This document shows positions 1-64,000 of a DNA stretch of 64,000 nt, piece after piece (within the stretch, counting starts at the first letter, position 1; each line of letters opens with the position of its first letter). Under the pieces are notes generated by a model. That model was given only the letters and a program-made list of their open reading frames with translations, was not told the origin of the DNA and ran no database searches. The position numbers and the translations under genes are program-made. The stretch is from Nitrospirota bacterium (GTDB taxonomy: Bacteria; Nitrospirota; Thermodesulfovibrionia; Thermodesulfovibrionales; Dissulfurispiraceae). The stretch covers positions 320,001-384,000 of the forward strand of contig CAWBMP010000005.1 in assembly GCA_963790025.1 (NCBI GenBank), in the 5' to 3' direction.

Positions 1-2230
1 CCTGCATGCGTTTAAGATTATTGGATTTGCCACCTGTATTTTTATCATTGAAAGCATTCATTGCTACGACGTAGACACTGAAAGGCGCAAACCCCGCCAT
101 CGCAGACCCTAAAGAGACTTTGGCTTTTTGGGGGGTACTCATTTCTTCCCTGCTTTCTTCGAATGCGACCTCGCCGATTTCGTTTGTGCTCAGCTTTATG
201 CGGCGGCCGCCAAGTGATTTCAGCTTGCCGATCACATCAGAGTCGTAACAAACGGCAAAGAGTATACGCACATTTCTGGCCCTGACAGCCAGATGGGACA
301 ATACATCTATTGATGCAGGCGTTATAAGGGCGACAACTCCTTCGGGAATTTCCTCGTCGCCCCTCACATCGCCGGCAATGATGACGGTAGGGCGGCTAAA
401 ATTCTTGCCCTGGATGGATTTTAAATTAAGCACGGTTTCAATCACCCCTGTCGTCTCATGGCCGGGACTGATCACTTGCCAGTTTCCGAGGTCTGCGCTT
501 TTCCGCAAAACAGGATCAAGTTTGCGCAAAAGTGCCGAGAGGACAAACGCAGGTCTGCCGCGCACCACTGCTTCAGCAAAAAGCTTAATAGTCCATGGAG
601 CTGCATGAAAGGCATTGCCGAGGGCTTCGGCTTTGGGCTGAAGGAGTTGGTAATACCGGTCAATGAAATTGCCGATGCCCCTCTGAAGGCGGTCGACAAC
701 GGCTTTGGACTGAAGCGGCCACAGGGTGCCGGGACCGGGCATCTTGCCCAGGCGCTTAAAGTAAAGAAGACAGTTCTTAAACTCCTCGTCCGGATTTGAG
801 AGACACAGGTTTTCAAGAGACACTTTGGTCAATCCGACGAGTTCATCTACTGTCAGCTTCCGGTCCAGGTTTTTTTCGACAACGGCCCTGAATAGGTCTT
901 CAAGGGCCAGATCGAGAAAAAGGAGATCGCGCACAGAGCTTTGGTGCTCGCCGAGTCTGCCCGTCACCGCGTAGCGGGCCTCGGTGATCTTTTCGAGGAG
1001 TATGGGCACGTCCTCTCCGCGATCATCCCGATGCCTCCATATATAATCCATCAGGCTGTGCATTTCCGCATCAAACAGATACCGGGCATTATTAATGGAC
1101 GCTCCGAGATCGGTGCCGGAATGTACCTCCCTCAGTATTCCAAGGAAATGCTCGAAATCGTGAATGAGCGCATCTTTCAGGTGAGGAATGAACTCCGGGC
1201 TGGATATTATCGGGCGCTCATAAGTTTCCAGCCGTTTCCGCGGAACACCGCCTTCTTCGAGTCTCTTATAGAACAGATCAAGCTTCCCGTCACTTCTCAG
1301 GAATTCCAGGTAGGCCTCACATATGACGATATCGTCGGGCGTGGCGTTGTTATGGAGTTTCTGGTGCCATTCCTCCATAAAATGTCCCGCCATCTCTTTG
1401 ATGTGGTGGCGATGCATGATATTCAGTATCTCGTCGCGGACCCGCTGGGCGTCCTTCCCGGTGCCGAGCGTTGTCATCATCAGGCGGATGAACTCGCGCT
1501 CCCCCGGCTCAAGGATGTAGCGGCCCGCAAGCTTCAATGTAAGGCGGTCCATGGCATGGCCTAATTCGCGCGGTTTGGTATTATAGTTTCGCTGCCAGTC
1601 CAGTTGCCTGATATAAGAAAAGCGCAGCCAGACATAAAGAAGGGCAATGCCGTCGACGTCATTGCTTGCAATCCCGTCCAGCAGGTCGTAACAGAGATTT
1701 AACCTGTGCATCAATGTCCATGAATTGCGGCCAATTTCATTTTCGATTATTTTATCTGTAATGGCGGCAAGTTCGAGACTTTCTGAAAAAGCCTCCTGTC
1801 CGGAAGACGGAGCAACGGGTATGAAAAAGTTTTGTCCCTTATCTTTTATCCAGCGCCCTGTATCGCTTTGCTTTAGAACAAACCAGATACCCAGGGGCGC
1901 TTCGTCTTCGCTGGAATCAAGGAGCAGCAGGCTGGTACCATCGCTATAGGCGCTGTCGGCAAATGGCGTCTGGGCCGCTGTGTCCTGGAATACGGTTGTA
2001 CCGGGAGGCCGAAGAGAGGATTGCGGCAAAACCCATTCATGGCGCGACTTATATGCTGCTCCCCAATGCAGGATCAGGGGGCCCCGTATATCGGCAAGCA
2101 GTGCAATAATGTAATGCCTCTTGTCTTTGGTCACAACAACAGCCAGTTGCCCTTCATCAAGCCGGTACGGGCGTTCATAAACGATCTTTTCCTGATCTAC
2201 CGCTTTTTTAAGTTCTTCGATTAAAAGCAT
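1..2230 (-). CDS. alpha-glucan,water dikinase (GWD/R1/SEX1)-like protein, 3' end runs off the window
   Basis: Not in the ORF track because there is no stop inside the window. Hand translation from ATG 2230 is open to base 1 (MLLIEELKKAVDQEKI...). Contains CBM45-like LHWG..EW.LP...PGT..FVLK..W.K..G.NFFIP; MHRLNL; VWLRFSYIRQLDWQRNYNTKPREL; QRVRDEIL; FMEEWHQKLHNNATPDDIVICEA; VHSGTDL; LDPVLRKSADLGNWQVISP; GDEEIPEG; DVLSHLAVRARN (His codon 293-295, residue 646); and TGGKSNNL at the start of the nucleotide-binding domain. Confidence 0.92.
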   Translation of the reverse strand, partial: MLLIEELKKAVDQEKIVYERPYRLDEGQLAVVVTKDKRHYIIALLADIRGPLILHWGAAYKSRHEWVLPQSSLRPPGTTVFQDTAAQTPFADSAYSDGTSLLLLDSSEDEAPLGIWFVLKQSDTGRWIKDKGQNFFIPVAPSSGQEAFSESLELAAITDKIIENEIGRNSWTLMHRLNLCYDLLDGIASNDVDGIALLYVWLRFSYIRQLDWQRNYNTKPRELGHAMDRLTLKLAGRYILEPGEREFIRLMMTTLGTGKDAQRVRDEILNIMHRHHIKEMAGHFMEEWHQKLHNNATPDDIVICEAYLEFLRSDGKLDLFYKRLEEGGVPRKRLETYERPIISSPEFIPHLKDALIHDFEHFLGILREVHSGTDLGASINNARYLFDAEMHSLMDYIWRHRDDRGEDVPILLEKITEARYAVTGRLGEHQSSVRDLLFLDLALEDLFRAVVEKNLDRKLTVDELVGLTKVSLENLCLSNPDEEFKNCLLYFKRLGKMPGPGTLWPLQSKAVVDRLQRGIGNFIDRYYQLLQPKAEALGNAFHAAPWTIKLFAEAVVRGRPAFVLSALLRKLDPVLRKSADLGNWQVISPGHETTGVIETVLNLKSIQGKNFSRPTVIIAGDVRGDEEIPEGVVALITPASIDVLSHLAVRARNVRILFAVCYDSDVIGKLKSLGGRRIKLSTNEIGEVAFEESREEMSTPQKAKVSLGSAMAGFAPFSVYVVAMNAFNDKNTGGKSNNLKRMQ

Positions 2231-2234
2231 GTTC

Positions 2235-3743
2235 TCATGTAATGCCTTTCCTCTCGATCATCCGGAAATGATCAGCGAATATCTTGCGGAAATGAAAGCC
2301 GTATATCGAAAACGTTATGGCCAGAGGGAACAGTTTCGGATGCCTGAAAAGGGACCAGAAGAATAATCTCCAATAATAGAAACGCTCTTTCCCTATTATC
2401 CCGAGTATGAGCACAGACTTAAATCCTGCTTTAACATAGCTGTACCGCATATGGATTACATTTTTCTGGACCGGCCTGTACTCTCGCAGGAACAGTTTGA
2501 CCCGCTTATAGTAATTTTTTGGAGAATAGATTGTATCGATGATTTGTTTATAGCCTGTGATTAGTCCTTCGTAGTTCATCTTTGGAATGAAGTTCATTGA
2601 AAAGTCCGTATTGTCCCCCGACACAGCGTTCAACAACCTGTTTTCTCCGACCAACCGGTGATAGAGCTTTGTCCCACGCGGCGCATTCAGGAGTCCTACC
2701 ATTGCCGTCACAATCCCGCTCTCCTGGATGAACCCTATCATCTTCTCAAATATCGAGGCCGGGTCTTTATCAAAGCCGACGATGAACCCGGCCTGGACCT
2801 CAAGCCCGAAACTTTGTATCTTCCTGACACTCGCTATAAGGTCCCTGTTCCTATTCGGTATTTTTGTGCATTCAAGAAGGCTTTCCTCGTTGGGAGACTC
2901 GATGCCAACAAAAACAGTACTGAACTCGGCCCTCGCCATCATTTTCATGAGGTCCTCGTCGTCGGCCAGATTGATGGACGCTTCGGTCGAGAGCGTAAAA
3001 GGATGCCTCTTCAGGTCCATCCATTGGATAATCGACGGCAGTATCTCCTCTTTCAGTTTCTTCCTGTTCCCGATGAAGTTGTCGTCAACGAAGAATACCC
3101 CGCCCCTCCAGCCGAGAGAGTAAAGTTTCTCCAGTTCGCCGATTATCTGACCGTTGTTTTTTGTCCTGGGGACCCTGCCGTATAGTGAGGTTATATTGCA
3201 GAATTCGCAATCAAAGGGGCACCCCCTCGAATACTGGATATTCATGGAGGCGTAATCCTTCATGTTTATAAGCTCCCACAAGGGAATGGGCGTGGTCGTC
3301 ACATCGGCCCATTTATTCGATGTGTAGAGACTTTTGGGCCGTCCCTCTCTCAAATCGTTCAGGAACGGATGAAGCGTAATCTCCGCCTCGTTGAGCACAA
3401 GATGGTCTATGTCGGGAAACTCTTCGTGATCATTGGTAAAGAGCGGGCCTCCGGCAACCACTTTAACGCCTGCGGCCCTGCATCGTTTGATAACGGTTTT
3501 TGCCGATTCCTTCTGTATGGACATAGCGCTCAGAAAGACATAATCCGCCCACAGAAGATACTTGTCTTTCAGTTTCCGGACATTCATGTCCACGAGCTTT
3601 TTCTCCCATTCGCATGGAAGCATTGCTGCCACTGTCAGCAGCCCGAGTGGCGGATTGACGGCTTTCTTTGATATGAACTCGAGGGCATAGGAAAAACTCC
3701 AGAAGGTATCGGGATATTCCGGATATATAAGAAGGACTTTCAT
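2235..3743 (-). CDS. B12-binding radical SAM protein (DUF4070/HpnP-like family)
   Basis: N-terminal cobalamin-binding domain (PPLGLLTVAA), RGCPFDCEFC (CxxxCxxC), FFVDDNFIG. Start moved to ATG 3743 behind AAGGAG. Confidence 0.88.
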   Translation of the reverse strand: MKVLLIYPEYPDTFWSFSYALEFISKKAVNPPLGLLTVAAMLPCEWEKKLVDMNVRKLKDKYLLWADYVFLSAMSIQKESAKTVIKRCRAAGVKVVAGGPLFTNDHEEFPDIDHLVLNEAEITLHPFLNDLREGRPKSLYTSNKWADVTTTPIPLWELINMKDYASMNIQYSRGCPFDCEFCNITSLYGRVPRTKNNGQIIGELEKLYSLGWRGGVFFVDDNFIGNRKKLKEEILPSIIQWMDLKRHPFTLSTEASINLADDEDLMKMMARAEFSTVFVGIESPNEESLLECTKIPNRNRDLIASVRKIQSFGLEVQAGFIVGFDKDPASIFEKMIGFIQESGIVTAMVGLLNAPRGTKLYHRLVGENRLLNAVSGDNTDFSMNFIPKMNYEGLITGYKQIIDTIYSPKNYYKRVKLFLREYRPVQKNVIHMRYSYVKAGFKSVLILGIIGKERFYYWRLFFWSLFRHPKLFPLAITFSIYGFHFRKIFADHFRMIERKGIT

Positions 3744-3902
3744 TGAAAACTCCTTATGGATAAATGGACAGGTTAATACGCTCGATGGAATCGACTGAAG
3801 CGCCAACTATGACGATGAATACGGAACGTCTCACTAATGAGAATTATAACACAATTCTTCTACATTACTTGTCATTAATAGCTGAATCAAATGTTCGGGC
3901 CG

Positions 3903-5768
3903 TTAGTCCATAGATGGTTTTTGGGTTGCCGGAGGTATAAATACTCTTACTGTTGTACCCCTGCCTTCGGCCCCGGTAATCTCCACTGCCCCTCCCCAGG
4001 GATATACACGCTCTCGCATCCCTATTATGCCGAAGGATTGGGGCTTAGAAAGTTCCTCATCTGTTATGCCTTTGCCATTATCCATGACTTCCAGTATAAC
4101 CTGGTCATTGTCCCGTATTAGTCTTGCCGTTACCTTTGTGGCATTCGCATGCTTAAGGACGTTTGTCAGTCCTTCCTGAAAGATTCTGTAAAGTGCGGTA
4201 CTCCGTTCTTTGTCCAACTCGATATCCTCAGGCTCTGAGCAAAAAGTGCATTCTATCCCAATGCGTCTTTGAAATTCGTTCGCCTGCCATTCCAGTGCGG
4301 CAACAAGACCGAAATCATCCAATAACGAAGGTCTCAGCTCAGCGCAGATGCGCTTGACGGACAAGATTGCCTCATTTAGTGTATTCATCATTCCTTCGAC
4401 CTTGTCGAATACGGCCGTCTGGTCCCGGTAATTGCTTCGAAAACAACATAATTCCATCTTAATGGCCGTCAATATCTGGCCGAGTTCGTCATGAATCTCA
4501 CGCGCAATAGTTGTTCTTTCCTCTTCCCTGAAGGTAAGCAAATGAGCGGCAAGCTCACGAACTTGCTGATGCAATATTTTTAGCTCAGCTGTTTTTGCGA
4601 CTACGGTTTGTTCTATTTTGACATTTCTTCTAAAGACGCTTATCATCAGCATCGATACTGCACCTGTCAGCAGCAAACCGCTGATTAAAACCAGCACGTG
4701 GCCGTGCGTAGCCGCAACAGCGCCTGGATGAGTCACATATATTTTCCATGAGCGGCCGCCCACATCAATCATCTTTTCCGTTAGCGGCCTGTTTTGGGCC
4801 TTTTTTTCATGCGCTGTAAAGTCCATTGTTTCATCTGAATAGACGCCGAGCAGCCGTCCCGAACTGGATGCATCCATGTCTTTTATTCCTATTGACAGAC
4901 CTGCGCGCGTGAACCCTGACAATGCCCTTTCGACTATATCGCTTATCCTGAATACACCAAGAACAAAGCCGCGCAGTCCCGATGAATCAGGTACAACGCT
5001 TTCATCAAGAATTCCCGGGTTGTAAACAGGATAAAATAACAGAAAGCCGCATTGACTCGATCGTTCCTGGACCAGATTTATTCCTTCCGTGGCTGCTGAT
5101 CCTCCGATATTTATCGAGTGCCTGATCGCCTGTAATCTGGGAGCACTGGACGCCAGGTCTAAACCCAGAGCGGCTTCGTTGCCTTTATATGGTTCAAGAT
5201 AATAAACGGGTAAGTATTCTTTTCTCTTTCCTGCACGCACCATTTGCCCTTGTTCATTCAGTTCCTTTATCTCAAAGACGGGATAACCGTCTCTTTGTGC
5301 AGCCTGCTCGTATTTCTTCCTTTCGGAATAAGGAATTAACGGGACCCATTCCAACGCCTGTATGGCGGAGTTTCGAAGTAGTGTGTCCGCTATTTCATGA
5401 AATACATGCCTATCGACATCACGATTTGCGGCATAAAGACCGGCCAGGGCTTTCAGTGTTGTGACATTGGAATCAAATGCTTCTTCAAGCGCAAAAATTT
5501 GGTCTTCAGCAGCATCCTTCAGCTTTTGTTGCACCAATGCCAGTTCGGATATATATGTCTTATAGGTGCTGAAGACCGTTAAACCAACGGCCGCAATTAA
5601 AAATAACCCAAGGGAAAAAAGTTGTTTGCGTCGAAGTTTATATTTAGAGTCTGTAAACACTTGGACCTGCCCCCGAAAACTGTGCAGACCTTCACAACCA
5701 TAAGATTGCTTCGCAGTCGCCCCTCGCACAGATGGTACGCATGAAATAATTTCTCCGGTAATATACAC
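3903..5768 (-). CDS. CHASE-domain sensor histidine kinase (HisKA_3/NarX-type)
   Basis: TM-CHASE (IQALEW, YLEPYKGNEAALGLDL)-TM, then EERTTIAREIHDELGQ, QEGLTNVLKHA, DNGKG, GIIGMRER. Start uncertain; GTG 5660 is a plausible alternative. Confidence 0.88.
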   Translation of the reverse strand: MYITGEIISCVPSVRGATAKQSYGCEGLHSFRGQVQVFTDSKYKLRRKQLFSLGLFLIAAVGLTVFSTYKTYISELALVQQKLKDAAEDQIFALEEAFDSNVTTLKALAGLYAANRDVDRHVFHEIADTLLRNSAIQALEWVPLIPYSERKKYEQAAQRDGYPVFEIKELNEQGQMVRAGKRKEYLPVYYLEPYKGNEAALGLDLASSAPRLQAIRHSINIGGSAATEGINLVQERSSQCGFLLFYPVYNPGILDESVVPDSSGLRGFVLGVFRISDIVERALSGFTRAGLSIGIKDMDASSSGRLLGVYSDETMDFTAHEKKAQNRPLTEKMIDVGGRSWKIYVTHPGAVAATHGHVLVLISGLLLTGAVSMLMISVFRRNVKIEQTVVAKTAELKILHQQVRELAAHLLTFREEERTTIAREIHDELGQILTAIKMELCCFRSNYRDQTAVFDKVEGMMNTLNEAILSVKRICAELRPSLLDDFGLVAALEWQANEFQRRIGIECTFCSEPEDIELDKERSTALYRIFQEGLTNVLKHANATKVTARLIRDNDQVILEVMDNGKGITDEELSKPQSFGIIGMRERVYPWGGAVEITGAEGRGTTVRVFIPPATQKPSMD

Positions 5769-5781
5769 TATTTAGAATCTG

Positions 5782-5811
5782 TTTATAAACCGCCCGATTT
5801 TTTTTTGTCAA
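5782..5811 (-). promoter_or_regulatory. putative sigma70 hybrid promoter for the histidine kinase (-35 supplied by the IS end)
   Basis: Minus strand TTGACA (5811-5806), 18 nt, TATAAA (5787-5782). The -35 hexamer is the terminal 6 bp of the IS. Confidence 0.55.
5790..5805. repeat. IS target-site duplication, left copy (16 bp)
   Basis: CCGCCCGATTTTTTTT, identical to 7251-7266. Confidence 0.85.
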
Positions 5812-7250
5812 GCCAATTTAGAAATGTCCTATTTTTACCAAAATAGAAATGTCCGGTTTTTACGCTGCTGCTTTCCTCAACCTTTTCCTCAACTCTTGCC
5901 TTTTGAATATAAGGTCTTGTGATGTTCTCCAGAGATGATCTTTTGCCGGCACGCTATTTTGTGAATATCGTCTAATGGTGCTTTTCTCTTTATTCATCTT
6001 TTCCGGCCGGGCATCAATTTCTTTATACTTAATGCGCCTATCCTGGTACATTACTAACATCGTGCCGTCAATGCGTTCTTCGACTATTACTCTCGTCTTC
6101 TTTGGAAACGCCTCTTTAAGCTGATAGATTTTTTTATTGTGCCGTATAGTATTGTCATTTCCTACTGTATGCTCTGACCGTATACATAATATCCTGTTGA
6201 GGTTAAGTCCCTTTGGAATAGCCCTATGAATATCTTCCTTATGATGCGGATGAACCATAAATTTCTTATTAAAGTCAGCCCAATAATGTTCTTCCATGAA
6301 CATGTTTGCTTCTTCTATTGTGTTGGTTCCACGCAGTCGCAGTTCCTTTACCAGTCGGTCCTGTAACGTTTCATACAGCCTCTCCACGCGCCCTTTCGCC
6401 TGAGGAGAATAAGCATGAATGCGTTTTACTCCAAGTTCTGCCAATGCTCTGCCAAACTCGCTCAAGGGTTCAGTGCCGTTAATCTCGTCCTCTATGGAGG
6501 GCTCAGATGAAGATTTATAGGTCTTGTGCCTATCAAAATATACGCTCATAGGAATGCCATATTTCCTTATGTACCGCTTAAAACTGTCCATCGCAGGGAT
6601 TGTGCCCTCGTATTCATAAAACCTGCCATATACTCTGCCCGTTGCGTCATCTATATAGGCCATTAGAACACATTGTGGGCCTCTGTCTTCAAACCATTTG
6701 TGATGTGAGCCATCCATCTGCAACATTTCCCCACAATTCATTTTCCGTGGACGCCATTGTCTATGTATCTTTCTTTTTCGTCTTTTCTGCCATTCTCCTG
6801 CCTCGATAAGCCATAAGCGTAAGGTCTCATCACTTATCTTTATTTCGTCTATCTCAAAGAGCTTTTCTGCTGCCAGAGTAGGCCCAAATCCTTTATACCG
6901 CTCCTTATATAACTTGATAACCCTTTCTTTGAGCTTCCTTGGCCTTTGTCTGTTCGATTGTCTGCCGCGAGATCGGTGCCTTATTCCTGTATCCCCTTCC
7001 TCGGTTATACGTTTAACTATTCTCCTTATCTGTCTTTCACTCATTGAAATAATTTCGGCTGCCAGCCTCTGAGTTATCTCTCCTTCGATTACTTTGTGAA
7101 TTACATGCAATATCCTCAATTCCTTCTGCCGTACCATGATAATGTCCCCTTCTGCCATCCCGCCTCCCTCTCAAAAAGAGGCAGTATAGCATTACCTCAA
7201 TAGGACATTTCTAAATTGGTACTATAGGACATTATCATTTTGGCGCGACA
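5806..7250 (-). mobile_element. insertion sequence, IS1202-type (often annotated ISNCY), 1445 bp
   Basis: Imperfect terminal IRs starting TGT (TGTCAAGCCAATTTAGAAATGTCCTAT vs TGTCGCGCCAAAATGATAATGTCCTAT), each with two AATGTCC-core subrepeats; 16-bp flanking direct repeat; single DDE transposase. Confidence 0.88.
5860..7158 (-). CDS. DDE transposase (IS1202/ISNCY type)
   Basis: N-terminal HTH; integrase core EMLQMDGSHH, VYFDRH, PQAKGRVERLYETLQDRL; GGAGG RBS. Confidence 0.93.
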   Translation of the reverse strand: MAEGDIIMVRQKELRILHVIHKVIEGEITQRLAAEIISMSERQIRRIVKRITEEGDTGIRHRSRGRQSNRQRPRKLKERVIKLYKERYKGFGPTLAAEKLFEIDEIKISDETLRLWLIEAGEWQKRRKRKIHRQWRPRKMNCGEMLQMDGSHHKWFEDRGPQCVLMAYIDDATGRVYGRFYEYEGTIPAMDSFKRYIRKYGIPMSVYFDRHKTYKSSSEPSIEDEINGTEPLSEFGRALAELGVKRIHAYSPQAKGRVERLYETLQDRLVKELRLRGTNTIEEANMFMEEHYWADFNKKFMVHPHHKEDIHRAIPKGLNLNRILCIRSEHTVGNDNTIRHNKKIYQLKEAFPKKTRVIVEERIDGTMLVMYQDRRIKYKEIDARPEKMNKEKSTIRRYSQNSVPAKDHLWRTSQDLIFKRQELRKRLRKAAA

Positions 7251-7266
7251 CCGCCCGATTTTTTTT
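7251..7266. repeat. IS target-site duplication, right copy (16 bp)
   Basis: CCGCCCGATTTTTTTT, identical to 5790-5805, followed by host TGTCAAGCC. Confidence 0.85.
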
Positions 7267-7283
7267 TGTCAAGCCCGATTTTT

Positions 7284-7310
7284 TTGACACGTGACGAAAG
7301 TCCCTATAAT
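7284..7310 (+). promoter_or_regulatory. possible sigma70 promoter for the molybdoenzyme operon
   Basis: Perfect TTGACA (7284-7289) and TATAAT (7305-7310), but the spacer is only 15 nt. Confidence 0.35.
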
Positions 7311-7465
7311 GATTATTTATTACTGCGATACAAAATCCATATTAGACATAAGGACAGGTTTGTAATATGATGAGAGTGAGATCATGATTGACCGGCATTG
7401 CGGTATTTCTCCGGCTTGTGCCCGGCATTAGTAAAGCATAGATGAATTTTTCAGAAGGAGGCCAC

Positions 7466-10051
7466 ATGGACGACAATGGCACGTTATCCCGAAGAGACTT
7501 TCTGAAAGTTGCGGGCGCCACAGGGGTTGCGATTACGCTGACTGGTTTCCCGTTTCGCAATCTGAAGTCAGTAGCTGCATTCGAACGCCATCCCCAGGAA
7601 CAACCAGCGTTTCAAATCACCAAAAAAATTCCACAGGTATGCGCCCGCGCGTGCGAAGTGAATTGTGCTTTCTACGTCGCGGTCGGCACTGATCCCAAGA
7701 CCGGACTTGAAAGGGCCATGACAATTGAGGGTATGCCTCAGGACCCTATTGCGCAGGGCAAGTACTGCATTAAGGCCCTGGGCTATGTCGATTCTCTTTA
7801 CGACCCGGACAGGCTTATGGTCACCCTGAAAAGAACCAACCCGAAGAAAGGCACCGACCACGATCCTGGCTGGGTGACCGTACCTACAGACGATGCGGTG
7901 AAGGACATTATCGAAGTATTTAAAGCACATAAACGCGAAGAGATACTCATCGCTTCGCCCGGTGATCCTGCCACCAACAAACTGTGTCGTTCACTCGGTG
8001 TGACAAGGAGTGACCAGCGGACGGAGTGTTTCGGCACCCACTACTATATTAATTGCCTCACCCTGACGAATCCCCCGAACAAGTATTACTCGAGTACTTA
8101 TACCCCTAGCCATCACGTGCCCGGTTTCGACTATGATCTCGCAAAATACCAGATCTGGTTTGGCTTCGATTCCATCAGCAAATGCGGAAAGGCCGGTCTT
8201 ATTACCCATTGGGTGAAGTGCAGGAAAAACGGGGGGAAGGTTGTCATGTTCAATCCGGTAAGGACACCTATGGCTGATGATTTCGCTGCCGAATATCATC
8301 CGATCAAACCCGGCACCGACCTTGCGGTTGCTCTTGCGATAATAAATGTGATCCTTGCCGGCAAGAAGTATAATGCCGATTTCTTGAAGGATTATACCGA
8401 TGCTCCAGCGCTCGTCGATGAGAAAACAAAGACTGCCATAAAGTCCAAGGACGGGGGCTTTTATGCATGGTGTCAGAACCATAGGCGAGTGGAACCGCTG
8501 GATACCTGCGATGCGCCGTCTGTTGAGGGTGGAAGCTTTGCAGTGTCAATTGATGGCCGACCGGTCCAGGCCAAACCGGTATTCCAACTATTGATCGATG
8601 CCAATAAACAATATACTCCTGAATGGGCTGCACCTCTCAGCGAGGTGCCTGCAGATGTTATTCACAGGATAGCACTGGAACTTGCTGCAGCAGCACCCTA
8701 TGCTATGGTCCCAAGCAACAAGCGTGATGCTGCCGGTCCGAATTATGCGAACAGCTGGAGACTGCGTCACGCAATCAGCGTTATAAACACACTTATAGGT
8801 TCGATCGACCATGAGGGCGGGGTTCTGCTCCTGCATGGCGTAAAGATTCCCTGGTATGAAGATCTCGCCCAGCCTGTGGAACCGTATCCCCCGCTGCCTG
8901 TCATACAGGCAGATTTCAGGCAAGAGTTTCCTGTCACGAACAACATTTACAGGAATAAGGACTTTTCGGCGCCGGGCCATTACGGAATGCTCGGATTCGG
9001 CCTGTTGAATACTGACATAACCAAAGTGGTGTTCTTTCGGAACCCTCATAGGGGACTCTATGCGTTTGTTCAGCCCCAAATGGCTGAAAAGGGTCTCGAA
9101 AAGATGGACCTGGTGGTCGACTGGAACCTCTATCTGGATGATCTTGGCTACTGGTGTGATTATGTGCTTGCAGCTCCACATCAATATGAAGAATCCAAAT
9201 TGGACATACGGTCCTACTATCCGAAATACGCATGTCTTATTGGAGGCGCAGCTATCAGGGCTGAACTTCCCGGTGATCAGATAGGATGGGGCAGCCTTGC
9301 CAAGGCAATAGGTATGGCGCTCGCTCCCAAGTACTGGACGACGGACGGCAGCGGCGATCCGAAGAAAGCAGTTCCGACTAATATTACCGATGTCGCGGTC
9401 AAAGGTGTCGGGGCAGCCGAAAATACCAAAGAGTTTATGAAGAAAGGCGGCTTCTGGATCGACAAGTCACCCTATCAGAACTATAAACAGATAAGAGAAG
9501 TCGGATACGGTACGCAGAGCAATGGACGCGTAAGGATGTATATCGACGAGTTTGCCCGGGTCGGGCATGAGCCGCTGCCGAAATGGGCCCCACGCTGGAC
9601 CTCGCCTGAAGGTGAATTCAAATTTTCTAAGGTGGTTACAAGAGCTCCCTGGATCATGCATGCAGATCCGAACTTCGTCAACAATCCTATTTTAAAAATC
9701 ATGACAGCCAGGAATTACATGGACTGCGTCTGGCTCAACCCTGAAGCTGCAAGGCGGCTGGGGCTCAAGGAGGGTGATGAGGTCATGCTGGAAAATGACC
9801 CAAAATACATGAAGGTCCTCCCCCGTCCGATGAAGGCCAAGCTGCATCTTAGCAAGCGTATTGTAAGGGAAGATTGTGTTCTTATGTTCCACGGTATAGG
9901 ACACAGGGCCAGGAACCTGACCGTCGCAAGGGATTGGGGCTATCGTGATGGCGACCTCACTCCCCAGAAGGACCCCGCGATGAGCAAGAAGCATGATCCT
10001 ACAGGTATGGGCTGGGTCGAAGATGTCTATCTCAGCGTCAGGAAAGCGTAG
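7466..10051 (+). CDS. Tat-exported molybdopterin (bis-MGD) oxidoreductase catalytic subunit, Psr/Phs/Arr-like
   Basis: SRRDFLK twin-arginine signal; FeS motif CARACEVNC...YCIKA; IKPGTDLAVALA; C-terminal WLNPEAARRLGLKEGD dinucleotide-binding domain; AGGAGG before ATG 7466. Confidence 0.9.
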   Translation: MDDNGTLSRRDFLKVAGATGVAITLTGFPFRNLKSVAAFERHPQEQPAFQITKKIPQVCARACEVNCAFYVAVGTDPKTGLERAMTIEGMPQDPIAQGKYCIKALGYVDSLYDPDRLMVTLKRTNPKKGTDHDPGWVTVPTDDAVKDIIEVFKAHKREEILIASPGDPATNKLCRSLGVTRSDQRTECFGTHYYINCLTLTNPPNKYYSSTYTPSHHVPGFDYDLAKYQIWFGFDSISKCGKAGLITHWVKCRKNGGKVVMFNPVRTPMADDFAAEYHPIKPGTDLAVALAIINVILAGKKYNADFLKDYTDAPALVDEKTKTAIKSKDGGFYAWCQNHRRVEPLDTCDAPSVEGGSFAVSIDGRPVQAKPVFQLLIDANKQYTPEWAAPLSEVPADVIHRIALELAAAAPYAMVPSNKRDAAGPNYANSWRLRHAISVINTLIGSIDHEGGVLLLHGVKIPWYEDLAQPVEPYPPLPVIQADFRQEFPVTNNIYRNKDFSAPGHYGMLGFGLLNTDITKVVFFRNPHRGLYAFVQPQMAEKGLEKMDLVVDWNLYLDDLGYWCDYVLAAPHQYEESKLDIRSYYPKYACLIGGAAIRAELPGDQIGWGSLAKAIGMALAPKYWTTDGSGDPKKAVPTNITDVAVKGVGAAENTKEFMKKGGFWIDKSPYQNYKQIREVGYGTQSNGRVRMYIDEFARVGHEPLPKWAPRWTSPEGEFKFSKVVTRAPWIMHADPNFVNNPILKIMTARNYMDCVWLNPEAARRLGLKEGDEVMLENDPKYMKVLPRPMKAKLHLSKRIVREDCVLMFHGIGHRARNLTVARDWGYRDGDLTPQKDPAMSKKHDPTGMGWVEDVYLSVRKA

Positions 10052-10062
10052 GGGAGGGAAAA

Positions 10063-10650
10063 ATGAAAGAATATGCCATTCTGCTTGACACTACTTATTG
10101 CACAGGCTGCAATACATGCGCTTATAAATGCATACAGGAGTTCAGGGACCAGAACCAGGCCGCACGCGGCTTTTTCAGGGCCTTTGTTCAAATGAATGAT
10201 GATGGGATGTATCAGCAAAGGTGCATGCATTGCAAAGACCCTCAATGCGTTAAAGCCTGCTCCACAGGTGCTCTTTCAAAATCGCAGTATGGTCCTGTAT
10301 TGTTCGATGCCGGAAAATGTGCCGGAGACAAAAAATGCGTGGCCGCCTGCCCGTTTCAGGCCATTCAGTTTGATGCTTCTTCGGCAAAGATCGTCAAATG
10401 CAGCATGTGCGCCCATCGGATAAGCCAGGACAAGGAACCGGCGTGCGTAGAGGCATGTCCTTCCGGAGCTTTGCAATTCGGAGAATACAGCAAGCTTGCA
10501 GAAGTCGCAAAGACAACTGCCGCAAGGGACAACCTGAACATATACGGGCTGAAAGAAAACGGCGGTACGCATATGATAGTTCTTCTCAAGGGAAAACCCG
10601 AGGATGTCGGGTACCCGGCTGTAGCAGGGCTTGCCCGGCTCCTGGGCTGA
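10063..10650 (+). CDS. 4Fe-4S dicluster electron-transfer subunit (DmsB/FdnH/HybA-like)
   Basis: CTGCNTCAYKC, CMHCKDPQCVKAC, CAGDKKCVAACP, CSMC...PACVEACP. Confidence 0.92.
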   Translation: MKEYAILLDTTYCTGCNTCAYKCIQEFRDQNQAARGFFRAFVQMNDDGMYQQRCMHCKDPQCVKACSTGALSKSQYGPVLFDAGKCAGDKKCVAACPFQAIQFDASSAKIVKCSMCAHRISQDKEPACVEACPSGALQFGEYSKLAEVAKTTAARDNLNIYGLKENGGTHMIVLLKGKPEDVGYPAVAGLARLLG

Positions 10651-10656
10651 ATTTTA

Positions 10657-10678
10657 AGGGCGGCCTCTCGGCCGCCCT
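10657..10678 (+). terminator. GC-rich hairpin (possible attenuator or mRNA stabiliser)
   Basis: AGGGCGGCC-TCTC-GGCCGCCCT, 9-bp perfect stem with a weak T tail. Confidence 0.45.
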
Positions 10679-10698
10679 ATTCTTGAGGAGGAAAACTG

Positions 10699-11379
10699 AT
10701 GCCCGGATTGGACCAAAAACAGAACTTGGCACAGACAAGACTGACTCTCTATGGCCTGTTCGCCCAAGCTCTCAATTATCCTGACCATGAGCTTATTCAG
10801 CGGCTTTCGAGCGGCGAGTTTGTTGATAGCCTGTGCACTTCCCTGGACACCCTCGGACAGGCACTGCAGGAAAGGGACGTGACTCGACTGAAAAGTGCTT
10901 ACTCTGATAAGTCGCGGGAGGAAGGTGAGCTGCTTCTGGAACTTGAGAAAGAATACACGAGGATATTTTTTGCTTCGAGGCCTCGCCTGGCTTACCTGTT
11001 CGAGTCGGTGTATAACGAGGGCAAACTGTACCAGGATTCGACATTTGAGATCGCCAGGCTTTACCACGATGCGGGGTTGAAACTCGGCGATGATTTCAGG
11101 CTGCCCCCTGACCACATAGCAGTGGAATTTGAATTCCTCTCGTTCCTGTGCTACAAGGAGATGGAAGGGGCCTGCAGTGGCGATGAAGAGGCCCGCGAGT
11201 ATGCTAGAGAATTGCAGGATGAAGTCATTGGAAAGCATCTTGGGCCTTTTGCCATTAACGTGGCCGAAAGACTTGAAAAAAACGCTGGTACTCTTTTTTA
11301 CAGGAGTATAGCTTTCGCAATATTGCGACATTTCGGCGGCACGCAGGGCCCGGATATTAATAATACTTTGCATAGGTAA
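10699..11379 (+). CDS. TorD/DmsD family molybdoenzyme maturation chaperone
   Basis: EYTRIF, ESVY, PPDHIAVEFEFLSFL motifs; follows the Mo-enzyme genes. Confidence 0.9.
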   Translation: MPGLDQKQNLAQTRLTLYGLFAQALNYPDHELIQRLSSGEFVDSLCTSLDTLGQALQERDVTRLKSAYSDKSREEGELLLELEKEYTRIFFASRPRLAYLFESVYNEGKLYQDSTFEIARLYHDAGLKLGDDFRLPPDHIAVEFEFLSFLCYKEMEGACSGDEEAREYARELQDEVIGKHLGPFAINVAERLEKNAGTLFYRSIAFAILRHFGGTQGPDINNTLHR

Positions 11380-11469
11380 TCTGCTCCGTCAAAGGGTGGG
11401 GTTGAGAAGCCGCGTTAACGGCAGACTAGGTTTTAAACGACACAGGGTCCGATTTCGATGAGGTGGATT

Positions 11470-12957
11470 ATGGACAATGAAATGAGCCGCGGGGAGTCAC
11501 TCAAATGTTCGGCGGCGGCGGAGGAAAAACCGGAAAAGAAGCAGTACTGGAAATTCATTGTACCGTTGCTCATAGCGGCAGTCATATGCCTGGTCCCCGT
11601 CCCTCATGGACTGAAACCAAACGCCTGGCATTATTTTGCAGTGTTCTGCGCCGTCATCGGAGCACTGATTCTGGAACCTATCCCTGCAGCCGCAGCGGGA
11701 CTTGTCGGTGTAACCTTTGCCGGAACGTTGCTTATGGTTAATCCAAATCCGGCCGACTCCCTGAAATGGGCGCTTTCCGGTTTCATTAATAGCACGGTAT
11801 GGCTTATCTTTATAGCGTTTATGTTCGCCAAGGGATATGAAAAGACGGGATTGGGGCGCAGGCTTGCCCTTTTTCTTGTGAGATCACTGGGTAAAAAGAC
11901 GCTTGGCCTGGGTTATGCTATAGCGATAGCGGATCTGGTGCTTGCGCCTTTCACTCCGTCCAACACGGCCCGCAGCGGCGGAACGATTTTCCCGGTAATC
12001 AAGAACATCCCTCCACTCTATGATTCTCACCCAGGCGAGACAGCCGGCAGAATAGGCTCGTACCTGATGTGGACGGCGCTTGCCACTACCTGCATAACGA
12101 GTTCCATGTTTCTGACCGGCCTTGCACCAAACGTGCTCGCCATAGAGCTTGTCAAAAAAACGGTATCGGTGAGCATCTCATGGACAGACTGGGTCATAGG
12201 TTTCCTGCCGGTCGGCTTGTTTCTTTTTGCAGTGACCCCCTATCTGATCTATAAGATATACCCGCCGCAGTTGAAAGCCTGCGGCGATGTGTGCCTATGG
12301 GCGGACGAGGAATTATCAAAAATGGGCAGGATAACCCGAAAAGAAGTGATCATGGCCTTCCTTGCCATCGTTGCCCTTACGCTCTGGATTTTCGGCGGCA
12401 ACTGGTTCAAGCTCGATGCCACCATGACGGCACTCATTATTTTGTGCGCCATGATCCTGACGGGAATTATCACATGGGACGACGTCATCGGCAATAAGCA
12501 GGCCTGGAATGTGCTTGTCTGGTTTGCCACTCTCGTAGCTCTGGCCGATGGCCTCAAGCTGGTGAAATTTCTGGACTGGTTCGCTGTTCTCACTGCCGGG
12601 GCCATGAAGGGTATGCCCGTTTTAACGGTGATGCTCCTGTTCGTAGCAATCTTCTTTATTGCCCATTATATGTTTGCCAGCATAACGGCGCACACAGCGG
12701 CACTGCTGCCTGTATTTCTTTCGACGGCCGCGGCCATCCCGGGTATGCCGGTAAAATTACTCGCTTTAATGTTTTGCTTTACCCTCGGGATGATGGGCAT
12801 TATTACTCCATTTGCAACGGGACCGTCACCTATCTATTACGGAAGCGGATATGTGCCACGCAAGGACTTCTGGCGTCTGGGACTAATATTCGGGGCTATT
12901 TACCTTGTTGTCTTTCTTGTCATAGGATATCCTTATTTGGCGTGGATCACAGGCTGA
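11470..12957 (+). CDS. DASS family di/tricarboxylate antiporter (CitT/TtdT-like)
   Basis: GYEKTGLGRRLAL, APFTPSNTARSGG, HYMFASITAH, GPSPIYYGSGY; multi-pass membrane protein. Confidence 0.92.
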   Translation: MDNEMSRGESLKCSAAAEEKPEKKQYWKFIVPLLIAAVICLVPVPHGLKPNAWHYFAVFCAVIGALILEPIPAAAAGLVGVTFAGTLLMVNPNPADSLKWALSGFINSTVWLIFIAFMFAKGYEKTGLGRRLALFLVRSLGKKTLGLGYAIAIADLVLAPFTPSNTARSGGTIFPVIKNIPPLYDSHPGETAGRIGSYLMWTALATTCITSSMFLTGLAPNVLAIELVKKTVSVSISWTDWVIGFLPVGLFLFAVTPYLIYKIYPPQLKACGDVCLWADEELSKMGRITRKEVIMAFLAIVALTLWIFGGNWFKLDATMTALIILCAMILTGIITWDDVIGNKQAWNVLVWFATLVALADGLKLVKFLDWFAVLTAGAMKGMPVLTVMLLFVAIFFIAHYMFASITAHTAALLPVFLSTAAAIPGMPVKLLALMFCFTLGMMGIITPFATGPSPIYYGSGYVPRKDFWRLGLIFGAIYLVVFLVIGYPYLAWITG

Positions 12958-12981
12958 CAACTATGATCAGGAGATCTCATT

Positions 12982-14049
12982 ATGTATAAAATTGCGGTAA
13001 TACCGGGAGACGGCATCGGCAAGGAGGTGGTACCGCAGGGCATACGGGTCCTTGATGTCATTGGGAAACGCTTCGGAATCAGGTTCGAATGGGAGAGTTT
13101 TTCCTGGGGATGCGAATATTATGCGTCAACAGGCTTCATGATGCCAAAAGGAGGGCTCGAAGTTCTTAAAAAATATGATTCAATTTTTTTTGGGGCCGTT
13201 GGCTTTCCCGGCGTTCCGGACCATGTCTCTCTGTGGGGATTGCTTCTTCCTATAAGAAGAGCATTTCGTCAGTATGTAAACCTGCGGCCTGTCAAGCTCC
13301 TAAAGGGTGTAGTCAGTCCGCTGCGGGACGTGAATCCGGGCGATATCGACTTATATGTGGTAAGGGAAAACAATGAAGGGGAATACTCGAACGTTGGTGG
13401 CCGAGTATATGAAGGGACTGAGCAGGAAATGGTCATACAAGAATCTGTTTTCACCCGTAAGGGTGTAGAAAGAATCATTAAATATGCATTCGAGCTTGCA
13501 AAGAAGAGAGATAAGAAACATGTTACTTCAGCGACCAAATCGAATGCGCTCACTCATAGCATGACTTTCTGGGATGAGATATTCCGGAAGATTTCCTCTG
13601 AGTACACAGGAATAAGCGCGGATCAATATCATATTGACAATATTACTACTCTTTTTATACGGCGTCCTCAGATGTTCGATGTAGTTGTCGGCAGCAATCT
13701 GTTTGGCGATATCCTTTCTGATCTTGGGCCCGCTATTGCCGGCAGTCTTGGACTTGCGCCATCAGCCAACCTGAATCCGGAAAGGGAATTCCCCTCGATG
13801 TTTGAGCCGGTCCATGGTTCGGCGCCGGACATTGCCGGGAAAGGAATAGCTAACCCGGTTGCACAGATATGGTCAGGAGCTATGATGCTCGAACATTTAG
13901 GTTATCCGGAGGCAGCTAAAATTGTTGAGAATGCAATAGAAATAGTTATTGCTGAGAAGAAAATAAAAACTCGCGACATCGGAGGTACGGCTTCTACTGA
14001 AGAGATGGGCAAGGCCATTGCGGAAATGGCAGCTACTGCAGTTTCATAG
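12982..14049 (+). CDS. dmlA: tartrate dehydrogenase / D-malate dehydrogenase (decarboxylating)
   Basis: IPGDGIGKEV, VPDHVSLWGLL, RENNEGEYS, TSATKSN, NLFGDILSDL, FEPVHGSAPDIAG. Confidence 0.85.
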   Translation: MYKIAVIPGDGIGKEVVPQGIRVLDVIGKRFGIRFEWESFSWGCEYYASTGFMMPKGGLEVLKKYDSIFFGAVGFPGVPDHVSLWGLLLPIRRAFRQYVNLRPVKLLKGVVSPLRDVNPGDIDLYVVRENNEGEYSNVGGRVYEGTEQEMVIQESVFTRKGVERIIKYAFELAKKRDKKHVTSATKSNALTHSMTFWDEIFRKISSEYTGISADQYHIDNITTLFIRRPQMFDVVVGSNLFGDILSDLGPAIAGSLGLAPSANLNPEREFPSMFEPVHGSAPDIAGKGIANPVAQIWSGAMMLEHLGYPEAAKIVENAIEIVIAEKKIKTRDIGGTASTEEMGKAIAEMAATAVS

Positions 14050-14094
14050 TGGCTTTGCCGAACCGCAATATGCCTAAGTTTAAAGTATAATTTC

Positions 14095-14583
14095 ATGGGA
14101 TTGAATAGGCGCATAAGCAAAACCGGCAAATCGGGAGAGTCTTTTGAAATAGGGATCTGCGATGCCGATGATTTTTCCTCTCTTCGTGAGATGTACCGCA
14201 TTTTTTCACCCAGGCCCGCTTGTCAGGGTCTTCCCCCGGCAGATTTTGAGGTCTGTTGCAACTGGATAAAAAGGCTTTTATCAATAGGGATCAATTTCCT
14301 GGCCTGGAGGAACAACAGGGTGGTCGGCCATGCTGCGCTCGTTCCGGATCCCGACGGAAAATCGGGAGAGTTCGTAATCTTCGTTGACCGGGACTTTAGA
14401 AATATCGGCATCGGGTCCGAGTTGGCAAAACTGGCTATCGAAAAGGCCAGAGAATTGGCTTATCATTCAGTCTGGTTGACAGTCGAGAATTCTAATTTGA
14501 TTGCAATAAAACTTTATAGAAATTTCGGTTTTCAATTTTGCGATGAGGACATCTGTGAGAGGACGATGCTCCTGAAGCTATAA
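14095..14583 (+). CDS. GNAT family N-acetyltransferase
   Basis: FVDRDFRNIGIGSEL acetyl-CoA motif; N..AIKLYRNFGF. Confidence 0.85.
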   Translation: MGLNRRISKTGKSGESFEIGICDADDFSSLREMYRIFSPRPACQGLPPADFEVCCNWIKRLLSIGINFLAWRNNRVVGHAALVPDPDGKSGEFVIFVDRDFRNIGIGSELAKLAIEKARELAYHSVWLTVENSNLIAIKLYRNFGFQFCDEDICERTMLLKL

Positions 14584-14607
14584 AAATCATTTTTGAGCCC
14601 TTTAAAT

Positions 14608-14636
14608 TTGACATCTTCTACGGGATGGGATAATAT
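14608..14636 (+). promoter_or_regulatory. putative sigma70 promoter
   Basis: TTGACA-17 nt-TAATAT. Confidence 0.5.
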
Positions 14637-14770
14637 TTATCGAGATCGGAAAATTCTCAAATTTTGAGTATATGGCGGGGCTCCAGTTGCCCCAATAATG
14701 ACCCTCTGGGCGTGGGATTAGTCCACATATCACAGAATTCGAACTACATGAACGCATGAGGAGGCTTATT

Positions 14771-15058
14771 ATGAAAGAACATGAAGAAGTGGACCATCAG
14801 AAGCACCTGCCACGAGTCGGACAAACGGTAAAAAACAAGAAATACGGCACGTTATGGCGCATAATGGAGAAACGTGAGGTTTGGCAGAATGTTCCTGAAG
14901 ACGATCCGGAAACAGAGGAGCCCCGTACGCTTCCGGGTATTTACTTGTGTTTCTGGCGTGTTCAAGAGGGGACATTGCCGGGCGTCGGAAGACTTATGGG
15001 ATATGTCTACACTGCATACGACAATACATTCGAGGCAAACTGGGAGATTATACAATAG
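14771..15058 (+). CDS. hypothetical protein (95 aa, aromatic-rich)
   Basis: GGAGG RBS before ATG 14771; upstream promoter-like sequence; no recognised family. Confidence 0.7.
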   Translation: MKEHEEVDHQKHLPRVGQTVKNKKYGTLWRIMEKREVWQNVPEDDPETEEPRTLPGIYLCFWRVQEGTLPGVGRLMGYVYTAYDNTFEANWEIIQ

Positions 15059-15118
15059 GGAGGAAATCCCGAAGCGAGATAGCGTCAGCTACCCCTGCCG
15101 GGAATTTACGCATATTGG

Positions 15119-16213
15119 TCAATCCCCGAAGGATATGCCTATCTCACGCGCTGTTTTTATAGTGTCAATATCGGTAGGTACATTTTTGATTTGACCGATA
15201 ACTTCACTGAGCGGGACAGCCGTTACCGCTGGAGGATTGAGAGCAACCATAGTTCCAAACCTCTTTTCCTCTGCCATACGAACCGCGGCAGCACCGAAAC
15301 GCAGGCCCATCAGGCGGTCAAAGGTTGTGGGTGAGCCGCCGCGCTGAAGGTGCCCCAGTACAAGAGAGCGCGTGTCTTTGCCGGTCCTTTGCGCAATTTC
15401 ATTTGCAACGTATTCTCCAACCCCGCCCAGTACCACATCTTGCCGGCCAACTTCGCCTTTGCCCCTGTCAAGGACCCGGCCGCCCAGAGGTGCTGCGCCT
15501 TCCGCAGTAACTACAATTGCATAGTGATGACCGTGCAGCTCAAGTTCACTAATATGGTCGCATATCTTTTCGACATTAAAAGGAATCTCCGGTAGGAGAA
15601 CGACATTGGCCGAACCCGAAAGGCCGCTATGGAGAGCGATCCAACCCGCGTGGCGTCCCATCACCTCCACAACCATCACGCGGTCATGTGACTTGGCAGT
15701 AGAGTGAAGGCGGTCAATGGCCTCAGTAGCTATGTTCACGGCAGTATCGAAACCAAACGTTACGACAGTCTGGCAAATATCGTTATCTATGGTTTTGGGA
15801 ACTCCGATAACCGGCATTCCTTTCTTGTAAAAATTATGCGCGATCTCAAGACTGCCGTCCCCGCCGACCGCAATCAGGCAATCGAAGCGAAGGCGTTTGA
15901 AATTCTCTATCACTTTATCCGACACATCGCGCATCTCCGTCTCGCCTGCCAGGTTGGTAATGGGCATTTTGAAAGGGTTTCCCTTATTGGTGGTCCCGAG
16001 AATAGTCCCTCCCAAGCTGCAGATGTCGTGCACCATGGCTGGCGTCAGGTGTATTATCTCGTCAGTGTTGAGCAAACCTGCATATCCGTTTCTTATGCCA
16101 TAGACCTCCCAATTCCTGCTGTCAGCTCCCATCACAACTGACTTGATAACTGCATTAAGTCCGGGTGCATCTCCGCCGCCGGTACTGATAGCAATTCTCA
16201 TCCCCTTCTCCAT
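15119..16213 (-). CDS. pfkA: 6-phosphofructokinase (group III type, probably ATP-dependent)
   Basis: TGGGDAPGLN, GGDGS, PKTIDND, EVMGRHAG, LGHLQRGG. Confidence 0.92.
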   Translation of the reverse strand: MEKGMRIAISTGGGDAPGLNAVIKSVVMGADSRNWEVYGIRNGYAGLLNTDEIIHLTPAMVHDICSLGGTILGTTNKGNPFKMPITNLAGETEMRDVSDKVIENFKRLRFDCLIAVGGDGSLEIAHNFYKKGMPVIGVPKTIDNDICQTVVTFGFDTAVNIATEAIDRLHSTAKSHDRVMVVEVMGRHAGWIALHSGLSGSANVVLLPEIPFNVEKICDHISELELHGHHYAIVVTAEGAAPLGGRVLDRGKGEVGRQDVVLGGVGEYVANEIAQRTGKDTRSLVLGHLQRGGSPTTFDRLMGLRFGAAAVRMAEEKRFGTMVALNPPAVTAVPLSEVIGQIKNVPTDIDTIKTAREIGISFGD

Positions 16214-16333
16214 AAGGCAATTCCTCCTGTTGCGGTATTCAAGCGAGGGGCTTTCCCCGATAATATAACCGAACTTCGTTTGCTGGTCGTTGACATTATA
16301 CCATATAGCAGAGAGGCGAGAGCGCGGCCTTAC

Positions 16334-18658
16334 TTAATCGTAATCGTCTGCGGGGGCGGGCATTTTCTCCACTTTACCGGGAGTGGCGTATTCAGTCGGC
16401 TGCGTGCCCTCTTTAAAGAACTCATACACCTTAGGGGTCTCGGTGTGCTGGAGCAACCCGAGTATTGTCGTTGGCTCATCGTGCACCAGGAGTCCGGTGG
16501 CCGGGTCTATGGGCAATCTTACTATACCCTGAGGAACAGTAAACTCCTCGACAGGTTCGCCGGCAAGGGCATTCCTCATGAAGTTTGCCCATATTGGAGC
16601 TGCCGCTCTTCCTCCGACCTCGCCCCTGCCCAGGGACTTTCTCATATCGTCGAAACCGACCCACACACACGCCGCAAGTTGAGGCGTGTAGCCCACAAAC
16701 CAGGCATCCTTGTAATCATTGCTGGTACCGGTCTTGCCGGCGGCAGGCCGCCCGATATCCGCCCTCATTCCGGTGCCGTAGCGGATAACATCCTCCATCA
16801 TCGAGGTAATCAGGAACGCTGTTTGGGGGGAGATAGACTCAAGGCCTTCGGGTTCATTGCTCTCAAGCACGTTATCGTGAACATCAGAGACGTATTTAAT
16901 TGCAATGGGCGTCATTTTTACACCGCCGCTGGCAAACGTGGAGAATGTCAGTGCCAATTCCATAGGAGTGACGCTTATTGAGCCTAGCGCGATAGTAAGT
17001 TCTCTCGGCATGCTGGTATTTATACCAACGTCCCGGGCAAAGGCCATTACAGTATCAATACCCACAGCCTCCACAAGCTTCACGGTCACGATATTCCTGG
17101 AATAGGCCAGGGCTTCCCGCAGCCTGGTAGGCCCATGAAATTTATGGTCATAGTTCTCCGGCCGCCACTCGCCTGCCGGTCCTCCCGGATAAGACACGGG
17201 TGCGTCATTGATGACGCTTGCAGGTGTGAAATTATGCTCCAGTGCAGCAGCATATATTATCGGTTTAAAGGCAGAACCAGGTTGCCGCTGTGCATTCAGC
17301 GCCCTGTTGAACTCGCTCCTGGTAAAACTATAGCCTCCGACTATCGCCCTGATATACCCTGTTTCAGGCTCTATCGCTGCGAGTGCGCCCTCAACCTCCG
17401 GCTCCTGCTCAAGGCTGAAGGTGATATTTCTGCTCGCAATAGTTTTGAATTTGACCCAAATTATGTCGCCGTGCTGAAGGATGTCGGTTAATCTGAAATT
17501 ATTTGCAGGATCAGCCTTCCTGGTGTTTTTGACTATACTATGGCCGGCCCAGAGTGCGTCTTTCAAAAGCAATTTGCCTGTGAGCCCCCGTGCCTTGACA
17601 ACCGCTTCCTTTGGACCGACCGAAAGCACGATTCCCGTAGATATATCTCCTGCCGCTGCTGTAAATGAGACCCTGTGCCCCGATGTATCTTCTTTTATCA
17701 AATCTTTATGACCGATCGGTCCGCGCCACCCCTGCCGCTTGTCAACTTCACGCAAACCTTCCTGCAGAGCCCGCTGGGCACGCATCTGCGAACTTTTGCT
17801 TAGAGTGGTATAAACCTTCATGCCGCCCTTGTAAACCGATTCAACGCCGTATTTCTGTTCCATTTGCTGCCTGATATATTCAAGAAAATAATTGTAAGTA
17901 TCCGTATCGGACTTCAAGGACGTCAGGGCGGGTATTACAGCTTTTGCCAGAGCCCTTTGAGAGGATGTTATATATCCGGCATCCTCCATTCTCGCCAGAA
18001 CGACTTCCTGCCGTTCCTTGGCTTTCACAAGGTCATTGTAAGGAGAATAGGTGGAGGGCGCCTTGATGAGACCTGCCAGCATGGCTGCCTCCGGAAGAGA
18101 CAGCTGGCCCACTGATTTGCCGAAGTAGGTCCGCGCTGCCATCTCGACACCATAGGCACCGTGCCCGAAATATACCTTGTTCAGATATAACTCCAGTATC
18201 TCTTTTTTTGAAAGCTCATGTTCGAGTTTCATGGCAAGTTTGGCCTCCCGGAGTTTTCTTGAGATGGTTTTCTCGGGAGAGAGGAACACTATTTTGGCCA
18301 GCTGCTGGGTGATAGTGCTGCCGCCTTCTTTCAGGCTGCCATGAATAAGGTCTTGAAAGAGCGCACGGGCTATACCTATGTAATCTATGCCTTTGTGGCG
18401 CCAGAAGCGGGCATCCTCTACGGCGATTACCGCGTTTTTGAGGTTATTCGGGATTTTTTCGATGGGGACAAAGATCCCCTTTTCGACTTTGAACTCGCCT
18501 ATCAGGGAGTCGTCATCGGCATATACTTTTGTCCCGTTGGTAGCATGGTAATTTTTGAGTTCAGCTATCGAGGGAACTCCCTGTGCAATGGCGAGATAGC
18601 CGCCGGTCGCCGAACCGATGACGACAATCAAAAGAAGCAAGAGCAACTTAAAGCGCAT
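16334..18658 (-). CDS. mrcA: class A penicillin-binding protein (PBP1A family)
   Basis: EDARF, GGSTITQQLAK (transglycosylase); QPGSAFK, SRN, GKTGT (transpeptidase). Confidence 0.93.
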   Translation of the reverse strand: MRFKLLLLLLIVVIGSATGGYLAIAQGVPSIAELKNYHATNGTKVYADDDSLIGEFKVEKGIFVPIEKIPNNLKNAVIAVEDARFWRHKGIDYIGIARALFQDLIHGSLKEGGSTITQQLAKIVFLSPEKTISRKLREAKLAMKLEHELSKKEILELYLNKVYFGHGAYGVEMAARTYFGKSVGQLSLPEAAMLAGLIKAPSTYSPYNDLVKAKERQEVVLARMEDAGYITSSQRALAKAVIPALTSLKSDTDTYNYFLEYIRQQMEQKYGVESVYKGGMKVYTTLSKSSQMRAQRALQEGLREVDKRQGWRGPIGHKDLIKEDTSGHRVSFTAAAGDISTGIVLSVGPKEAVVKARGLTGKLLLKDALWAGHSIVKNTRKADPANNFRLTDILQHGDIIWVKFKTIASRNITFSLEQEPEVEGALAAIEPETGYIRAIVGGYSFTRSEFNRALNAQRQPGSAFKPIIYAAALEHNFTPASVINDAPVSYPGGPAGEWRPENYDHKFHGPTRLREALAYSRNIVTVKLVEAVGIDTVMAFARDVGINTSMPRELTIALGSISVTPMELALTFSTFASGGVKMTPIAIKYVSDVHDNVLESNEPEGLESISPQTAFLITSMMEDVIRYGTGMRADIGRPAAGKTGTSNDYKDAWFVGYTPQLAACVWVGFDDMRKSLGRGEVGGRAAAPIWANFMRNALAGEPVEEFTVPQGIVRLPIDPATGLLVHDEPTTILGLLQHTETPKVYEFFKEGTQPTEYATPGKVEKMPAPADDYD

Positions 18659-18688
18659 CTGTTCATTATAAAAGGACGCTACAAACTT

Positions 18689-19063
18689 TTACAACTTGTC
18701 ACTTCTTTTCTTACTCTCGCTCCACGCGAGTATGAAGACACCTGCGGAGATGAAGAGAGTGCCGATCGCAATATTGGCTGTCAGCGGCTCTCCAAGAAAG
18801 ACATAGGAACCGATCGCTACTGTAATATAGAGTATCGATGCCGCTGAAAGCGCTATGGACAAACGGGTATGCTTGAGTATCTGCATCCAGGCAATAAAGG
18901 ATAGTATATAGAAGCTGTACCCTACCGGGATAAGGTAGTTGGGCATCCATCCCGACCAGGAAGACTTGACAGCTCCGGCCTTGACGAGCAGTTGGGCAGT
19001 TGTATCTGAAGACACGAGCAGCAGCCAGAAAAAAATTGTTTTTAATAGGTTGCCTTTTGCCAT
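18689..19063 (-). CDS. SMR/EamA-type small 4-TM protein (ArnE/ArnF-like)
   Basis: 124 aa hydrophobic; AQLLVKAG, WMQIL..TRLSIA, FLGEPLT. Confidence 0.78.
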   Translation of the reverse strand: MAKGNLLKTIFFWLLLVSSDTTAQLLVKAGAVKSSWSGWMPNYLIPVGYSFYILSFIAWMQILKHTRLSIALSAASILYITVAIGSYVFLGEPLTANIAIGTLFISAGVFILAWSESKKRSDKL

Positions 19064-20283
19064 CAGCCTTCAGCCTTTTTTAGCGTCTTTTCCAGCGTCT
19101 TGAGATCATCGTCCAGGGTCGACCATGAGATGTTACGGGCGATTGTTTTAAAAATAAGGTGAACAACAGGATTTCGGTGTTTGCAATAATTGGTAAGTGG
19201 AATTAATTTATGTCCCACATCATATTTCGCCCGATACCCCGTCTGCCCGCTTTGCAGTTCCTCTGCCCCTGCGAAGAGCGCCCACTTTACCGCCGCTTCC
19301 CAAAGCCGGAAATAGAGGAACCAGTCACCTCTATATGAATAGTCAATGCCGATGAACTTATTTATGACCCTTTTCCCCACTAGAAAGCAGAGCATGAATG
19401 CGACCAGTTTGCCGTTCGAAGCATCGCGGAGCAGAACAAAATGGGACACCGGGCACGCGGAAATCAGCTTGAAGAATCCAGAAGTCAGGCGTTCAAACTT
19501 TGTCTTGCCGCGCTCATAAGTCTGAAGAAAGAGGGGAAATATTTCCCCAAGCAGCGCATCATCCGGCGACCGGACAAAGGATTCTTCAAGGTTCCCCATC
19601 CGACGACTCCGTCTCAGTTTCTTGCGCAGCTGGTATCTCTGGTTTGACCTGAGGTCCCCCAGATAATCATCAAATGCTTTTCCCCGAAATTCCAGCCTGG
19701 TTCCCGGATAGCTGACCAAACTGAATAGTCCGTACTTGTTCAAAGATGGGCTGATCTCTCTCACTGTCTCGTCAGGCAAGTCTTTCCAGATTATCATTGA
19801 TGCCTTGAACCGTCGCGCGCCGGCATCGAGCTCGCGCTGCATTACAGGTATAACGTCACGCAGTTCCCCGCCATATATCAGACCGACTGTGCCTTCGTCG
19901 GCGCATGGAGACCCTACAAAAAGGGTGCGCTGATATTTGAGACCGGGAAAGAATTTTGCCGGTATGTTGAGCATCCGGGTGATTAACTGAGGCGCGACAA
20001 TGTCTATAGGCACATCCATGATAAAAGTGGGGGCAATACCTATCCTGATGCCTGCACGCATTATTACTGCATAGGCGAATGTGAACTGGTCCTCAATGCC
20101 GCACTGCTCAAGGGTGTTGTACCACCAGAAACCCTCAAGAGGCGGAGGGAAGCACCGCTCCCACAGGTCTTGCGGGATTTCGTCTGCCCTGCTTACCCAT
20201 TGAATTTCTATATCCGGGGAATTAGACAGAGGATACCGGCTGTATGGCCGTCTTGAAAAACGCAATGGACTCTTCAGCCACAC
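19063..20283 (-). CDS. GNAT/FemAB-like acyltransferase
   Basis: FDDYL..L....RYQLRKK, FIGIDY, LYFRL, SGQTGYRAK pattern of Fem-like GNATs. Start uncertain; it overlaps the upstream gene by 62 nt. Confidence 0.72.
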   Translation of the reverse strand: MWLKSPLRFSRRPYSRYPLSNSPDIEIQWVSRADEIPQDLWERCFPPPLEGFWWYNTLEQCGIEDQFTFAYAVIMRAGIRIGIAPTFIMDVPIDIVAPQLITRMLNIPAKFFPGLKYQRTLFVGSPCADEGTVGLIYGGELRDVIPVMQRELDAGARRFKASMIIWKDLPDETVREISPSLNKYGLFSLVSYPGTRLEFRGKAFDDYLGDLRSNQRYQLRKKLRRSRRMGNLEESFVRSPDDALLGEIFPLFLQTYERGKTKFERLTSGFFKLISACPVSHFVLLRDASNGKLVAFMLCFLVGKRVINKFIGIDYSYRGDWFLYFRLWEAAVKWALFAGAEELQSGQTGYRAKYDVGHKLIPLTNYCKHRNPVVHLIFKTIARNISWSTLDDDLKTLEKTLKKAEG

Positions 20284-21055
20284 GATCTTTCTGGTTGTCG
20301 AGCGTCAGCATATGATAGGTATCTTTCAGAAGGACCTTGCGCACAGTAGCAGAACCGATATGGCGCTCCACATAATCCGCGTTCCTGATGCTGGCCATGT
20401 CGTCCTCCAATGCATGCAGTATGAGCGTCGGGGCCTTTACCCTGTGTATGGTTTTTTTGACCGTCTTTATTAATTTGAACAGTTCGTGCATGCTTTGCGC
20501 GGGGAAATTGGAATAGGCCACAGTATTTTCCCTGAGTGCCTTCTTGATTTGTTCTCTCATGCGCTCATTTTTCACCCCGTAGGGTTCCCGCTCGCCGTAA
20601 GAGTAAAAATACCTGAAAGGAGGATAGTAGGATATGGGGAGCAGAAAGCGGTACCAGGGCAGACTCCAGCCGTCATAGAAAAGTGTCGTTGAAAGCGCAG
20701 CGACAGACGAAACCCTATCCTGTTCTCTGTACGCCAGATATAGGGCCAGCAATGCGCCCATGCACAGTCCTCCAACGGAAACAGTTTCGTGCTCTCTTTT
20801 CAGTTCTTCAAATGTTCCATGCACGGTTTCATACCAGTCATTCCAAGTTGTATTTTTAAGGTTGCTGACCGTACTGCCGTGTCCGGCAAGACAGGGGGCT
20901 TTGACCGTAAACCCGTTTTTGTGCAATTTTCTGGCAAGGGGTTTCAACTCAAAGGGACTTCCGGTCAGCCCGTGAATCAAAAGGATCGCATCATCGCCTC
21001 CCGCCAGATCGATACCGTCTATATTAACTTTAGGGGCTATACCGGGGCTGCTCAT
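20222..21055 (-). CDS. alpha/beta hydrolase-fold protein with Cys at the nucleophile elbow
   Basis: LIHGLTGSP, GHG, GGLCMG (GxCxG), EDDMAS (Asp), YHML (His). Confidence 0.85.
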   Translation of the reverse strand: MSSPGIAPKVNIDGIDLAGGDDAILLIHGLTGSPFELKPLARKLHKNGFTVKAPCLAGHGSTVSNLKNTTWNDWYETVHGTFEELKREHETVSVGGLCMGALLALYLAYREQDRVSSVAALSTTLFYDGWSLPWYRFLLPISYYPPFRYFYSYGEREPYGVKNERMREQIKKALRENTVAYSNFPAQSMHELFKLIKTVKKTIHRVKAPTLILHALEDDMASIRNADYVERHIGSATVRKVLLKDTYHMLTLDNQKDRVAEESIAFFKTAIQPVSSV

Positions 21056-22281
21056 ACTGCCCTCACTATAAGCACTGCATTGGTACCGCCGAAAGCAAAG
21101 GAGTTAGTCATGGCAGTACGCACATTCAGTCCGGTCCTGCCGGTATTTGGAACATAATCCAGATCGCATTCGGGATCAGGTGTCTTAAGATGTGCAGTAG
21201 GGGGGACCGCCTTATTTTTTATCGCTAGCAGAGTGATTACAAATTCAACTGCTCCCGCAGCTCCCATCAGGTGTCCGTGCATGGATTTTGTCGAGCTGAC
21301 GGGAACAGAGTATGTCCGTTCGCCGAAGGCCTTTTTCAGTGCCTGTGTTTCAATAATGTCGTTGGCGCCTGTCGCTGTTCCGTGGGCGTTAATATAGTCT
21401 ATTGCATCGGTCTGCAGTGAGGCCTCGTCAAGCGCCTGCCGTATAGCACGCACTTGCCCGTCGATGGAAGGTCCCGTGATATGAGATGCATCTGCCGTTG
21501 AACCGTAACCGGCTATCTCGCCATAAATGGTTGCGCCCCTTTTTTTAGCCTTTTCCATCTCCTCAAGAACTACCACCGCAGATCCCTCACCCAGGACAAA
21601 ACCAGTCCTGTCTTTCGAGAAGGGTTTGCACGATGCCCCAGGATCGTCCTGGTCTTCCAGTGCCAGCACGCCCAGTGATTCCCAGGCTTTAATGGAGCCA
21701 TAGGTGAAGAGGCTTTCGGTTCCTCCAGCCATAATGACATCCGTAAGCCCTGTCTTGATCCGGCGGTATGCTTCTCCGATTGCAATCGCGGATGATGAAC
21801 AGGCTGTAGAAAAAGTAAGGCAGGGGCCCCGCAGTCCGTACTGTATAGACATATGCGATGCAGAAGCATTGCACATTATTTTTGGCACAGAGAGAGGACT
21901 GACCCTTGATGCATTTTTTTTGTACAGCTGGTAGTTGACCTCATCAATTGTGATGGCCCCGCCCAGTCCTGTTCCCATATATACGCCTGTGCGTTCCCTC
22001 TCTTCATCGTCGAGCGTGATGCCGGAATCGCCCCATGCCTGCTCTGATGCCATGAGCGCGAGTTGTGTGACCCGGTCGAAATTTCTGACCTGCTTTACCG
22101 AGAAATGCTCTGATGGATTGAAGGAAACTTCCGCTGCAATAGTGGTAGATAAGTGCTCAGCAAAATCGGCGGTTATCCTCCTGACCCCTGACTTTCCAGC
22201 CATCAGATTGTCGAAAACTTCATGAGCGGTATTGCCTACAGGAGAAATAATGCCCATTCCTGTGACCACAACCTTTCTCAA
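21052..22281 (-). CDS. fabF: beta-ketoacyl-ACP synthase II-like (FabF paralog)
   Basis: VVVTGMG, TACSSS, NAHGT, GHLMGAAG, NSFAFGG; TTG start. Confidence 0.9.
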   Translation of the reverse strand: MRKVVVTGMGIISPVGNTAHEVFDNLMAGKSGVRRITADFAEHLSTTIAAEVSFNPSEHFSVKQVRNFDRVTQLALMASEQAWGDSGITLDDEERERTGVYMGTGLGGAITIDEVNYQLYKKNASRVSPLSVPKIMCNASASHMSIQYGLRGPCLTFSTACSSSAIAIGEAYRRIKTGLTDVIMAGGTESLFTYGSIKAWESLGVLALEDQDDPGASCKPFSKDRTGFVLGEGSAVVVLEEMEKAKKRGATIYGEIAGYGSTADASHITGPSIDGQVRAIRQALDEASLQTDAIDYINAHGTATGANDIIETQALKKAFGERTYSVPVSSTKSMHGHLMGAAGAVEFVITLLAIKNKAVPPTAHLKTPDPECDLDYVPNTGRTGLNVRTAMTNSFAFGGTNAVLIVRAV

Positions 22282-22551
22282 TTATTCACCCCGGGCGGCG
22301 ACATCGCCTGGGCCTGAGTGCTGTTCGCGTACAAGCCTGTCGATAATATCGATCACGTCCTGTACCGTTGTGATTTTGACTTCTCTGTCGGGAATTTTTA
22401 TTTTGAATTCATCCTCAAGAGTAAACATGAATTCGATCTTGTCGAGGGAGTCAAGGCCGAGACTGTCTAGCGTCGCCCCGGGCACAAGCATGTCCTCATT
22501 AAGTTCCAGGCTATCGATGAAAAGTTTTTTGATTCTCTCAAAAGTACTCAT
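22282..22551 (-). CDS. acyl carrier protein
   Basis: LGLDSLD phosphopantetheine motif; ATG 22551 overlaps the upstream stop (ATGA). Confidence 0.9.
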   Translation of the reverse strand: MSTFERIKKLFIDSLELNEDMLVPGATLDSLGLDSLDKIEFMFTLEDEFKIKIPDREVKITTVQDVIDIIDRLVREQHSGPGDVAARGE

Positions 22552-22907
22552 GCAGCATGTCCTATTATCGCAATGCCTATGGCCGTGATCGCGACTCCGA
22601 GCCATTCGGTCCTGCCCACGTGCTCCTTAAGTACAAAGACGGAGAAAAGTATGATAATAATCTTTTGAAGACCGGTGAGAGGAAAAGCAACCGACAGTGG
22701 AATGAAAGAAACCAGTATTATCCAGTTAGTCATCTCAACCAGGTATGCCAGGATGCCCGTAAGTACCCATTTGTTTCTTATTAGTTTAAGATAATAGGCG
22801 AAGCCGCAGGTGTCGCAATGAGTCAACGCCCCTTTTTTCAGGCATATTTGCGTGACGCTCTCCATTGTGGCCCCCAATATGAACAGCGGCGCCCATTTTA
22901 GCAGCAT
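22548..22907 (-). CDS. SMR/EamA-type small 4-TM protein (ArnE/ArnF-like)
   Basis: 119 aa hydrophobic; QICLKKG, PLSVAFPL, LKEHV...W.G...I..G. Confidence 0.8.
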   Translation of the reverse strand: MLLKWAPLFILGATMESVTQICLKKGALTHCDTCGFAYYLKLIRNKWVLTGILAYLVEMTNWIILVSFIPLSVAFPLTGLQKIIIILFSVFVLKEHVGRTEWLGVAITAIGIAIIGHAA

Positions 22908-22917
22908 TCTGTCACCT

Positions 22918-24312
22918 TTATACCCGGCACCTTTTCAGCAGCGATTCAAAAAGACTTATGAAGAGGTCTATTTCCTCGTAGCTTATTGTCAATGCCGGAG
23001 CGAGTGTGAATACATTTTTATAATAACCGCCAACATCCAGCACCAATCCGTATTTCGTGCCGTTTTTCACGCCGTTACCCCTGATATTTCCCTTCATGCC
23101 TTCCTGGAATATTTTATCGGCAAGCTCCCTGTCAGGGGTGAAGCCGTCCTTTTTGGTCATCTCTATTCTCAGGGCCAGCCCGAGCCCGTCAACATCTCCC
23201 ATCACCCTGTGCTTTTTCTGCAGTCCCTTGAGGCGGGATATGAAATACTCTCCCTTTTCTGCAACGATCTTGCCGAAATTGTTTTTTTCCAGATATTCCA
23301 TAACGGCGAGGCCCGCGGCAGTACCGAGAGGATTGCTCGAAAATGTAGAATGTGTGGAGCCGGGCGGAAACAATTGCGGGTTGATCAGTTCCTCCCGCGC
23401 CCAGAGCCCGGAGAGCGGATTCAACCCGTTGGTAAGCGACTTGGCAAAGGTGACTATATCGGGCGTTGCCCCGAAGTGCTCAATCGCCCACAGCCTTCCA
23501 GTCCGGTAGAAGCCCATCTGTATTTCATCATCTACAAGCAGTATGTCATATTTTTTAAGTATGGCAGCGAGTTGCACGAAATAGTCCTGAGGCGGGATGA
23601 CGTATCCTCCTGTCGCCTGCACAGGCTCTATAAAAAAGGCGGCGTATTCTGCAACATTATTTTTTTTATCCATAATTCCGTAATATTCGGTCTCAAAGAG
23701 TTTCTCGAATTGGTGTATGCATTCGTAGCCGCATGCGGGGCGCTTCTTGCCGTAAAAGCATCTGAAACAATAAGGAAAGGGAATGAACAAGGCCCTGTTG
23801 CCAAAATGACCGTACTGCTTACGGTACCTGAAACTGCTTGTAAGCTCTGTTGCTGCCAGCGTCCTTCCGTGATAACCACCCATAAAGGCCAGCATAAGGG
23901 ATTTGCCCTGTTTGTTGGTTCGGACAAGCTTGATGCTGTCCTCTATTGCCTGTGACCCGCCGACATTGAAGTGGACTCTTCCCTTGACGCCAAACCGTTT
24001 CTCCGACTCCCTGGAGATAGCTGACGCAAGGAGGATCTTTTCCTTGTGAAGATACTGCGAGGCAACCTGGGGGAGAGCGGTCATCTGGCGGGTATGCGCT
24101 TCTTCGATCTCTTTATTCCTGTACCCGAAATTGACTGCTGAGTACCACATCTGAAGGTCTAGATAGGGGGTGCCTTTCATATCGAAGAGCCATGAGCCCT
24201 CACATCTCGAAAAAATTACGGGATTCTTCAGATAGTGGACCGTATCGCCGTAGGAGCAATACCTTGATTCTAATGCCAGGAGTTCTTTTTCACTTATCTG
24301 GCGGGGTTCCAT
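22918..24312 (-). CDS. class III PLP-dependent aminotransferase
   Basis: GGYHGRT, IEPVQATGG, DDEIQMGFYRTG, FAKSLTNG (PLP Lys), HSTF. Confidence 0.92.
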   Translation of the reverse strand: MEPRQISEKELLALESRYCSYGDTVHYLKNPVIFSRCEGSWLFDMKGTPYLDLQMWYSAVNFGYRNKEIEEAHTRQMTALPQVASQYLHKEKILLASAISRESEKRFGVKGRVHFNVGGSQAIEDSIKLVRTNKQGKSLMLAFMGGYHGRTLAATELTSSFRYRKQYGHFGNRALFIPFPYCFRCFYGKKRPACGYECIHQFEKLFETEYYGIMDKKNNVAEYAAFFIEPVQATGGYVIPPQDYFVQLAAILKKYDILLVDDEIQMGFYRTGRLWAIEHFGATPDIVTFAKSLTNGLNPLSGLWAREELINPQLFPPGSTHSTFSSNPLGTAAGLAVMEYLEKNNFGKIVAEKGEYFISRLKGLQKKHRVMGDVDGLGLALRIEMTKKDGFTPDRELADKIFQEGMKGNIRGNGVKNGTKYGLVLDVGGYYKNVFTLAPALTISYEEIDLFISLFESLLKRCRV

Positions 24313-25013
24313 AATAACTGCTCCGATCTATCCTGTCGGCAAGAGGAACAGGACCGCGAGAAAAGCTCCGGTTGACCGATGAGGAACCCGAGATTTTTTT
24401 CTATATAAGTGAAATTATCGAATGACGAGTATGAAAGTGTATTTTCCCTGCAATGATCGGTCAGCTTTCCTTTCGAGAAGACATAGGACGCTTTTTCAGC
24501 AACACAGAAATCGCTTTTGCCATCGCCCACATGAATAACCGGAAGTTTGCCGGCCGCTCTTTCAGAAGTTTTGCACTTGCAAGTACCGGAAGAGCATTTA
24601 GTGTTGGTGTAAGGGAAAAGGGCCTTTAGCGAGCCTTTTTCACAGGCCAGCCTGTTGGCATAAACAGGGACGCCCTCTATGCCCGCATCAGCAAGAAGCT
24701 GATCTATGAAAACCTTGAACCCGTCGCTTATAATGGCGTGTGGAATTCCGGATTTCCTGAGAAACCTGATAAATGGAACAAAACTGTCATGGACGGCAAA
24801 GTTTCCTGTATAAGACAGCAGGTCTTCAAGTGGAGCCTCTATTAGTGACATCTGGGCTGTAAGGCAATCTCTTGATCCGATTGTCCCCTCTTCCCATAAT
24901 CTTTCTGCATGCACCCATTCAGGTTTGGCAAATTGTTTAATCAACGCATCGGTGATATCGGTATCCGTTATGGTGCCGTCAAAGTCGATCGATACAAAGA
25001 ATTTATTGTCCAT
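24294..25013 (-). CDS. HAD-IB phosphatase (MtnX-like)
   Basis: DFDGTIT, ISDG, CK, GDGKSD; start ATG 25013. Confidence 0.9.
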   Translation of the reverse strand: MDNKFFVSIDFDGTITDTDITDALIKQFAKPEWVHAERLWEEGTIGSRDCLTAQMSLIEAPLEDLLSYTGNFAVHDSFVPFIRFLRKSGIPHAIISDGFKVFIDQLLADAGIEGVPVYANRLACEKGSLKALFPYTNTKCSSGTCKCKTSERAAGKLPVIHVGDGKSDFCVAEKASYVFSKGKLTDHCRENTLSYSSFDNFTYIEKNLGFLIGQPELFSRSCSSCRQDRSEQLLWNPAR

Positions 25014-25032
25014 AATTTCCCTTTGTCGTGAA

Positions 25033-25048
25033 TGCATATGGCATGCCA
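25033..25048 (-). promoter_or_regulatory. putative sigma54 (-24/-12) promoter
   Basis: TGGCATGCCATATGCA = GG-N10-GC, about 20 nt upstream of the HAD ATG and directly downstream of a sigma54 activator gene. Confidence 0.6.
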
Positions 25049-25140
25049 AAGAAAAAAGCCTTATTTATCAAATGCACTTATTAACTGGAATGATAAAGCA
25101 CGAAGAAAATGTATACGAAAAAAGTCAGAGGTTAGGCCCT

Positions 25141-26508
25141 CTAACCTATGTTATATTGCTTTATCTTGTAGTGCAAAACCCTTACCGATATGCCCAGTAT
25201 CCTGGCGGCTTCGGTTTTGTTGTTATCTGTGGCAGCAAGTGCGCTTTCGAGATACCCCCTCTCAAGCCGCTCGATGGCCTCCTGCAAGGGAACTTCGAGA
25301 TTGATATTGAGTTCTTCGGATCCGGTGATTTTTTTTGACAGTTCAGGGGCAGTGGAAGTCTCTTCCACATCGATGACATCTTTTGAAGAGACTGCTACCA
25401 CCCTGTGGATAAACCATTTGAGCTCTCGTATATTGCCCGGCCATGTATAATGCATAAGGTATTCGATGAGCTTTCTTGATACACCAGTCACGTTTTTATG
25501 ATAAATAATATTTGCTTCCTGGATAAATGCCGATACCAGCAGCGGAATGTCCTCTTTGCGCTCTCTCAAGGGAGGCAGTTCAAAGGCGACGCCGTTGATC
25601 CTGTAAAAAAGATCGGAGCGGAAAGAGGCGGAAAGCTCTGACACGTCTTTATTTGTTGCGGAAATGAGCCTGAACTTCACCCTGCGTTCTTTTGGGTCTC
25701 CGATTTTGTAGTATACGCCATCCTCCAGCACCCGTAGCAGTTTCGCCTGGACCACTTCAGGCAGTTCACCGATCTCATCGAGAAACAGCGTGCCGCCGTC
25801 CGCCCTTTCGACCAGTCCTTCCTTAAAAGCGAGCGCGCCGGAAAACGCACCTTTGGTATGCCCAAAAAGTTCACTTTCAAATATGTCCTTTGGGAGCGCG
25901 GAACAGTTTATGGCCACCATTTCCTTTGAGGTCCCTGAAAGCGCGTGTATCCATTCGGCGAGTTTCTCCTTGCCTGTCCCTGTTTCACCTCTGATCAATA
26001 CCGGGATGGCGGATGAAGCCACCATGGGCACCTTATCAACGATCGTTTTCATCCTCCCTTCTCCCGAGGTTACGAAAGGAGGAATGATGCATTTGATTTT
26101 ACGGTCCAGGGAAGTGATTTTTTTCTGGAGGGACCTGTTTTCAAGGTAAACACTGAGTTCGCGTTTGAGTTTTCCCAGATCCAGCGGTTTTGTGAAATAA
26201 TCGGCAGCTCCTTCTTTAAGGGCCGCAATGGCGTCGCCGATAGAGACGTAAGCTGTCATCACTATCACGACCGGCTCGGGATCGATGTTTTTTAATTCCT
26301 GCAGAAAGTCTATCCCGTTTCCATCAGGCAGACGTATATCCAGCAGAACGGCATCCGGGGTATGCGCTTGGAGCGACTCTCTTGCGCCGCCCAGTGAAAT
26401 GGAAGTGGCCACATCGAAGGAGTCTTCGAGCGCAATCTGTATCGATTCATTGAAGTTTGGCTCATCATCTACTATGAGGACGAGCGGTCGAATGTTATGA
26501 TTGACCAT
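25141..26508 (-). CDS. sigma54-dependent response regulator (NtrC/AtoC family)
   Basis: REC (LIVDD, LLDIRLPD, KP), GETGTGKE, ESELFGHTKGAFSGA, FLDEIGE, WPGNIREL, Fis HTH; start ATG 26508. Confidence 0.93.
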   Translation of the reverse strand: MVNHNIRPLVLIVDDEPNFNESIQIALEDSFDVATSISLGGARESLQAHTPDAVLLDIRLPDGNGIDFLQELKNIDPEPVVIVMTAYVSIGDAIAALKEGAADYFTKPLDLGKLKRELSVYLENRSLQKKITSLDRKIKCIIPPFVTSGEGRMKTIVDKVPMVASSAIPVLIRGETGTGKEKLAEWIHALSGTSKEMVAINCSALPKDIFESELFGHTKGAFSGALAFKEGLVERADGGTLFLDEIGELPEVVQAKLLRVLEDGVYYKIGDPKERRVKFRLISATNKDVSELSASFRSDLFYRINGVAFELPPLRERKEDIPLLVSAFIQEANIIYHKNVTGVSRKLIEYLMHYTWPGNIRELKWFIHRVVAVSSKDVIDVEETSTAPELSKKITGSEELNINLEVPLQEAIERLERGYLESALAATDNNKTEAARILGISVRVLHYKIKQYNIG

Positions 26509-27682
26509 AAAGGCGCACCTTGTCCCTGGGCAGCACAAGCCTGATTCCTGCTCCCATAGCCGGCCGGCATAATAAGAGCATACCGCCGTGCGCAAGGGCA
26601 ATTTTTTGTGCCAGATAAAGACCGAGGCCGGACCCCTTTGACCTGGTGGTGAAAAAAGGAGTGATAAGCTCGTCAAGGTTCGTTTCCAATGGGAACCCCG
26701 GACCGTTATCTTCGAAGGCAATCTCTGCACTTAATTCCCTGTCAGGCGAAGACATCCTGACGGTGAGCGAGATAGTGTCTGCGCCTGCCTGGACACTGTT
26801 TCTTAAAAGGTTTTCAATAAAAAGTCTGATGTAGAATAAATCCCCGTAAACCGCGGCCCGGGAGCAGGAAGACAGTTTAATGCCGATCTTTTCAGATATT
26901 TCAGTAACGAATGGTATCAGCTCTATCCAGCGTGGATCTTTAATCGCTATTTCTTTGCCATAAAGCAGCAGATTGTCGATAATCTGCTGAGTCCGGTATA
27001 ATTCCTCGGTTATCAGGACCGTGAATCGCTGCGTAAAACGTGAGTCATTGATACGCTCCGGCAGCACCTGTACAAGGTTTGATATCGTGGCAATCGGTGT
27101 CCTAAGCTCATGAGCAAGCGTTGCCGTCATGCGCCCGAGCAGTGCAAGCGCCTTATGTTCCTGTATTTCCCTGGTAAGCTCGGCCTGTTTGGTCTCTAAC
27201 TGTTCCCGCATGACCTGCGTCCGTTTTTTTCTTTCGGATAAAATTATCATAGTCGTAAAGACAATCACCGTTGCGACTATCCCCTCTATGATTTGGGGGT
27301 AGGCGGGATCGAACACCTCTTCTTTTACATAGGCATTTCTAATATAAATATCGACGCTCAGCCCTTTTTCAGAAAAAGTGAAAAGGTATTTTGCTACGCC
27401 CCTGTCAAGACGTTCTACCTCTCCGGAGTCAACTGCCATTAGTTTATTGCTCATAACGGTTTTAATGTATCTTCTCAGAAAGCTCAGGGTCTGGTCGGTA
27501 GTCACTCCGGGGGACAAATCCTTAAATGCTGCGATAGCGCTCTCGACCTCCCGTCTTGTCTCACGGCGCAGCTTTTTTTCGTTTTCGACATTTTCAATGT
27601 TGCCGATCACCAAAGCCACAGCCAATCCAAAGCTCACCGCTGCAAGAAGATAAATGACAAAGTGTATTATACGTTTGAACAT
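26495..27682 (-). CDS. membrane sensor histidine kinase
   Basis: Two TM segments, LAHELRTP, NLLRNS, DNGPG, PFFTT, GSGLGL. Confidence 0.92.
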   Translation of the reverse strand: MFKRIIHFVIYLLAAVSFGLAVALVIGNIENVENEKKLRRETRREVESAIAAFKDLSPGVTTDQTLSFLRRYIKTVMSNKLMAVDSGEVERLDRGVAKYLFTFSEKGLSVDIYIRNAYVKEEVFDPAYPQIIEGIVATVIVFTTMIILSERKKRTQVMREQLETKQAELTREIQEHKALALLGRMTATLAHELRTPIATISNLVQVLPERINDSRFTQRFTVLITEELYRTQQIIDNLLLYGKEIAIKDPRWIELIPFVTEISEKIGIKLSSCSRAAVYGDLFYIRLFIENLLRNSVQAGADTISLTVRMSSPDRELSAEIAFEDNGPGFPLETNLDELITPFFTTRSKGSGLGLYLAQKIALAHGGMLLLCRPAMGAGIRLVLPRDKVRLYGQS

Positions 27683-27719
27683 AGATTATATGTTGGAGGT
27701 TAGATTAGCCTCCAATCTC

Positions 27720-29426
27720 CTACCTGATATACGCCTCCGTTACATATCTCCGCATCATTCTATGGGTATTGAAGTAATAAGCATTTTTGCCTATGGCGTT
27801 TTGCATAATGCGTATCCAGTGGGACTTGTCGTCATAAAACGTCGGCATAATGATGCTCTCCAGTTTGTAGTAAAGGTCATCTGCATCACGCGCCGGATCT
27901 GCCGGTATATCGGGAGACGGTCCTATGGCCCATCCCGTGAACCCTTCAATATGTCCCTCGATCCACCATCCGTCGAGTACGCTGAAATTAGGGACCCCAT
28001 TGTGGGTCGCTTTCATTCCGCTGGTCCCTGATGCCTCCAGCGGCCTCAGAGGCGTATTGAGCCATACATCCACACCTGACACCATCTTCAGGGCAAGGTC
28101 CATATTGTAATTTTTCAGGAATGCGATGTGTATTTTGTCCCTGAGCCGCTCTTTTACCTGAAATATGCGCTGTATCAGCTCTTTCCCCGATTCGTCATGC
28201 GGATGGGCCTTCCCGGCATATACAATTTGAAGCCTCCCTTCGGCCATGCGTGCCAGCCGGTCTATATCGGTAAACAGCAGGTCCGCCCGCTTATACGCCG
28301 TTGCCCTCCTGGCGAATCCGATGGTGAAAGTATCATAATTCATTTCCGCCTGCGTCTCACGGTTCACATAGTCGATCAGCTGCCTTTTAGCCTCCATGTG
28401 AGCTTCCCATAGTTCGTTGTCGGGTATGCGACCGACCCTGACAAATATCTCAGGCTCGTTAGCCCAACCAGGCAGGTATTTGTCATAGAGCCTTTTAAAA
28501 CTGTCACAGGTCCAGGTAAAAGAGTGTACCCCGTTCGTTATGGCATGGATGGCGTATCCTGGGAACATACTCTGTGAAACCTGACCGTGCTTTTTAGCTA
28601 CTCCGTTTATGTAATTGCTGAGATTCAGTGCGAGCAGGGTCAAATTAAGGTACTCATGCCCTGAAAATTCTTTTACAGCACTCAGGGGGATGATTTCCTT
28701 CATTATCCGCTCCACCGTATCATAAGTAAATTTGTCATGCCCCGCGGCCACGGGCGTGTGAGTGGTAAAGACGCATAGACTCCGGACTTTCTCGACGTCC
28801 CAGACGAGCTTCTCATCCCATACCTCTTCAATATCTCTTTTGTATCTTTTCAGCAATTCAAGAGTCAGCAGGCTGGAATGCCCCTCGTTCATATGATATT
28901 TCCTTATCATGAATCCCAGTTTCTCGATCATCCGTGTTCCGCCTATGCCGAGCACAATTTCCTGTTTAAGCCGGTAATCGAGTTCACCGCCATACAGGCT
29001 GAAGCAAATGTCCCTGTCCTTCGGAGAATTCTCTCCCAAGTCCGTATCAAGAAAAATAACGGGGACCTGTCCGCCAGTGGCACTTTCGACAACATATATC
29101 CAGGCCCCGACGAAGACCTCTCTGCCTTCAATATGAACGACTACCTGTTCCTTAACAGGCGACATGAACTGATTTGGCTCCAACTCATCGGGCATTTCCG
29201 TCTGCCTGCCGTATATATCAAGCTCCTGCCTGAAGTATCCTTTTTTTGTCAGTAAAGTGACTGCAATCATGGGCAGTTTCAGGTCAGATGCGGACTTAAT
29301 AGTGTCACCCGCCAATACGCCGAGACCGCCGCTATAGGTAGGCATATCGCTCCGTATCCCGATTTCCATTGAAAAGTACGCTATCTTTGGTTCTTTGATA
29401 AAGGTATCCAGATTAGAATATTTCAT
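27720..29426 (-). CDS. glgP: alpha-glucan (glycogen/maltodextrin) phosphorylase, short form
   Basis: YFSMEIG, YSGGLGVLAGD, HMNEGH, FTTHTP, ARRATAYKR, EASGTSGMKA (PLP Lys). Confidence 0.94.
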   Translation of the reverse strand: MKYSNLDTFIKEPKIAYFSMEIGIRSDMPTYSGGLGVLAGDTIKSASDLKLPMIAVTLLTKKGYFRQELDIYGRQTEMPDELEPNQFMSPVKEQVVVHIEGREVFVGAWIYVVESATGGQVPVIFLDTDLGENSPKDRDICFSLYGGELDYRLKQEIVLGIGGTRMIEKLGFMIRKYHMNEGHSSLLTLELLKRYKRDIEEVWDEKLVWDVEKVRSLCVFTTHTPVAAGHDKFTYDTVERIMKEIIPLSAVKEFSGHEYLNLTLLALNLSNYINGVAKKHGQVSQSMFPGYAIHAITNGVHSFTWTCDSFKRLYDKYLPGWANEPEIFVRVGRIPDNELWEAHMEAKRQLIDYVNRETQAEMNYDTFTIGFARRATAYKRADLLFTDIDRLARMAEGRLQIVYAGKAHPHDESGKELIQRIFQVKERLRDKIHIAFLKNYNMDLALKMVSGVDVWLNTPLRPLEASGTSGMKATHNGVPNFSVLDGWWIEGHIEGFTGWAIGPSPDIPADPARDADDLYYKLESIIMPTFYDDKSHWIRIMQNAIGKNAYYFNTHRMMRRYVTEAYIR

Positions 29427-30250
29427 AAAGGGACCTCCCTGATGCTTGACGCTCGACGCATGAGTTCGGCGAGCGCTGCCTGCCCGTTTTCACCGAGGTC
29501 TTTCGTATAATCGTTCACATATAACCCGATATGTTTCAGCATTACATCTTCGTCCATTTCACATGCGTATTTCTTAATATAGGGCATTGCCTCGGTTCTG
29601 TGCGCCAATGAGTAGTTTATACTTGATCGTATCAGGTTTTCAATCGTCACTATTATCTGCGTTCCGAGAGACTTTTGAGCAATAATGCCGCCGAGGGGAA
29701 TAGGCAGGTCAGTCTCTTTCTCCCACCACTCGCCAAGGTCGATTATCTTGACGAGTCCGAAATCGGGATAGGTAAAGCGGCTCTCGTGTATGATCAGCCC
29801 AGCATCCACCATCCCCTCATTAACTGACCGCATAATACTGTGGAAAGGCATGCTGACCAATGCAGCAGGCTGGGTGTTGAAAGCGGAAGCAAAATACAGC
29901 TTCAATAAAAGTGCGGCCGTAGTAAGCCTGCCCGGAATCGCTATTTTCAGCTCTTTTGAAGGCTTTTCGGAGAAAACTATTTTCCGGTCTCTTGCAACGA
30001 CCAGCGGGCCGCATCCCCTGCCAAGTGCGGCCCCTGTCCTGAGAAATTGGTAGTCGTTCCGAAGGTAATAAAATGCGTGACATGACACCTTTGTTACTTC
30101 AAGCGCCTTGTCAACAGCAAGCTGGTTCAGTGTCTCCACATCTTCTATATGCAGTGTGAAGTCAAGACCTTGCGTATCGATCAGTTTGTTGGCAAGGGCA
30201 TAAAAGATAAAGGTGTCATTAGGACAAGGAGAAAAACCCAAGCGCATCAT
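29423..30250 (-). CDS. mqnD: 1,4-dihydroxy-6-naphthoate synthase (futalosine pathway)
   Basis: LGFSPCPNDTF, GRGCGP, IIHESRFTY, LPIPLG, HIGLYVN. Confidence 0.92.
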   Translation of the reverse strand: MMRLGFSPCPNDTFIFYALANKLIDTQGLDFTLHIEDVETLNQLAVDKALEVTKVSCHAFYYLRNDYQFLRTGAALGRGCGPLVVARDRKIVFSEKPSKELKIAIPGRLTTAALLLKLYFASAFNTQPAALVSMPFHSIMRSVNEGMVDAGLIIHESRFTYPDFGLVKIIDLGEWWEKETDLPIPLGGIIAQKSLGTQIIVTIENLIRSSINYSLAHRTEAMPYIKKYACEMDEDVMLKHIGLYVNDYTKDLGENGQAALAELMRRASSIREVPL

Positions 30251-30373
30251 AATCTGAAATTTTACCACTAAATACTAAGTATTTACCATCAACCGCCATC
30301 ATCGGGGTAAGCGGCGAATTCCCAATTAAAGTACTGGGGCACAACGGACGATAATATAGTAGGACCTATAATT

Positions 30374-31285
30374 ATGAAGACCATTATTGCGTTCATTTAT
30401 GTCCTCATATGTATTGGCGTACTGTTCGCCGCTGAAGGGTCCGCTCCTTCTGCTCAGAAATCATCAGTGCTCAAGGATTCCGCAACCGGCATGGAATTTG
30501 TCTATGTCAAAGGCGGATGCTACCAGATGGGGGATGTATTTGGCGATAATGAGTATAAAGACGAGAAATTTGTTCATGAGGTTTGTGTAGATAATTTGTA
30601 CCTTGGCAAATACGACGTTACAGTCGGAGACTTCAGGGAATTTGTGAAAGATACAGGATACATAACAGAGGCGGAAAAAAGTGGCGGGTGCTTTGCCTGG
30701 ACAGGAAGCAAGTGGAACAAAGATGCTAACAAGAACTGGCGCAATCCCGGCTTTTTACAGGACGACCGGCATCCTGCCGTATGTCTGTCCTGGAACGATG
30801 CCGTTGCATTCGCTGAATGGCAAAGCAGAAAGAGCGGGTTAGCGTTTAGACTCCCCACAGAGGCCGAATGGGAGTATGCGGCGAGAGAACGCGGGCGCAG
30901 AGTAAGATTTGGAGTCGGGACGGACAAGGTCAATTGCGACCTTGCAAATTTTGATGCGAGTTCTCAATACAAAAAGCCGTATTCCGAGGCTGGACAATTC
31001 AGGGCCAGGACCATGCCTGCCGGGAGTTTCAAGCCTAACAGCCTGGGATTATATGATATGGCCGGTAATGTGTGGCAGTGGACGAATGACTGGTACGGGG
31101 AGAATTATTACAGCGAGAGTCCAAAGCATAATCCTGTAGGTCCGGCTAAAGGAAAATTCAGGGTGCTTCGCGGTGGTTCGTGGAGCGATTGTCCGCGGGT
31201 CGTACGCGCAGCCTTTCGGTTTTGGAATCCGCCTGTTTATCGGTTCGACTTCGTCGGTTTCCGCCTAGCTGTTACCGCCCCATAG
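30374..31285 (+). CDS. secreted FGE-sulfatase (CLec-fold) domain protein; candidate DGR target
   Basis: Signal peptide; RLPTEAEWEYAAR, GLYDMAGNVWQW, VLRGGSW...GFR. Confidence 0.88.
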   Translation: MKTIIAFIYVLICIGVLFAAEGSAPSAQKSSVLKDSATGMEFVYVKGGCYQMGDVFGDNEYKDEKFVHEVCVDNLYLGKYDVTVGDFREFVKDTGYITEAEKSGGCFAWTGSKWNKDANKNWRNPGFLQDDRHPAVCLSWNDAVAFAEWQSRKSGLAFRLPTEAEWEYAARERGRRVRFGVGTDKVNCDLANFDASSQYKKPYSEAGQFRARTMPAGSFKPNSLGLYDMAGNVWQWTNDWYGENYYSESPKHNPVGPAKGKFRVLRGGSWSDCPRVVRAAFRFWNPPVYRFDFVGFRLAVTAP

Positions 31286-31343
31286 TTGTTTGTTCCTTTC
31301 TCCTGAGATGTTGTTCTGAATTACTGTTGGCCTCGTATTTGCC

Positions 31344-31373
31344 TTGAAAAATAACCGTTATGTGTGCTACATT
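31344..31373 (+). promoter_or_regulatory. putative rpsB promoter (extended -10)
   Basis: TTGAAA-18 nt-TACATT, with TGn before the -10. Confidence 0.5.
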
Positions 31374-31384
31374 TAACATTCAAA

Positions 31385-31476
31385 AACACACGCCGGTAAA
31401 GATCCTCAGATGGTCTCGTCGGTTCAAATTATTTTTTGATCCAATGAGTTAATGAGGACCAGGCGGAGGAAAAACC
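31385..31476 (+). ncRNA. rpsB leader (S2 autoregulatory / t44-like cis element)
   Basis: ACACACGCC...GGCGGAGG closing helix with nested TCCTCA/TGAGGA and TCAAA/TTTGA stems, immediately 5' of rpsB. Confidence 0.62.
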
Positions 31477-31489
31477 GTTAGGAGGAACA

Positions 31490-32256
31490 ATGAGTATTGT
31501 AACTATGAAGGAGCTGTTGGAAGCCGGTGTCCATTTCGGCCATCAGGTGAAGCGCTGGAACCCGAAGATGAAGAAGTTTATCTTCGGAGAGAGAAACGGG
31601 ATCCATATTGTGGACCTCCAGAAGACGCTTAAAGGGCTCATAGAGGCGTACAACTTTGTGAAAAACGTGGCCGCCACCGGGGCGCCGGTACTTTTTGTCG
31701 GCACGAAAAAGCAGGCGCAGGATTCTATTTCTGAAGAGTCCAGGAGGGCCGGCTCATTTTATGTAAACAACCGGTGGCTGGGCGGTATGCTGACCAATTT
31801 CACTACAGTCAAAAAGAGCATCGAGCGGCTAAAGAAGATCGACGCAATGAAGGAAGACGGCACTTACAATGTTCTGAAGAAAAAAGAGGTTGCAATGCTT
31901 GAAAAGGAGAGGAATAACCTGGAAAAAAACCTGTCCGGCATAAAAGAGATGACCTCGCTGCCAGGTGCGCTTTTTATTATCGACCCAAGAAAAGAGAGGA
32001 TTGCCGTAGCCGAAGCCAAAAGGCTTTCCATCCCGATCGTTGCCGTTGTTGACACCAATTGCGATCCTGACGAAATAGATTATGTCATACCGGGTAACGA
32101 CGATGCGATACGCGCCATAAAACTTATTTCTTCAAAGGTGGCCAATGCTATTCTTGAGAGCAAGAACGAACTCGAAAAAGCAAAAGAAGACGAGGCTGCT
32201 AAACAGGAAATGAGCGCAAAGATTGCGGCAGACGAGGGCAAGGAGGTAGCTGCAGA

Positions 32257-32260
<4 letters not shown>
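31490..32260 (+). CDS. rpsB: 30S ribosomal protein S2
   Basis: [35 protein letters not shown]. Confidence 0.98.
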
Positions 32261-33622
<1,362 letters not shown>

Positions 33623-33626
33623 GAAA

Positions 33627-34181
33627 ATGCAGGAGATTAATAGAAAGACTACCGACAAAATGAATGGAGCAGTGGAGGCACTGAAGAAGGAACTTGTTTC
33701 CATAAGGACGGGAAGGGCGTCTCTTTCATTGCTGGATGGAATAATTGTTGATTATTACGGCACTCAAACGCCCATAAGCCAGGTCGCAACTCTTGGGATG
33801 CCCGATGTTAAATCGATAACTATCCAGCCCTGGGAGCAAAAACTTATTCCCGAAATAGAAAAGGCGATTCTCAAATCCGATCTTGGGCTGACCCCCGGAA
33901 ATGACGGCAAAACGATCCGGCTGAACATCCCTGCCCTGACAGAGGAAAGAAGGAAACAGTTGGTTAAAGTAGTGCGGAAAAGGGCCGAAGAAGCTAAAAT
34001 CGCCGTGCGAAATATACGAAGGGACATAATAGATAATGTGAAGAAGTCGGAGAAAGAACAACACCTGAGCGAGGATGATGTAAAAAAACTCCAGGAAGAG
34101 ATACAGAAGATCACTGATTCATTTATTGCTAAAGTGGATGAGGTCCTTCGGCATAAGGAAAAAGAGATCATGGAGGTCTGA
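33627..34181 (+). CDS. frr: ribosome recycling factor
   Basis: [24 protein letters not shown]; start ATG 33627. Confidence 0.97.
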
Positions 34182-34182
34182 A

Positions 34183-34332
34183 ATGGCTGTTAACAACAAC
34201 TATATTGTTAAGGTAACCGATGCGAAGCTGCCCGATGTGCAAAAAGCCCTCGAACAGGCTGGCATAAAGGTCAGAAGCATTGTTGAAATATTTAAAGAAG
34301 AAGCACCCGCTGAAAAAGAAGTTAAAAGTTAA
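34183..34332 (+). CDS. small hypothetical protein (49 aa)
   Basis: GGAGG RBS inside the frr 3' end; ATG 1 nt after the frr stop. Confidence 0.55.
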   Translation: MAVNNNYIVKVTDAKLPDVQKALEQAGIKVRSIVEIFKEEAPAEKEVKS

Positions 34333-34392
34333 AAGTAAAAAGTTAAAGGATTTAAAGAAAATGTCATCTGTCTGTCTACTTTACTTTTAACT
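34320..34392. repeat. inverted heptamer tandem repeats (AGTTAAA)
   Basis: AGTTAAA AGTTAAA AGTAAAA AGTTAAA (34320-34347) ... CTTTACT TTTAACT (34379-34392). Confidence 0.55.
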
Positions 34393-34415
34393 TGTCGTTA
34401 GGGGAAGGAGGAATT

Positions 34416-34877
34416 ATGCCGGACAAGGCAAAAGGAAAAACAAAAAAAATATCGGAAGAAAAGCCTCAAAAGAAATCAAAGAAGTCTGCCGAAGATGAAA
34501 GTTCGCGTAAAGAACGGTTGAGGAAGCTGTTGATTCACAGGAGAGAGGAAATAATCAGGGAGGCAAAAACCGAGATAAAGAAATTCAAGTCCGGCGAAAA
34601 TAAACAGCTTGTTGAGAGTGTGATGGATGATGGAGACCTATCTGTCGTTGATCTGGCGGAGGACATCAGCCTGAAGCAGCTCAGCACGCACAGAGATACG
34701 CTTATCAAAATCGATGCTGCTATCCGTAAGCTTGAGGAAGGCACATACGGGATATGCGAAGAATGCGGCGAAGAGATCAGCGAGGAACGGCTGAAAATAA
34801 TGCCCTTTGCAATTTACTGCCGGGACGACCAGGAAAAAAAAGAAATAATGGAAAAGATCGAACGGGAAGAGCGATAA
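34416..34877 (+). CDS. TraR/DksA family transcription factor
   Basis: Coiled coil with DDGDLS tip; GTYGICEECGEEISEERL..MPFAIYC. Confidence 0.88.
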   Translation: MPDKAKGKTKKISEEKPQKKSKKSAEDESSRKERLRKLLIHRREEIIREAKTEIKKFKSGENKQLVESVMDDGDLSVVDLAEDISLKQLSTHRDTLIKIDAAIRKLEEGTYGICEECGEEISEERLKIMPFAIYCRDDQEKKEIMEKIEREER

Positions 34878-34885
34878 AACTGTGC

Positions 34886-35653
34886 TCAGTAGTTGACCCG
34901 TTCAAGGAAAAGACCTTTTGCCGGTGCTGTGGGGCCTGCAAGCTTTCTGTCCCTGGAGTTAAGAAGTTCAGGAATCATTTCGGCCCCAAGCCTCCCTTTT
35001 CCGACTTCAACGATTGTTCCTGCAATATTTCTCACCATATGCCTCAAGAAAGCGTCTCCTTCAATCCGCAGCTTTAGAAATTTGCCTCGTATCCCGGTTG
35101 TCATGAAATCGATGACATCGATTTTTTCTACAGAGCTGTAAAATATTGTCCTTGTAGGAGTTTTTGCACCGCATCCATGTGCCCTGAATGATGTGAAGTC
35201 GTGGGTCCCCTGCAATAGACTGATGGCGCTGCACATTACGTGAAAATCGAGGTCCTGGGGTATCCTCCATGCATAGTTACAGACAAATGGAGACAGTACC
35301 TGCATGTTGGCTATAATATAAAAATAGACCTTTCCTTTTGCGTCATATCGCGGATGAAAAGACTCATCGATATCGAGTGCTTCCGTGATTTTTATGTCCC
35401 GCGGGAGCAGGGCATTGAGCGCGGTTCTGATGGTGTCGCATGGGAGTCTTGATACTGTTTTAAATGATGCCACCTGTGCAAGTGCGTGCACCCCAGCATC
35501 GGTCCTCCCTGCTGCAATAACAGGGACCTGTTCGCCCGTTATTTTCGCAATTCTTTCCTGCAGGACCCCTTGTATAGTCAGCCCTTCGCGCTGAATTTGC
35601 CAGCCGCGATAGCGCGTTCCATCATACTCAATAACCAGTTTTACATTTCTCAT
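34886..35653 (-). CDS. truA: tRNA pseudouridine(38-40) synthase
   Basis: EYDGT, AGRTDAGVHA, FLRHMVR, TAPAKGLFL. Confidence 0.96.
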   Translation of the reverse strand: MRNVKLVIEYDGTRYRGWQIQREGLTIQGVLQERIAKITGEQVPVIAAGRTDAGVHALAQVASFKTVSRLPCDTIRTALNALLPRDIKITEALDIDESFHPRYDAKGKVYFYIIANMQVLSPFVCNYAWRIPQDLDFHVMCSAISLLQGTHDFTSFRAHGCGAKTPTRTIFYSSVEKIDVIDFMTTGIRGKFLKLRIEGDAFLRHMVRNIAGTIVEVGKGRLGAEMIPELLNSRDRKLAGPTAPAKGLFLERVNY

Positions 35654-35733
35654 AATGAATAGTGTACTGAAAATGTGCAGGTGATGTCAGTAGGGGGTAG
35701 CAGGACAGCCGATTGTGATATAATTTTAGCAGC

Positions 35734-36363
35734 ATGTCAAAAAGTGCACGCCTCCGTTTCCCCGATGATGAGAAGCGACTCCAATGGCTCCCTCTGCTTT
35801 TGGATGCGTTTGCCATTATTGATGAAGGAATATCTGCAGCTATCCGGGACCATGAGAAGAAATTCAAAAGCAGGCTCGCCTGCAAGAAAGGTTGCGGGTC
35901 GTGCTGCCGGACTCATAATGATATCCCCCTCTACCCTTTGGAAATGGTGGGGATTTATTGGCATACCATCGAAAAGTTAGACCAGCCTTTGCGCGGCATT
36001 ATAAAAAAACAACTGGTGGAACACCGTAAAGGCGGCGCATGTCCTTTTCATTGGGACAACGCCTGTTCCATTCATACCATCCGTCCAATAGCTTGCAGGC
36101 AGTTCAACGTGTTCGCCGCGCCCTGCTCCGAAGGCGAAGACCCATACTACACACGAAGGAAGGATGTCCTGACGCCGTTTGAAAAATACACTCATAGGGC
36201 AATTATGGTCATGCTGCCGTTTTACGGCATCACTGACGAATCGGCTAAAGCCCGCGCCGTCGAAACAGGCTTCATTCACTCCCAGGCGCGCGTACTTCAG
36301 GCTTGCAACTGGATAGAACTGGCCATAAAGATGGACCAATTCAATTTCAATAAAAAGCGGTGA
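35734..36363 (+). CDS. YkgJ family cysteine-cluster (Zn/Fe-chelating) protein
   Basis: CKKGCGSCC, CPF...CSIH..RPIACR. Confidence 0.85.
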   Translation: MSKSARLRFPDDEKRLQWLPLLLDAFAIIDEGISAAIRDHEKKFKSRLACKKGCGSCCRTHNDIPLYPLEMVGIYWHTIEKLDQPLRGIIKKQLVEHRKGGACPFHWDNACSIHTIRPIACRQFNVFAAPCSEGEDPYYTRRKDVLTPFEKYTHRAIMVMLPFYGITDESAKARAVETGFIHSQARVLQACNWIELAIKMDQFNFNKKR

Positions 36364-36394
36364 ATGGGTAAATGGTGCCCATTTACCCATTCAC
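36360..36394. repeat. perfect 16-bp hairpin overlapping the stop codon
   Basis: GTGAATGGGTAAATGG-TGC-CCATTTACCCATTCAC. Confidence 0.8.
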
Positions 36395-36484
36395 TCATAA
36401 AGAGTATAATACTAACAGCAATAATAGGCCCAGTGAAAGCCCTGTTAACAGGGCATTATTCTAGGGCCGGGAAAGGGGTTTGCA

Positions 36485-37267
36485 GTGATACGGCACACAT
36501 TCTCGCTGCTTAACGGCATAGGAGAGAAACTTGAGCGCACTATATGGAAAAAGAAAATACTTACATGGGATGACTTTTGCGGGTGGAGTGAAATAGAGGG
36601 GATAAGCCCTGAAAGGAAAAGGATTTACGACGATCAGCTGACCCAGGCATCGATGGAACTCAGCGTGGGTAATGCGGAATATTTTGCCAGGATAATGAAG
36701 CGAAGGGAGCACTGGCGGCTTTTCGATGTTTTTAAGGATGGGGCCGTCTGTCTTGATATCGAGACCAATGGCTTTCAGCCGGACCACGGCGGATATGTAA
36801 CGGTTGTAGGGCTCTATGACGGCTACGAAGAACACTCACTGATACGGGGGGAGAATTTGACTGCAGACAGCCTTAGCCGTGCGTTGAAAGGATACAAGTG
36901 TCTGGTTACGTTTTATGGGGCTGCTTTCGATGTCCCTTTTCTTCTGCGGTCCTTTCCGGGAGTCAGGTTTGACATTCCCCATTTCGACCTCTGCTTTGCA
37001 GCCAGGAAGCTCGAAATCAACGGAGGGTTGAAAAAACTTGAGACATTGTTCGGGATAGAGAGGGACGATGTTGTCAAGGGCATGAACGGCTATGACGCAG
37101 TTAAGTTGTGGGAGCAGGTAAAAAAAGGAAGTATAGAGGCTAAGGAGCTGCTGTTGATGTACAACAGAGAAGATACAACGAACCTGTTGAAACTTGCCGA
37201 TATTTTATATCAGCGGTTAAAGAGTGCGACAGGGATAGAGGAATTTATAGCCTGTGGATATGCTTAA
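36485..37267 (+). CDS. RNase H-like (YprB/DnaQ-like) exonuclease domain protein
   Basis: LDIETNG, FYGAAFDVPF, GGLKKLE, YNREDT (DEDDy-like). Confidence 0.85.
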   Translation: MIRHTFSLLNGIGEKLERTIWKKKILTWDDFCGWSEIEGISPERKRIYDDQLTQASMELSVGNAEYFARIMKRREHWRLFDVFKDGAVCLDIETNGFQPDHGGYVTVVGLYDGYEEHSLIRGENLTADSLSRALKGYKCLVTFYGAAFDVPFLLRSFPGVRFDIPHFDLCFAARKLEINGGLKKLETLFGIERDDVVKGMNGYDAVKLWEQVKKGSIEAKELLLMYNREDTTNLLKLADILYQRLKSATGIEEFIACGYA

Positions 37268-38186
37268 TAGCAGTGACCGGGTTGAAGTTCAAAGGCCGGT
37301 GTCAGCCCGCCGCACGTTATTGGAACAGTTTATTGCTTACCTTTCTACTGAAAGAGGACTGTCCAGGAATACGGTGGCGTCTTATTCGCTGGACTTGCAG
37401 TCCTTCGGCAACTTCCTGTCGGAGAACGGCAGGGATTACGCATCTTTCGCGAGGGAGGACATAGTCAACTTTATCGGCAGACTGAAGGACAGCGGCTATT
37501 CTCCGGCCAGTATATGCAGGTTTATTTCTTCGATAAAAGGGTTTTGCAAGTATCTGGTCACTGAAAAGATCATTGCCGATAACCCTTCTGAAACCCTTAG
37601 AATGCCGCGCCAATGGGAAAGGCTGCCCAAGGCACTAAGTATGGATGATACGAAGAAAGTGCTTGAAGCAGAAGTAAAAAGCAGCATGTTTATAAGGGAT
37701 GCCGCGATGCTGGAATTATTGTATGCATCCGGGTTGAGAGTCAGCGAAGTCATTACGATAAGGGTCAACGATGTTAATTTTGAGGCTGGTTTTTTGCGGG
37801 TGATGGGTAAGGGCTCCAGGGAAAGGGTAGTGCCCCTGAATCAAAGGGCAGCTGAAAAAATAAAAAGATACATGCATGAACTGAGGCCTGTGCTTTTGGG
37901 CGGCATGCAATCGCCCTATCTGTTCCTGACCGGCAGGGGAAGGCCGATGACAAGGCAGCGTTTTTGGCAGACCCTGAAGAGTTTTGGCAGCAGTGCGAAT
38001 GTAAAGCTGACACCTCATATGCTTAGACATACTTTTGCGACGCACCTTTTGGACGGAGGCGCCGACCTGCGTTCCGTGCAGAAGATGCTTGGACACTCTG
38101 ATATAGCGACGACCCAGATTTATACAAAGGTGTCGTCCGACAGAATTAAAAAAGTCTACCGTGAGTATCATCCCAGGGCAAAATGA
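37254..38186 (+). CDS. xerD: site-specific tyrosine recombinase XerD
   Basis: ELLYASGLRVSE, GKGSRER, HMLRHTFATH, LGHSDIATTQIY. Confidence 0.9.
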   Translation: MDMLNSSDRVEVQRPVSARRTLLEQFIAYLSTERGLSRNTVASYSLDLQSFGNFLSENGRDYASFAREDIVNFIGRLKDSGYSPASICRFISSIKGFCKYLVTEKIIADNPSETLRMPRQWERLPKALSMDDTKKVLEAEVKSSMFIRDAAMLELLYASGLRVSEVITIRVNDVNFEAGFLRVMGKGSRERVVPLNQRAAEKIKRYMHELRPVLLGGMQSPYLFLTGRGRPMTRQRFWQTLKSFGSSANVKLTPHMLRHTFATHLLDGGADLRSVQKMLGHSDIATTQIYTKVSSDRIKKVYREYHPRAK

Positions 38187-38196
38187 GGAGGCGTTG

Positions 38197-40716
38197 ATGA
38201 CTGAACCGCTTAAACCTGAAGAACTGTATACATGCTGTGATCTTACGGACTTCGATTTTACGACGACACAGGAAGTGAGAGGACTTATTGGAACGATCGG
38301 CCAGAACAAGGCCATGCAGGCCCTGGATTTCGGTCTTAGTCTCGAAAGCCGGGGGTTTAATATTTTTGCTATGGGCGAGGAAGGCACCGGCAAGATGAGC
38401 ACCATCAAAACGCTCTTGCACGACCGGGCGGCAAATGAAAAAATACCTCCTGACTGGTGCTATGTGCACAACTTCAAAAATCCTGATTATCCCCTTGCCA
38501 TTTCGCTTCAACCCGGCAAGGCCGCCGTCTTTCAAAGTGACATGAATGAGCTTGTAAAGATATTAAGGGATGAAATACCAAAATCATTTGATTCCAAGGA
38601 GTACGGAAAGCAGCGGGGCAGGATTATCGAAGAGTTTCAGCAGAAACAGAAAGAACTCTTTGCGGGGCTTGAAGAAGAGGCCCAGTCTAAGGGGTTTGCA
38701 ATAAGGAAAACGGCATCGGGTCTGATGATTGTACCCGTGAAAAAGAACGCCGAGCCGCTGACCGAAGAGGAATTTGAGGCCCTGGATGAAAAGACAAGGA
38801 AAACGGTTGAAGAGGTAGGCAAGTTGTTACAGGAAAAACTGGATGATGTGGTCAGGGCAGTCCGGGAGGCTGAAAAACTCGTAAAGGAGTTGCTTGTCAG
38901 GCTCGAAAGGGAGATTGCTTTGGGCGCGGTGGGGCACCATATCCAGGATATCAAGAGAAAATACACAGACCATGAAAAGATCCTCGATTACCTTAACATT
39001 GTACAGGAGGACATCCTTACCAATCTCGACGATTTCAAGCCTGCCGAAGAACAGGCCCCGGCTTTGCCTTTTATGAAGATGCCGAAGCAGGAAATGTCGT
39101 TTGTCAAATATGCAGTGAATGTATTTGTCAACAACGGTGAGACAAAAGGTGCGCCTGTTGTGCTGGAGAGCAATCCTACCTACCTGAATCTTTTCGGCAG
39201 AATGGAATACAAAGTCCAGTACGGGATGGCGACGACGGATTTCTCGTTGATAAAGCCTGGTTCGCTCCATAAGGCGAACGGCGGATATATTGTGATAAAT
39301 GTCATGGACCTTTTGAAAAACATTTTTTCCTATGATGCGCTGAAGCGCACATTAAGGACCAGGGAAATCAAAATGGAGGATGTATGGGAGCAGTACCGGC
39401 TGGTAAGCACCGCAGGCATGAAACCTGAAGCGCTGCCGCTGGACATCAAGGTAATCCTTGTCGGCAACCCTTACATTTACTACCTGCTTTACAACCTGGA
39501 CGATGAGTACAGGGAGCTTTTTAAGGTCAAGGCCGATTTCGACAGCAGAATGCCGAGGACAAAAGAGAACATGGGTAAATATGCCCTTTTCATCGCCAGT
39601 TGCCAGAAAGAGGAGAACCTGACCCCGTTCGACCGCTCAGGTATGACAAAAATAATCGAATACGGCTCGAGGCTTGCAGAACATCAGGGGAAGCTTTCGA
39701 CGCAGTTCAGCAACATAACGGACCTTATACGCGAGTCACATTATTGGGCAAAAAAAATGGGCGGCGAAATGGTCAAGGCCGAACACGTGGTGAGGGCCAT
39801 CGAAGAGAAAATGCTCAGGGCAAACCGGATTGAGGAACGGATCAGGGAAGCCACGCTGGAGGATACGCTTATTATAAACACCTCCGGCGAAAAGGTCGGA
39901 CAGGTGAACGGGCTCGCGGTGCTTTCCCTGGGTGATTACTCCTTCGGCAAACCGTCAAGGATAACAGCCCTTACTTATACCGGGAAGGCAGGTGTGGTAA
40001 ATATAGAGCGTGAGACAAAGATGAGCGGCAAGATCCATGAAAAGGCGATCATGATAATAACCAGCTATCTGGGAAGCAAATATGCGTTCAATAAGCCTAT
40101 CAGCCTCTCGGCTTCCATCACCTTTGAACAGCTCTATGACATGATAGAGGGAGACAGCGCCACTTGTGCAGAGCTCTACGCGCTCCTTAGCAGCATAGCG
40201 GGTATTCCGTTGAAACAAAGCTTTGCCGTGACCGGCTCAATGGACCAAAACGGCGATGTACAGCCCATCGGCGGCGTGAACGAGAAGATTGAGGGCTTTT
40301 TTGATCTCTGCAAAGACAGGGGCCTGAACGGAAACCATGGTGTGATAATCCCGAGGAGAAATGTAAAAAACCTCATGCTGAGGCAGGATGTGGTCGACGC
40401 TGTGAAAGAGGGCAAGTTCGTTATATATCCTATTGACAGGGTTGAAGAGGGCATGGAGATACTTACAGGGATGAAAGCCGGGGAGGCGGGCGATGACGGG
40501 ACCTATGCTGAAGGAACCGTCAATTACCGCATCATGAAACGTCTCGGGGAAATGGCAGAGGCGATGGAGAAGAAGAAGGAAAAGGAAAGCGAATCGGAAA
40601 ATGCAACAGTTGCGCACAAGCCTGAAGGTGAAAAGAGTTCTGATGAGACCGTTCAGTATCTCTTGAAGAAAGTAGAAGAACTGTCGAAGATGCTTGAGAA
40701 GCGTCAGGAAGGGTAA
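38197..40716 (+). CDS. Lon-like protease (LonC/AAA_32 type)
   Basis: GEEGTGK, PGSLHKANGG, GQVNGL, EGDSA (Ser), GGVNEKIEGF (Lys). Confidence 0.9.
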   Translation: MTEPLKPEELYTCCDLTDFDFTTTQEVRGLIGTIGQNKAMQALDFGLSLESRGFNIFAMGEEGTGKMSTIKTLLHDRAANEKIPPDWCYVHNFKNPDYPLAISLQPGKAAVFQSDMNELVKILRDEIPKSFDSKEYGKQRGRIIEEFQQKQKELFAGLEEEAQSKGFAIRKTASGLMIVPVKKNAEPLTEEEFEALDEKTRKTVEEVGKLLQEKLDDVVRAVREAEKLVKELLVRLEREIALGAVGHHIQDIKRKYTDHEKILDYLNIVQEDILTNLDDFKPAEEQAPALPFMKMPKQEMSFVKYAVNVFVNNGETKGAPVVLESNPTYLNLFGRMEYKVQYGMATTDFSLIKPGSLHKANGGYIVINVMDLLKNIFSYDALKRTLRTREIKMEDVWEQYRLVSTAGMKPEALPLDIKVILVGNPYIYYLLYNLDDEYRELFKVKADFDSRMPRTKENMGKYALFIASCQKEENLTPFDRSGMTKIIEYGSRLAEHQGKLSTQFSNITDLIRESHYWAKKMGGEMVKAEHVVRAIEEKMLRANRIEERIREATLEDTLIINTSGEKVGQVNGLAVLSLGDYSFGKPSRITALTYTGKAGVVNIERETKMSGKIHEKAIMIITSYLGSKYAFNKPISLSASITFEQLYDMIEGDSATCAELYALLSSIAGIPLKQSFAVTGSMDQNGDVQPIGGVNEKIEGFFDLCKDRGLNGNHGVIIPRRNVKNLMLRQDVVDAVKEGKFVIYPIDRVEEGMEILTGMKAGEAGDDGTYAEGTVNYRIMKRLGEMAEAMEKKKEKESESENATVAHKPEGEKSSDETVQYLLKKVEELSKMLEKRQEG

Positions 40717-40737
40717 GGGTCACGCTGAGCCCGGCCC

Positions 40738-41676
40738 ATGGAGCTGTTTCCGAACAGAGGAATTGTCCAGAGAGTGCTTTGGCTCCTGGAAATTGCTGTT
40801 GTTGTCACTCTGTCTTTTCCTCTTGCCGTCCTCCCATACAAAAGTGCATTAAAGGCCGGGAAAGTCCTTGGCCTTGTACTTTTTCATGTGTGGGGAGAAA
40901 GGCGTAAGATTGCGGTCGGGAATATTGAAAAATCGATCCGGACTGGAGCACTTCCGGCATCGGGATTATTATCACCTACGGAAGCGGCTGCAAGGATTGC
41001 GAGAGAGAGTTTTATTAATTTCGGGCAATCCTTTGCCGAGGTTGTCAAGATTTATTATGGCTTTGGCGATTTCCTGGTTCATAGTGTTTTAGTCAGGGGA
41101 GACGAACATTTTAGTAAAGCAAAAGCGAAAGGGCTGGGAGTTATCATTATCACCGGACATTGCGGCAACTGGGAACTCATGGCGCTGGCCTTTGGTATTA
41201 AGGTCGCCCCTGCTTCTGTTGTGGCACGGGTACAGGATAACCCTTATATAAACCGCATGATAGAGAAGGTCCGGGCGCGGTACGGTAACAGCGTTATCTA
41301 TAAGAAAGGTGCCTTGAAGGGGATACTTTCATGCTTGAAAAAAGAAGGTGTGGTAGGGATTCTGATGGACCAGGCAGTTATAAAAGATGAGGGTTTTATT
41401 GTAGACTTTCTGGGCAGGGGAGCGTGGACCACCAGGATGCCCGCTCTTATTGCCAGGAAGACCGGGGCCCCGGTAATCCCGGTATTCATTAACAGGGAGG
41501 GCGCCGCTCACGTGATTACAATTTATCCTGAGGTTCAGTTAAGAAGGGAAGATGGCGTTGAGGCGCTTAAAGAGGATACGCAGCTCCTGAGCAATTATGT
41601 TGATGAGTGCATAAGGCAGCACCCTACGGAATGGCTGTGGATACACAGACGATGGAAGAGGGTCTATGAAAGCTAA
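40738..41676 (+). CDS. lipid A biosynthesis acyltransferase (LpxL/HtrB family)
   Basis: GHCGNWE, ILMDQ, EWLWIHRRWK. Confidence 0.9.
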   Translation: MELFPNRGIVQRVLWLLEIAVVVTLSFPLAVLPYKSALKAGKVLGLVLFHVWGERRKIAVGNIEKSIRTGALPASGLLSPTEAAARIARESFINFGQSFAEVVKIYYGFGDFLVHSVLVRGDEHFSKAKAKGLGVIIITGHCGNWELMALAFGIKVAPASVVARVQDNPYINRMIEKVRARYGNSVIYKKGALKGILSCLKKEGVVGILMDQAVIKDEGFIVDFLGRGAWTTRMPALIARKTGAPVIPVFINREGAAHVITIYPEVQLRREDGVEALKEDTQLLSNYVDECIRQHPTEWLWIHRRWKRVYES

Positions 41677-42430
41677 AGAGATAATCAGCGATCTGCAGGA
41701 TTATTACCTGCTTGCACTCCGGGGCCTTGCAGGCACGGTCACGAAGCCTTTTTATTTCAGGGACACTATTGAACAAATGGATTACGCCGGTGCAGGATCT
41801 TTTTTAATCATTGTGCTTGTGTCACTTTTTATCGGAATGGCGCTTGCACTCCAGCTGTCTGCCGAGTTCTCGCGGCTGGGGCTCAAAATGTATACCGGCA
41901 AGGCAGTCGGCATAACAATCATCAGGGAAGTCGGCCCGGTAATGGCTGCCCTGGTATTTACAGGGCGGGTTGGGGCAGGAATGGCATCGGAATTGGGGTC
42001 CATGGTGCTGGGCCACCAGGTGGACTCTCTTAGGGTCTTTGGCGTGGACCCGATAAAGAAACTGGTGACGCCACGGATAATCACTTCGATAATCATGCTG
42101 CCGGTCCTGACTATAATTGGCGATGCGCTCTCTATTTTCGGGGCATATTATGTCGTTGTATTTGTAAGTAACCAGAGCGGCTATGTCTACTGGAGGGCCA
42201 TTCGTGATGTCCTGATTTTTGAGAACGTTGTTGCCGGCACTGTCAAGCCTTTCATTTTCGGGTTCCTGATATCCAGTATCAGCTGTTATAGCGGATTGAC
42301 GACCACGGGGGGCGCAATAGGCCTCAGACGTGCCACAACGCGTGCTGTTGTATTTTCCATCATAGTGATTATCATCTCCGATTTCACGCTCACCCGGATA
42401 TTGCTCTACGTGTTGGGGTTCTCGGTATGA
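41666..42430 (+). CDS. mlaE: MlaE family ABC permease
   Basis: REVGPV..L..GRVGAGMASELGSM, LVTPR. Confidence 0.9.
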   Translation: MKAKEIISDLQDYYLLALRGLAGTVTKPFYFRDTIEQMDYAGAGSFLIIVLVSLFIGMALALQLSAEFSRLGLKMYTGKAVGITIIREVGPVMAALVFTGRVGAGMASELGSMVLGHQVDSLRVFGVDPIKKLVTPRIITSIIMLPVLTIIGDALSIFGAYYVVVFVSNQSGYVYWRAIRDVLIFENVVAGTVKPFIFGFLISSISCYSGLTTTGGAIGLRRATTRAVVFSIIVIIISDFTLTRILLYVLGFSV

Positions 42431-43164
42431 TAATCTTCGACCACATAAGCTTTTCTTACGGTCAGCGCATTGTTTTAAATGACGTAAGTTTCTCCCTCAA
42501 TGCCGGTGAGAGGGTAGCCATACTCGGCGGCAGCGGGGAGGGCAAGACTACGATACTGAAACTTATACTCGGGCTTCTGAGGCCGGATTCCGGCAGAATC
42601 ATGATTTATGGACAGGACATAACCAATAAAACCGAGAGGGAACTCAGGGACGTTCGCATGAAGTTCAGCATTGTCTTTCAGGAAGGGGCGCTTTTTGATT
42701 CATTGAATGTGAAGGAGAACGTGGCGTTTTGCCTGAGGGAGTATACACAACTCGGGGAGGAAGAAATAGTCAGCCGTGTACGGGAGTTACTGAGGATTGT
42801 TGGAGTTGAGCAGGCAATTGATCTCATGCCCGACGAATTGAGCGGGGGCATGCACAGGAGAGTTGCCGTTGCACGTTCTCTTGCGGCTTGCGACCCGATA
42901 ATGTTTCTGTACGACGAACCGACTTCCGGGCTTGATCCTATAAATGCAGACACCATTACCCGGCTTATTGTCGATCTGTCGAGTAATGAAAAGGGTTTTA
43001 TCATTGTTACGCATAAAGTGTATGATGCTCTGAAGGTGGCGGACCGGTTCCTGTTTTTGCAAAATGGCGTTATCGTATTCGATGGGGATAGAGAGGAGCT
43101 TCTGCATACGACTATTCCTGAAATAAGGTTATTTATGAGAGAACTCCAGGTGGTGTACGGATGA
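42427..43164 (+). CDS. mlaF: MlaF family ABC ATP-binding protein
   Basis: GGSGEGKT, FQEGALFDS, LSGGM, YDEPTSGLDP. Confidence 0.9.
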   Translation: MIIFDHISFSYGQRIVLNDVSFSLNAGERVAILGGSGEGKTTILKLILGLLRPDSGRIMIYGQDITNKTERELRDVRMKFSIVFQEGALFDSLNVKENVAFCLREYTQLGEEEIVSRVRELLRIVGVEQAIDLMPDELSGGMHRRVAVARSLAACDPIMFLYDEPTSGLDPINADTITRLIVDLSSNEKGFIIVTHKVYDALKVADRFLFLQNGVIVFDGDREELLHTTIPEIRLFMRELQVVYG

Positions 43165-43192
43165 CAAATTTTTTTGGCGCGGGGGGAGCACC

Positions 43193-44173
43193 ATGTCTGA
43201 TATGAAAAAACAACTTATGTGGTCCAAACTCAGGGTCGGGGTGGTTATAAGCATCGGCTTAGCATTAGTGCTGTTAACGGTCTTTTTTGCCGGGAAAATA
43301 GAAGACCTGATTTCATCGAAAGTGATTATCAAGGCGAAAATCGATGATGTAAGGGGACTCAGACGGGGCGCTCCGGTTTGGGTTTCGGGCATCGAAGTCG
43401 GTTTTGTGAAAAACATAAGCCTTAATCCCCCGTATGGCCCGGTAGTCACGATGGCGATAAACAAGAGTGCGCTGCCCTATGTAAGAACCGATTCTTATGC
43501 CAACGTTATTACCCAGGGACTCCTCGGCGATAAGTATATAGAGTTGACCTGCGGAACGACTGAGGCCGGGCAGATCAAGGAAGGCAGTTTCATAAGTGGT
43601 GGAGCGCAACTGGAAGTGAAGGACATGGTTGAAGCCAGTTCCAGGTCACTGGAACAGTTTTCCGAATTTGTGAATAAACTCAACACAGTTATAGAGCATT
43701 TCGGGAATAAAGAGGGGACTGTGGCAAAACTGCTTAACGATCCGGCTCTTTATAACAATTTAAAGGAATCTTCCGCTGCTCTCCTCGCAATGCTGAAGGA
43801 GATTAAAGAATCTGAAGGCTCCGCGAAGATGTTGATAAATGACCCATCTGTTTACAACAATTTGCTTTCGGCCTCATCTTCCATGGAGCAATTCGGCAGG
43901 AAAATAAACGAGGGGAATGGCGCGCTTAAAAAGCTTGCCGAGAGCCCGGAGATTTACGATAATATCAATAATGCATCCCGGAAACTCGATGCCGCCCTCT
44001 CCGAGATCGATGCAGGTAAAGGTGCCTTAGGGACGCTTGTCAAAGATAAAAAGCTTGCCGCGGACCTGAAAGAAAGCGTCACAGGACTAAGGGATGCAGT
44101 GGATGAATTAAAGGAACTGACGAAAGACATAAAGGCCAACCCCAGGAAATATTTTAAATTCAGCATTTTTTGA
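43193..44173 (+). CDS. mlaD: MCE/MlaD family protein with helical extension
   Basis: GLRRGAPVWVSGIEVG, GLLGDKYIEL. Confidence 0.88.
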   Translation: MSDMKKQLMWSKLRVGVVISIGLALVLLTVFFAGKIEDLISSKVIIKAKIDDVRGLRRGAPVWVSGIEVGFVKNISLNPPYGPVVTMAINKSALPYVRTDSYANVITQGLLGDKYIELTCGTTEAGQIKEGSFISGGAQLEVKDMVEASSRSLEQFSEFVNKLNTVIEHFGNKEGTVAKLLNDPALYNNLKESSAALLAMLKEIKESEGSAKMLINDPSVYNNLLSASSSMEQFGRKINEGNGALKKLAESPEIYDNINNASRKLDAALSEIDAGKGALGTLVKDKKLAADLKESVTGLRDAVDELKELTKDIKANPRKYFKFSIF

Positions 44174-44282
44174 TGGATGAGGCATTTCTTTATTCATAGT
44201 TTCCTGCGCTATTTATTTCATCAATTAACGCGCGACCCTGTATAATAAGAAGTGAACTACAGCGAGAAGGGAGAATAAGGTA

Positions 44283-44537
44283 ATGAGCGATGAGACAAAA
44301 GATAAACAGACAACCGAAACGTTGAAGACATGCGGACTGTGTTCTCATATGAGGATGACGAACCAGGGAAAAACGGCGGAGTGCGAGTTAAAGGGTAAGG
44401 GCATGCACTACGGTGTCAAATTCCGGCGGAAGCCGAGCGGTGACTTTGACACATTCGCGTGGCTGAAGGCCCGGGACTGCGTCCATTACGACGGGGACGA
44501 TGAGGAGATGCCTGAAGAGGAAAAGACGGACTCGTAA
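44283..44537 (+). CDS. small hypothetical protein with 4 Cys (possible metal binding)
   Basis: CGLC...C...C; RBS-like upstream sequence; ends 5 nt before the RNB gene. Confidence 0.6.
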   Translation: MSDETKDKQTTETLKTCGLCSHMRMTNQGKTAECELKGKGMHYGVKFRRKPSGDFDTFAWLKARDCVHYDGDDEEMPEEEKTDS

Positions 44538-44542
44538 CACTC

Positions 44543-46015
44543 ATGAATGGGACTGATAGGCGACACCGGACTATTCTGGGCAGAATCGCCCGGAGGGTGA
44601 TGCTTGAAAGAGGATTGCTTCCTGACTTTTCCGCCGAAGCACTTGCTGAGCTTGCTGCTATGCAGGGCCCTGCGACAGCGGACGCTGATCACATCCGCGA
44701 TCTGAGGAATCTTCCCTGGGCTTCCATTGACAACGATGACTCGCGTGACCTTGACCAACTGACAGTTGCCGGGGAGGCGCCGGGCGACAGTGTAAAGATT
44801 TTTGTTGCTGTGGCAGACGTGGACTCACTCGTTCGGAATGGCTCGGCAATCGACGCTCACGCCCGCCACAATACGACTTCTGTCTATACCGCAGCTCAAA
44901 TATTCCCCATGCTTCCTGAAAAGCTTTCCACGGGCCTCACATCTCTCAACTTCAATGAGGACCGGCTCGCTATAGTAGCTGAAATAGTGATCGCGTCAGA
45001 CGGCTCGATGCAGGGTTCTGATATCTACCGGGCGCTTGTGCGCAATCGTGCGAAGCTCGCCTATAACAGTGTTGCAGCGTGGCTTGACGGAAATGCTCCT
45101 CTGCCTGGGCCCATAGCTGGTGTAAAGGGACTCGATGATAATCTCCAAATGCAGGACAGCGCAGCACAAAGTATGAAGAATTTCCGTCATGTGCACGGTG
45201 CATTAAGCTTCGAGACTGTCAAGGCAAAAACGATATTTGACGGCGATGAAATTCACGAACTCGAAACAGAAAAGAAGAACCGCGCAAAAGACATTATTGA
45301 GGACTTCATGATAGCGGCAAACGGTGTGGTAGCAAGGTATCTTGCATCAAAAAACGTCCCGTCCATCCGCCGCGTAGTGCGCACTCCCAAACGATGGGAA
45401 AGGATTGTCGAGATTGCCCATGACCATGGTTTCGCTCTCCCTGCCAGGCCGGATCCAATAGCCCTTGAGAAATTCCTGGCGATACAGAAAGCGGCAGATC
45501 AGCTCAGATTTCCCGATCTGTCCCTCATTATTATTAAACTTATGGGGTCCGGTGAATATGTTGCAGAGTTTCCTGGAGAGCGTGCCCCGGGCCACTTTGG
45601 TCTCGCTGTCAGAGACTATACCCATTCTACGGCGCCGAACCGCCGGTATCCCGATCTGATCAGTCAACGTTTGCTCAAGGCCGCATTTGAAGGTACAGCC
45701 TTGCCATACAGCAACGATGAACTTGTGGAACTTGCGCAACATTGCACCAGGGAAGAGGATGTTGCCAACAAAGTTGAGCGTCAGGTTTATAAGTCCGCTG
45801 CTGCACTTCTTCTGGAATCCAGAATAGGCGAAAAGTTTGATGCCATCGTTACAGGGGCAGCCCAGAAAGGGACCTGGGTCCGGCTTCTAAGCATGCCTGT
45901 CGAAGGCAGGCTGGTCCATGGGTTCGAAGGCGCTGACATCGGCCATCGGATGCGTGTGCAACTGGTCTTTACCGATGTTGAGCGGGGCTACATAGATTTC
46001 AAAAAAGTCAGGTAA
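44543..46015 (+). CDS. RNB-domain exoribonuclease (RNase II/R family, short form)
   Basis: SIDNDDSRDLDQ, IEDFMIAAN, YTHSTAPNRRYPD. Confidence 0.92.
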   Translation: MNGTDRRHRTILGRIARRVMLERGLLPDFSAEALAELAAMQGPATADADHIRDLRNLPWASIDNDDSRDLDQLTVAGEAPGDSVKIFVAVADVDSLVRNGSAIDAHARHNTTSVYTAAQIFPMLPEKLSTGLTSLNFNEDRLAIVAEIVIASDGSMQGSDIYRALVRNRAKLAYNSVAAWLDGNAPLPGPIAGVKGLDDNLQMQDSAAQSMKNFRHVHGALSFETVKAKTIFDGDEIHELETEKKNRAKDIIEDFMIAANGVVARYLASKNVPSIRRVVRTPKRWERIVEIAHDHGFALPARPDPIALEKFLAIQKAADQLRFPDLSLIIIKLMGSGEYVAEFPGERAPGHFGLAVRDYTHSTAPNRRYPDLISQRLLKAAFEGTALPYSNDELVELAQHCTREEDVANKVERQVYKSAAALLLESRIGEKFDAIVTGAAQKGTWVRLLSMPVEGRLVHGFEGADIGHRMRVQLVFTDVERGYIDFKKVR

Positions 46016-46114
46016 TCTACGAGAGGCTGTAACTTAAAGTCCTCAATTAAAAAGTTTATCGACAGTCGCATTTGCCGGGTTCCGAAGGACCGTTTAATTG
46101 TGTTATAATTTGAC

Positions 46115-46633
46115 ATGGCCGTTTTGGAGATCAAGAAATACCCTGAGGAAATCCTGAAGAAGAAATCGCTGAGGGTTGAGCGCGTGGATGGCCCGCTTAG
46201 GGGCCTCATTGATGATATGATCGAAACTATGTACGCGGCGCCGGGTGTCGGCCTTGCAGCTCCCCAGGTCGGGGTTTCCAAAAGGCTTATTGTTGTCGAT
46301 GTGAGCACAAGGGAAGAGAAATGCCCCCTCATTGTGCTTATAAATCCAGAGATAGTTGAGGCCGATGGCTTTGACGACGCTGAAGAGGGTTGTCTGAGTG
46401 TGCCTGAATATACCGCAGTTATCACCAGGGCGGAAAGCATAAAGGTAAAGGGGCTGGACAGGAATGGCGACCCCTTGGAAATAGTTGCAGTCGGTCTCCT
46501 TGCCAGGGCGCTCCAACATGAAATCGACCACCTCGAAGGCGTATTGTTTATCGATAGGTTAAGCTCGATCAAGAGGGAATTTTTTAAAAAGCGGTACCGT
46601 AAAGCAGTTAAAGAAATCCACGCAGGCACGTAA
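46115..46633 (+). CDS. def: peptide deformylase
   Basis: GVGLAAPQVG, EGCLS, QHEIDH. Confidence 0.97.
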   Translation: MAVLEIKKYPEEILKKKSLRVERVDGPLRGLIDDMIETMYAAPGVGLAAPQVGVSKRLIVVDVSTREEKCPLIVLINPEIVEADGFDDAEEGCLSVPEYTAVITRAESIKVKGLDRNGDPLEIVAVGLLARALQHEIDHLEGVLFIDRLSSIKREFFKKRYRKAVKEIHAGT

Positions 46634-46642
46634 AGGTATCTT

Positions 46643-47569
46643 GTGTCCTTAATCTTCTTCGGCACTCCTCACTTTGCTGTCCCGTCGCTGCAGGCATTAA
46701 TAAGCGCACACGAAGATATCGCTCTGGTGGTAACACAGCCCGATAAAATAAAAGGTAGAGGACATGTTCTGGCGTCTCCGCCGGTAAAAGATATTGCAAT
46801 TGCTCACGGCATCAACGTCGTACAGCCGGCCAAAATAAGGAATAATGAGGAATTTTATAATATCCTTGAAGAGGTCAGCCCGGAGTTTATTATTGCTGTG
46901 GCATACGGGAAAATACTGCCCGAACCAATTCTTAGAATACCGCGGTCGGGGTGTATTAATGTCCACGGTTCGCTCCTGCCGAAATACCGGGGCGCGGCTC
47001 CTGTCCAATGGGCGCTCATCAATGGAGAAAAAATCACCGGTGTCACGACGATGCTTATGGACAGCGGCATGGATACAGGTGATATACTGGTGCATGCCGA
47101 AATGGAGATTCGGGATGACGATAATTCCGAAACGCTTTCACGGAAACTCGCCGATCTTGGGGGAAGAACGCTTGTCGAAACTGTTGAGAGAATAAGGTCG
47201 GGCACGGTGAAGGCGGTGCCGCAGACCGGCAATGCAACCTATGCGCCTCCTCTCAAGAAGGAGGATGGCAGAATCGACTGGAACAGGAGCGCGGAGGAGT
47301 TATTACATTTTGTAAAGGGCATGTTCCCGTGGCCTTCCGCATTCTGTTATCTTAACGGAGAGATGATAAAGATAATCAAAGTGAAACCGCTCAATGGAGA
47401 GGGCTTTCCGGGGAGGATCGAAAAGGCATCGGGGAGACAACTCGTGGCCGGTACCGGAAAGGGCCTCCTTTTGGTGGAAGAACTCCAACCGGCGGGGAAG
47501 AGGATAATGTTAGCCGAGGCATTCCTGTCCGGCAGAAGATTGAAAGAGGGACATGAAACGTTTTCTTAG
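46643..47569 (+). CDS. fmt: methionyl-tRNA formyltransferase
   Basis: FFGTPHFA, NVHGSLLPKYRGAAP, MDTGD. Confidence 0.96.
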   Translation: MSLIFFGTPHFAVPSLQALISAHEDIALVVTQPDKIKGRGHVLASPPVKDIAIAHGINVVQPAKIRNNEEFYNILEEVSPEFIIAVAYGKILPEPILRIPRSGCINVHGSLLPKYRGAAPVQWALINGEKITGVTTMLMDSGMDTGDILVHAEMEIRDDDNSETLSRKLADLGGRTLVETVERIRSGTVKAVPQTGNATYAPPLKKEDGRIDWNRSAEELLHFVKGMFPWPSAFCYLNGEMIKIIKVKPLNGEGFPGRIEKASGRQLVAGTGKGLLLVEELQPAGKRIMLAEAFLSGRRLKEGHETFS

Positions 47570-48089
47570 GGGTTTTGTTTTAAAGGTGCTCTATCCGTTG
47601 CTCATGCTCGCCGGGGCTTTTCTGAAGGACAGAAAAGAACGGTTGCAGCGTTACATTATCGATCTTAATAATTGGCTCATCAGGTCGGAGCCCGAGAGGT
47701 ACAGGACGAAGAGGATTCTCCTGCTCTTGCCTCATTGCCTGCAGACCAATGATTGTGATGTCAGAATAACCAATGATATTTATAATTGCAAGCGGTGCGG
47801 CAAGTGTGGAATCAAGGACCTCATAGAGGTAGCTGATGATAACGACCTCAAGCTCTTCGTTGCTACAGGAGGCAATCTGGCCCGGCGCATTGTAAGTGAT
47901 GTGAGGCCGGAGGCTATTGTTGCCGTTGCCTGTGAAAGGGATTTAAGCAGCGGCATTGCCGACAGCTATCCCCTGCCGGTTATGGGCGTCCCGAATGAGC
48001 GGCCTTGCGGCCCCTGCCGCAATACGCGTGTGGATATGGAAAAGGTAAGGGAAGCTATTAAATTTTTCGGGGTAGATGGTAAGCAGTAG
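47553..48089 (+). CDS. DUF116 family protein
   Basis: LLPHCLQ, CKRCGKC, ATGG, AVACERDL; located between fmt and rsmB. Confidence 0.82.
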   Translation: MKRFLRGFVLKVLYPLLMLAGAFLKDRKERLQRYIIDLNNWLIRSEPERYRTKRILLLLPHCLQTNDCDVRITNDIYNCKRCGKCGIKDLIEVADDNDLKLFVATGGNLARRIVSDVRPEAIVAVACERDLSSGIADSYPLPVMGVPNERPCGPCRNTRVDMEKVREAIKFFGVDGKQ

Positions 48090-48095
48090 GAAAGT

Positions 48096-49481
48096 ATGTC
48101 GCCGACCAGAGAACGTGCTGTTGTTGCCCTGAATAAAATTTTCAAAAGAGGTAAAAAGCCCAGGGAAGTGATAGAGGCATTGTCATGGCAGGAAGACAAC
48201 AGGGAGCGGGCCTTCCTCATGGAACTGGTATACGGTGTTTTGAGGTACAGGGACTTCCTTGACTGGATGCTGAAGGACTTCCTGGTGAAGCCGTCAGGAT
48301 TGTCTTTTGATACTATCAATAATCTGAGAATTGCAGTGTATCAGATTGCATATATGCGTGTTCCGGAATGGGCTGTGGTGAATGAGGCGGTTGATATAGA
48401 GAAGTCGCAAAGGGGAAGGGCATCGCTAGTGAACGCGGTCTTGAGGAACTTTCTCAGACACCGAGAGGATGCTTCGAGCCGAGCACTCAGCACGCTACCG
48501 ACTGGCGATTTGAGCGCGTGGGGGGGTTCCCTTACCTCTATTGCAATTGCAACATCACATCCGGCATGGATGGTAAAACGGTGGACCAAGCGGTTGGGAC
48601 ATGATGGGGCCCTCAGACTGGCCCAAAAAAACAACGAGGTACCGCGGCTTGTTATAAGAATAGATGATCCGGATGCACGGGAAAACGCGGTATCAGTCCT
48701 CGCAGCAAAGGGCGTGCGCGCTCATAAAACTATTTACTCACCGTCCGGAATTGTACTGGACGATCTGCATTCTTTCGGAGACATTTCCGGTTTACTGGAT
48801 TTCCCCTGTATCGTCCAGGATGAGGCAGCTCAGCTGATAACTTTTCTGCTGGCCCCCTGTCAGGGAGAAACAATACTGGATGCCTGCGCTGCTCCGGGGG
48901 GAAAAACAACACATATTGCAAAACTTATGGGTGACAGCGGGAAGGTCATAGCGGTCGAGAACGAACCGGAAAGAATAGGGAGGCTTCAGGAAAATATCTC
49001 GAGGCTGGGGTTATGCTCGGCGGTGGTTTTGCGGGGCGACGTTCGTGAGTTACCCCAAAATTTTATGCGAATTTTCGGGGACGCCGGGCCTGATTCCTGC
49101 CGGTTTGACCGTATTCTTCTGGACGCCCCTTGTTCGGCCCTGGGTGTAATAAGAAGAAACCCTGATGTAAAGTACCGGCATTGCCCGAAGGACCTGCAGC
49201 GGTTCGGAGAAAATCAACTGGTGCTCCTCCAGGCTGTTTCGAGATATCTGAAGGCTGGTGGAATTATGGTATATTCAGTGTGCTCAACAGAGCCTGAAGA
49301 AGGAGAGGAAGTAATCGGAATGTTTTTGCGCAGCAATCGTAATTTCAGTATTATAAAAGGTGAGCGGGATTTTCTGAAACCGTTTGAATATTGTGATTCG
49401 GGACGGTCATTTTACAGGACTTTTCCCCACGAGCATGATATGGATGGGTTTTTTGCGGCACGGTTGAAAAAGATTGAATGA
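48096..49481 (+). CDS. rsmB: 16S rRNA (C967-C5) methyltransferase
   Basis: NusB-like N-terminus; QDEAAQ, DACAAPGGKT, DAPCS, YSVCS. Confidence 0.94.
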   Translation: MSPTRERAVVALNKIFKRGKKPREVIEALSWQEDNRERAFLMELVYGVLRYRDFLDWMLKDFLVKPSGLSFDTINNLRIAVYQIAYMRVPEWAVVNEAVDIEKSQRGRASLVNAVLRNFLRHREDASSRALSTLPTGDLSAWGGSLTSIAIATSHPAWMVKRWTKRLGHDGALRLAQKNNEVPRLVIRIDDPDARENAVSVLAAKGVRAHKTIYSPSGIVLDDLHSFGDISGLLDFPCIVQDEAAQLITFLLAPCQGETILDACAAPGGKTTHIAKLMGDSGKVIAVENEPERIGRLQENISRLGLCSAVVLRGDVRELPQNFMRIFGDAGPDSCRFDRILLDAPCSALGVIRRNPDVKYRHCPKDLQRFGENQLVLLQAVSRYLKAGGIMVYSVCSTEPEEGEEVIGMFLRSNRNFSIIKGERDFLKPFEYCDSGRSFYRTFPHEHDMDGFFAARLKKIE

Positions 49482-50029
49482 GGAGTTTAATAAAAATACT
49501 GGCTTATATAATTGTCTTACTGTTCTTAGGTGTTGTTGCAGGCCATTTTACTTTTCAACTTCTCAGCTTCAGCAGGACTGTGGTTGTTCCCGATCTGAAG
49601 GGAAGGGAAATGATGGAAGCCAACAACATCATCAGGAACAAGGGGTTGTATATCCGCCTTGAAGGTGAAGATTACGACCCGGCCATACCTCAGGGTAACA
49701 TAATCCGTCAGGACATACCTTCCGGCAGTAAGGTAAAGGAGGGCAGGGAAATAGGTATCGTGCTGAGCAAGGGGCCCAGGATGCAGTACGTCCCGGATAT
49801 TGTGGGGCAGCCTCTCGACATGGCCGGAGCGATATTAAAGGAGAAGGGCATACGTATCGACAAGATATTATATGTGCATTCTGAGAAGACACAGCGGAAT
49901 ATTGTTTTGGCACAGAGACCGGAGACTAACGAAAGCGGTGCCGATGTTTTCAGTGTTATCGTCAGCCTCGGTGATTTCGAGGACGCCAATAGAACAAAAG
50001 AAAAAATGGCTATAGGCAACAGGCAATAG
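49478..50029 (+). CDS. PASTA-domain membrane protein
   Basis: N-terminal TM; VVPDLKG and YVPDIVG repeats. Confidence 0.85.
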   Translation: MRSLIKILAYIIVLLFLGVVAGHFTFQLLSFSRTVVVPDLKGREMMEANNIIRNKGLYIRLEGEDYDPAIPQGNIIRQDIPSGSKVKEGREIGIVLSKGPRMQYVPDIVGQPLDMAGAILKEKGIRIDKILYVHSEKTQRNIVLAQRPETNESGADVFSVIVSLGDFEDANRTKEKMAIGNRQ

Positions 50030-50139
50030 GCTATAGGCAACGGACAAAAAAAGAAAACCGCGATGCATGATATTATGATATTGGCCAAGTTGAATTTAGG
50101 AATCTTTTGCCTTTCGCATATAGCCTATTGCCTATAGCC
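50008..50139. repeat. inverted heptamer tandem repeats (GGCWATA)
   Basis: GGCTATA GGCAACA GGCAATA GGCTATA GGCAACG (50008-50042) ... TTTTGCC TTTCGCA TATAGCC TATTGCC TATAGCC (50105-50139). Confidence 0.8.
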
Positions 50140-50158
50140 TGAATTTTTGGGAGGAAAC

Positions 50159-50836
50159 GTGATTAAAATTGCCCCATCATTATTATCTGCGGATTTCTTG
50201 AGACTCGGTGAAGAAATAAAGGCTGTTGAGGCCTCCGGAGCCGATATACTGCATCTCGATGTAATGGATGGGCATTTTGTCCCCAATATAACCATAGGGC
50301 CGGCCATTGTGGAGGCAATACGGAAGGCAACTGCCCTGCCGCTCGATGTCCACCTGATGATCGACAATCCGGACAGGTTTTTGGATGATTTCATCAAGGC
50401 CGGCGCCGATTATCTCACAGTTCATGTCGAGGCATCTGTTCACCTGCACCGGATCGTTGAGTATGTCAAGGATAAAGGTGTAAAGGCCGCAGTATCTTTG
50501 AATCCGGCAACACCGCTTTTAACACTCGATCAAATCCTGCCGGACCTTGACATGGTGCTTCTGATGTCGGTCAATCCCGGCTTTGGAGGACAGAAATTCA
50601 TTCCCTTTCTTCTGGATAAGATACGCTTGCTTAAAACCGTTATCAGGGAAAGGGGCCTCAACACACTTATCGAGGTTGATGGAGGCATTAAGCCCGACAA
50701 TGCGACGGAAATAGGCTCTGCAGGGGCCGATATTCTCGTCATGGGGTCCGCATATTTCTACTCAGGGAATTATAATTCGCTGATTAAGGATCTCAGGACG
50801 CGATTGGCCGGAATCGGAGAGCTGCATGGAAAATAA
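50159..50836 (+). CDS. rpe: ribulose-phosphate 3-epimerase
   Basis: IAPSLLSADF, HLDVMDGHFVPN, MSVNPGFGGQ, VDGG; GTG start behind GGAGG. Confidence 0.97.
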   Translation: MIKIAPSLLSADFLRLGEEIKAVEASGADILHLDVMDGHFVPNITIGPAIVEAIRKATALPLDVHLMIDNPDRFLDDFIKAGADYLTVHVEASVHLHRIVEYVKDKGVKAAVSLNPATPLLTLDQILPDLDMVLLMSVNPGFGGQKFIPFLLDKIRLLKTVIRERGLNTLIEVDGGIKPDNATEIGSAGADILVMGSAYFYSGNYNSLIKDLRTRLAGIGELHGK

Positions 50837-51920
50837 GATTATTGCTCTTATAAGGAAGGCGGAAGTTTTAAGGGAGAAGGCGCAATACAGAGAAGCGTTG
50901 AAGATTTTTAAAAGTGCCCTCTCTATGAGCAAAAGACATGGCAACGTGGAAGGTGTTCTCGATGCTACCCTTGCCACTGCTGATATCAGCAGGATGACCG
51001 GCGATTTTGCCCGTGCCATAAGGGATTATGAAGAGGCGCTTGAGGCGTCGGAAGCCCTGGGGAACCGGCTCACTGCTGCGGACTGCATGGTCGGGATGGG
51101 ACTCTCCCTGAGAGCAATCGGAATGTGGAAAGAGGCCCTGCGGTTTATCACTGCAGCAAAAAAAATATACGTTAGGGAACAGGATAAGAAGGGTACGGCA
51201 TTTTCTCTGTGGGCTGAAGCAGGAGTGCTCCGGGTTGCCGGGAATATCAGCAAGTCTATTGCACTATTCAAGGATGCGGAAGCGGCATTCTCTTCAATCA
51301 GGTTTAATCCAGGTGTCGCATATGCCCTATGCGGGTTAGGCGGCACACACCGCATTGCCGGGAAATACGGCGATTCACTCCGCTATTACCGGCGGGCGAA
51401 TGAAATGTTTGGTAATATGAAGGACAAGTTCGGGACCGCATATTCCCACTGCGGCATCGGAAACGCATATAGAATGAAAGGCCAATACGGGGATGCGATG
51501 AAGCACTTCACGAAAGCGGCACAACTTTATGAAGATATCGGCGACATTGTCAGCTATTCCTATACGCTATGGAGTGTTGCCACTCTTTACAAAATGCAGC
51601 GGGACTTTGATAGAGCAAAACTCAACATAGCTGTTGCAGTGCGTAATTTCAAGAAAACCAAAGACCCGCGGGGGATAATTTATTGCAACCTGGCCCTTGG
51701 AGAAATAGACTTAATTGGCGGCAGAAACGCCGCTGCCGGAAAAAGGCTTCGGGGAGCATTGATCGATGCCGAAAAGAATGGCTTCAGCCTCGAGCAATGC
51801 CATGCAAAGACACTCCTTGCATTCCTGTCAGGGGCCTCCGGAAACCAAGTGCCTTTATCTTGCTACAAGAGGATTGGAGTTGCGATACAAGCCGCTGCAA
51901 TTCCTTTTAATATTCCATGA
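50826..51920 (+). CDS. tetratricopeptide repeat protein
   Basis: Tandem ~40-aa helical repeats (A.....LG..Y...G.Y..A...Y..A). Confidence 0.85.
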   Translation: MENKIIALIRKAEVLREKAQYREALKIFKSALSMSKRHGNVEGVLDATLATADISRMTGDFARAIRDYEEALEASEALGNRLTAADCMVGMGLSLRAIGMWKEALRFITAAKKIYVREQDKKGTAFSLWAEAGVLRVAGNISKSIALFKDAEAAFSSIRFNPGVAYALCGLGGTHRIAGKYGDSLRYYRRANEMFGNMKDKFGTAYSHCGIGNAYRMKGQYGDAMKHFTKAAQLYEDIGDIVSYSYTLWSVATLYKMQRDFDRAKLNIAVAVRNFKKTKDPRGIIYCNLALGEIDLIGGRNAAAGKRLRGALIDAEKNGFSLEQCHAKTLLAFLSGASGNQVPLSCYKRIGVAIQAAAIPFNIP

Positions 51921-52465
51921 GCCGCGCCAAAGTCCTTACCTTGCCGAACAGCATCACATTTGTCAGAATTGTGATCATACCCGTTTTTGTGACGGCCCTG
52001 ATTTATAAGCGATACTATTACGCGCTGTTTCTTTTTATAGGGGCTGGGGTCTCGGACCTCCTAGACGGCCTTCTCGCAAGAATGACGGACCAAAAAACGC
52101 TACTCGGCGCATTTCTCGATCCGCTGGCAGACAAATTCCTGCTAATGACATCGTTCATACTGTTTTCAGTTTACGGGTGGATACCGATGTGGGTGACCGT
52201 GACCGTGATAAGCCGTGACGTGATCGTCATGCTGGGCTGGCTCCTGCTGTATCTCCTATATGACATAACTAAGGTTGAGCCATCGCTGACCGGAAAGACT
52301 GCCATCGCTGCAGAGCTTGTGCTGATAGCCTATACGCTTCTTTCTCTTACTTTGCGCGGTTTCCAGCCTCCCCGGAACTGGATGTTCGCGGTCGTTGCCC
52401 TGCTGACTACGCTCTCGGGGCTTCAGTATATTTATAGGGGGTTGAGACAGGCTGGTGAAAGGTAA
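51917..52465 (+). CDS. CDP-alcohol phosphatidyltransferase (PgsA-like)
   Basis: PNSITFVRI, DLLDGLLAR....T.LGAFLDPLADK. Confidence 0.92.
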   Translation: MSRAKVLTLPNSITFVRIVIIPVFVTALIYKRYYYALFLFIGAGVSDLLDGLLARMTDQKTLLGAFLDPLADKFLLMTSFILFSVYGWIPMWVTVTVISRDVIVMLGWLLLYLLYDITKVEPSLTGKTAIAAELVLIAYTLLSLTLRGFQPPRNWMFAVVALLTTLSGLQYIYRGLRQAGER

Positions 52466-53783
52466 TCCGGGTGTCGAAATAGAATCAATCGCCAAAGGGA
52501 GTATTGCCGAAAGGGCCGGCCTGCTTCCGGATGACAAGCTTATCGGGGTCAACAACAATAGGATCAAAGATGCAATAGACCTCATGTTTTATAGTCATGA
52601 GTCTGACCTGAATTTCACTATTGGCAGGAAGGGGGCAAGGCTTGTCATTGCCGCCTCCAGGGGCCGGAATGAAACCGGTGGACTGGGGATTGTGTTAAAA
52701 GCGTTCCACGTCAGAACATGCAGAAACAATTGCATTTTCTGTTTTGTCTCGCAGCTTCCCAAAGGAATGAGGAAGTCTCTTTATATTAAGGACGACGATT
52801 ACCGGATGTCCTTTCTCTACGGCAATTATATCACTTTGACCAACCTTTCCCCACAGGAGAAAGAAAGAATCATAACTCAGCGCCTTAGCCCTCTGTATGT
52901 TTCGGTCCACGCAACCAATACGGCGATAAGAAACAAGCTGCTCGGTACCCAGGCAAATGTAAATATTCTCAAGGACATCAAAATTTTCGCCGACAGAAAA
53001 ATACACATGCACACACAGATTGTTTTGTGTCCGGGCTATAATGACGGCAAAGTACTCGAAAAAACAATTTCCGATCTGTACCGTTTTTATCCCTACGTCC
53101 AATCGATAGCTGTTGTCCCGGTTGGCCTGACGGCTTACCGGAAAAAGCCGTTGAAACCCGTTGAACTGGACGATGCGGTAAGGGCGCTCGCTATTGTCCG
53201 CAAGTTTCAGAACAGGTTCAGGAGGAAGCACGGAGAAAACATTGTATATGGTGCCGACGAGCTGTATATCAAGGCTGGGGCTGAGTTCCCTGCCGTGGAT
53301 GATTACGGTGAGCTTCCGCAAATCGAAAACGGTATCGGCATGGTCCCTTTATTTCTGCAGCAAGCGAAAAAAGTCAGGGTCCCACAGGCCCTGCAGCAGG
53401 CGGCCGGCAGGGCGCGCAGACGCTTTATCACTTTTTCAGGAATATCTTTCCATCCTTATATCTCGGTGTATGTCAGTAAGCTTGCGAAAGCCGGCATCGA
53501 CATAGAGGCAGTTCCCGTAGAGAATACTTTTTTCGGTTCAAGTATCACTGTAACGGGGCTCCTGACCGGTCGTGATGTAATCAAGACCCTCTCCGGACTT
53601 GTGGATAAAAGTAATACAATACTCGTCCCTGATGTCGTTTTGCGTGAGGAAAGAGACATGTTTCTCGACGATATATCCCTGCATGATATAGAAGAAGTCC
53701 TGGGTGTGGCTGCAGTAGTCATCCCATCAACGCCACAGGGCGTCATTGAAGCGATTGCAGCGGAATACCGCAAGTCACTGTAA
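52455..53783 (+). CDS. DUF512 family protein (PDZ + radical-SAM-like FeS domain)
   Basis: N-terminal PDZ; CRNNCIFC; KDDDYRMSFLYGNYITLTN; ENGIG. Confidence 0.88.
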   Translation: MKGNPGVEIESIAKGSIAERAGLLPDDKLIGVNNNRIKDAIDLMFYSHESDLNFTIGRKGARLVIAASRGRNETGGLGIVLKAFHVRTCRNNCIFCFVSQLPKGMRKSLYIKDDDYRMSFLYGNYITLTNLSPQEKERIITQRLSPLYVSVHATNTAIRNKLLGTQANVNILKDIKIFADRKIHMHTQIVLCPGYNDGKVLEKTISDLYRFYPYVQSIAVVPVGLTAYRKKPLKPVELDDAVRALAIVRKFQNRFRRKHGENIVYGADELYIKAGAEFPAVDDYGELPQIENGIGMVPLFLQQAKKVRVPQALQQAAGRARRRFITFSGISFHPYISVYVSKLAKAGIDIEAVPVENTFFGSSITVTGLLTGRDVIKTLSGLVDKSNTILVPDVVLREERDMFLDDISLHDIEEVLGVAAVVIPSTPQGVIEAIAAEYRKSL

Positions 53784-53813
53784 GATTGCATGACTTTTCA
53801 ACTTGGTGTTAAC

Positions 53814-54146
53814 TCACAGCGACATCTTGTCCACAGCGTTGTGGGCCTGAATGCCGTGAATAAGTGAAGCGCCGCCTCTTACCGCAGAGGCCACATGCAA
53901 GGCCTCGGTGATATGTTCGAGACTCATCCCTTCTTCAAGGCAACTTTTTGAATATGCGTCTATGCAGTACGGACACTGAATGACATGGGCCACAGCAAGC
54001 CCGATAAGCACCTTTTCCCTCTTGCTCAAGACGCCTGGTTGCAGTGCGGCGTTGTACCAATCCATGAACTTCCTGAAGAGTTCGGGATCATATTTCCCTA
54101 TCTCGCCGAATCTTTCAAGGTCTTCATCTTTGTAATATTCCGGCAT
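53814..54146 (-). CDS. AhpD/CMD-family peroxidase-like protein (resembles the arsenosugar-associated type)
   Basis: REKVLIGLAVAH, QCPYCIDAY, GGASLIHG; start ATG 54146 behind GGAGGGG. Confidence 0.82.
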   Translation of the reverse strand: MPEYYKDEDLERFGEIGKYDPELFRKFMDWYNAALQPGVLSKREKVLIGLAVAHVIQCPYCIDAYSKSCLEEGMSLEHITEALHVASAVRGGASLIHGIQAHNAVDKMSL

Positions 54147-54303
54147 GTAATCCCCTCCCATGCGCCTTATGAGTTTTCGGTCCTGCAAGCTCTGCCCTGA
54201 CTACTGTCAGCGGCAATCTCTTTTAAGATGAGTGTATCAAATATATAAGAAATAGCAAGATGGCACATATAGTAGGCTATAATTTATTATATAGTAGTAA
54301 GTG

Positions 54304-54337
54304 AGGCCGCCTCCGAAATTTCGGCAGGGCCTTTTTT
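54304..54337 (+). terminator. terminator-like hairpin in the leader of the FGE-domain gene
   Basis: AGGCC....CCGAA-AT-TTCGG...GGCCT followed by a T-run. Confidence 0.45.
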
Positions 54338-54343
54338 AAGGAA

Positions 54344-55570
54344 GTGAGCGGTATGATGAATGGCGCGAGCTTGACCAGGACCACCGGGAATCCCGCAATT
54401 TTTGTGGGACTTGTCTATTTATTGCTGTCTGTTTCGTTGATCCTTTTGGCAGCTATTCCCCTCTATGCAGCTTATGTCAGCAATGAGAACGTCCGGCAGG
54501 TTGGCAACAGGATACTCTTTGAGTTTGACATAGACGGAGGTACGAATGAAGAGGCACATGTGAGTCTCACCCTGACTATTAATGGCAAGCAATACACCGC
54601 AGGACAACTGCACCTTGAGGGAGACTTTGGCAAGACGAAAACAGGCAAGGGCAGGAAGATATACTGGAACGTGCTTCAGGACTTTCCGGGCGGGCTCTCG
54701 TCCAATATGCATTGGGATTTGACTGTAGACAACGGCACTGCTTTTAAAGACCCCATCACCGGGATGGAGTTTGTCTTTGTCAGAGGCGGGTGTTATCAGA
54801 TGGGCAGCCCAGCCGGAGAGACCGGCAGGTCTGACGATGAGGGACCTGTACACGAGGTCTGCGTGGACGATTATTATATGGGAAAAAATAATGTGACTGT
54901 CGGCCAATTCAGTAAATTTGTTAATGAAACGGGATACAGGACCGACGCCGAAAACGACGGTGGGTGTTATGTCTGGAAAGGAAACGGATTTAAGAAAGAT
55001 AATAAGGTGACCTGGCTCAATCCCGGATTTTTACAGGATGACAAACACCCCGTAACCTGTGTTTCATGGAACGATGCAAAAGAGTTTTCAGCCTGGCTGT
55101 CGAGGAAAACCGGAAAGCGGCTCCGCTTGCCGACAGAGGCTGAATGGGAATATGCGGCACGAGGCGGAACGAGAACGAGCCGCTATTGGGGTGACATTCC
55201 CGATGAAACAGGCAGCTTTGTGAACATCGCGGATTCGACTGCAAAGAAGCAATTCGGCAATTTGACAGTCCATAACGGTGATGACGGATATTCTTATGCC
55301 TTACCTGAGGGAAGCTCCCGGCCCAATGCCTTCGGCCTCTATGACATGCTCGGTAATCTTTGGCAGTGGACGCAGGACTGGTATGACATAAACGGCTATA
55401 GGAATAGTCCGCGTTATAATCCACAGGGACCGAGTTTGGGCGATAAACGTGTGTTGCGTGGCGGCAGTTGGGGCTACTACCCGCGGTACGCTCGTTCTGC
55501 CCTCCGCTTTTACGCCGAGCCTGGCTACCGTCGCCGACATATCGGTTTCCGACTCCTCATGACTCCCTGA
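54344..55570 (+). CDS. secreted/membrane FGE-sulfatase (CLec-fold) domain protein; candidate DGR target
   Basis: N-terminal hydrophobic segment and beta-rich domain; RLPTEAEWEYAARGG, GLYDMLGNLWQW, VLRGGSW...GFR. Start uncertain. Confidence 0.87.
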   Translation: MSGMMNGASLTRTTGNPAIFVGLVYLLLSVSLILLAAIPLYAAYVSNENVRQVGNRILFEFDIDGGTNEEAHVSLTLTINGKQYTAGQLHLEGDFGKTKTGKGRKIYWNVLQDFPGGLSSNMHWDLTVDNGTAFKDPITGMEFVFVRGGCYQMGSPAGETGRSDDEGPVHEVCVDDYYMGKNNVTVGQFSKFVNETGYRTDAENDGGCYVWKGNGFKKDNKVTWLNPGFLQDDKHPVTCVSWNDAKEFSAWLSRKTGKRLRLPTEAEWEYAARGGTRTSRYWGDIPDETGSFVNIADSTAKKQFGNLTVHNGDDGYSYALPEGSSRPNAFGLYDMLGNLWQWTQDWYDINGYRNSPRYNPQGPSLGDKRVLRGGSWGYYPRYARSALRFYAEPGYRRRHIGFRLLMTP

Positions 55571-55702
55571 ACATCATACGTCACCTGCCGGAAGATCAGC
55601 GATGGAGAGCGGACGGCTATCTCTGAGATCAAAATAATCTGTTACTTCTGAAGAGTTGATGAAATGAAAGGCTCCCAAGGTGTACTATACGCTAGGATTA
55701 GT

Positions 55703-56095
55703 ATGGATGATTATCTAAAGGATAGAATATTCGAGCGGATGAGAGAGGGAGCTCTTGATGAGGTCATTGATATGTTCAAACGTGACGAGAGACTTCATCC
55801 TCTGATTATCGATATGATACGGGATGAAAGCATGCGCATCAGGGCAGGAGGCGCTGCAATTGTCGAAGAGTTAATGAAGGAGCACAAAGAGGAGATGGTC
55901 AGGCTTATTCCGATGATTGCAGGACTCTTGAAAAGCGCAAGTCCCATGATTCGCGGGGATGGCGCATACCTGCTTGGATTGGTAAAGCATAGGGAGGCAC
56001 TCCCTTTTCTTAGGGAAGTCGCAGACGACAATCACCAGTACGCAAGAGAAATAATCAGGGAGACAATTGACGAGATTGAAGATTCTTCCCAATGA
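55703..56095 (+). CDS. HEAT-repeat protein
   Basis: LLKSASPMIRGDGAYLLG...ALPFL; start uncertain. Confidence 0.7.
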   Translation: MDDYLKDRIFERMREGALDEVIDMFKRDERLHPLIIDMIRDESMRIRAGGAAIVEELMKEHKEEMVRLIPMIAGLLKSASPMIRGDGAYLLGLVKHREALPFLREVADDNHQYAREIIRETIDEIEDSSQ

Positions 56096-56347
56096 CGCCA
56101 TCCTTTGTGCAGCTTGCTTCTATATGTATACTCCTTAAAATGATTTTGAGATAGCTTTTAATATTCAGTAGACCTATAAGGTTTGTGTTTCGGAACTTGT
56201 GGTCCTTTAGGCATGATTCAGAGTAGCACATCCAGCGAACCTTATCAATAGCTCTGAGATTCAAAGTGAGACACTACCGTATAATACGTTGCCTTGAGTT
56301 TTTGGGCGGCTATCGGTTAAGGTCAAATAATGAGTGCAGGAGGAATA

Positions 56348-57187
56348 ATGCATATAAGCGGAAAAACCAAAATAATGGCCCTTTTCGGCTATCCCGTGGA
56401 ACATAGCTTCTCACCTGCCATGCATAATGCTGCTTTTGATCATCTCGGCATGGATTATTGTTACGTAACGTTTTCGGTAAAGCCCGATCTCCTGCGGGAA
56501 GCGGTAGAGGCAATTCGCGCGCTGGACCTTAGAGGAGTCAATATAACTGTTCCCCACAAAGAGAAGGTGATCCCATTTCTTGATTCGGTGCGTGAAGAGG
56601 CTTCATTTATTGGCGCGGTCAATACAATCAGAAACGACGGCGGCATGCTGACTGGCTATAACACCGACGGCAGGGGGTTCATGCAGTCATTATCAGAGGC
56701 AGGCATCGATGTTTCGGGCAAGAAAATTATTATTGTGGGTGCGGGAGGCGCAGCACGCGCAATTGGTTATTATCTTTGCAAAGTCGCCTCTGAGGTATGT
56801 CTTTATGACGCTGTTACTGAAAAAGCGGAAGAGCTGGCGCACCATCTCAACACTCTGAATGGCAATGCCTCCGCAATTGACGGCGCAACGTTCAAAGAAG
56901 GCCGGATTCTTTCGGGGATGGACATTATTATCAATGCCACAGCTCTCGGGCTTAATCCTGATGATCCTGTTCCCGTCGACCTCTCGCTGCTCAATAAGGG
57001 CCATACAGTGTGCGATCTCATTTACAAAGAGACCCCGCTGCTCCGTCAGGCATCGGCAAGTGGATGCAAAACAGTTAACGGCCTCGGTATGTTGCTGTGG
57101 CAGGGGATTTTTGCTTTCGAACTCTGGACAGGAAAGATGCCTCCTGTTGAGGTAATGCGATCCGCGTTAAACATAGCTAAGAGCTGA
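56348..57187 (+). CDS. aroE: shikimate dehydrogenase
   Basis: HSFSPAMHN, NITVPHKE, GAVNT, NTDG, GAGGAARA. Confidence 0.95.
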   Translation: MHISGKTKIMALFGYPVEHSFSPAMHNAAFDHLGMDYCYVTFSVKPDLLREAVEAIRALDLRGVNITVPHKEKVIPFLDSVREEASFIGAVNTIRNDGGMLTGYNTDGRGFMQSLSEAGIDVSGKKIIIVGAGGAARAIGYYLCKVASEVCLYDAVTEKAEELAHHLNTLNGNASAIDGATFKEGRILSGMDIIINATALGLNPDDPVPVDLSLLNKGHTVCDLIYKETPLLRQASASGCKTVNGLGMLLWQGIFAFELWTGKMPPVEVMRSALNIAKS

Positions 57188-57255
57188 TTGCTAAGTGTGA
57201 CTAGCGAAGGAATATCTTTTTTTGGCTCTTGGCTCTCGACTTTTGGCTCTTAGCT
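57175..57255. repeat. inverted heptamer tandem repeats (AGCYAAR)
   Basis: AGCTAAG AGCTGAT TGCTAAG (57175-57195) ... TTTGGCT CTTGGCT CTCGACT TTTGGCT CTTAGCT (57221-57255). Confidence 0.7.
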
Positions 57256-57297
57256 AATTTGTGCGCAGACCCTAAGGTGTGTTAAAATTTTACGTGT

Positions 57298-57810
57298 ATG
57301 AAAAAGATGCTATTTCTGGTTGTTTTTATATGTTTTTCAATAGTCATCATATTGTTTTCAAACAGAGAAGGAAGCTTTAATACTAAAGTGAATTTGTCTG
57401 AAAACTCTTTTATGGATGATGTCCATATTATCCAGAGGAAGGAAGGCGTAGTTAAATGGACCCTGGGTTCGAAAAAGGCGATTTTTCTTAACGAAAACGA
57501 TGTAAAGCTGAATGGGCTGAAGATAACTTTTCCGGAAAAGGGGCTTACCCTGAACTCTGAGGGGGGCATGTACGATATCGAAAAAAGAAATCTGAAAATT
57601 GAAGGTCGTATCAAGGCGTCAACCAAGGATTATGATATACTGACCGACAAACTTTTTTGGGATGCTTCGAAGAATGAACTCTCTACTGACCAAAGGGTGC
57701 GGATAATAGGCAAGAGGTTTTATGTGGAAGGTGACGACCTGGTTTCAACTAATGACGTGGCAAAACTAAATAAAAATGTGAAGGCGATATTTTATTATGA
57801 AAGAAAATAG
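57298..57810 (+). CDS. lptC: LPS export protein LptC
   Basis: N-terminal TM plus beta-jellyroll-like repeats; position before lptA and lptB. Confidence 0.8.
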   Translation: MKKMLFLVVFICFSIVIILFSNREGSFNTKVNLSENSFMDDVHIIQRKEGVVKWTLGSKKAIFLNENDVKLNGLKITFPEKGLTLNSEGGMYDIEKRNLKIEGRIKASTKDYDILTDKLFWDASKNELSTDQRVRIIGKRFYVEGDDLVSTNDVAKLNKNVKAIFYYERK

Positions 57811-58312
57811 CAGGATGGCAGGAGTTGTGGTGGTCTTTTTCTTTGTGGCAGCTTTGTGCACAACATTGGTTTTTGCCGAAGAAAAGAAGAATGTTGAAGA
57901 AAAAAAGAACATTAGGGAGCCGATAGTTGTCACGTCGCAGACAATGACGACGGACCAAAAGGCGAAAACCGCTCTCTTTGAAGGAAATGTGGTGGCGAAA
58001 AAAGGTGATCGGACGATGTATGCGGACAAGATGCTTGTTTACTATTCTGAAGAAAAAGGCAGCAGTAACGTTAAGAAGATCGAAGCCGAGGGCAATGTCA
58101 AATTGATAAGGGGTGACAGAATCATTACTTCAAAGTTTGCGACCTACTTTTCCGAGCCTGAGGAGTATTCCGTATTTACCGGTGAGCCCCGGGCATCGCA
58201 AGGCGAAAATGTTGTAATAGGGACCAAAATTACGTATTTTATGAAAGATGATCACTCGATCGTTGAAAACAGCAAGGTCTTTATTGTTAATAAGGACAGA
58301 CAAAAACAATAG
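57797..58312 (+). CDS. lptA: LPS transport periplasmic protein LptA
   Basis: Signal peptide; ALFEGNV, IEAEGNV, FTGEP. Confidence 0.88.
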   Translation: MKENSRMAGVVVVFFFVAALCTTLVFAEEKKNVEEKKNIREPIVVTSQTMTTDQKAKTALFEGNVVAKKGDRTMYADKMLVYYSEEKGSSNVKKIEAEGNVKLIRGDRIITSKFATYFSEPEEYSVFTGEPRASQGENVVIGTKITYFMKDDHSIVENSKVFIVNKDRQKQ

Positions 58313-58415
58313 GCGATAGGCTATGGGAAAAGAAAATATAAACAAAGTCAACATAAACCAGGGCAATCGGCGATGCCTGATTTTTCCTGCAGCCTGTAGC
58401 CTATAGCATATTGCC
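58305..58415. repeat. inverted heptamer tandem repeats (GGCWATA)
   Basis: AACAATA GGCGATA GGCTATG (58305-58325) ... TGCAGCC TGTAGCC TATAGCA TATTGCC (58388-58415). Confidence 0.68.
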
Positions 58416-58422
58416 TGATTTT

Positions 58423-59160
58423 ATGCATATTCTTGAAATAAGGGACCTTGCAAAGGCGTACGGGAAGAGATACGTTGTTAAAGATATTAATATCTCAGTC
58501 AGTACGGGTGAAATTGTTGGGCTTCTGGGCCCCAACGGCGCCGGCAAGACTACAACTTTTTATATGGTTGTTGGTATGATACACCCGGAGCAGGGCAGTA
58601 TCATGCTTGACGGCGAAGATATACAGGGATTGCCGATGTATAAGAGAGCAAAAAAGGGAATGGGTTACCTGCCGCAGGAGCCTTCAATATTCAGAAAGCT
58701 GAGTGTGCGAGATAATTTGAGGGCTGTTCTGGAAATCAAGGGCTTGGGCTTAAATGGCTGGTCAAAGGCATCGATGGACGAGGAAGTCGAAACTCTGCTT
58801 GGGGAGTTTAACCTGAAAGAATTTGCCGACAGGGACGGTTATCGATTGTCCGGCGGAGAGCGCCGCCGTGCCGAAATTGCAAGGGCCATAGCATTGCGTC
58901 CCACATTCATGCTTTTTGATGAGCCCTTTGCAGGTATCGACCCTATAGCAATAATTGAATTGAAGAAGATGCTCAACTATTTGAAATCAAAGCAGCTTGG
59001 GATATTGATCACAGACCACAACGTGAGAGAAACTCTGTCTATAACCGACAGGGCATATATAATAAACAACGGGTCGATTCTGGCGGAAGGGATGCCGGAT
59101 GACCTTATTAATAACCCGGCTGTCAAGGAAGCGTATCTCGGGGAGGAATTCAGACTCTAA
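58423..59160 (+). CDS. lptB: LPS export ABC ATPase LptB
   Basis: GPNGAGKTT, YLPQEPSIFR, LSGGERRR, DEPFAGIDP, TDHNVRET. Confidence 0.96.
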   Translation: MHILEIRDLAKAYGKRYVVKDINISVSTGEIVGLLGPNGAGKTTTFYMVVGMIHPEQGSIMLDGEDIQGLPMYKRAKKGMGYLPQEPSIFRKLSVRDNLRAVLEIKGLGLNGWSKASMDEEVETLLGEFNLKEFADRDGYRLSGGERRRAEIARAIALRPTFMLFDEPFAGIDPIAIIELKKMLNYLKSKQLGILITDHNVRETLSITDRAYIINNGSILAEGMPDDLINNPAVKEAYLGEEFRL

Positions 59161-60605
59161 TGGCCCTGGAAAACAGACTGGATTTGAGGCTTTCGCAGAA
59201 GCTTATCCTTACTCCCCAACTGCAACAGGCTATAAAACTCCTCCAGATGCCGCAGCTTGAGCTGACCCAGGTATTGAACCAGGAGCTGGTCGATAATCCT
59301 TTTCTTGAGGAGTCATTTGAAGAGCCGGATGCAGAACAGTATCCTGAAGAAGGGCCGCCGGTTGCAACTCCTGATGTCGGCCCTGATACGGAGATCTCTT
59401 TTGAGAACATTACCAACTTTACTGTAGACGATTATTTTGATGAGCGGAGCAGTGACGGAAGGGACCTGGGCTATTTCTCTCCCGGCATCGATGAGCAGCC
59501 CTCGTATGAACTTTTTTATTCTAAAAAACCCGACCTTTACGACCACTTGCTGTGGCAGCTCAGGCTGAGCAATGCAGATGACAACATCAGAAAGGTGGCT
59601 GAGGCGGTAATAGGCAACATCGATGAAGACGGCTACCTCAGGGCTTCAGAGGAAGAGCTGGCTTCAACACTGGATACGGACAGCGATACGGTTGATACAG
59701 TCAGGGCCGCTATTCTACTGGTACACAGCTTTGATCCGCCAGGCGTCGGTGCAAGAGACCTCAAAGAGTGCCTGCTGTTGCAGCTTAATGCCCTTAATCT
59801 TGGAGAGACGCTCGTTGGAACGATTGTAGGCAACAACATGCAAGATCTGGAACGGAAAAAATACGGCAATCTGGCAAAGCTGTATAACGTGACGCTGGAT
59901 GACGTCATGGCTGCCGTAAAAATAATCGAGGGTCTCGAACCCCGGCCCGGCAGGAGTTATTCGAGTACTGAGACCAACTACGTTGTGCCGGATGTTTATA
60001 TCAGCAAAACGGATGACGGCTATCAGATAGTTCTGAATGATGAGGGAATGCCGAGATTGAGCCTCAATAACGGCTATCGCAAGCTTCTTTTGAGAAAAGA
60101 TATGCTTACAAGGGAAGAACGGGAATTTCTGAAAGAGAAGCTCAAAAGGGCCACAGAGTTGATAAAGAGCCTTGACCAGAGGAATAAGACCATTTACAAA
60201 GTTTCAGCAAGCATCCTGAAGTTCCAGATTGATTTTTTTGACAGGGGGATACAGTTTTTAAAACCGTTGAACCTTAAAGACGTTGCTAACGACATAGGTA
60301 TGCATGAAAGCACTATCAGCAGAGTCACCTCCAATAAATTCCTCGCCTGCGATCACGGGGTATATAGTTTCAGGTTCTTTTTCAGCAGTGCGATACAGTC
60401 GGGGGCCGGCGACGTTTCTTCCACTCTTGTAAAAGATTTGATCCGGAAGGTCATCATCGAGGAGAACGCGGGGCGGCCTTTTAGTGATCAAATGATAGTC
60501 GATAAACTGAAAGAACAGAATATAAGCATCGCACGCAGAACTGTCGCAAAATACAGGGAGGAGCTGAAGATCCCCCCGCAGAACCATAGAAAAAGGGTTG
60601 AATAA
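59160..60605 (+). CDS. rpoN: RNA polymerase sigma-54 factor
   Basis: LTPQLQQAIKLLQ, HESTISR, ARRTVAKYRE (RpoN box). Confidence 0.97.
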   Translation: MALENRLDLRLSQKLILTPQLQQAIKLLQMPQLELTQVLNQELVDNPFLEESFEEPDAEQYPEEGPPVATPDVGPDTEISFENITNFTVDDYFDERSSDGRDLGYFSPGIDEQPSYELFYSKKPDLYDHLLWQLRLSNADDNIRKVAEAVIGNIDEDGYLRASEEELASTLDTDSDTVDTVRAAILLVHSFDPPGVGARDLKECLLLQLNALNLGETLVGTIVGNNMQDLERKKYGNLAKLYNVTLDDVMAAVKIIEGLEPRPGRSYSSTETNYVVPDVYISKTDDGYQIVLNDEGMPRLSLNNGYRKLLLRKDMLTREEREFLKEKLKRATELIKSLDQRNKTIYKVSASILKFQIDFFDRGIQFLKPLNLKDVANDIGMHESTISRVTSNKFLACDHGVYSFRFFFSSAIQSGAGDVSSTLVKDLIRKVIIEENAGRPFSDQMIVDKLKEQNISIARRTVAKYREELKIPPQNHRKRVE

Positions 60606-60625
60606 CAATTAAAGGAGGAAGAACC

Positions 60626-61144
60626 ATGAATGTCATCATAAATGGCCGTCATCTTGAGGTAACACCTGCATTAAGAAGTTATGCAGAGGAGAAAATCGGG
60701 AGGTTCGATAAGTATCTGTCTAATATTACCGAGGCGGTAGTGACCCTTAGTGTGGACAAGTTCAGACATAAGGCGGAAGTGCTTTTGAAAGTCAACGGTG
60801 TAAAAATCCAGGCTGAGGGAAAGACGGAAGAGGTATACTCTGCTATCGATCAGGTAGTGGATAAGCTCGAAAAGCAGGTCATCAAGTATAAAGAAAAGCA
60901 GCATGATTACCGCAAAGGTGAAAAGAGGACAGTGGAGACGCACGCGGCCGGAAGAGTGGAGCCGGAAACAATAATAAAACGCAAGCAGTTTACAATGAAG
61001 CCGATGAGTTCCGAAGAAGCGGTCAACCAGATGGAACTTCTCGATAAGGACTTTTTTATTTTTACGAACGAAAGAAGCGGTGACATCAATGTCGTTTATC
61101 GCCGTAACGACGGTAATTATGGATTGATAGAACCAGCAAAATAG
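60626..61144 (+). CDS. hpf: ribosome hibernation promoting factor (long HPF)
   Basis: GRHLEVTPAL, YSAID...KLE.Q, KPMS.EEA..QMEL, VVYRR.DG.YGLI. Confidence 0.93.
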   Translation: MNVIINGRHLEVTPALRSYAEEKIGRFDKYLSNITEAVVTLSVDKFRHKAEVLLKVNGVKIQAEGKTEEVYSAIDQVVDKLEKQVIKYKEKQHDYRKGEKRTVETHAAGRVEPETIIKRKQFTMKPMSSEEAVNQMELLDKDFFIFTNERSGDINVVYRRNDGNYGLIEPAK

Positions 61145-62020
61145 ATGGAGACCTCCCCTATCGAGGTCATCATTGTAAGCGGGCTTTCGGGGGCCGGCAA
61201 AACCGTTGCCCTGAGGGCACTCGAGGATGCAGGCTATTTCTGCACCGACAATCTTCCCCTGTCACTCATAGAGCCTTTTCTGTCCAAAATCAGGATGGGA
61301 GAAAACATCACCAAGATCGGCATAGGCGTTGATATCAGGGAATACTTATTCCTTTCCGATTCATATAGTGACCTTGCAGCGCTGAAAAGCCGGTACAATA
61401 TCAGCATATTGTTTCTCGACGCGGAAGATGAAGTCATGGTCCGCCGCTTCAAAGAAACCAGGCGGCCACATCCGATGGTACCCATCAGCGGCGAGATGAA
61501 TCTCGAAAAGGCCATAGAAAAGGAACGCAAGCTCCTTTCAGTCATCAGGGACGCGGCTGATACAGTGCTGGACACATCCAACTTAACGCCGCATCAGTTG
61601 CGGGGACTGATCAGTTCGAGATATGGGGCCGGAGAATCCGCAGCAGGACTTAAAGTCACCATGATCTCTTTCGGTTTTAAGCTCGGGGAGCCGAAGAATC
61701 TGGACCTCCTCTTCGATGTGAGATTTCTTCCTAATCCCTATTTTATTGTCGATCTCAAGCCACTTAAAGGCACTGACGCTGCCGTCGCCAATTTTGTTCT
61801 GAAGCAGGATGAGACCCGGGAATTTATCGCACGTGTGAGCGCATTATTTGATTTCCTTTTGCCTTCCTATATTAAAGAGGGGAAGTCTTATCTGATTATA
61901 GGAATAGGCTGCACTGGCGGCAGGCACCGCTCTCCTGCCATTGTTGAAGAGCTGGCAAAGTTAATTAAGTCAAAGCATGACATTGCAGTGGATATAGTGC
62001 ATCGGGACATCGACTCCTGA
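61145..62020 (+). CDS. rapZ: RNase adapter RapZ
   Basis: GLSGAGKT, DNLP, ETRRPHP, DVRFLPNP, GCTGGRHRS. Confidence 0.95.
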   Translation: METSPIEVIIVSGLSGAGKTVALRALEDAGYFCTDNLPLSLIEPFLSKIRMGENITKIGIGVDIREYLFLSDSYSDLAALKSRYNISILFLDAEDEVMVRRFKETRRPHPMVPISGEMNLEKAIEKERKLLSVIRDAADTVLDTSNLTPHQLRGLISSRYGAGESAAGLKVTMISFGFKLGEPKNLDLLFDVRFLPNPYFIVDLKPLKGTDAAVANFVLKQDETREFIARVSALFDFLLPSYIKEGKSYLIIGIGCTGGRHRSPAIVEELAKLIKSKHDIAVDIVHRDIDS

Positions 62021-63138
62021 TGATTTACCTGGACCACAATGCCACCACGCCTCTTGATGCAGAAGTAATAAAAACTATAATAGAAACGTTTCCTTACTAT
62101 GGCAATCCTTCAAGCAGCCACGACATGGGGATTACTGCAAAAGCTTTAATAGAGAACGCCAGGCAGCAGGTCGCGGGTTTAATTGGGGCAGGCCCCTCAG
62201 AAATTATTTTTACCTCGGGAGGGACGGAATCCAATAACCTGGCTATTATCGGGACGGCCTTCCGTTATGGTGAAGGGCACATAATAACCTCGGTTATCGA
62301 GCACCCGTCAGTGCTTAATCCCGTCAAGTGGCTTGAGGGAAAGGGCTTTGCAGCTACATATGTTCCGGTCGACGCTGAAGGACGGGTTGCCCCGGAAGAC
62401 ATAAGGGCCGCACTGAGGAAAGATACTATATTGATTACGGTCATGCACTCCAACAATGAGACCGGCGTTCTACAGCCGGTTGAGGAGATCGGACGTATTG
62501 CACGATCTGCCGGGATACTCTTCCATTCTGACGCGGCCCAGAGCGTCGGCAAGGTGGAAGTGGACGTGTCCAGGTTGATGGTTGACATGCTTACCATTGT
62601 TTCCCACAAATTTTACGGACCAAAGGGGACCGGCGCCCTTTATTTGAAAAATGGCGTTGCGCTCACGCCTGTTATGTTCGGCGCCTCTCATGAACGGGGC
62701 CTAAGGCCGGGCACCGAAAACACTCCTCTCATTGCCGGTCTTGGCAAGGCATGCGAAGCGGCGAAGATGGGGTTGACGGAACGTTATGCGCATACGCTGA
62801 CGCTCAGGGACACCATGCATGCCTTGCTCTCCGCGGGGCTGGAAGTCAGGCTGAATGGGCACCGTGAATTGAGGCTGCCCAACACATTAAATATTGTATT
62901 AAAGGGTGTCATAGCTGAAGATATAATAGCGCGACTGCATGATACGATTGCCCTCTCGACGGGCTCGGCTTGTCATGCCGGCATGCGTACGCCGTCACCG
63001 GTTTTAAAGGCAATGGGAGTTTGGGATTCCGACGCGCTGGCATCCGTACGCATAAGTGTCGGAAAGGACAATACCGCAGCGGAAATTGAACAGGCTGCTC
63101 AAATACTGATTGGATGTATCAAAAAGGACCGTTCTTAA
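62020..63138 (+). CDS. cysteine desulfurase (IscS/NifS type)
   Basis: YLDHNATT, FTSGGTESNN, SHKFYGPKG, STGSAC. Confidence 0.93.
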   Translation: MIYLDHNATTPLDAEVIKTIIETFPYYGNPSSSHDMGITAKALIENARQQVAGLIGAGPSEIIFTSGGTESNNLAIIGTAFRYGEGHIITSVIEHPSVLNPVKWLEGKGFAATYVPVDAEGRVAPEDIRAALRKDTILITVMHSNNETGVLQPVEEIGRIARSAGILFHSDAAQSVGKVEVDVSRLMVDMLTIVSHKFYGPKGTGALYLKNGVALTPVMFGASHERGLRPGTENTPLIAGLGKACEAAKMGLTERYAHTLTLRDTMHALLSAGLEVRLNGHRELRLPNTLNIVLKGVIAEDIIARLHDTIALSTGSACHAGMRTPSPVLKAMGVWDSDALASVRISVGKDNTAAEIEQAAQILIGCIKKDRS

Positions 63139-63355
63139 TAATAAGTGGTTGTTTGTTAGATATATTTATTTGTCTACTATGAGTTATTTTCCGAGTGATA
63201 TTATTCAGTTCTGTCCTCTAATTTTATAGTTATATTTTGATTATATAATTATAAAAAATTATAATTGATAATTCATGACAAAATCTTGACAAAGATGTAC
63301 GCTTCTGTGGTATCGTTCTTATCAACGTCCTAAAAACCATTAAGAAGGTGACCAT

Positions 63356-63778
63356 ATGTTAGACTTTCACGCAATGTGGTTTTGTGTCCTCCTTGTCAAT
63401 TTCCTTGTTCTTCTCTTTATCCTGAATAAACTCCTTTTTCAACCTCTTGCAAGCATTTTTAAGGAGCGGGAAAAAGCAACCATCGGCGCTCTCGATGAGG
63501 CCAAAACCATGACCGAAAAGAAAGATCAGGCCGTAGCAAAAATGAACGTCGAATTGCTCGCGGCGAGAAACGCGGCAAAAGCTGCGTATGATGCTTTGAA
63601 AGAGGAGGGGCAGGCTGCGCAGAAAGAGACATTGTCAAAGGCCGAAGCACAGGCCGTGGCATTGATTGAGCAGGCGAAGAAGGAATTGCAGGCTGAAGCT
63701 GAAAAGGCGAGGGCCGCCTTAAAAGCAGATATCGAAAAATTCTCCGAGGAAATTGTAACAAAACTGGTGAAAGCATGA
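63356..63778 (+). CDS. ATP synthase F0 subunit b'
   Basis: N-terminal TM (VNFLVLLFILNKLLFQP) plus Ala/Glu/Lys coiled coil; followed by a second b subunit. Confidence 0.88.
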   Translation: MLDFHAMWFCVLLVNFLVLLFILNKLLFQPLASIFKEREKATIGALDEAKTMTEKKDQAVAKMNVELLAARNAAKAAYDALKEEGQAAQKETLSKAEAQAVALIEQAKKELQAEAEKARAALKADIEKFSEEIVTKLVKA

Positions 63779-64000
63779 AAAAAATAACACAAACGGAATT
63801 TAAGTCTCATATGTTTCGTTTTTTGAGTTTTATCCTGGCTTGCGGCTTCTGGCTTCTGGCTTCCTCTGCTTATGTTTTTGCTGCTGAAGGAGGAGAGCAT
63901 GCCGGCTCCCCTCTGGAATGGGTCTGGCGTTTTCTTAATTTCGGCATCCTCGTATTTGTGCTTGTAAAATATGGCGGTAAACCCATGAAGGACTATTTCC
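63775..64000 (+). CDS. atpF: ATP synthase F0 subunit b, truncated by the window end
   Basis: Not in the ORF track. Hand translation: MKKITQTEFKSHMFRFLSFILACGFWLLASSAYVFAAEGGEHAGSPLEWVWRFLNFGILVFVLVKYGGKPMKDYF; ATGA overlap with the b' stop. Confidence 0.85.
   Translation, partial: MKKITQTEFKSHMFRFLSFILACGFWLLASSAYVFAAEGGEHAGSPLEWVWRFLNFGILVFVLVKYGGKPMKDYF

Follow-up and report, generated by a model that had tools for sequence, protein, structure and literature searches.

A bacterial GWD orthologue heads a four-gene operon with a probable role in reversible glucan phosphorylation in Nitrospirota

Introduction

Do some bacteria phosphorylate a storage glucan with dikinases of the kind known from starch-making eukaryotes? 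The question is raised by the left edge of a 64,000-nucleotide stretch (the window, C5:320001-384000, where C5 is contig CAWBMP010000005.1) from the genome, coded G000, of an uncultured anaerobe of the Thermodesulfovibrionales (Nitrospirota). A preliminary description, made from the window sequence, recognised there a homologue of plant alpha-glucan, water dikinase (GWD) and proposed that the bacterium may phosphorylate its storage glucan. Its remark that GWD is usually treated as eukaryotic was overstated, as bacterial members are on record: the legend to Fig. 9 of Cenci 2018 mentions bacterial GWD, and automatic JGI names already label bacterial proteins as such. Searching the literature by title or abstract start, we found no study of bacterial GWD or PWD and no assay of a bacterial member of either, and enzyme-made phosphate on bacterial glucan has been called speculative (PMC13011383). 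Our analysis suggests that some bacteria probably do phosphorylate their storage sugar.

The frame at the window edge is an intact GWD gene

The minus-strand frame was claimed to be open from an ATG at 2230, and it is, through 743 codons to window base 2, with every quoted motif present. Followed leftwards past the window, as had been proposed, it continues intact to a stop at C5:319033-319035, yielding a 1065-aa product whose ATP domain is complete (Table 1). Its absence from the window's ORF track, noted in the preliminary description, was caused by the window edge; in the public protein set there is a gene call for exactly this 1065-aa sequence.

Table 1. Features of the GWD locus, in window coordinates or, with the prefix C5, in contig coordinates
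Feature	Position (strand)	Remarks
GWD orthologue	window 1..2230 (-), first 743 of 1065 codons	whole gene C5:319033-322230
CBM45-like module, single	window 1814..2158 (-), residues 25-139	Pfam PF23166, E 2.8e-26
GWD central helical domain	window 494..1765 (-), residues 156-579	PDB 9HA9, E 1.7e-82
Phosphohistidine domain	window 143..484 (-), residues 583-696	His646 codon 293-295
C-terminal ATP domain, start	window 1..82 (-)	K735 at 26-28; rest left of window
B12-binding radical SAM gene	window 2235..3743 (-)	ends 4 nt before GWD ATG
TIM1-PWD fusion, 1168 aa	C5:315534-319040 (-), outside window, left	start overlaps GWD end by 8 nt
TIM2, 355 aa	C5:314540-315607 (-), outside window, left	homologous to TIM1
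GH13 alpha-amylase-family protein, 430 aa	C5:313251-314543 (-), outside window, left	GTGA overlap with TIM2
Alpha-glucan phosphorylase	C5:310695-313244 (+), outside window	convergent neighbour
Glucose-6-phosphate isomerase	C5:309067-310698 (+), outside window	convergent neighbour

The protein has the domain order CBM45, central, phospho-His, ATP, with Pfam matches to Ig_N_CWD1 over the CBM45-like module (which was correctly described as single), GWD1_pHisD (E 2.3e-34) and PPDK_N (E 5.8e-27). Its best match among solved structures is the central domain of potato GWD (9HA9), far ahead of the best PEP synthase or rifampin phosphotransferase (RPH) chain (E 3.4e-16). Over 1095 columns it is 38% identical to cotton GWD1, scoring 708 bits against this protein vs 155-196 against three eukaryotic PWDs, and it groups with GWD rather than PWD across a split supported at 100/100 in one tree and 1.0 in another. 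Its ATP-domain segments, including a late RSDSNGEDL..GAGLYDS segment, stand in the GWD-type order found in 68/69 scored GWDs (5 of 74 were unscored); the PWD-type order was found in all 74 scored PWDs (38 of 112 unscored). We rejected an identity as PEP synthase, PPDK or RPH: NCBIfam matches to these fell far under the cut-off (best 86 of 883 bits), and their N-terminal ATP domain is absent. Profiles, structure match, trees and bit scores thus bear out the assignment as a GWD orthologue.

No frameshift, missing ATP domain or chimeric assembly, each of which had been named as counting against the gene, was found: the gene lies on a 639-kb contig of a genome that is 98.8% complete and 1.2% contaminated, and it occurs in all nine same-genus genomes searched, followed by the same gene order in eight of them (in the ninth, the contig ends).

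Residue conservation was examined against 119 close relatives, with potato residues mapped via cotton GWD1. His646, proposed as the catalytic residue, falls at the position of the catalytic His in plants (potato H992) and is, like R557, R576 and W584, invariant (119/119). The CBM45 tryptophans W56, W66 and W127 are kept in 112, 112 and 116 relatives, nearly all the remainder being gaps. E553, R557 and R576 correspond to potato E900, R904 and R923 (E553 in 115/119), and the position of potato E971 is variable (D 76, N 27, E 9, Y 6). Roles have been proposed, not proven, for residues of the potato central domain including the acceptor-side E900, E901 and R904 (PMC13553574); in the host, two of these three are kept, and at the E901 position stands Ala554 (codon at window 569-571, GCA), adjoining the proposed proton donor. 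The alanine may reflect either a genuine loss of the glutamate or a mistake in the assembly at one base. The host GWD also carries lineage-specific insertions in the ATP domain, among them one of 17 residues near 951-967, and several same-genus copies of the operon show frame breaks or insertions. With Glu at the Ala554 site in all 119 relatives, these observations could indicate that the host copy is crippled and its operon decaying, a reading that we consider quite improbable: all four operon frames are intact in the host, dN/dS for operon genes was 0.10-0.26 in 15/15 gene-by-genome comparisons, E553, R557 and H646 are kept, and a single C/A consensus error would account for the alanine. In plant GWD, the CFATC motif forms a redox disulfide; the host has the second Cys (C661) and Leu657 in place of the first, so a plant-type disulfide is impossible.

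GWD heads a four-gene operon

GWD is the first of four overlapping genes, followed by a TIM1-PWD fusion, TIM2 and a GH13 gene. The fusion begins with an endonuclease-IV-like barrel (about residues 1-270, TIM1) and continues as a PWD orthologue with PWD central motifs, a catalytic His (His766) and a PEPS-like ATP-domain order. This part groups with eukaryotic PWD; it scores 570-581 bits against three eukaryotic PWDs vs 161-191 against five GWDs, and its identity with PWD-clade proteins from Chlorokybus, Porphyridium and JGI 'Mesen1' is 37.5-39% across some 900 columns. Pfam found no CBM20 or other recognised carbohydrate-binding module in the host PWD, the AP_endonuc_2 barrel standing in the place of CBM20, and a search of the Atlas with the PWD central domain gave only leads under 0.8. 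TIM1 and PWD are fused in the host and two congeners and separate genes in the other congeners. The GH13 protein carries three GH13 catalytic motifs, spotted by eye. The PWD and barrels escaped the preliminary description because they lie outside the window, and they say more about function and about origin than the CBM45 count on which it drew.

We delimited this module across the 46 of 80 loci that have 9 kb or more of downstream sequence. TIM1 was present in 41 and GH13 in 36; PWD and TIM2 occurred together in 30, PWD only in 1, TIM2 only in 1 and neither in 14. Three neighbours were rejected as core members—the phosphorylase (8/46), glucose-6-phosphate isomerase (3/46) and the radical SAM gene (5/46), which is linked to GWD within the genus only, probably incidentally. 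A promoter and terminator scan was uninformative (9 and 14 sites vs 10.1 and 12.2 expected).

The barrels are co-inherited with the dikinases

Among 401 Nitrospirota genomes, 22 carry the GWD family. TIM1 was found in 20 of these 22 vs 1/379 genomes without GWD, and TIM2 in 8/10 PWD genomes vs 0/391 without PWD, counts that overstate the association since kin are not independent; one genome (G268) was left out of the PWD count because its second His-domain match is a second GWD. In nine of these 20 genomes, TIM1 is still kept although it sits on a different contig or at a distance of 650 kb. Fusions among the loci include TIM1-PWD, TIM1-PWD-TIM2 and TIM2-GH13.

TIM2 matched no Pfam family, and a profile search against PDB sequences returned no match; in the Atlas it fell in unnamed clusters only (0.97-0.98). 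A fold predicted from the single sequence (pLDDT 37) was discarded, and one from a 36-row alignment (pLDDT 91) is a predicted xylose-isomerase/endonuclease-IV barrel, for which isomerases, epimerases, dehydratases and endonuclease IV score about equally as best structural matches (Z 18-19.4, rmsd 3-4, 7-16% identity). Nine putative metal ligands are invariant in 49/49 TIM1 and 36/36 TIM2 sequences, in a pattern that we take to be that of E. coli Nfo. TIM1 has all nine endonuclease-IV-type ligands in register; TIM2 has eight plus an adjacent Asp (Asp252), one residue off the D-x-H register. Two N-terminal His and a late Asp/His mark the three-metal site of endonuclease IV and are lacking in one-metal sugar epimerases.

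From this co-inheritance and these ligands, we suggest that the barrels could plausibly remove the phosphates, taking the part of plant SEX4 and LSF2 by means of a fold unrelated to theirs, although the case is finely balanced. A somewhat less likely reading has the kinases acting on glucan and the barrels isomerising, epimerising or hydrolysing small phosphorylated products, such as phospho-maltose or glucose 3-phosphate, freed by GH13. It would accommodate the sugar isomerases, epimerases and dehydratases among the top structural matches of TIM2, the tagatose-epimerase-like MJ1311 as the closest PDB sequence to TIM1 (E 3.5e-13), the TIM2-GH13 fusion (6/80 loci) and the lack of a recognised glucan-binding module on either barrel; it sits poorly with the retained N-terminal His pair and late Asp/His of the three-metal site and with a weak match of TIM1, under the cut-off, to the phosphodiesterase CbiR (E 2.6e-5).

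A probable system for reversible glucan phosphorylation

The host genome holds a full glycogen pathway: glgC, two glgA, glgB, a GH57 branching-enzyme-like gene, glgX and five phosphorylase-family matches. The laforin/SEX4-like phosphatase for which a search had been proposed did not turn up; the DSPc domain (PF00782) was not found in the host genome, whereas 9/14 control genomes gave a match. Because of the glycogen genes, glucan phosphorylation, as first proposed, is the best reading of the locus, and the four genes quite likely serve to phosphorylate a cytoplasmic alpha-1,4-glucan reversibly.

By analogy with the plant orthologues, GWD would bind the glucan via its CBM45 and move the beta-phosphate of ATP to His646, then swivel and pass it to glucosyl C6; PWD would then phosphorylate C3 of the primed glucan; and the phosphate would loosen ordered chains, giving access to the GH13 enzyme, GlgX and phosphorylase. 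TIM1 (with GWD) and TIM2 (with PWD) would be the candidate phosphoesterases that remove the two phosphates.

The single CBM45 on GWD and the lack of any recognised carbohydrate-binding module on PWD count against this reading; potato GWD without its first CBM45 lost maltodextrin-stimulated activity. These module counts, and the restriction of the family to 22/401 Nitrospirota although glycogen synthesis is common in prokaryotes (a glgA domain in 12/14 control genomes), would suit dikinases whose substrates are soluble malto-oligosaccharides or some other carbohydrate, the phosphate serving as a trap or signal. We think this unlikely, given that the CBM45 tryptophans are kept and the acceptor-side central domain is conserved with potato GWD. 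If the operon does act on a storage polymer, its conservation alongside ordinary glycogen genes implies either that the glucan made by these anaerobes is ordered or that phosphorylation has a use in glycogen as well.

Evolutionary history

The trees place the GWD/PWD split before both the bacterial and the eukaryotic radiations. In two of them, the bacterial GWDs group together as a single clade amid eukaryotic lineages of unresolved order (SH-aLRT 94; 79/72), a topology compatible with one ancient transfer from eukaryotes, and Cenci 2018 suggests that lateral transfer gave bacteria GWD. Eukaryotic contamination or a recent transfer from plants is extremely improbable, and we regard both as refuted: the operon is intron-free with overlapping genes on a long contig, its GC (0.47-0.52) resembles that of other host genes, 308 matches lie in prokaryotic species genomes (the top 80 include two single-chromosome MAG records), and in three trees no bacterial GWD is nested among land plants or green algae.

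On the direction of transfer, four trees conflict in their basal branches, AU tests reject no hypothesis, and the 52-row GWD tree is a quick tree. A protein of Ca. Auribacterota (P0387) combines a GWD-type CBM45 and central domain with the ancestral ATP-domain order and comes out as sister to all GWDs. A tentative, rather doubtful scenario is that the cycle arose in anaerobic bacteria, where GWD and PWD duplicated and came to share one operon with a new class of three-metal glucan phosphatases, each serving one of the phosphate positions, and that both dikinases were then handed on together to the forerunner of the eukaryotes that make starch, where CBM20 and laforin-type phosphatases were brought in instead. 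In its favour we count the tandem GWD/PWD operon in at least four phyla, the placement of P0387, eukaryotic monophyly that is not rejected (p-AU 0.32 and 0.38) and one PWD tree with eukaryotes weakly nested inside bacteria (81-83); against it count other trees with bacterial clades among paraphyletic eukaryotes, and P0387, which is one MAG protein and could be a domain swap. The single CBM45, offered earlier as evidence on origin, does not serve as such: bacterial relatives with two modules exist (19/119 exceed 1120 aa, a length proxy for a second CBM45), and the number in eukaryotic GWDs varies, with one in those of a ciliate and Mesostigma, two in those of plants and three in the Cyanidium cluster.

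The operon makes both the origin of starch phosphorylation and enzyme-made phosphate on bacterial glucan testable, and it offers compact dikinases, free of transit peptides, that could be used to modify starch, as well as candidate glucan phosphatases unrelated to laforin.

Comparison with known systems

With plant and algal GWD1 (potato R1/StGWD1, Arabidopsis SEX1; EC 2.7.9.4), the host GWD shares domain order, catalytic His, most interface residues and ATP-segment order; unlike them it has one CBM45 rather than two, no DUF7067 linker, no transit peptide, an incomplete CFATC motif, Ala at potato E901 and a bacterial operon, and it is known from sequence. The neighbouring PWD falls in the same clade as PWD/GWD3 (EC 2.7.9.5), with an endonuclease-IV-like barrel where the latter has CBM20. 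PEP synthase, PPDK and RPH have in common with GWD a homologous ATP domain and swivelling His chemistry, whereas their ATP domain is N-terminal and they lack the central GWD domain. The barrels resemble the endonuclease IV/AP_endonuc_2 superfamily (PF01261), including CbiR, MJ1311 and TTHB071, in predicted fold and putative metal-ligand pattern, yet have no close named member there and are both tied to glucan dikinases. Like the plant cycle of GWD, PWD, SEX4 and LSF2, the host keeps its two dikinases together with a glucan hydrolase and two candidate erasers; in contrast to it, the candidate erasers are putative metal-binding TIM barrels in place of DSPc proteins, set beside ordinary glycogen genes and no known starch.

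The GWD gene and its operon

The open minus-strand frame from ATG 2230 to the window edge, proposed in the preliminary description to encode a bacterial alpha-glucan,water dikinase (GWD), was borne out together with all of its quoted motifs, and the leftward extension proposed there completes it at 1065 aa (the window being G000:C5:320001-384000); the gene is real and intact. Its reported absence from the ORF track is true of that track, but only because the gene crosses the window edge, and the public set lists this protein as a called gene. Profile and structure searches favored GWD over PEP synthase or RPH: the top solved-structure match was the central domain of potato GWD (9HA9, E 1.7e-82), whereas PEP synthase and RPH chains matched ~80 residues at E 3.4e-16 or weaker, and NCBIfam PEPS/RPH models scored about one-tenth of their cut-offs or lower. 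The protein attained 708 bits against cotton GWD1 (38% over 1095 columns) versus 155-196 bits against three phosphoglucan, water dikinases (PWDs), while the second dikinase of the operon scored 570-581 bits on the same three PWDs and 161-191 on five GWDs; JGI automatic names concur with both assignments. A structural marker within the ATP domain points the same way: a GAGLY segment follows GLGE in 68/69 scored GWDs (5 unscored) and precedes it in 74/74 scored PWDs (38 unscored). Eukaryotic references came from a profile combining GWD and PWD, the best 150 of its 1773 matches at E 1e-30 being taken, and names were looked up for 30.

Features of the GWD operon, its surroundings, and related loci (G000, host genome; C, contigs; L, loci in other genomes)
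Feature	Position	Strand	Remarks
Operon		minus	Four tightly coupled genes: GWD, TIM1-PWD, TIM2, GH13
GWD	window 2230 to C5:319033	minus	1065 aa
Ig_N_CWD1	GWD residues 25-139	minus	Pfam
GWD1_pHisD	GWD residues 583-696	minus	Pfam
PPDK_N	GWD	minus	Pfam
Ala554 codon	window 569-571	minus	GCA, one base from GAA
TIM1-PWD fusion	starts 8 nt inside GWD end	minus	1168 aa; AP_endonuc_2 barrel (TIM1, E 6.7e-21) plus second dikinase
TIM2		minus	355 aa; no Pfam match
GH13 protein		minus	Last of the four genes
PGI and phosphorylase genes		other	Converge on operon
Further phosphorylase-family gene	window 27720-29426	minus	
Further phosphorylase-family genes	G000:C5:391408, C2:729851, C2:57886		
Transposase-like ORF	window 5860-7158	minus	432 aa; congener L014 has ORFs of similar appearance flanking its GWD region
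Tat-type molybdopterin oxidoreductase, iron-sulfur subunit, TorD-like chaperone genes	window 7442-11379	plus	By motif only
TIM1 and PWD as separate genes, congeners	L013:9800-12000, L016:6200-12250, L014:10650-11810, L017:7750-8500		Inserted DNA between: transposase-like ORF in L013, ~6 kb in L016
TIM1 adjoining GH13 (L115)	G360:C3:1291279-1293478		No dikinase match in the genome search

Searches suggested in the preliminary description recovered branching and debranching genes in the host genome (98.8% complete, 1.2% contaminated), namely glgB, a GH57 branching-enzyme-like gene, and glgX, alongside glgC, two glgA, and five phosphorylase-family tblastn matches; the search for a glucan phosphatase returned no DSPc match in this genome. 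One of the five phosphorylase-family matches is ~570 aa, and a gene of similar size lies upstream of GWD in three congeners.

Catalytic residues and selection

The covered passages of PMC13553574 name potato GWD residues H992, E900, E901, R904, R923, W931, V989, L990, and E971; mapped through cotton GWD1 (offset 84), their counterparts here include H646, E553, R557, R576, W584, V643, L644, and D625. The E901 site is occupied by Ala554, where 119/119 relatives have Glu, reflecting either a real change or an assembly error, and the E971 site varies among relatives. dN/dS was 0.10-0.26 in 15/15 comparisons of operon genes with three congeners, and purifying selection acts on all of these genes. 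Leu657 replaces the first Cys of plant CFATC, and the redox disulfide of the plant enzyme is therefore absent. In three congeners (L012, L017, L020) the frame of GWD or PWD is broken, through either assembly errors or decay.

Distribution

GWD matched over most of its length in 9/9 congeners and 5/31 other relatives. The His-domain cut-off was passed by 22/401 Nitrospirota genomes, all within the host's class, and by 0/14 control genomes. Among 185,579 species genomes scanned, 308 of 331 GWD matches were confirmed, the best 80 of these 308 falling in Nitrospirota, Desulfobacterota/Deltaproteobacteria, anammox Planctomycetota, Acidobacteriota, unassigned bacteria, and one 'archaeon'; record look-up of retrieved dikinase proteins supplied the names Fibrobacteria, Planctomycetota, and Auribacterota. 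The bacterial family is thus rare yet widespread, mainly in uncultured organisms. The 'archaeon' GWD (L075) lies on a 4.4-kb contig, with 62% identity to the bacterial core, and is probably mis-binned.

Linkage of the partner genes

For linkage we counted the 46 of the best 80 GWD loci with at least 9 kb past the GWD stop, dropping 34 as short. TIM1 was present in 41/46, including 10/15 without PWD, and GH13 in 36/46; PWD and TIM2 occurred jointly in 30, each alone in one, and neither in 14. Across the 401 Nitrospirota genomes, among which kin are not independent, TIM1 was found in 20/22 with GWD versus 1/379 others, and TIM2 in 8/10 with PWD (BLAST was used to check six of the ten PWD calls, score and position to infer the other four) versus 0/391 others. 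In 9 of the 20 GWD genomes having both, TIM1 and GWD are 650 kb apart or on different contigs. TIM1 thus pairs with GWD and TIM2 with PWD, while GH13 is less specific (33/401 genomes).

The sole exception to TIM1 following GWD is L115, whose genome search gave no dikinase match. Genome G268 carries two GWD copies (L116 and L120) without PWD and without a TIM1 match at E 1e-40. The split TIM1/PWD loci of several congeners represent repeated fission of the fusion.

The barrel proteins

TIM1 is a homolog of TIM2 (hhalign 95.5%, E 1.3e-8). The fold predicted for TIM2 (pLDDT 91) is a xylose-isomerase/endonuclease-IV barrel, and its top matches, at Z 18-19.4, are a tie between isomerases, epimerases, dehydratases, and endonuclease IV. 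Nine His/Asp/Glu residues arranged in the endonuclease-IV metal-ligand pattern are invariant in 49/49 TIM1 and 36/36 TIM2 rows, one being shifted by one residue in TIM2. The barrels may remove glucan phosphates, a tentative reading that we place just short of an even chance. The main rival, that they act on small phosphorylated products, seems somewhat less likely to us. Unnamed TIM2-like Atlas clusters (0.97) are commonest in Actinomycetota.

Origin and phylogeny

Trees were built from 186 cores, over the 751 columns that both families fill, after dropping 14 partial or low-scoring rows and dereplicating at 66%; domain-of-life labels of many unnamed rows come from CBM20, TIM1, or clade position rather than records. 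The two dikinase families split completely in these trees, bacteria and eukaryotes being represented in both GWD and PWD, and none of the bacterial rows falls within the green plants. Bacterial GWDs formed one clade in a quick tree (52 rows, SH-aLRT 94) and a careful tree (28 rows, 79/72), and not in a FastTree of all 186 rows. Eukaryotic PWD fell weakly inside bacteria in one tree, with the reverse in two others, and eukaryotic monophyly was not rejected (p-AU 0.32, 0.38).

The preliminary description took the single CBM45 to inform the origin; CBM45 number varies in bacteria and eukaryotes and does not order events. P0387 (MBN2143317.1, a Ca. Auribacterota MAG) combines a GWD-type CBM45 and central domain with an ancestral, unpermuted ATP domain and branches as sister to all GWDs. 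It could be a stem form or a domain swap; it favors a bacterial stem, but is a single case. The P0383 cluster (JGI metagenomes) belongs to the PWD clade, close to green algae, and carries a weak CBM45-like module in place of CBM20.

The Fig. 9 legend of Cenci 2018 (PMC6260743) allows that lateral transfer could have given some bacteria GWD, and the portion covered of a 2026 preprint (10.64898/2026.09.25.754361) treats dikinases as hallmarks of starch. The passages covered of PMC13011383 and PMC8703398 do not describe a bacterial dikinase, 'bacteri' occurs nowhere in PMC13553574, and the literature searched, with subscription journals outside coverage, yielded no published study of bacterial GWD, PWD, or TIM1/TIM2-type barrels. 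That the module is of bacterial origin and the barrels are also a new phosphatase class, both together, we regard as doubtful.

Proposed mechanism

A cytoplasmic alpha-glucan would probably receive phosphate at C6 from GWD and at C3 from PWD, in both cases by way of a swivelling phospho-His, and would then be more open to GH13, GlgX, and phosphorylase. Orthology, residues, selection, and linkage are established here; the chemistry, regiospecificity, and substrate are carried over from plants. The operon is a bacterial version of the two-dikinase module of plants, with different accessory domains.

Follow-up and report, generated by a model that had tools for sequence, protein, structure and literature searches.

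The window, a stretch of 64,000 nucleotides from a contig of a Nitrospirota bacterium related to Dissulfurispiraceae-type MAGs, begins within a minus-strand gene encoding a homolog of plant alpha-glucan,water dikinase (GWD) (Table 1). In an ORF listing with open ends, the reading frame starts at an ATG and continues for 743 aa to the window edge without a stop. This agrees with the first-pass annotation, which had described an open frame of at least 743 aa from the same ATG, and all the motifs quoted there were found in the translation in the same order. The gene had been reported as missing from the ORF track, which would follow from a default listing that omits ORFs running off the edge. A 1065-aa protein in the public protein collection, P0002, is identical to the window ORF protein and has an intact frame; with P0002 as full-length guide, the window lacks the last 322 dikinase codons, which would follow past its base 1. 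Inspection of the translation by eye revealed a hydrophilic N-terminus and no obvious signal peptide; this and the requirement for ATP suggest that the enzyme is cytoplasmic.

Table 1. Features of the dikinase gene and its surroundings (positions within the window; residues numbered from the dikinase Met1).
Feature	Position	Strand	Evidence and details
GWD-family dikinase gene, 5′ 70% (743 codons)	2..2230	minus	ORF and translation; full protein 1065 aa; Met1 codon at 2228–2230
Single CBM45-like Ig domain, residues 25–139	1814..2158	minus	PF23166, E 1.8e-26; Trp56, Trp66, Trp127
GWD central helical domain, residues 156–579	494..1765	minus	phmmer against PDB; blocks WLRF..RQLDWQRNYNTKPRE and EEWHQKLHNN
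Ala554, codon GCA, corresponding to the StGWD1 Glu901 position	569..571	minus	alignment and codon check
Phosphohistidine domain, residues 583–696	143..484	minus	PF22973, E 1.4e-34; catalytic His646 (codon CAT at 293–295), upstream Glu626/Glu627
C-terminal ATP-grasp nucleotide-binding domain, start only, cut by window edge	2..73	minus	GGKSNNL (residues 733–739) at 14–34
B12-binding radical SAM/DUF4070 gene, directly upstream	2235..3806	minus	Pfam; TGA stop 4 bp before the dikinase ATG
Alpha-glucan family phosphorylase, 568 aa	27720..29426	minus	TIGR02094, 568.6 bits against a cut-off of 191.7; Pfam Phosphorylase

The domain order that had been read from the motifs, with a CBM45-like domain followed by the central, phosphohistidine and ATP-binding domains, is borne out by Pfam, by the PDB match and by P0002. 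The CBM45-like and phosphohistidine domains score 93 and 118 bits with PF23166 and PF22973, respectively, each against a curated cut-off of 27, and the central region aligns in phmmer searches of the PDB with the central domain of potato GWD1 (9ha9_A, E 4.8e-83, aligned over chain residues 24–466; 9qvi_A, E 2.5e-82). The C-terminal part of P0002 matches PF01326 (PPDK_N) with an E value of 5.8e-27; the ATP domain is thus complete, and its loss beyond the window edge, raised beforehand as a reason for doubt, does not occur. Neither does the other outcome held against a GWD assignment, namely best profile matches to PEP synthase or rifampin phosphotransferase, since the best-matching models are GWD-specific. 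Taken together, the motif and domain matches of the ORF are far beyond chance. As annotated, only one CBM45-like stretch was detected in the window protein, and there is no room for a second, because the stop codon of the upstream gene lies immediately before the dikinase ATG.

Residue conservation was assessed in an alignment of 118 bacterial-type and 120 eukaryotic homologs. The catalytic histidine is invariant in both sets (118/118 and 120/120), as are Glu626, Arg650, Arg652 and Lys735 in the bacterial-type proteins (118/118), and Glu also occupies position 627 in 108 of the 118 bacterial-type and 119 of the 120 eukaryotic sequences. Arg974, Asp976 and Glu980 are kept in 116 of the bacterial-type proteins, and Asp1041 and Glu1043 in 115, the other two and three sequences, respectively, being gapped at these sites. 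The aromatic residues of the CBM45-like domain, Trp56, Trp66 and Trp127, which we take to be starch-binding, are conserved in 117–118 of 118 bacterial-type and 115–120 of 120 eukaryotic proteins. In potato StGWD1, where the catalytic histidine is His992 and the acidic E971 lies about 20 positions upstream of it, residues E900, E901 and R904 form a charged triad at the interface of the central and His domains and have been flagged as possibly involved in phosphate transfer, a role which the accessible text of the source presents as a proposal (PMC13553574). The R904 position (Arg557 here) is invariant, and the E900 position (Glu553 here) is Glu in 115 of the 118 bacterial-type proteins and Asp in three. 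At the E901 position, Glu is found in 120/120 eukaryotic and 115/118 bacterial-type proteins, the rest being one Gly, one Asp and the Ala554 of the window protein, the only Ala, whose codon is one base away from GAA. The Ala at this near-universal Glu could mean that the window copy functions poorly or that the assembly is wrong at this base.

Comparison with known systems shows the protein to be a close relative of the plant and green-algal GWD1 (potato R1/StGWD1, Arabidopsis SEX1; EC 2.7.9.4). It is 33–40% identical to named plant and algal GWDs over 85–100% of the 743 residues, and the two groups have in common the domain order, the catalytic motif D-V/I-L-S-H-x-x-V-R-A-R-N with its preceding acidic pair, the EEWHQKLHNN and NYN-x-K/Q-PRE blocks and the nucleotide-binding motifs. 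Of the features expected in a GWD1/GWD2-type protein, the domain order, the catalytic His with its upstream acidic residue, the central domain and the CBM45 aromatics are present, and of the charged triad Glu553 and Arg557 are kept, with Ala554 between them. However, the bacterial protein is ~330–400 residues shorter than GWD1, has one CBM45 instead of two, lacks both DUF7067 (PF23229), a green-lineage segment, and the transit peptide region, and is encoded in an operon-like bacterial context. It further differs from land-plant GWD1 in the Ala at the E901 position and in the redox motif CFATC, which in land plants is found next to the catalytic His (PMC6805951): the disulfide motif is absent from the window protein, which has Leu657 at the position of the first Cys, a position occupied by Cys in 0 of 118 bacterial-type but 58 of 120 eukaryotic proteins. 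PWD/GWD3 (EC 2.7.9.5) shares the His/ATP module and the dikinase chemistry, as is generally known and as described in the accessible part of PMC13666283, but carries an N-terminal CBM20 where the window protein has a CBM45-type domain, and Pfam gave no CBM20 match in the window protein at E ≤ 1.

PEP synthase, PPDK and rifamycin phosphotransferase share with GWD homologous ATP-grasp domains and the principle of a swivelling phosphohistidine domain (PMC13553574, accessible text), yet their domain order is opposite to that of the window protein. In NCBIfam searches the 743-aa fragment gave no match, and P0002 matched only below threshold and only on the ATP domain, to models for PEP synthase, rifamycin phosphotransferase and prodigiosin ligase, with the PEP synthase and rifamycin phosphotransferase models reaching at most 86 bits against cut-offs of 598–1700. 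NCBIfam holds no GWD model, and the lack of an NCBIfam GWD match is therefore no evidence against a GWD. We rejected a PEP synthase or PPDK identity on the reversed order, the absence of a PEP-utilizer TIM barrel and a best score of 86 bits against cut-offs of 598–1063, and a rifamycin phosphotransferase (Rph) identity on the absence of a rifamycin-binding domain and a score of 68 bits with NF041857 (cut-off 999) that covers the ATP-grasp part only.

The window as a whole is dense bacterial housekeeping DNA, including genes for ribosomal protein S2, EF-Ts, RRF, PBP1A, RpoN and Lpt, and GC around the dikinase gene is not aberrant. The spacing between the radical SAM gene and the dikinase suggests that the two are probably co-transcribed. 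This upstream neighbour is 83–87% identical in the Nitrospirota MAG loci L001, L004, L007 and L009, and several MAG loci that were assembled independently (L001, L003, L004, L007 and L009) have the same order of PBP1A, radical SAM and dikinase genes; the synteny between the radical SAM gene and the dikinase is lineage-specific rather than family-wide. These observations bear on whether the gene might be eukaryotic, of algal or plant origin, and present through contamination or a chimeric assembly, as could be suspected because published work describes GWD as a starch enzyme of eukaryotes (PMC6260743 and preprint 10.64898/2026.09.25.754361, in the accessible portions). Against such an origin stand the uninterrupted frame only 4 bp from a co-directional bacterial gene, the bacterial character and unremarkable GC of the surroundings, the synteny repeated across separate assemblies, and the relationships of the proteins themselves, since the bacterial ones form their own clan and are 45–75% identical to one another but only 33–40% to eukaryotic ones. 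We consider contamination or chimerism effectively refuted, with a negligible residual probability, and the dikinase gene is bacterial. The assignment of a plant GWD1 homolog to a bacterial genome thus stands on the GWD-specific Pfam models, the PDB match and the bacterial context. Apart from the dikinase, the phosphorylase, 25 kb away, is the one alpha-glucan enzyme seen in the window; in L001 a similar 567-aa phosphorylase lies ~6 kb upstream of the dikinase. A scan of positions 1–7500 yielded promoter-like and terminator-like signals at background level (8 promoter-like against 10.9 expected, 10 terminator-like against 7.3), and neither an Rfam RNA family nor a tRNA was found within the window.

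The window gene is one ordinary member of a widespread bacterial GWD family. We found 1315 matching proteins in the protein collection at E ≤ 1e-3, 535 representative clusters at E ≤ 1e-30 and relatives encoded in 230 stretches of species-representative genomes, and among the matches listed, 37 of 120 were already named alpha-glucan, water dikinase by JGI. Family members come from MAGs of Nitrospirota, Thermodesulfobacteriota, anammox Planctomycetota, Acidobacteriota and Verrucomicrobiota, where their annotation is automatic only; Ca. Scalindua and Ca. Sulfobium are examples of carriers. The bacterial GWD-type proteins are 48–76% identical to the window protein and form a clan with SH-aLRT support of 99, the closest members of which share the upstream synteny. 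Bacteria are also included in the GWD tree of a 2018 paper (Fig. 9 of PMC6260743), the accessible text of which reads them as possible LGT. The view of GWD as a rarity in bacteria is therefore at odds with the number of proteins and genome stretches, with the JGI naming and with the published tree. Our search of the literature found no assay of any bacterial GWD-type member; for potato R1, a review (PMC13666283) cites the measurement of glycogen-bound Glc-6-P in E. coli expressing the enzyme.

In relatives that are at most 73% identical to the window protein, the downstream side of the window gene itself lying outside the window, the dikinase heads a conserved cluster with a TIM-barrel protein or a TIM-barrel-fused second dikinase, a GH13-like enzyme, a GH57 branching enzyme and glycogen synthase. 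Among 48 loci with at least 5 kb of downstream sequence, the gene directly downstream on the same strand encodes a TIM-barrel protein (n = 15), a TIM-barrel-fused second dikinase (n = 21) or a dikinase fragment (n = 2) in 38 cases, whereas such a TIM or dikinase gene is missing in the other 10; 39 of these loci have a c1a or GH13-like gene within 9 kb. In L003 and L009, the TIM-barrel or TIM-barrel dikinase gene is followed by c1a and then by a GH13-like gene, and a standalone TIM barrel is found, for example, at L011:4647-5447. In a set of 78 loci, 49 contain one or more genes for an alpha-glucan enzyme (GH57 branching enzyme, GlgA, alpha-glucan phosphorylase, GlgB or MalQ). In the tandem paralog, a TIM barrel takes the place of the CBM, and Foldseek and profile searches mark the TIM barrels of the cluster as candidate phosphoesterases or sugar epimerases.

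Collectively, these results identify the ORF as a genuine chromosomal bacterial protein of the GWD family, and we hold with good confidence that it most likely phosphorylates the cell's own cytoplasmic storage alpha-glucan. The earlier suggestion of storage-glucan phosphorylation in this bacterium is supported by the gene neighbourhoods of the relatives, in which the dikinase is associated with glycogen genes, and is still something that we infer. Dikinase activity, the glucan acceptor, the phosphorylated position and the physiological role are all predicted. Homology with the GWD1 enzymes of potato and Arabidopsis suggests a likely mechanism in which ATP would bind to the C-terminal ATP-grasp domain, its gamma-phosphate would go to water, and its beta-phosphate would be taken up by His646 in the swivelling phosphohistidine domain. 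That domain would then swing to the central helical domain, where the phosphate would pass to a hydroxyl group of a glucosyl unit; the CBM45 and central domains would hold the alpha-1,4-glucan in place. The phosphorylation may loosen or solubilise the storage glucan for mobilisation. Our guess for the phosphorylated position would be C6, because the window protein is closer to GWD1 than to the CBM20-type PWD.

A dikinase of the GWD fold might instead act on another acceptor, such as a small molecule, a different polysaccharide or maltodextrin taken up from outside. Members of the superfamily catalyse diverse reactions, rifamycin phosphotransferase being a small-molecule case, and the replacement of the CBM by a TIM barrel in the tandem paralog suggests acceptor diversity within the cluster; moreover, the mode of glucan binding is described as unknown even for potato GWD in the accessible text of PMC13553574. 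The matches to PEP synthase, rifamycin phosphotransferase and prodigiosin ligase models, the only ones obtained in NCBIfam, could be read in the same direction, but they remain far below the cut-offs and are confined to the nucleotide-binding domain, whereas the window protein shares the tryptophans of CBM45 and the entire central domain with plant GWD, and the family is embedded in clusters with glycogen synthase, branching enzyme and phosphorylase. We thus regard a different acceptor as quite unlikely. A further alternative, that the window copy is impaired or decaying through the Glu-to-Ala change at the E901 position and that the tandem paralog or another copy does the work, appears to us likewise quite unlikely. 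Its appeal lies in the uniqueness of Ala554 among all the bacterial-type and eukaryotic homologs aligned and in the single-base difference from a Glu codon, yet nothing interrupts the frame, either in the 743 codons within the window or in the 1065 residues of P0002, the other catalytic and nucleotide-binding residues checked are all conserved, Gly and Asp each occur once at the same position in bacterial-type proteins, and a role of E901 is put forward in the literature as a suggestion (PMC13553574, accessible text).

Phosphorylation of a storage glucan by the window protein could be part of something larger, in that anaerobes (Nitrospirota, Desulfobacterota, anammox Planctomycetota and others) might possess a full, starch-like cycle in which glucan is reversibly phosphorylated, an extension which we deem unlikely. 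The substrate of such a cycle would be a semi-crystalline storage glucan, and the first enzyme the GWD-type dikinase; the second dikinase, with its TIM barrel in place of the CBM, would correspond functionally to PWD, and Endo IV-like metal-dependent TIM-barrel phosphoesterases would replace the laforin and SEX4 phosphatases of eukaryotes. Among 956 neighbour ORFs, a crude regular expression found no canonical match to the DSP/PTP CX5R signature of laforin/SEX4-type enzymes, other phosphatases being possible. The literature regards GWD-dependent phosphorylation of starch as a hallmark of eukaryotes that store starch, and according to the accessible part of a 2026 preprint (10.64898/2026.09.25.754361), dikinases have never been seen in glycogen accumulators. 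A widespread and intact bacterial GWD family in glycogen clusters provides a candidate enzyme, and a soluble protein encoded without introns makes the question directly testable. The answer would bear on long-lived carbon reserves in slow-growing anaerobes, on where GWD came from, and on shorter and simpler dikinases for enzymatic starch phosphorylation.

In the boldest version of the proposed cycle, the bacterial system would be the source of eukaryotic GWD, acquired by the ancestor of starch-storing eukaryotes. Our trees, with the bacterial TIM-barrel dikinase paralog as outgroup, have no resolved backbone, and monophyly of the eukaryotic sequences is not rejected by the AU test (p 0.368). 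We therefore make no claim on the donor, and the trees cannot give the direction of transfer. The first-pass annotation had taken the single CBM45 to bear on the origin of starch phosphorylation. This argument proved weak: among 117 bacterial-type homologs, 64 have two CBM45 copies and 53 have one, and single-CBM45 forms of ~1050–1120 aa exist in algae and Selaginella too. The short eukaryotic GWD lineage (Chlorella, Coccomyxa, Chara, Klebsormidium), with ~1030–1120 aa and, like the window protein, a single CBM45, also takes in the Selaginella "alpha-glucan water dikinase 2" and red-algal and cryptophyte transcripts, all uncharacterised. In our trees this lineage is a clade of its own (SH-aLRT 100) and not the sister group of the bacterial clan, and its members carry a GHRPGI-type insertion in the central domain, which the bacterial proteins lack.

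The minus-strand reading frame at the left edge of the window encodes a GWD-type dikinase, as the first-pass annotation had recognized: translation of the frame, taken from an ORF list with open ends, recovered all the sequence blocks quoted there in the order stated. Both GWD-specific models in Pfam match far above their cut-offs, PF23166 (Ig-like N-terminal/CBM45 domain, 93 bits) at residues 25-139 and PF22973 (GWD phosphohistidine-like domain, 118 bits) at residues 583-696, and residues 156-579 align to the crystal structures of the potato GWD1 central domain (9ha9, 9qvi; E 5e-83). The annotation had named a better profile match to PEP synthase or rifampin phosphotransferase (Rph) than to GWD as grounds for abandoning the assignment; the best models are GWD-specific, and the NCBIfam models for PEP synthase, Rph and related enzymes (there is no GWD model in that collection) remain below threshold, scoring no more than 86 bits where the cut-offs are 598-1700 and only across the nucleotide-binding domain, so that this identity was rejected. 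It had also considered that the ATP domain might be lacking beyond the window. A 1065-aa database protein from a 639-kb contig, P0002, is 100% identical across the entire window query and carries the PPDK-type AMP/ATP-binding domain (PF01326) C-terminal to the His domain; the ATP domain is thus not missing.

The window is dense bacterial housekeeping DNA, with genes for ribosomal protein S2, EF-Ts, UMP kinase, RRF, PBP1A, a FabF-like synthase, a sigma-54 activator, RpoN, LptA/C, MlaDEF, Def/Fmt and MqnA. A purine-rich stretch lies 13-24 nt upstream of the dikinase ATG, and GC content near the gene is unremarkable. Its PBP1A and radical-SAM neighbours share 83-87% identity with the proteins beside the dikinase in the Nitrospirota MAG loci L001, L003, L004, L007 and L009, and the dikinases themselves are 72-73% identical. 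Given this bacterial context, the 4-bp gap to the radical-SAM gene, the unremarkable GC content and the recurrence of the flanking synteny in Nitrospirota MAGs, contamination or a chimeric assembly, against which the first-pass annotation had cautioned, is effectively excluded. The host is a relative of these Nitrospirota, near the Dissulfurispiraceae-labelled MAG L005. The radical SAM-dikinase pairing is retained in the closest Nitrospirota loci (L001, L004, L007, L009) and is not family-wide.

Coordinates of features in the window and in loci of relatives (L-numbers)
Sequence	Feature	Position	Strand	Remark
Window	GWD-type dikinase ORF	2..2230	minus	743 codons; ATG at 2230; open at window edge
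Window	His646 codon (CAT)	293-295	minus	codon check
Window	Ala554 codon (GCA)	569-571	minus	StGWD1 E901 position; one base from GAA
Window	GGKSNNL motif	residues 733-739		in the dikinase
Window	B12-binding radical SAM/DUF4070 gene	2235-3806	minus	co-directional with dikinase; TGA 4 bp before dikinase ATG
Window	ORF, 432 aa	5860-7158	minus	no Pfam match at E<=1e-5
Window	ORF, 869 aa	7442-10051		sole match, molybdopterin dinucleotide-binding domain; followed by 4Fe-4S dicluster protein
Window	ORF, 239 aa	10654-11373	minus	no Pfam match at E<=1e-5
Window	TIGR02094 phosphorylase	27720-29426		sole alpha-glucan enzyme in window besides dikinase (NCBIfam)
Window	FGE-sulfatase family gene (formylglycine-generating-enzyme-like)	30374-31285	plus	no nearby sulfatase gene noticed
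Window	FGE-sulfatase family gene (formylglycine-generating-enzyme-like)	54344-55570	plus	no nearby sulfatase gene noticed
Window	ORF, at least 157 aa	63526-63999	minus	no Pfam match at E<=1e-5
L003	Second dikinase	13065-16385
L016	Second dikinase	13089-16568
L011	Standalone TIM barrel	4647-5447
L034	Standalone TIM barrel	12055-12954
L001	Standalone TIM barrel	12960-13928
L001	IS200-like transposase and RHS-repeat ORFs	13911-16049	opposite	between TIM-barrel ORF and dikinase ORF
L016	c1a	16516-17613
L016	c1b	17559-18914		~440-aa GH13-like (hDGE_amylase)
L051	Dikinase-cluster ORF	2569-6120		c1-type gene follows
L051	Dikinase-cluster ORF	9878-13357		c1-type gene follows

Relatives are abundant. 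In a word-indexed protein search that scored 8000 candidates, 1315 proteins matched at E<=1e-3, and the 120 matches listed of these are all 52-100% identical across 90-100% of the query. NCBI names are attached to 15 of the 120; 14 are MAG labels (Nitrospirae/Nitrospirota, Dissulfurispiraceae, Desulfobacterales, Deltaproteobacteria), their products being given, for example, as 'hypothetical protein' or 'PEP/pyruvate-binding domain-containing protein', and the remaining one, labelled 'hydrothermal vent metagenome', is named phosphoenolpyruvate synthase. By our own count, 37 of the 120 bear the JGI name 'alpha-glucan, water dikinase'. When the 50%-identity representatives were searched exhaustively, 6042 clusters matched at E<=1e-3, of which 1596 reached E<=1e-10 and 535 reached E<=1e-30, counts which take in eukaryotes and, at the weaker thresholds, other dikinases. 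Pattern matching in species-representative genomes picked out 262 stretches, of which 230 encode a relative; 80 of these 230, all MAG contigs, were kept as loci; by NCBI label they fall into Nitrospirota (36), Thermodesulfobacteriota (20), 'Deltaproteobacteria' mapped to Myxococcota (8), Planctomycetota (3; Scalindua, Anammoxibacter), Acidobacteriota (2), and Verrucomicrobiota, Deferribacterota and Pseudomonadota (1 each), with 8 unassigned. One of these 8, L070, is binned as 'archaeon', an assignment that is doubtful because the contig is short (4.4 kb) and its coverage very low (0.70). The Fig. 9 legend of PMC6260743 already places bacteria in a GWD tree and interprets them as possible LGT. 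In the literature searched, no description or assay of a bacterial GWD enzyme turned up, and a September 2026 review (PMC13666283) holds it unknown whether, and by what, prokaryotic glycogen is phosphorylated. Considering the automatic annotations, the passing mention in print and this literature result, the bacterial GWD family is therefore known to databases and uncharacterised. The window gene is an ordinary member of this large, already auto-annotated, experimentally untouched family.

Residue conservation was surveyed by aligning 118 bacterial-type proteins (those of the listed protein-search matches that reach 900 aa) and 120 eukaryotic proteins to the family profile. The catalytic His is invariant in both sets; the preceding acidic pair (Glu626, Glu627), Arg650, Arg652, Lys735, the ATP-domain residues Arg974, Asp976, Glu980, Asp1041 and Glu1043, and three CBM45 tryptophans are conserved. 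With residues of potato GWD1 (StGWD1) named as in PMC13553574, the R904 position is invariant, and the E900 position is Glu in 115 and Asp in 3 of the 118 bacterial-type proteins. The E901 position is Glu in 115/118 bacterial-type and 120/120 eukaryotic proteins, and Ala in the window protein alone; Ala554 may be either a caveat for the predicted activity of this protein or an assembly error. In contrast to land-plant GWD1, whose redox motif is CFATC (PMC6805951), none of the 118 bacterial-type proteins has the first Cys of the motif, which is present in 58/120 eukaryotic ones; hence, the plant-style redox switch is absent from the bacterial-type proteins.

The first-pass annotation took the single CBM45 of the window protein as a clue to the origin of starch phosphorylation, an argument that proved weak. 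Applied to the 117 bacterial-type proteins that reach 950 aa, a profile of the CBM45 region gave two copies in 64 (median 1162 aa) and one in 53 (median 1043 aa); the full-length dikinases in the loci divide 30 versus 37, without correlation to the type of downstream gene. Single-CBM45 forms also occur among eukaryotes, in a lineage of short proteins (Chlorella, Coccomyxa, Chara, Klebsormidium, Selaginella 'GWD2' and, from MMETSP, transcripts with the labels Porphyri... and Rhod...). As bacterial copy number is mixed and such a lineage exists, one CBM45 is not a primitive bacterial peculiarity. The short eukaryotic GWD-type proteins P0388, P0394, P0399, P0409, P0419, P0437, P0307 and P0346 are ~1030-1340 aa long and mostly single-CBM45; the lineage, which includes green algae, charophytes and Selaginella as well as transcripts from red algae and cryptophytes, is recovered as a separate clade with strong support and carries a central-domain insertion that is absent from both bacteria and GWD1.

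Two trees were built from rows chosen by hand: a FastTree phylogeny of 86 rows and 1024 columns (P0002, 32 dikinases from the loci, an outgroup of 10 TIM-barrel dikinases, 22 named eukaryotes, 21 unlabelled representatives) and a quick IQ-TREE phylogeny (LG+G4) of 47 rows and 1005 columns (P0002, 14 locus dikinases, 6 outgroup, 20 named eukaryotic and 6 unlabelled sequences). Either tree unites the bacterial GWD-type proteins in a single clan (support 99), in which the window protein groups with Nitrospirota L001, L003, L005 and L006. Phyla are intermixed within this clan (for instance, one Nitrospiraceae and one Deferribacteres MAG group with Scalindua; SH-aLRT 99, IQ-TREE), which suggests transfer among bacteria. 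The backbone from the clan to the eukaryotic lineages (green GWD1/2 with cryptophytes; a red alga with P0122; the short-form clade) lacks resolution. The outgroup sits on a long branch, and PWD is absent from the rows. Monophyly of the 20 named eukaryotes against bacteria plus outgroup was not rejected by the AU test (delta lnL 7.6, p 0.368), and the trees would be compatible with either eukaryote-to-bacterium transfer or a bacterial origin.

For the genomic context, 956 non-overlapping ORFs from the 80 loci and the window were clustered, and representatives named by Pfam and NCBIfam. Downstream of the dikinase runs a recurrent same-strand array: a xylose-isomerase-like/AP-endonuclease-2 TIM barrel, either standalone (267-310 aa) or N-terminal to a second dikinase; c1a, a ~360-aa protein without Pfam or NCBIfam match; a ~440-aa GH13-like protein (hDGE_amylase/alpha-amylase); and, often, DUF4912, a branching enzyme of the GH57 type (GH57+BE_C; its 345 bits with NF041133 fall short of the model cut-off, 1000) and GlgA, which scores 881 bits with NF001905. 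Other GH57 proteins are also encoded nearby, as are DUF3417-type alpha-glucan phosphorylase, GlgB and MalQ. In the 48 loci whose downstream sequence extends for 5 kb or more, the gene directly following encodes a standalone TIM barrel (15), a fused TIM-barrel dikinase (21), a dikinase fragment (2) or none of these (10); 39 of these 48 have c1a or the GH13-like gene no more than 9 kb away, and at least one alpha-glucan gene is present in 49/78 loci, the locus counts leaving out L004 and L008 (merged, unclassified ORFs). The partners of the window gene would fall beyond window base 1; they are present in L003, L009 and L001, the closest relatives sharing its upstream synteny. L051 (Candidatus Anammoxibacter) has two dikinase-cluster ORFs ~4 kb apart, one of which was classed as GWD-type for the tree set.

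The best-supported reading is that of a cytoplasmic dikinase which would autophosphorylate on His646 from the beta-phosphate of ATP and pass the phosphate to the cell's own storage alpha-glucan, acting in concert with the enzymes of glucan synthesis and breakdown whose genes adjoin its own in relatives; we infer the chemistry, the acceptor and the phosphorylated position from homology and gene context. Of more interest than the single window gene is the bacterial family, above all its conserved TIM-barrel and second-dikinase partners.

The second dikinase (~1100-1220 aa), directly downstream of the GWD-type gene in L003, L016 and 22 other loci, comprises an N-terminal TIM barrel, a GWD-type His domain and an ATP domain, without CBM. 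Its 27% identity across P0002 residues 263-919 (E 6e-49) identifies it as a divergent paralog of the central/His/ATP module; we found no description of this fused architecture in the literature searched. In the L001 MAG, the TIM-barrel dikinase gene, fused elsewhere, appears to be split.

The standalone TIM barrel, found right after the GWD-type gene in 24 loci, gave a confident structure model (pLDDT 89), with ASFV AP endonuclease, the uncharacterised MJ1311, UlaE L-xylulose-5-P 3-epimerase and Endo IV as Foldseek neighbours (TM ~0.65-0.75). Profile search against PDB sequences retrieved MJ1311 (8e-14) and Endo IV (3e-4) in alignments spanning the HAP, xH, ENT and D-x-x-H blocks, and NCBIfam gave weak sub-threshold matches to CbiR, a cobamide-remodelling phosphodiesterase (37-42 bits, cut-off 105), and also nfo. 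The conserved His/Asp/Glu pattern would fit a multi-metal site, and the spacing of the invariant residues resembles that of the nine ligands that bind metal in E. coli Endo IV. The associated TIM barrels may be phosphoesterases or sugar epimerases, and the standalone form might be a phosphoglucan phosphoesterase. No canonical DSP signature occurs in the 956 ORFs, and replacement of laforin/SEX4 by these TIM barrels is put forward purely as a hypothesis. The structure model of c1a is likewise a TIM barrel (pLDDT 88.7) with many invariant His, Asp and Glu residues and weak matches to Endo IV and xylose isomerase (TM 0.43-0.55); ORFs of 780-852 aa in the same cluster suggest c1a-c1b fusion in L050, L055, L068 and L080.
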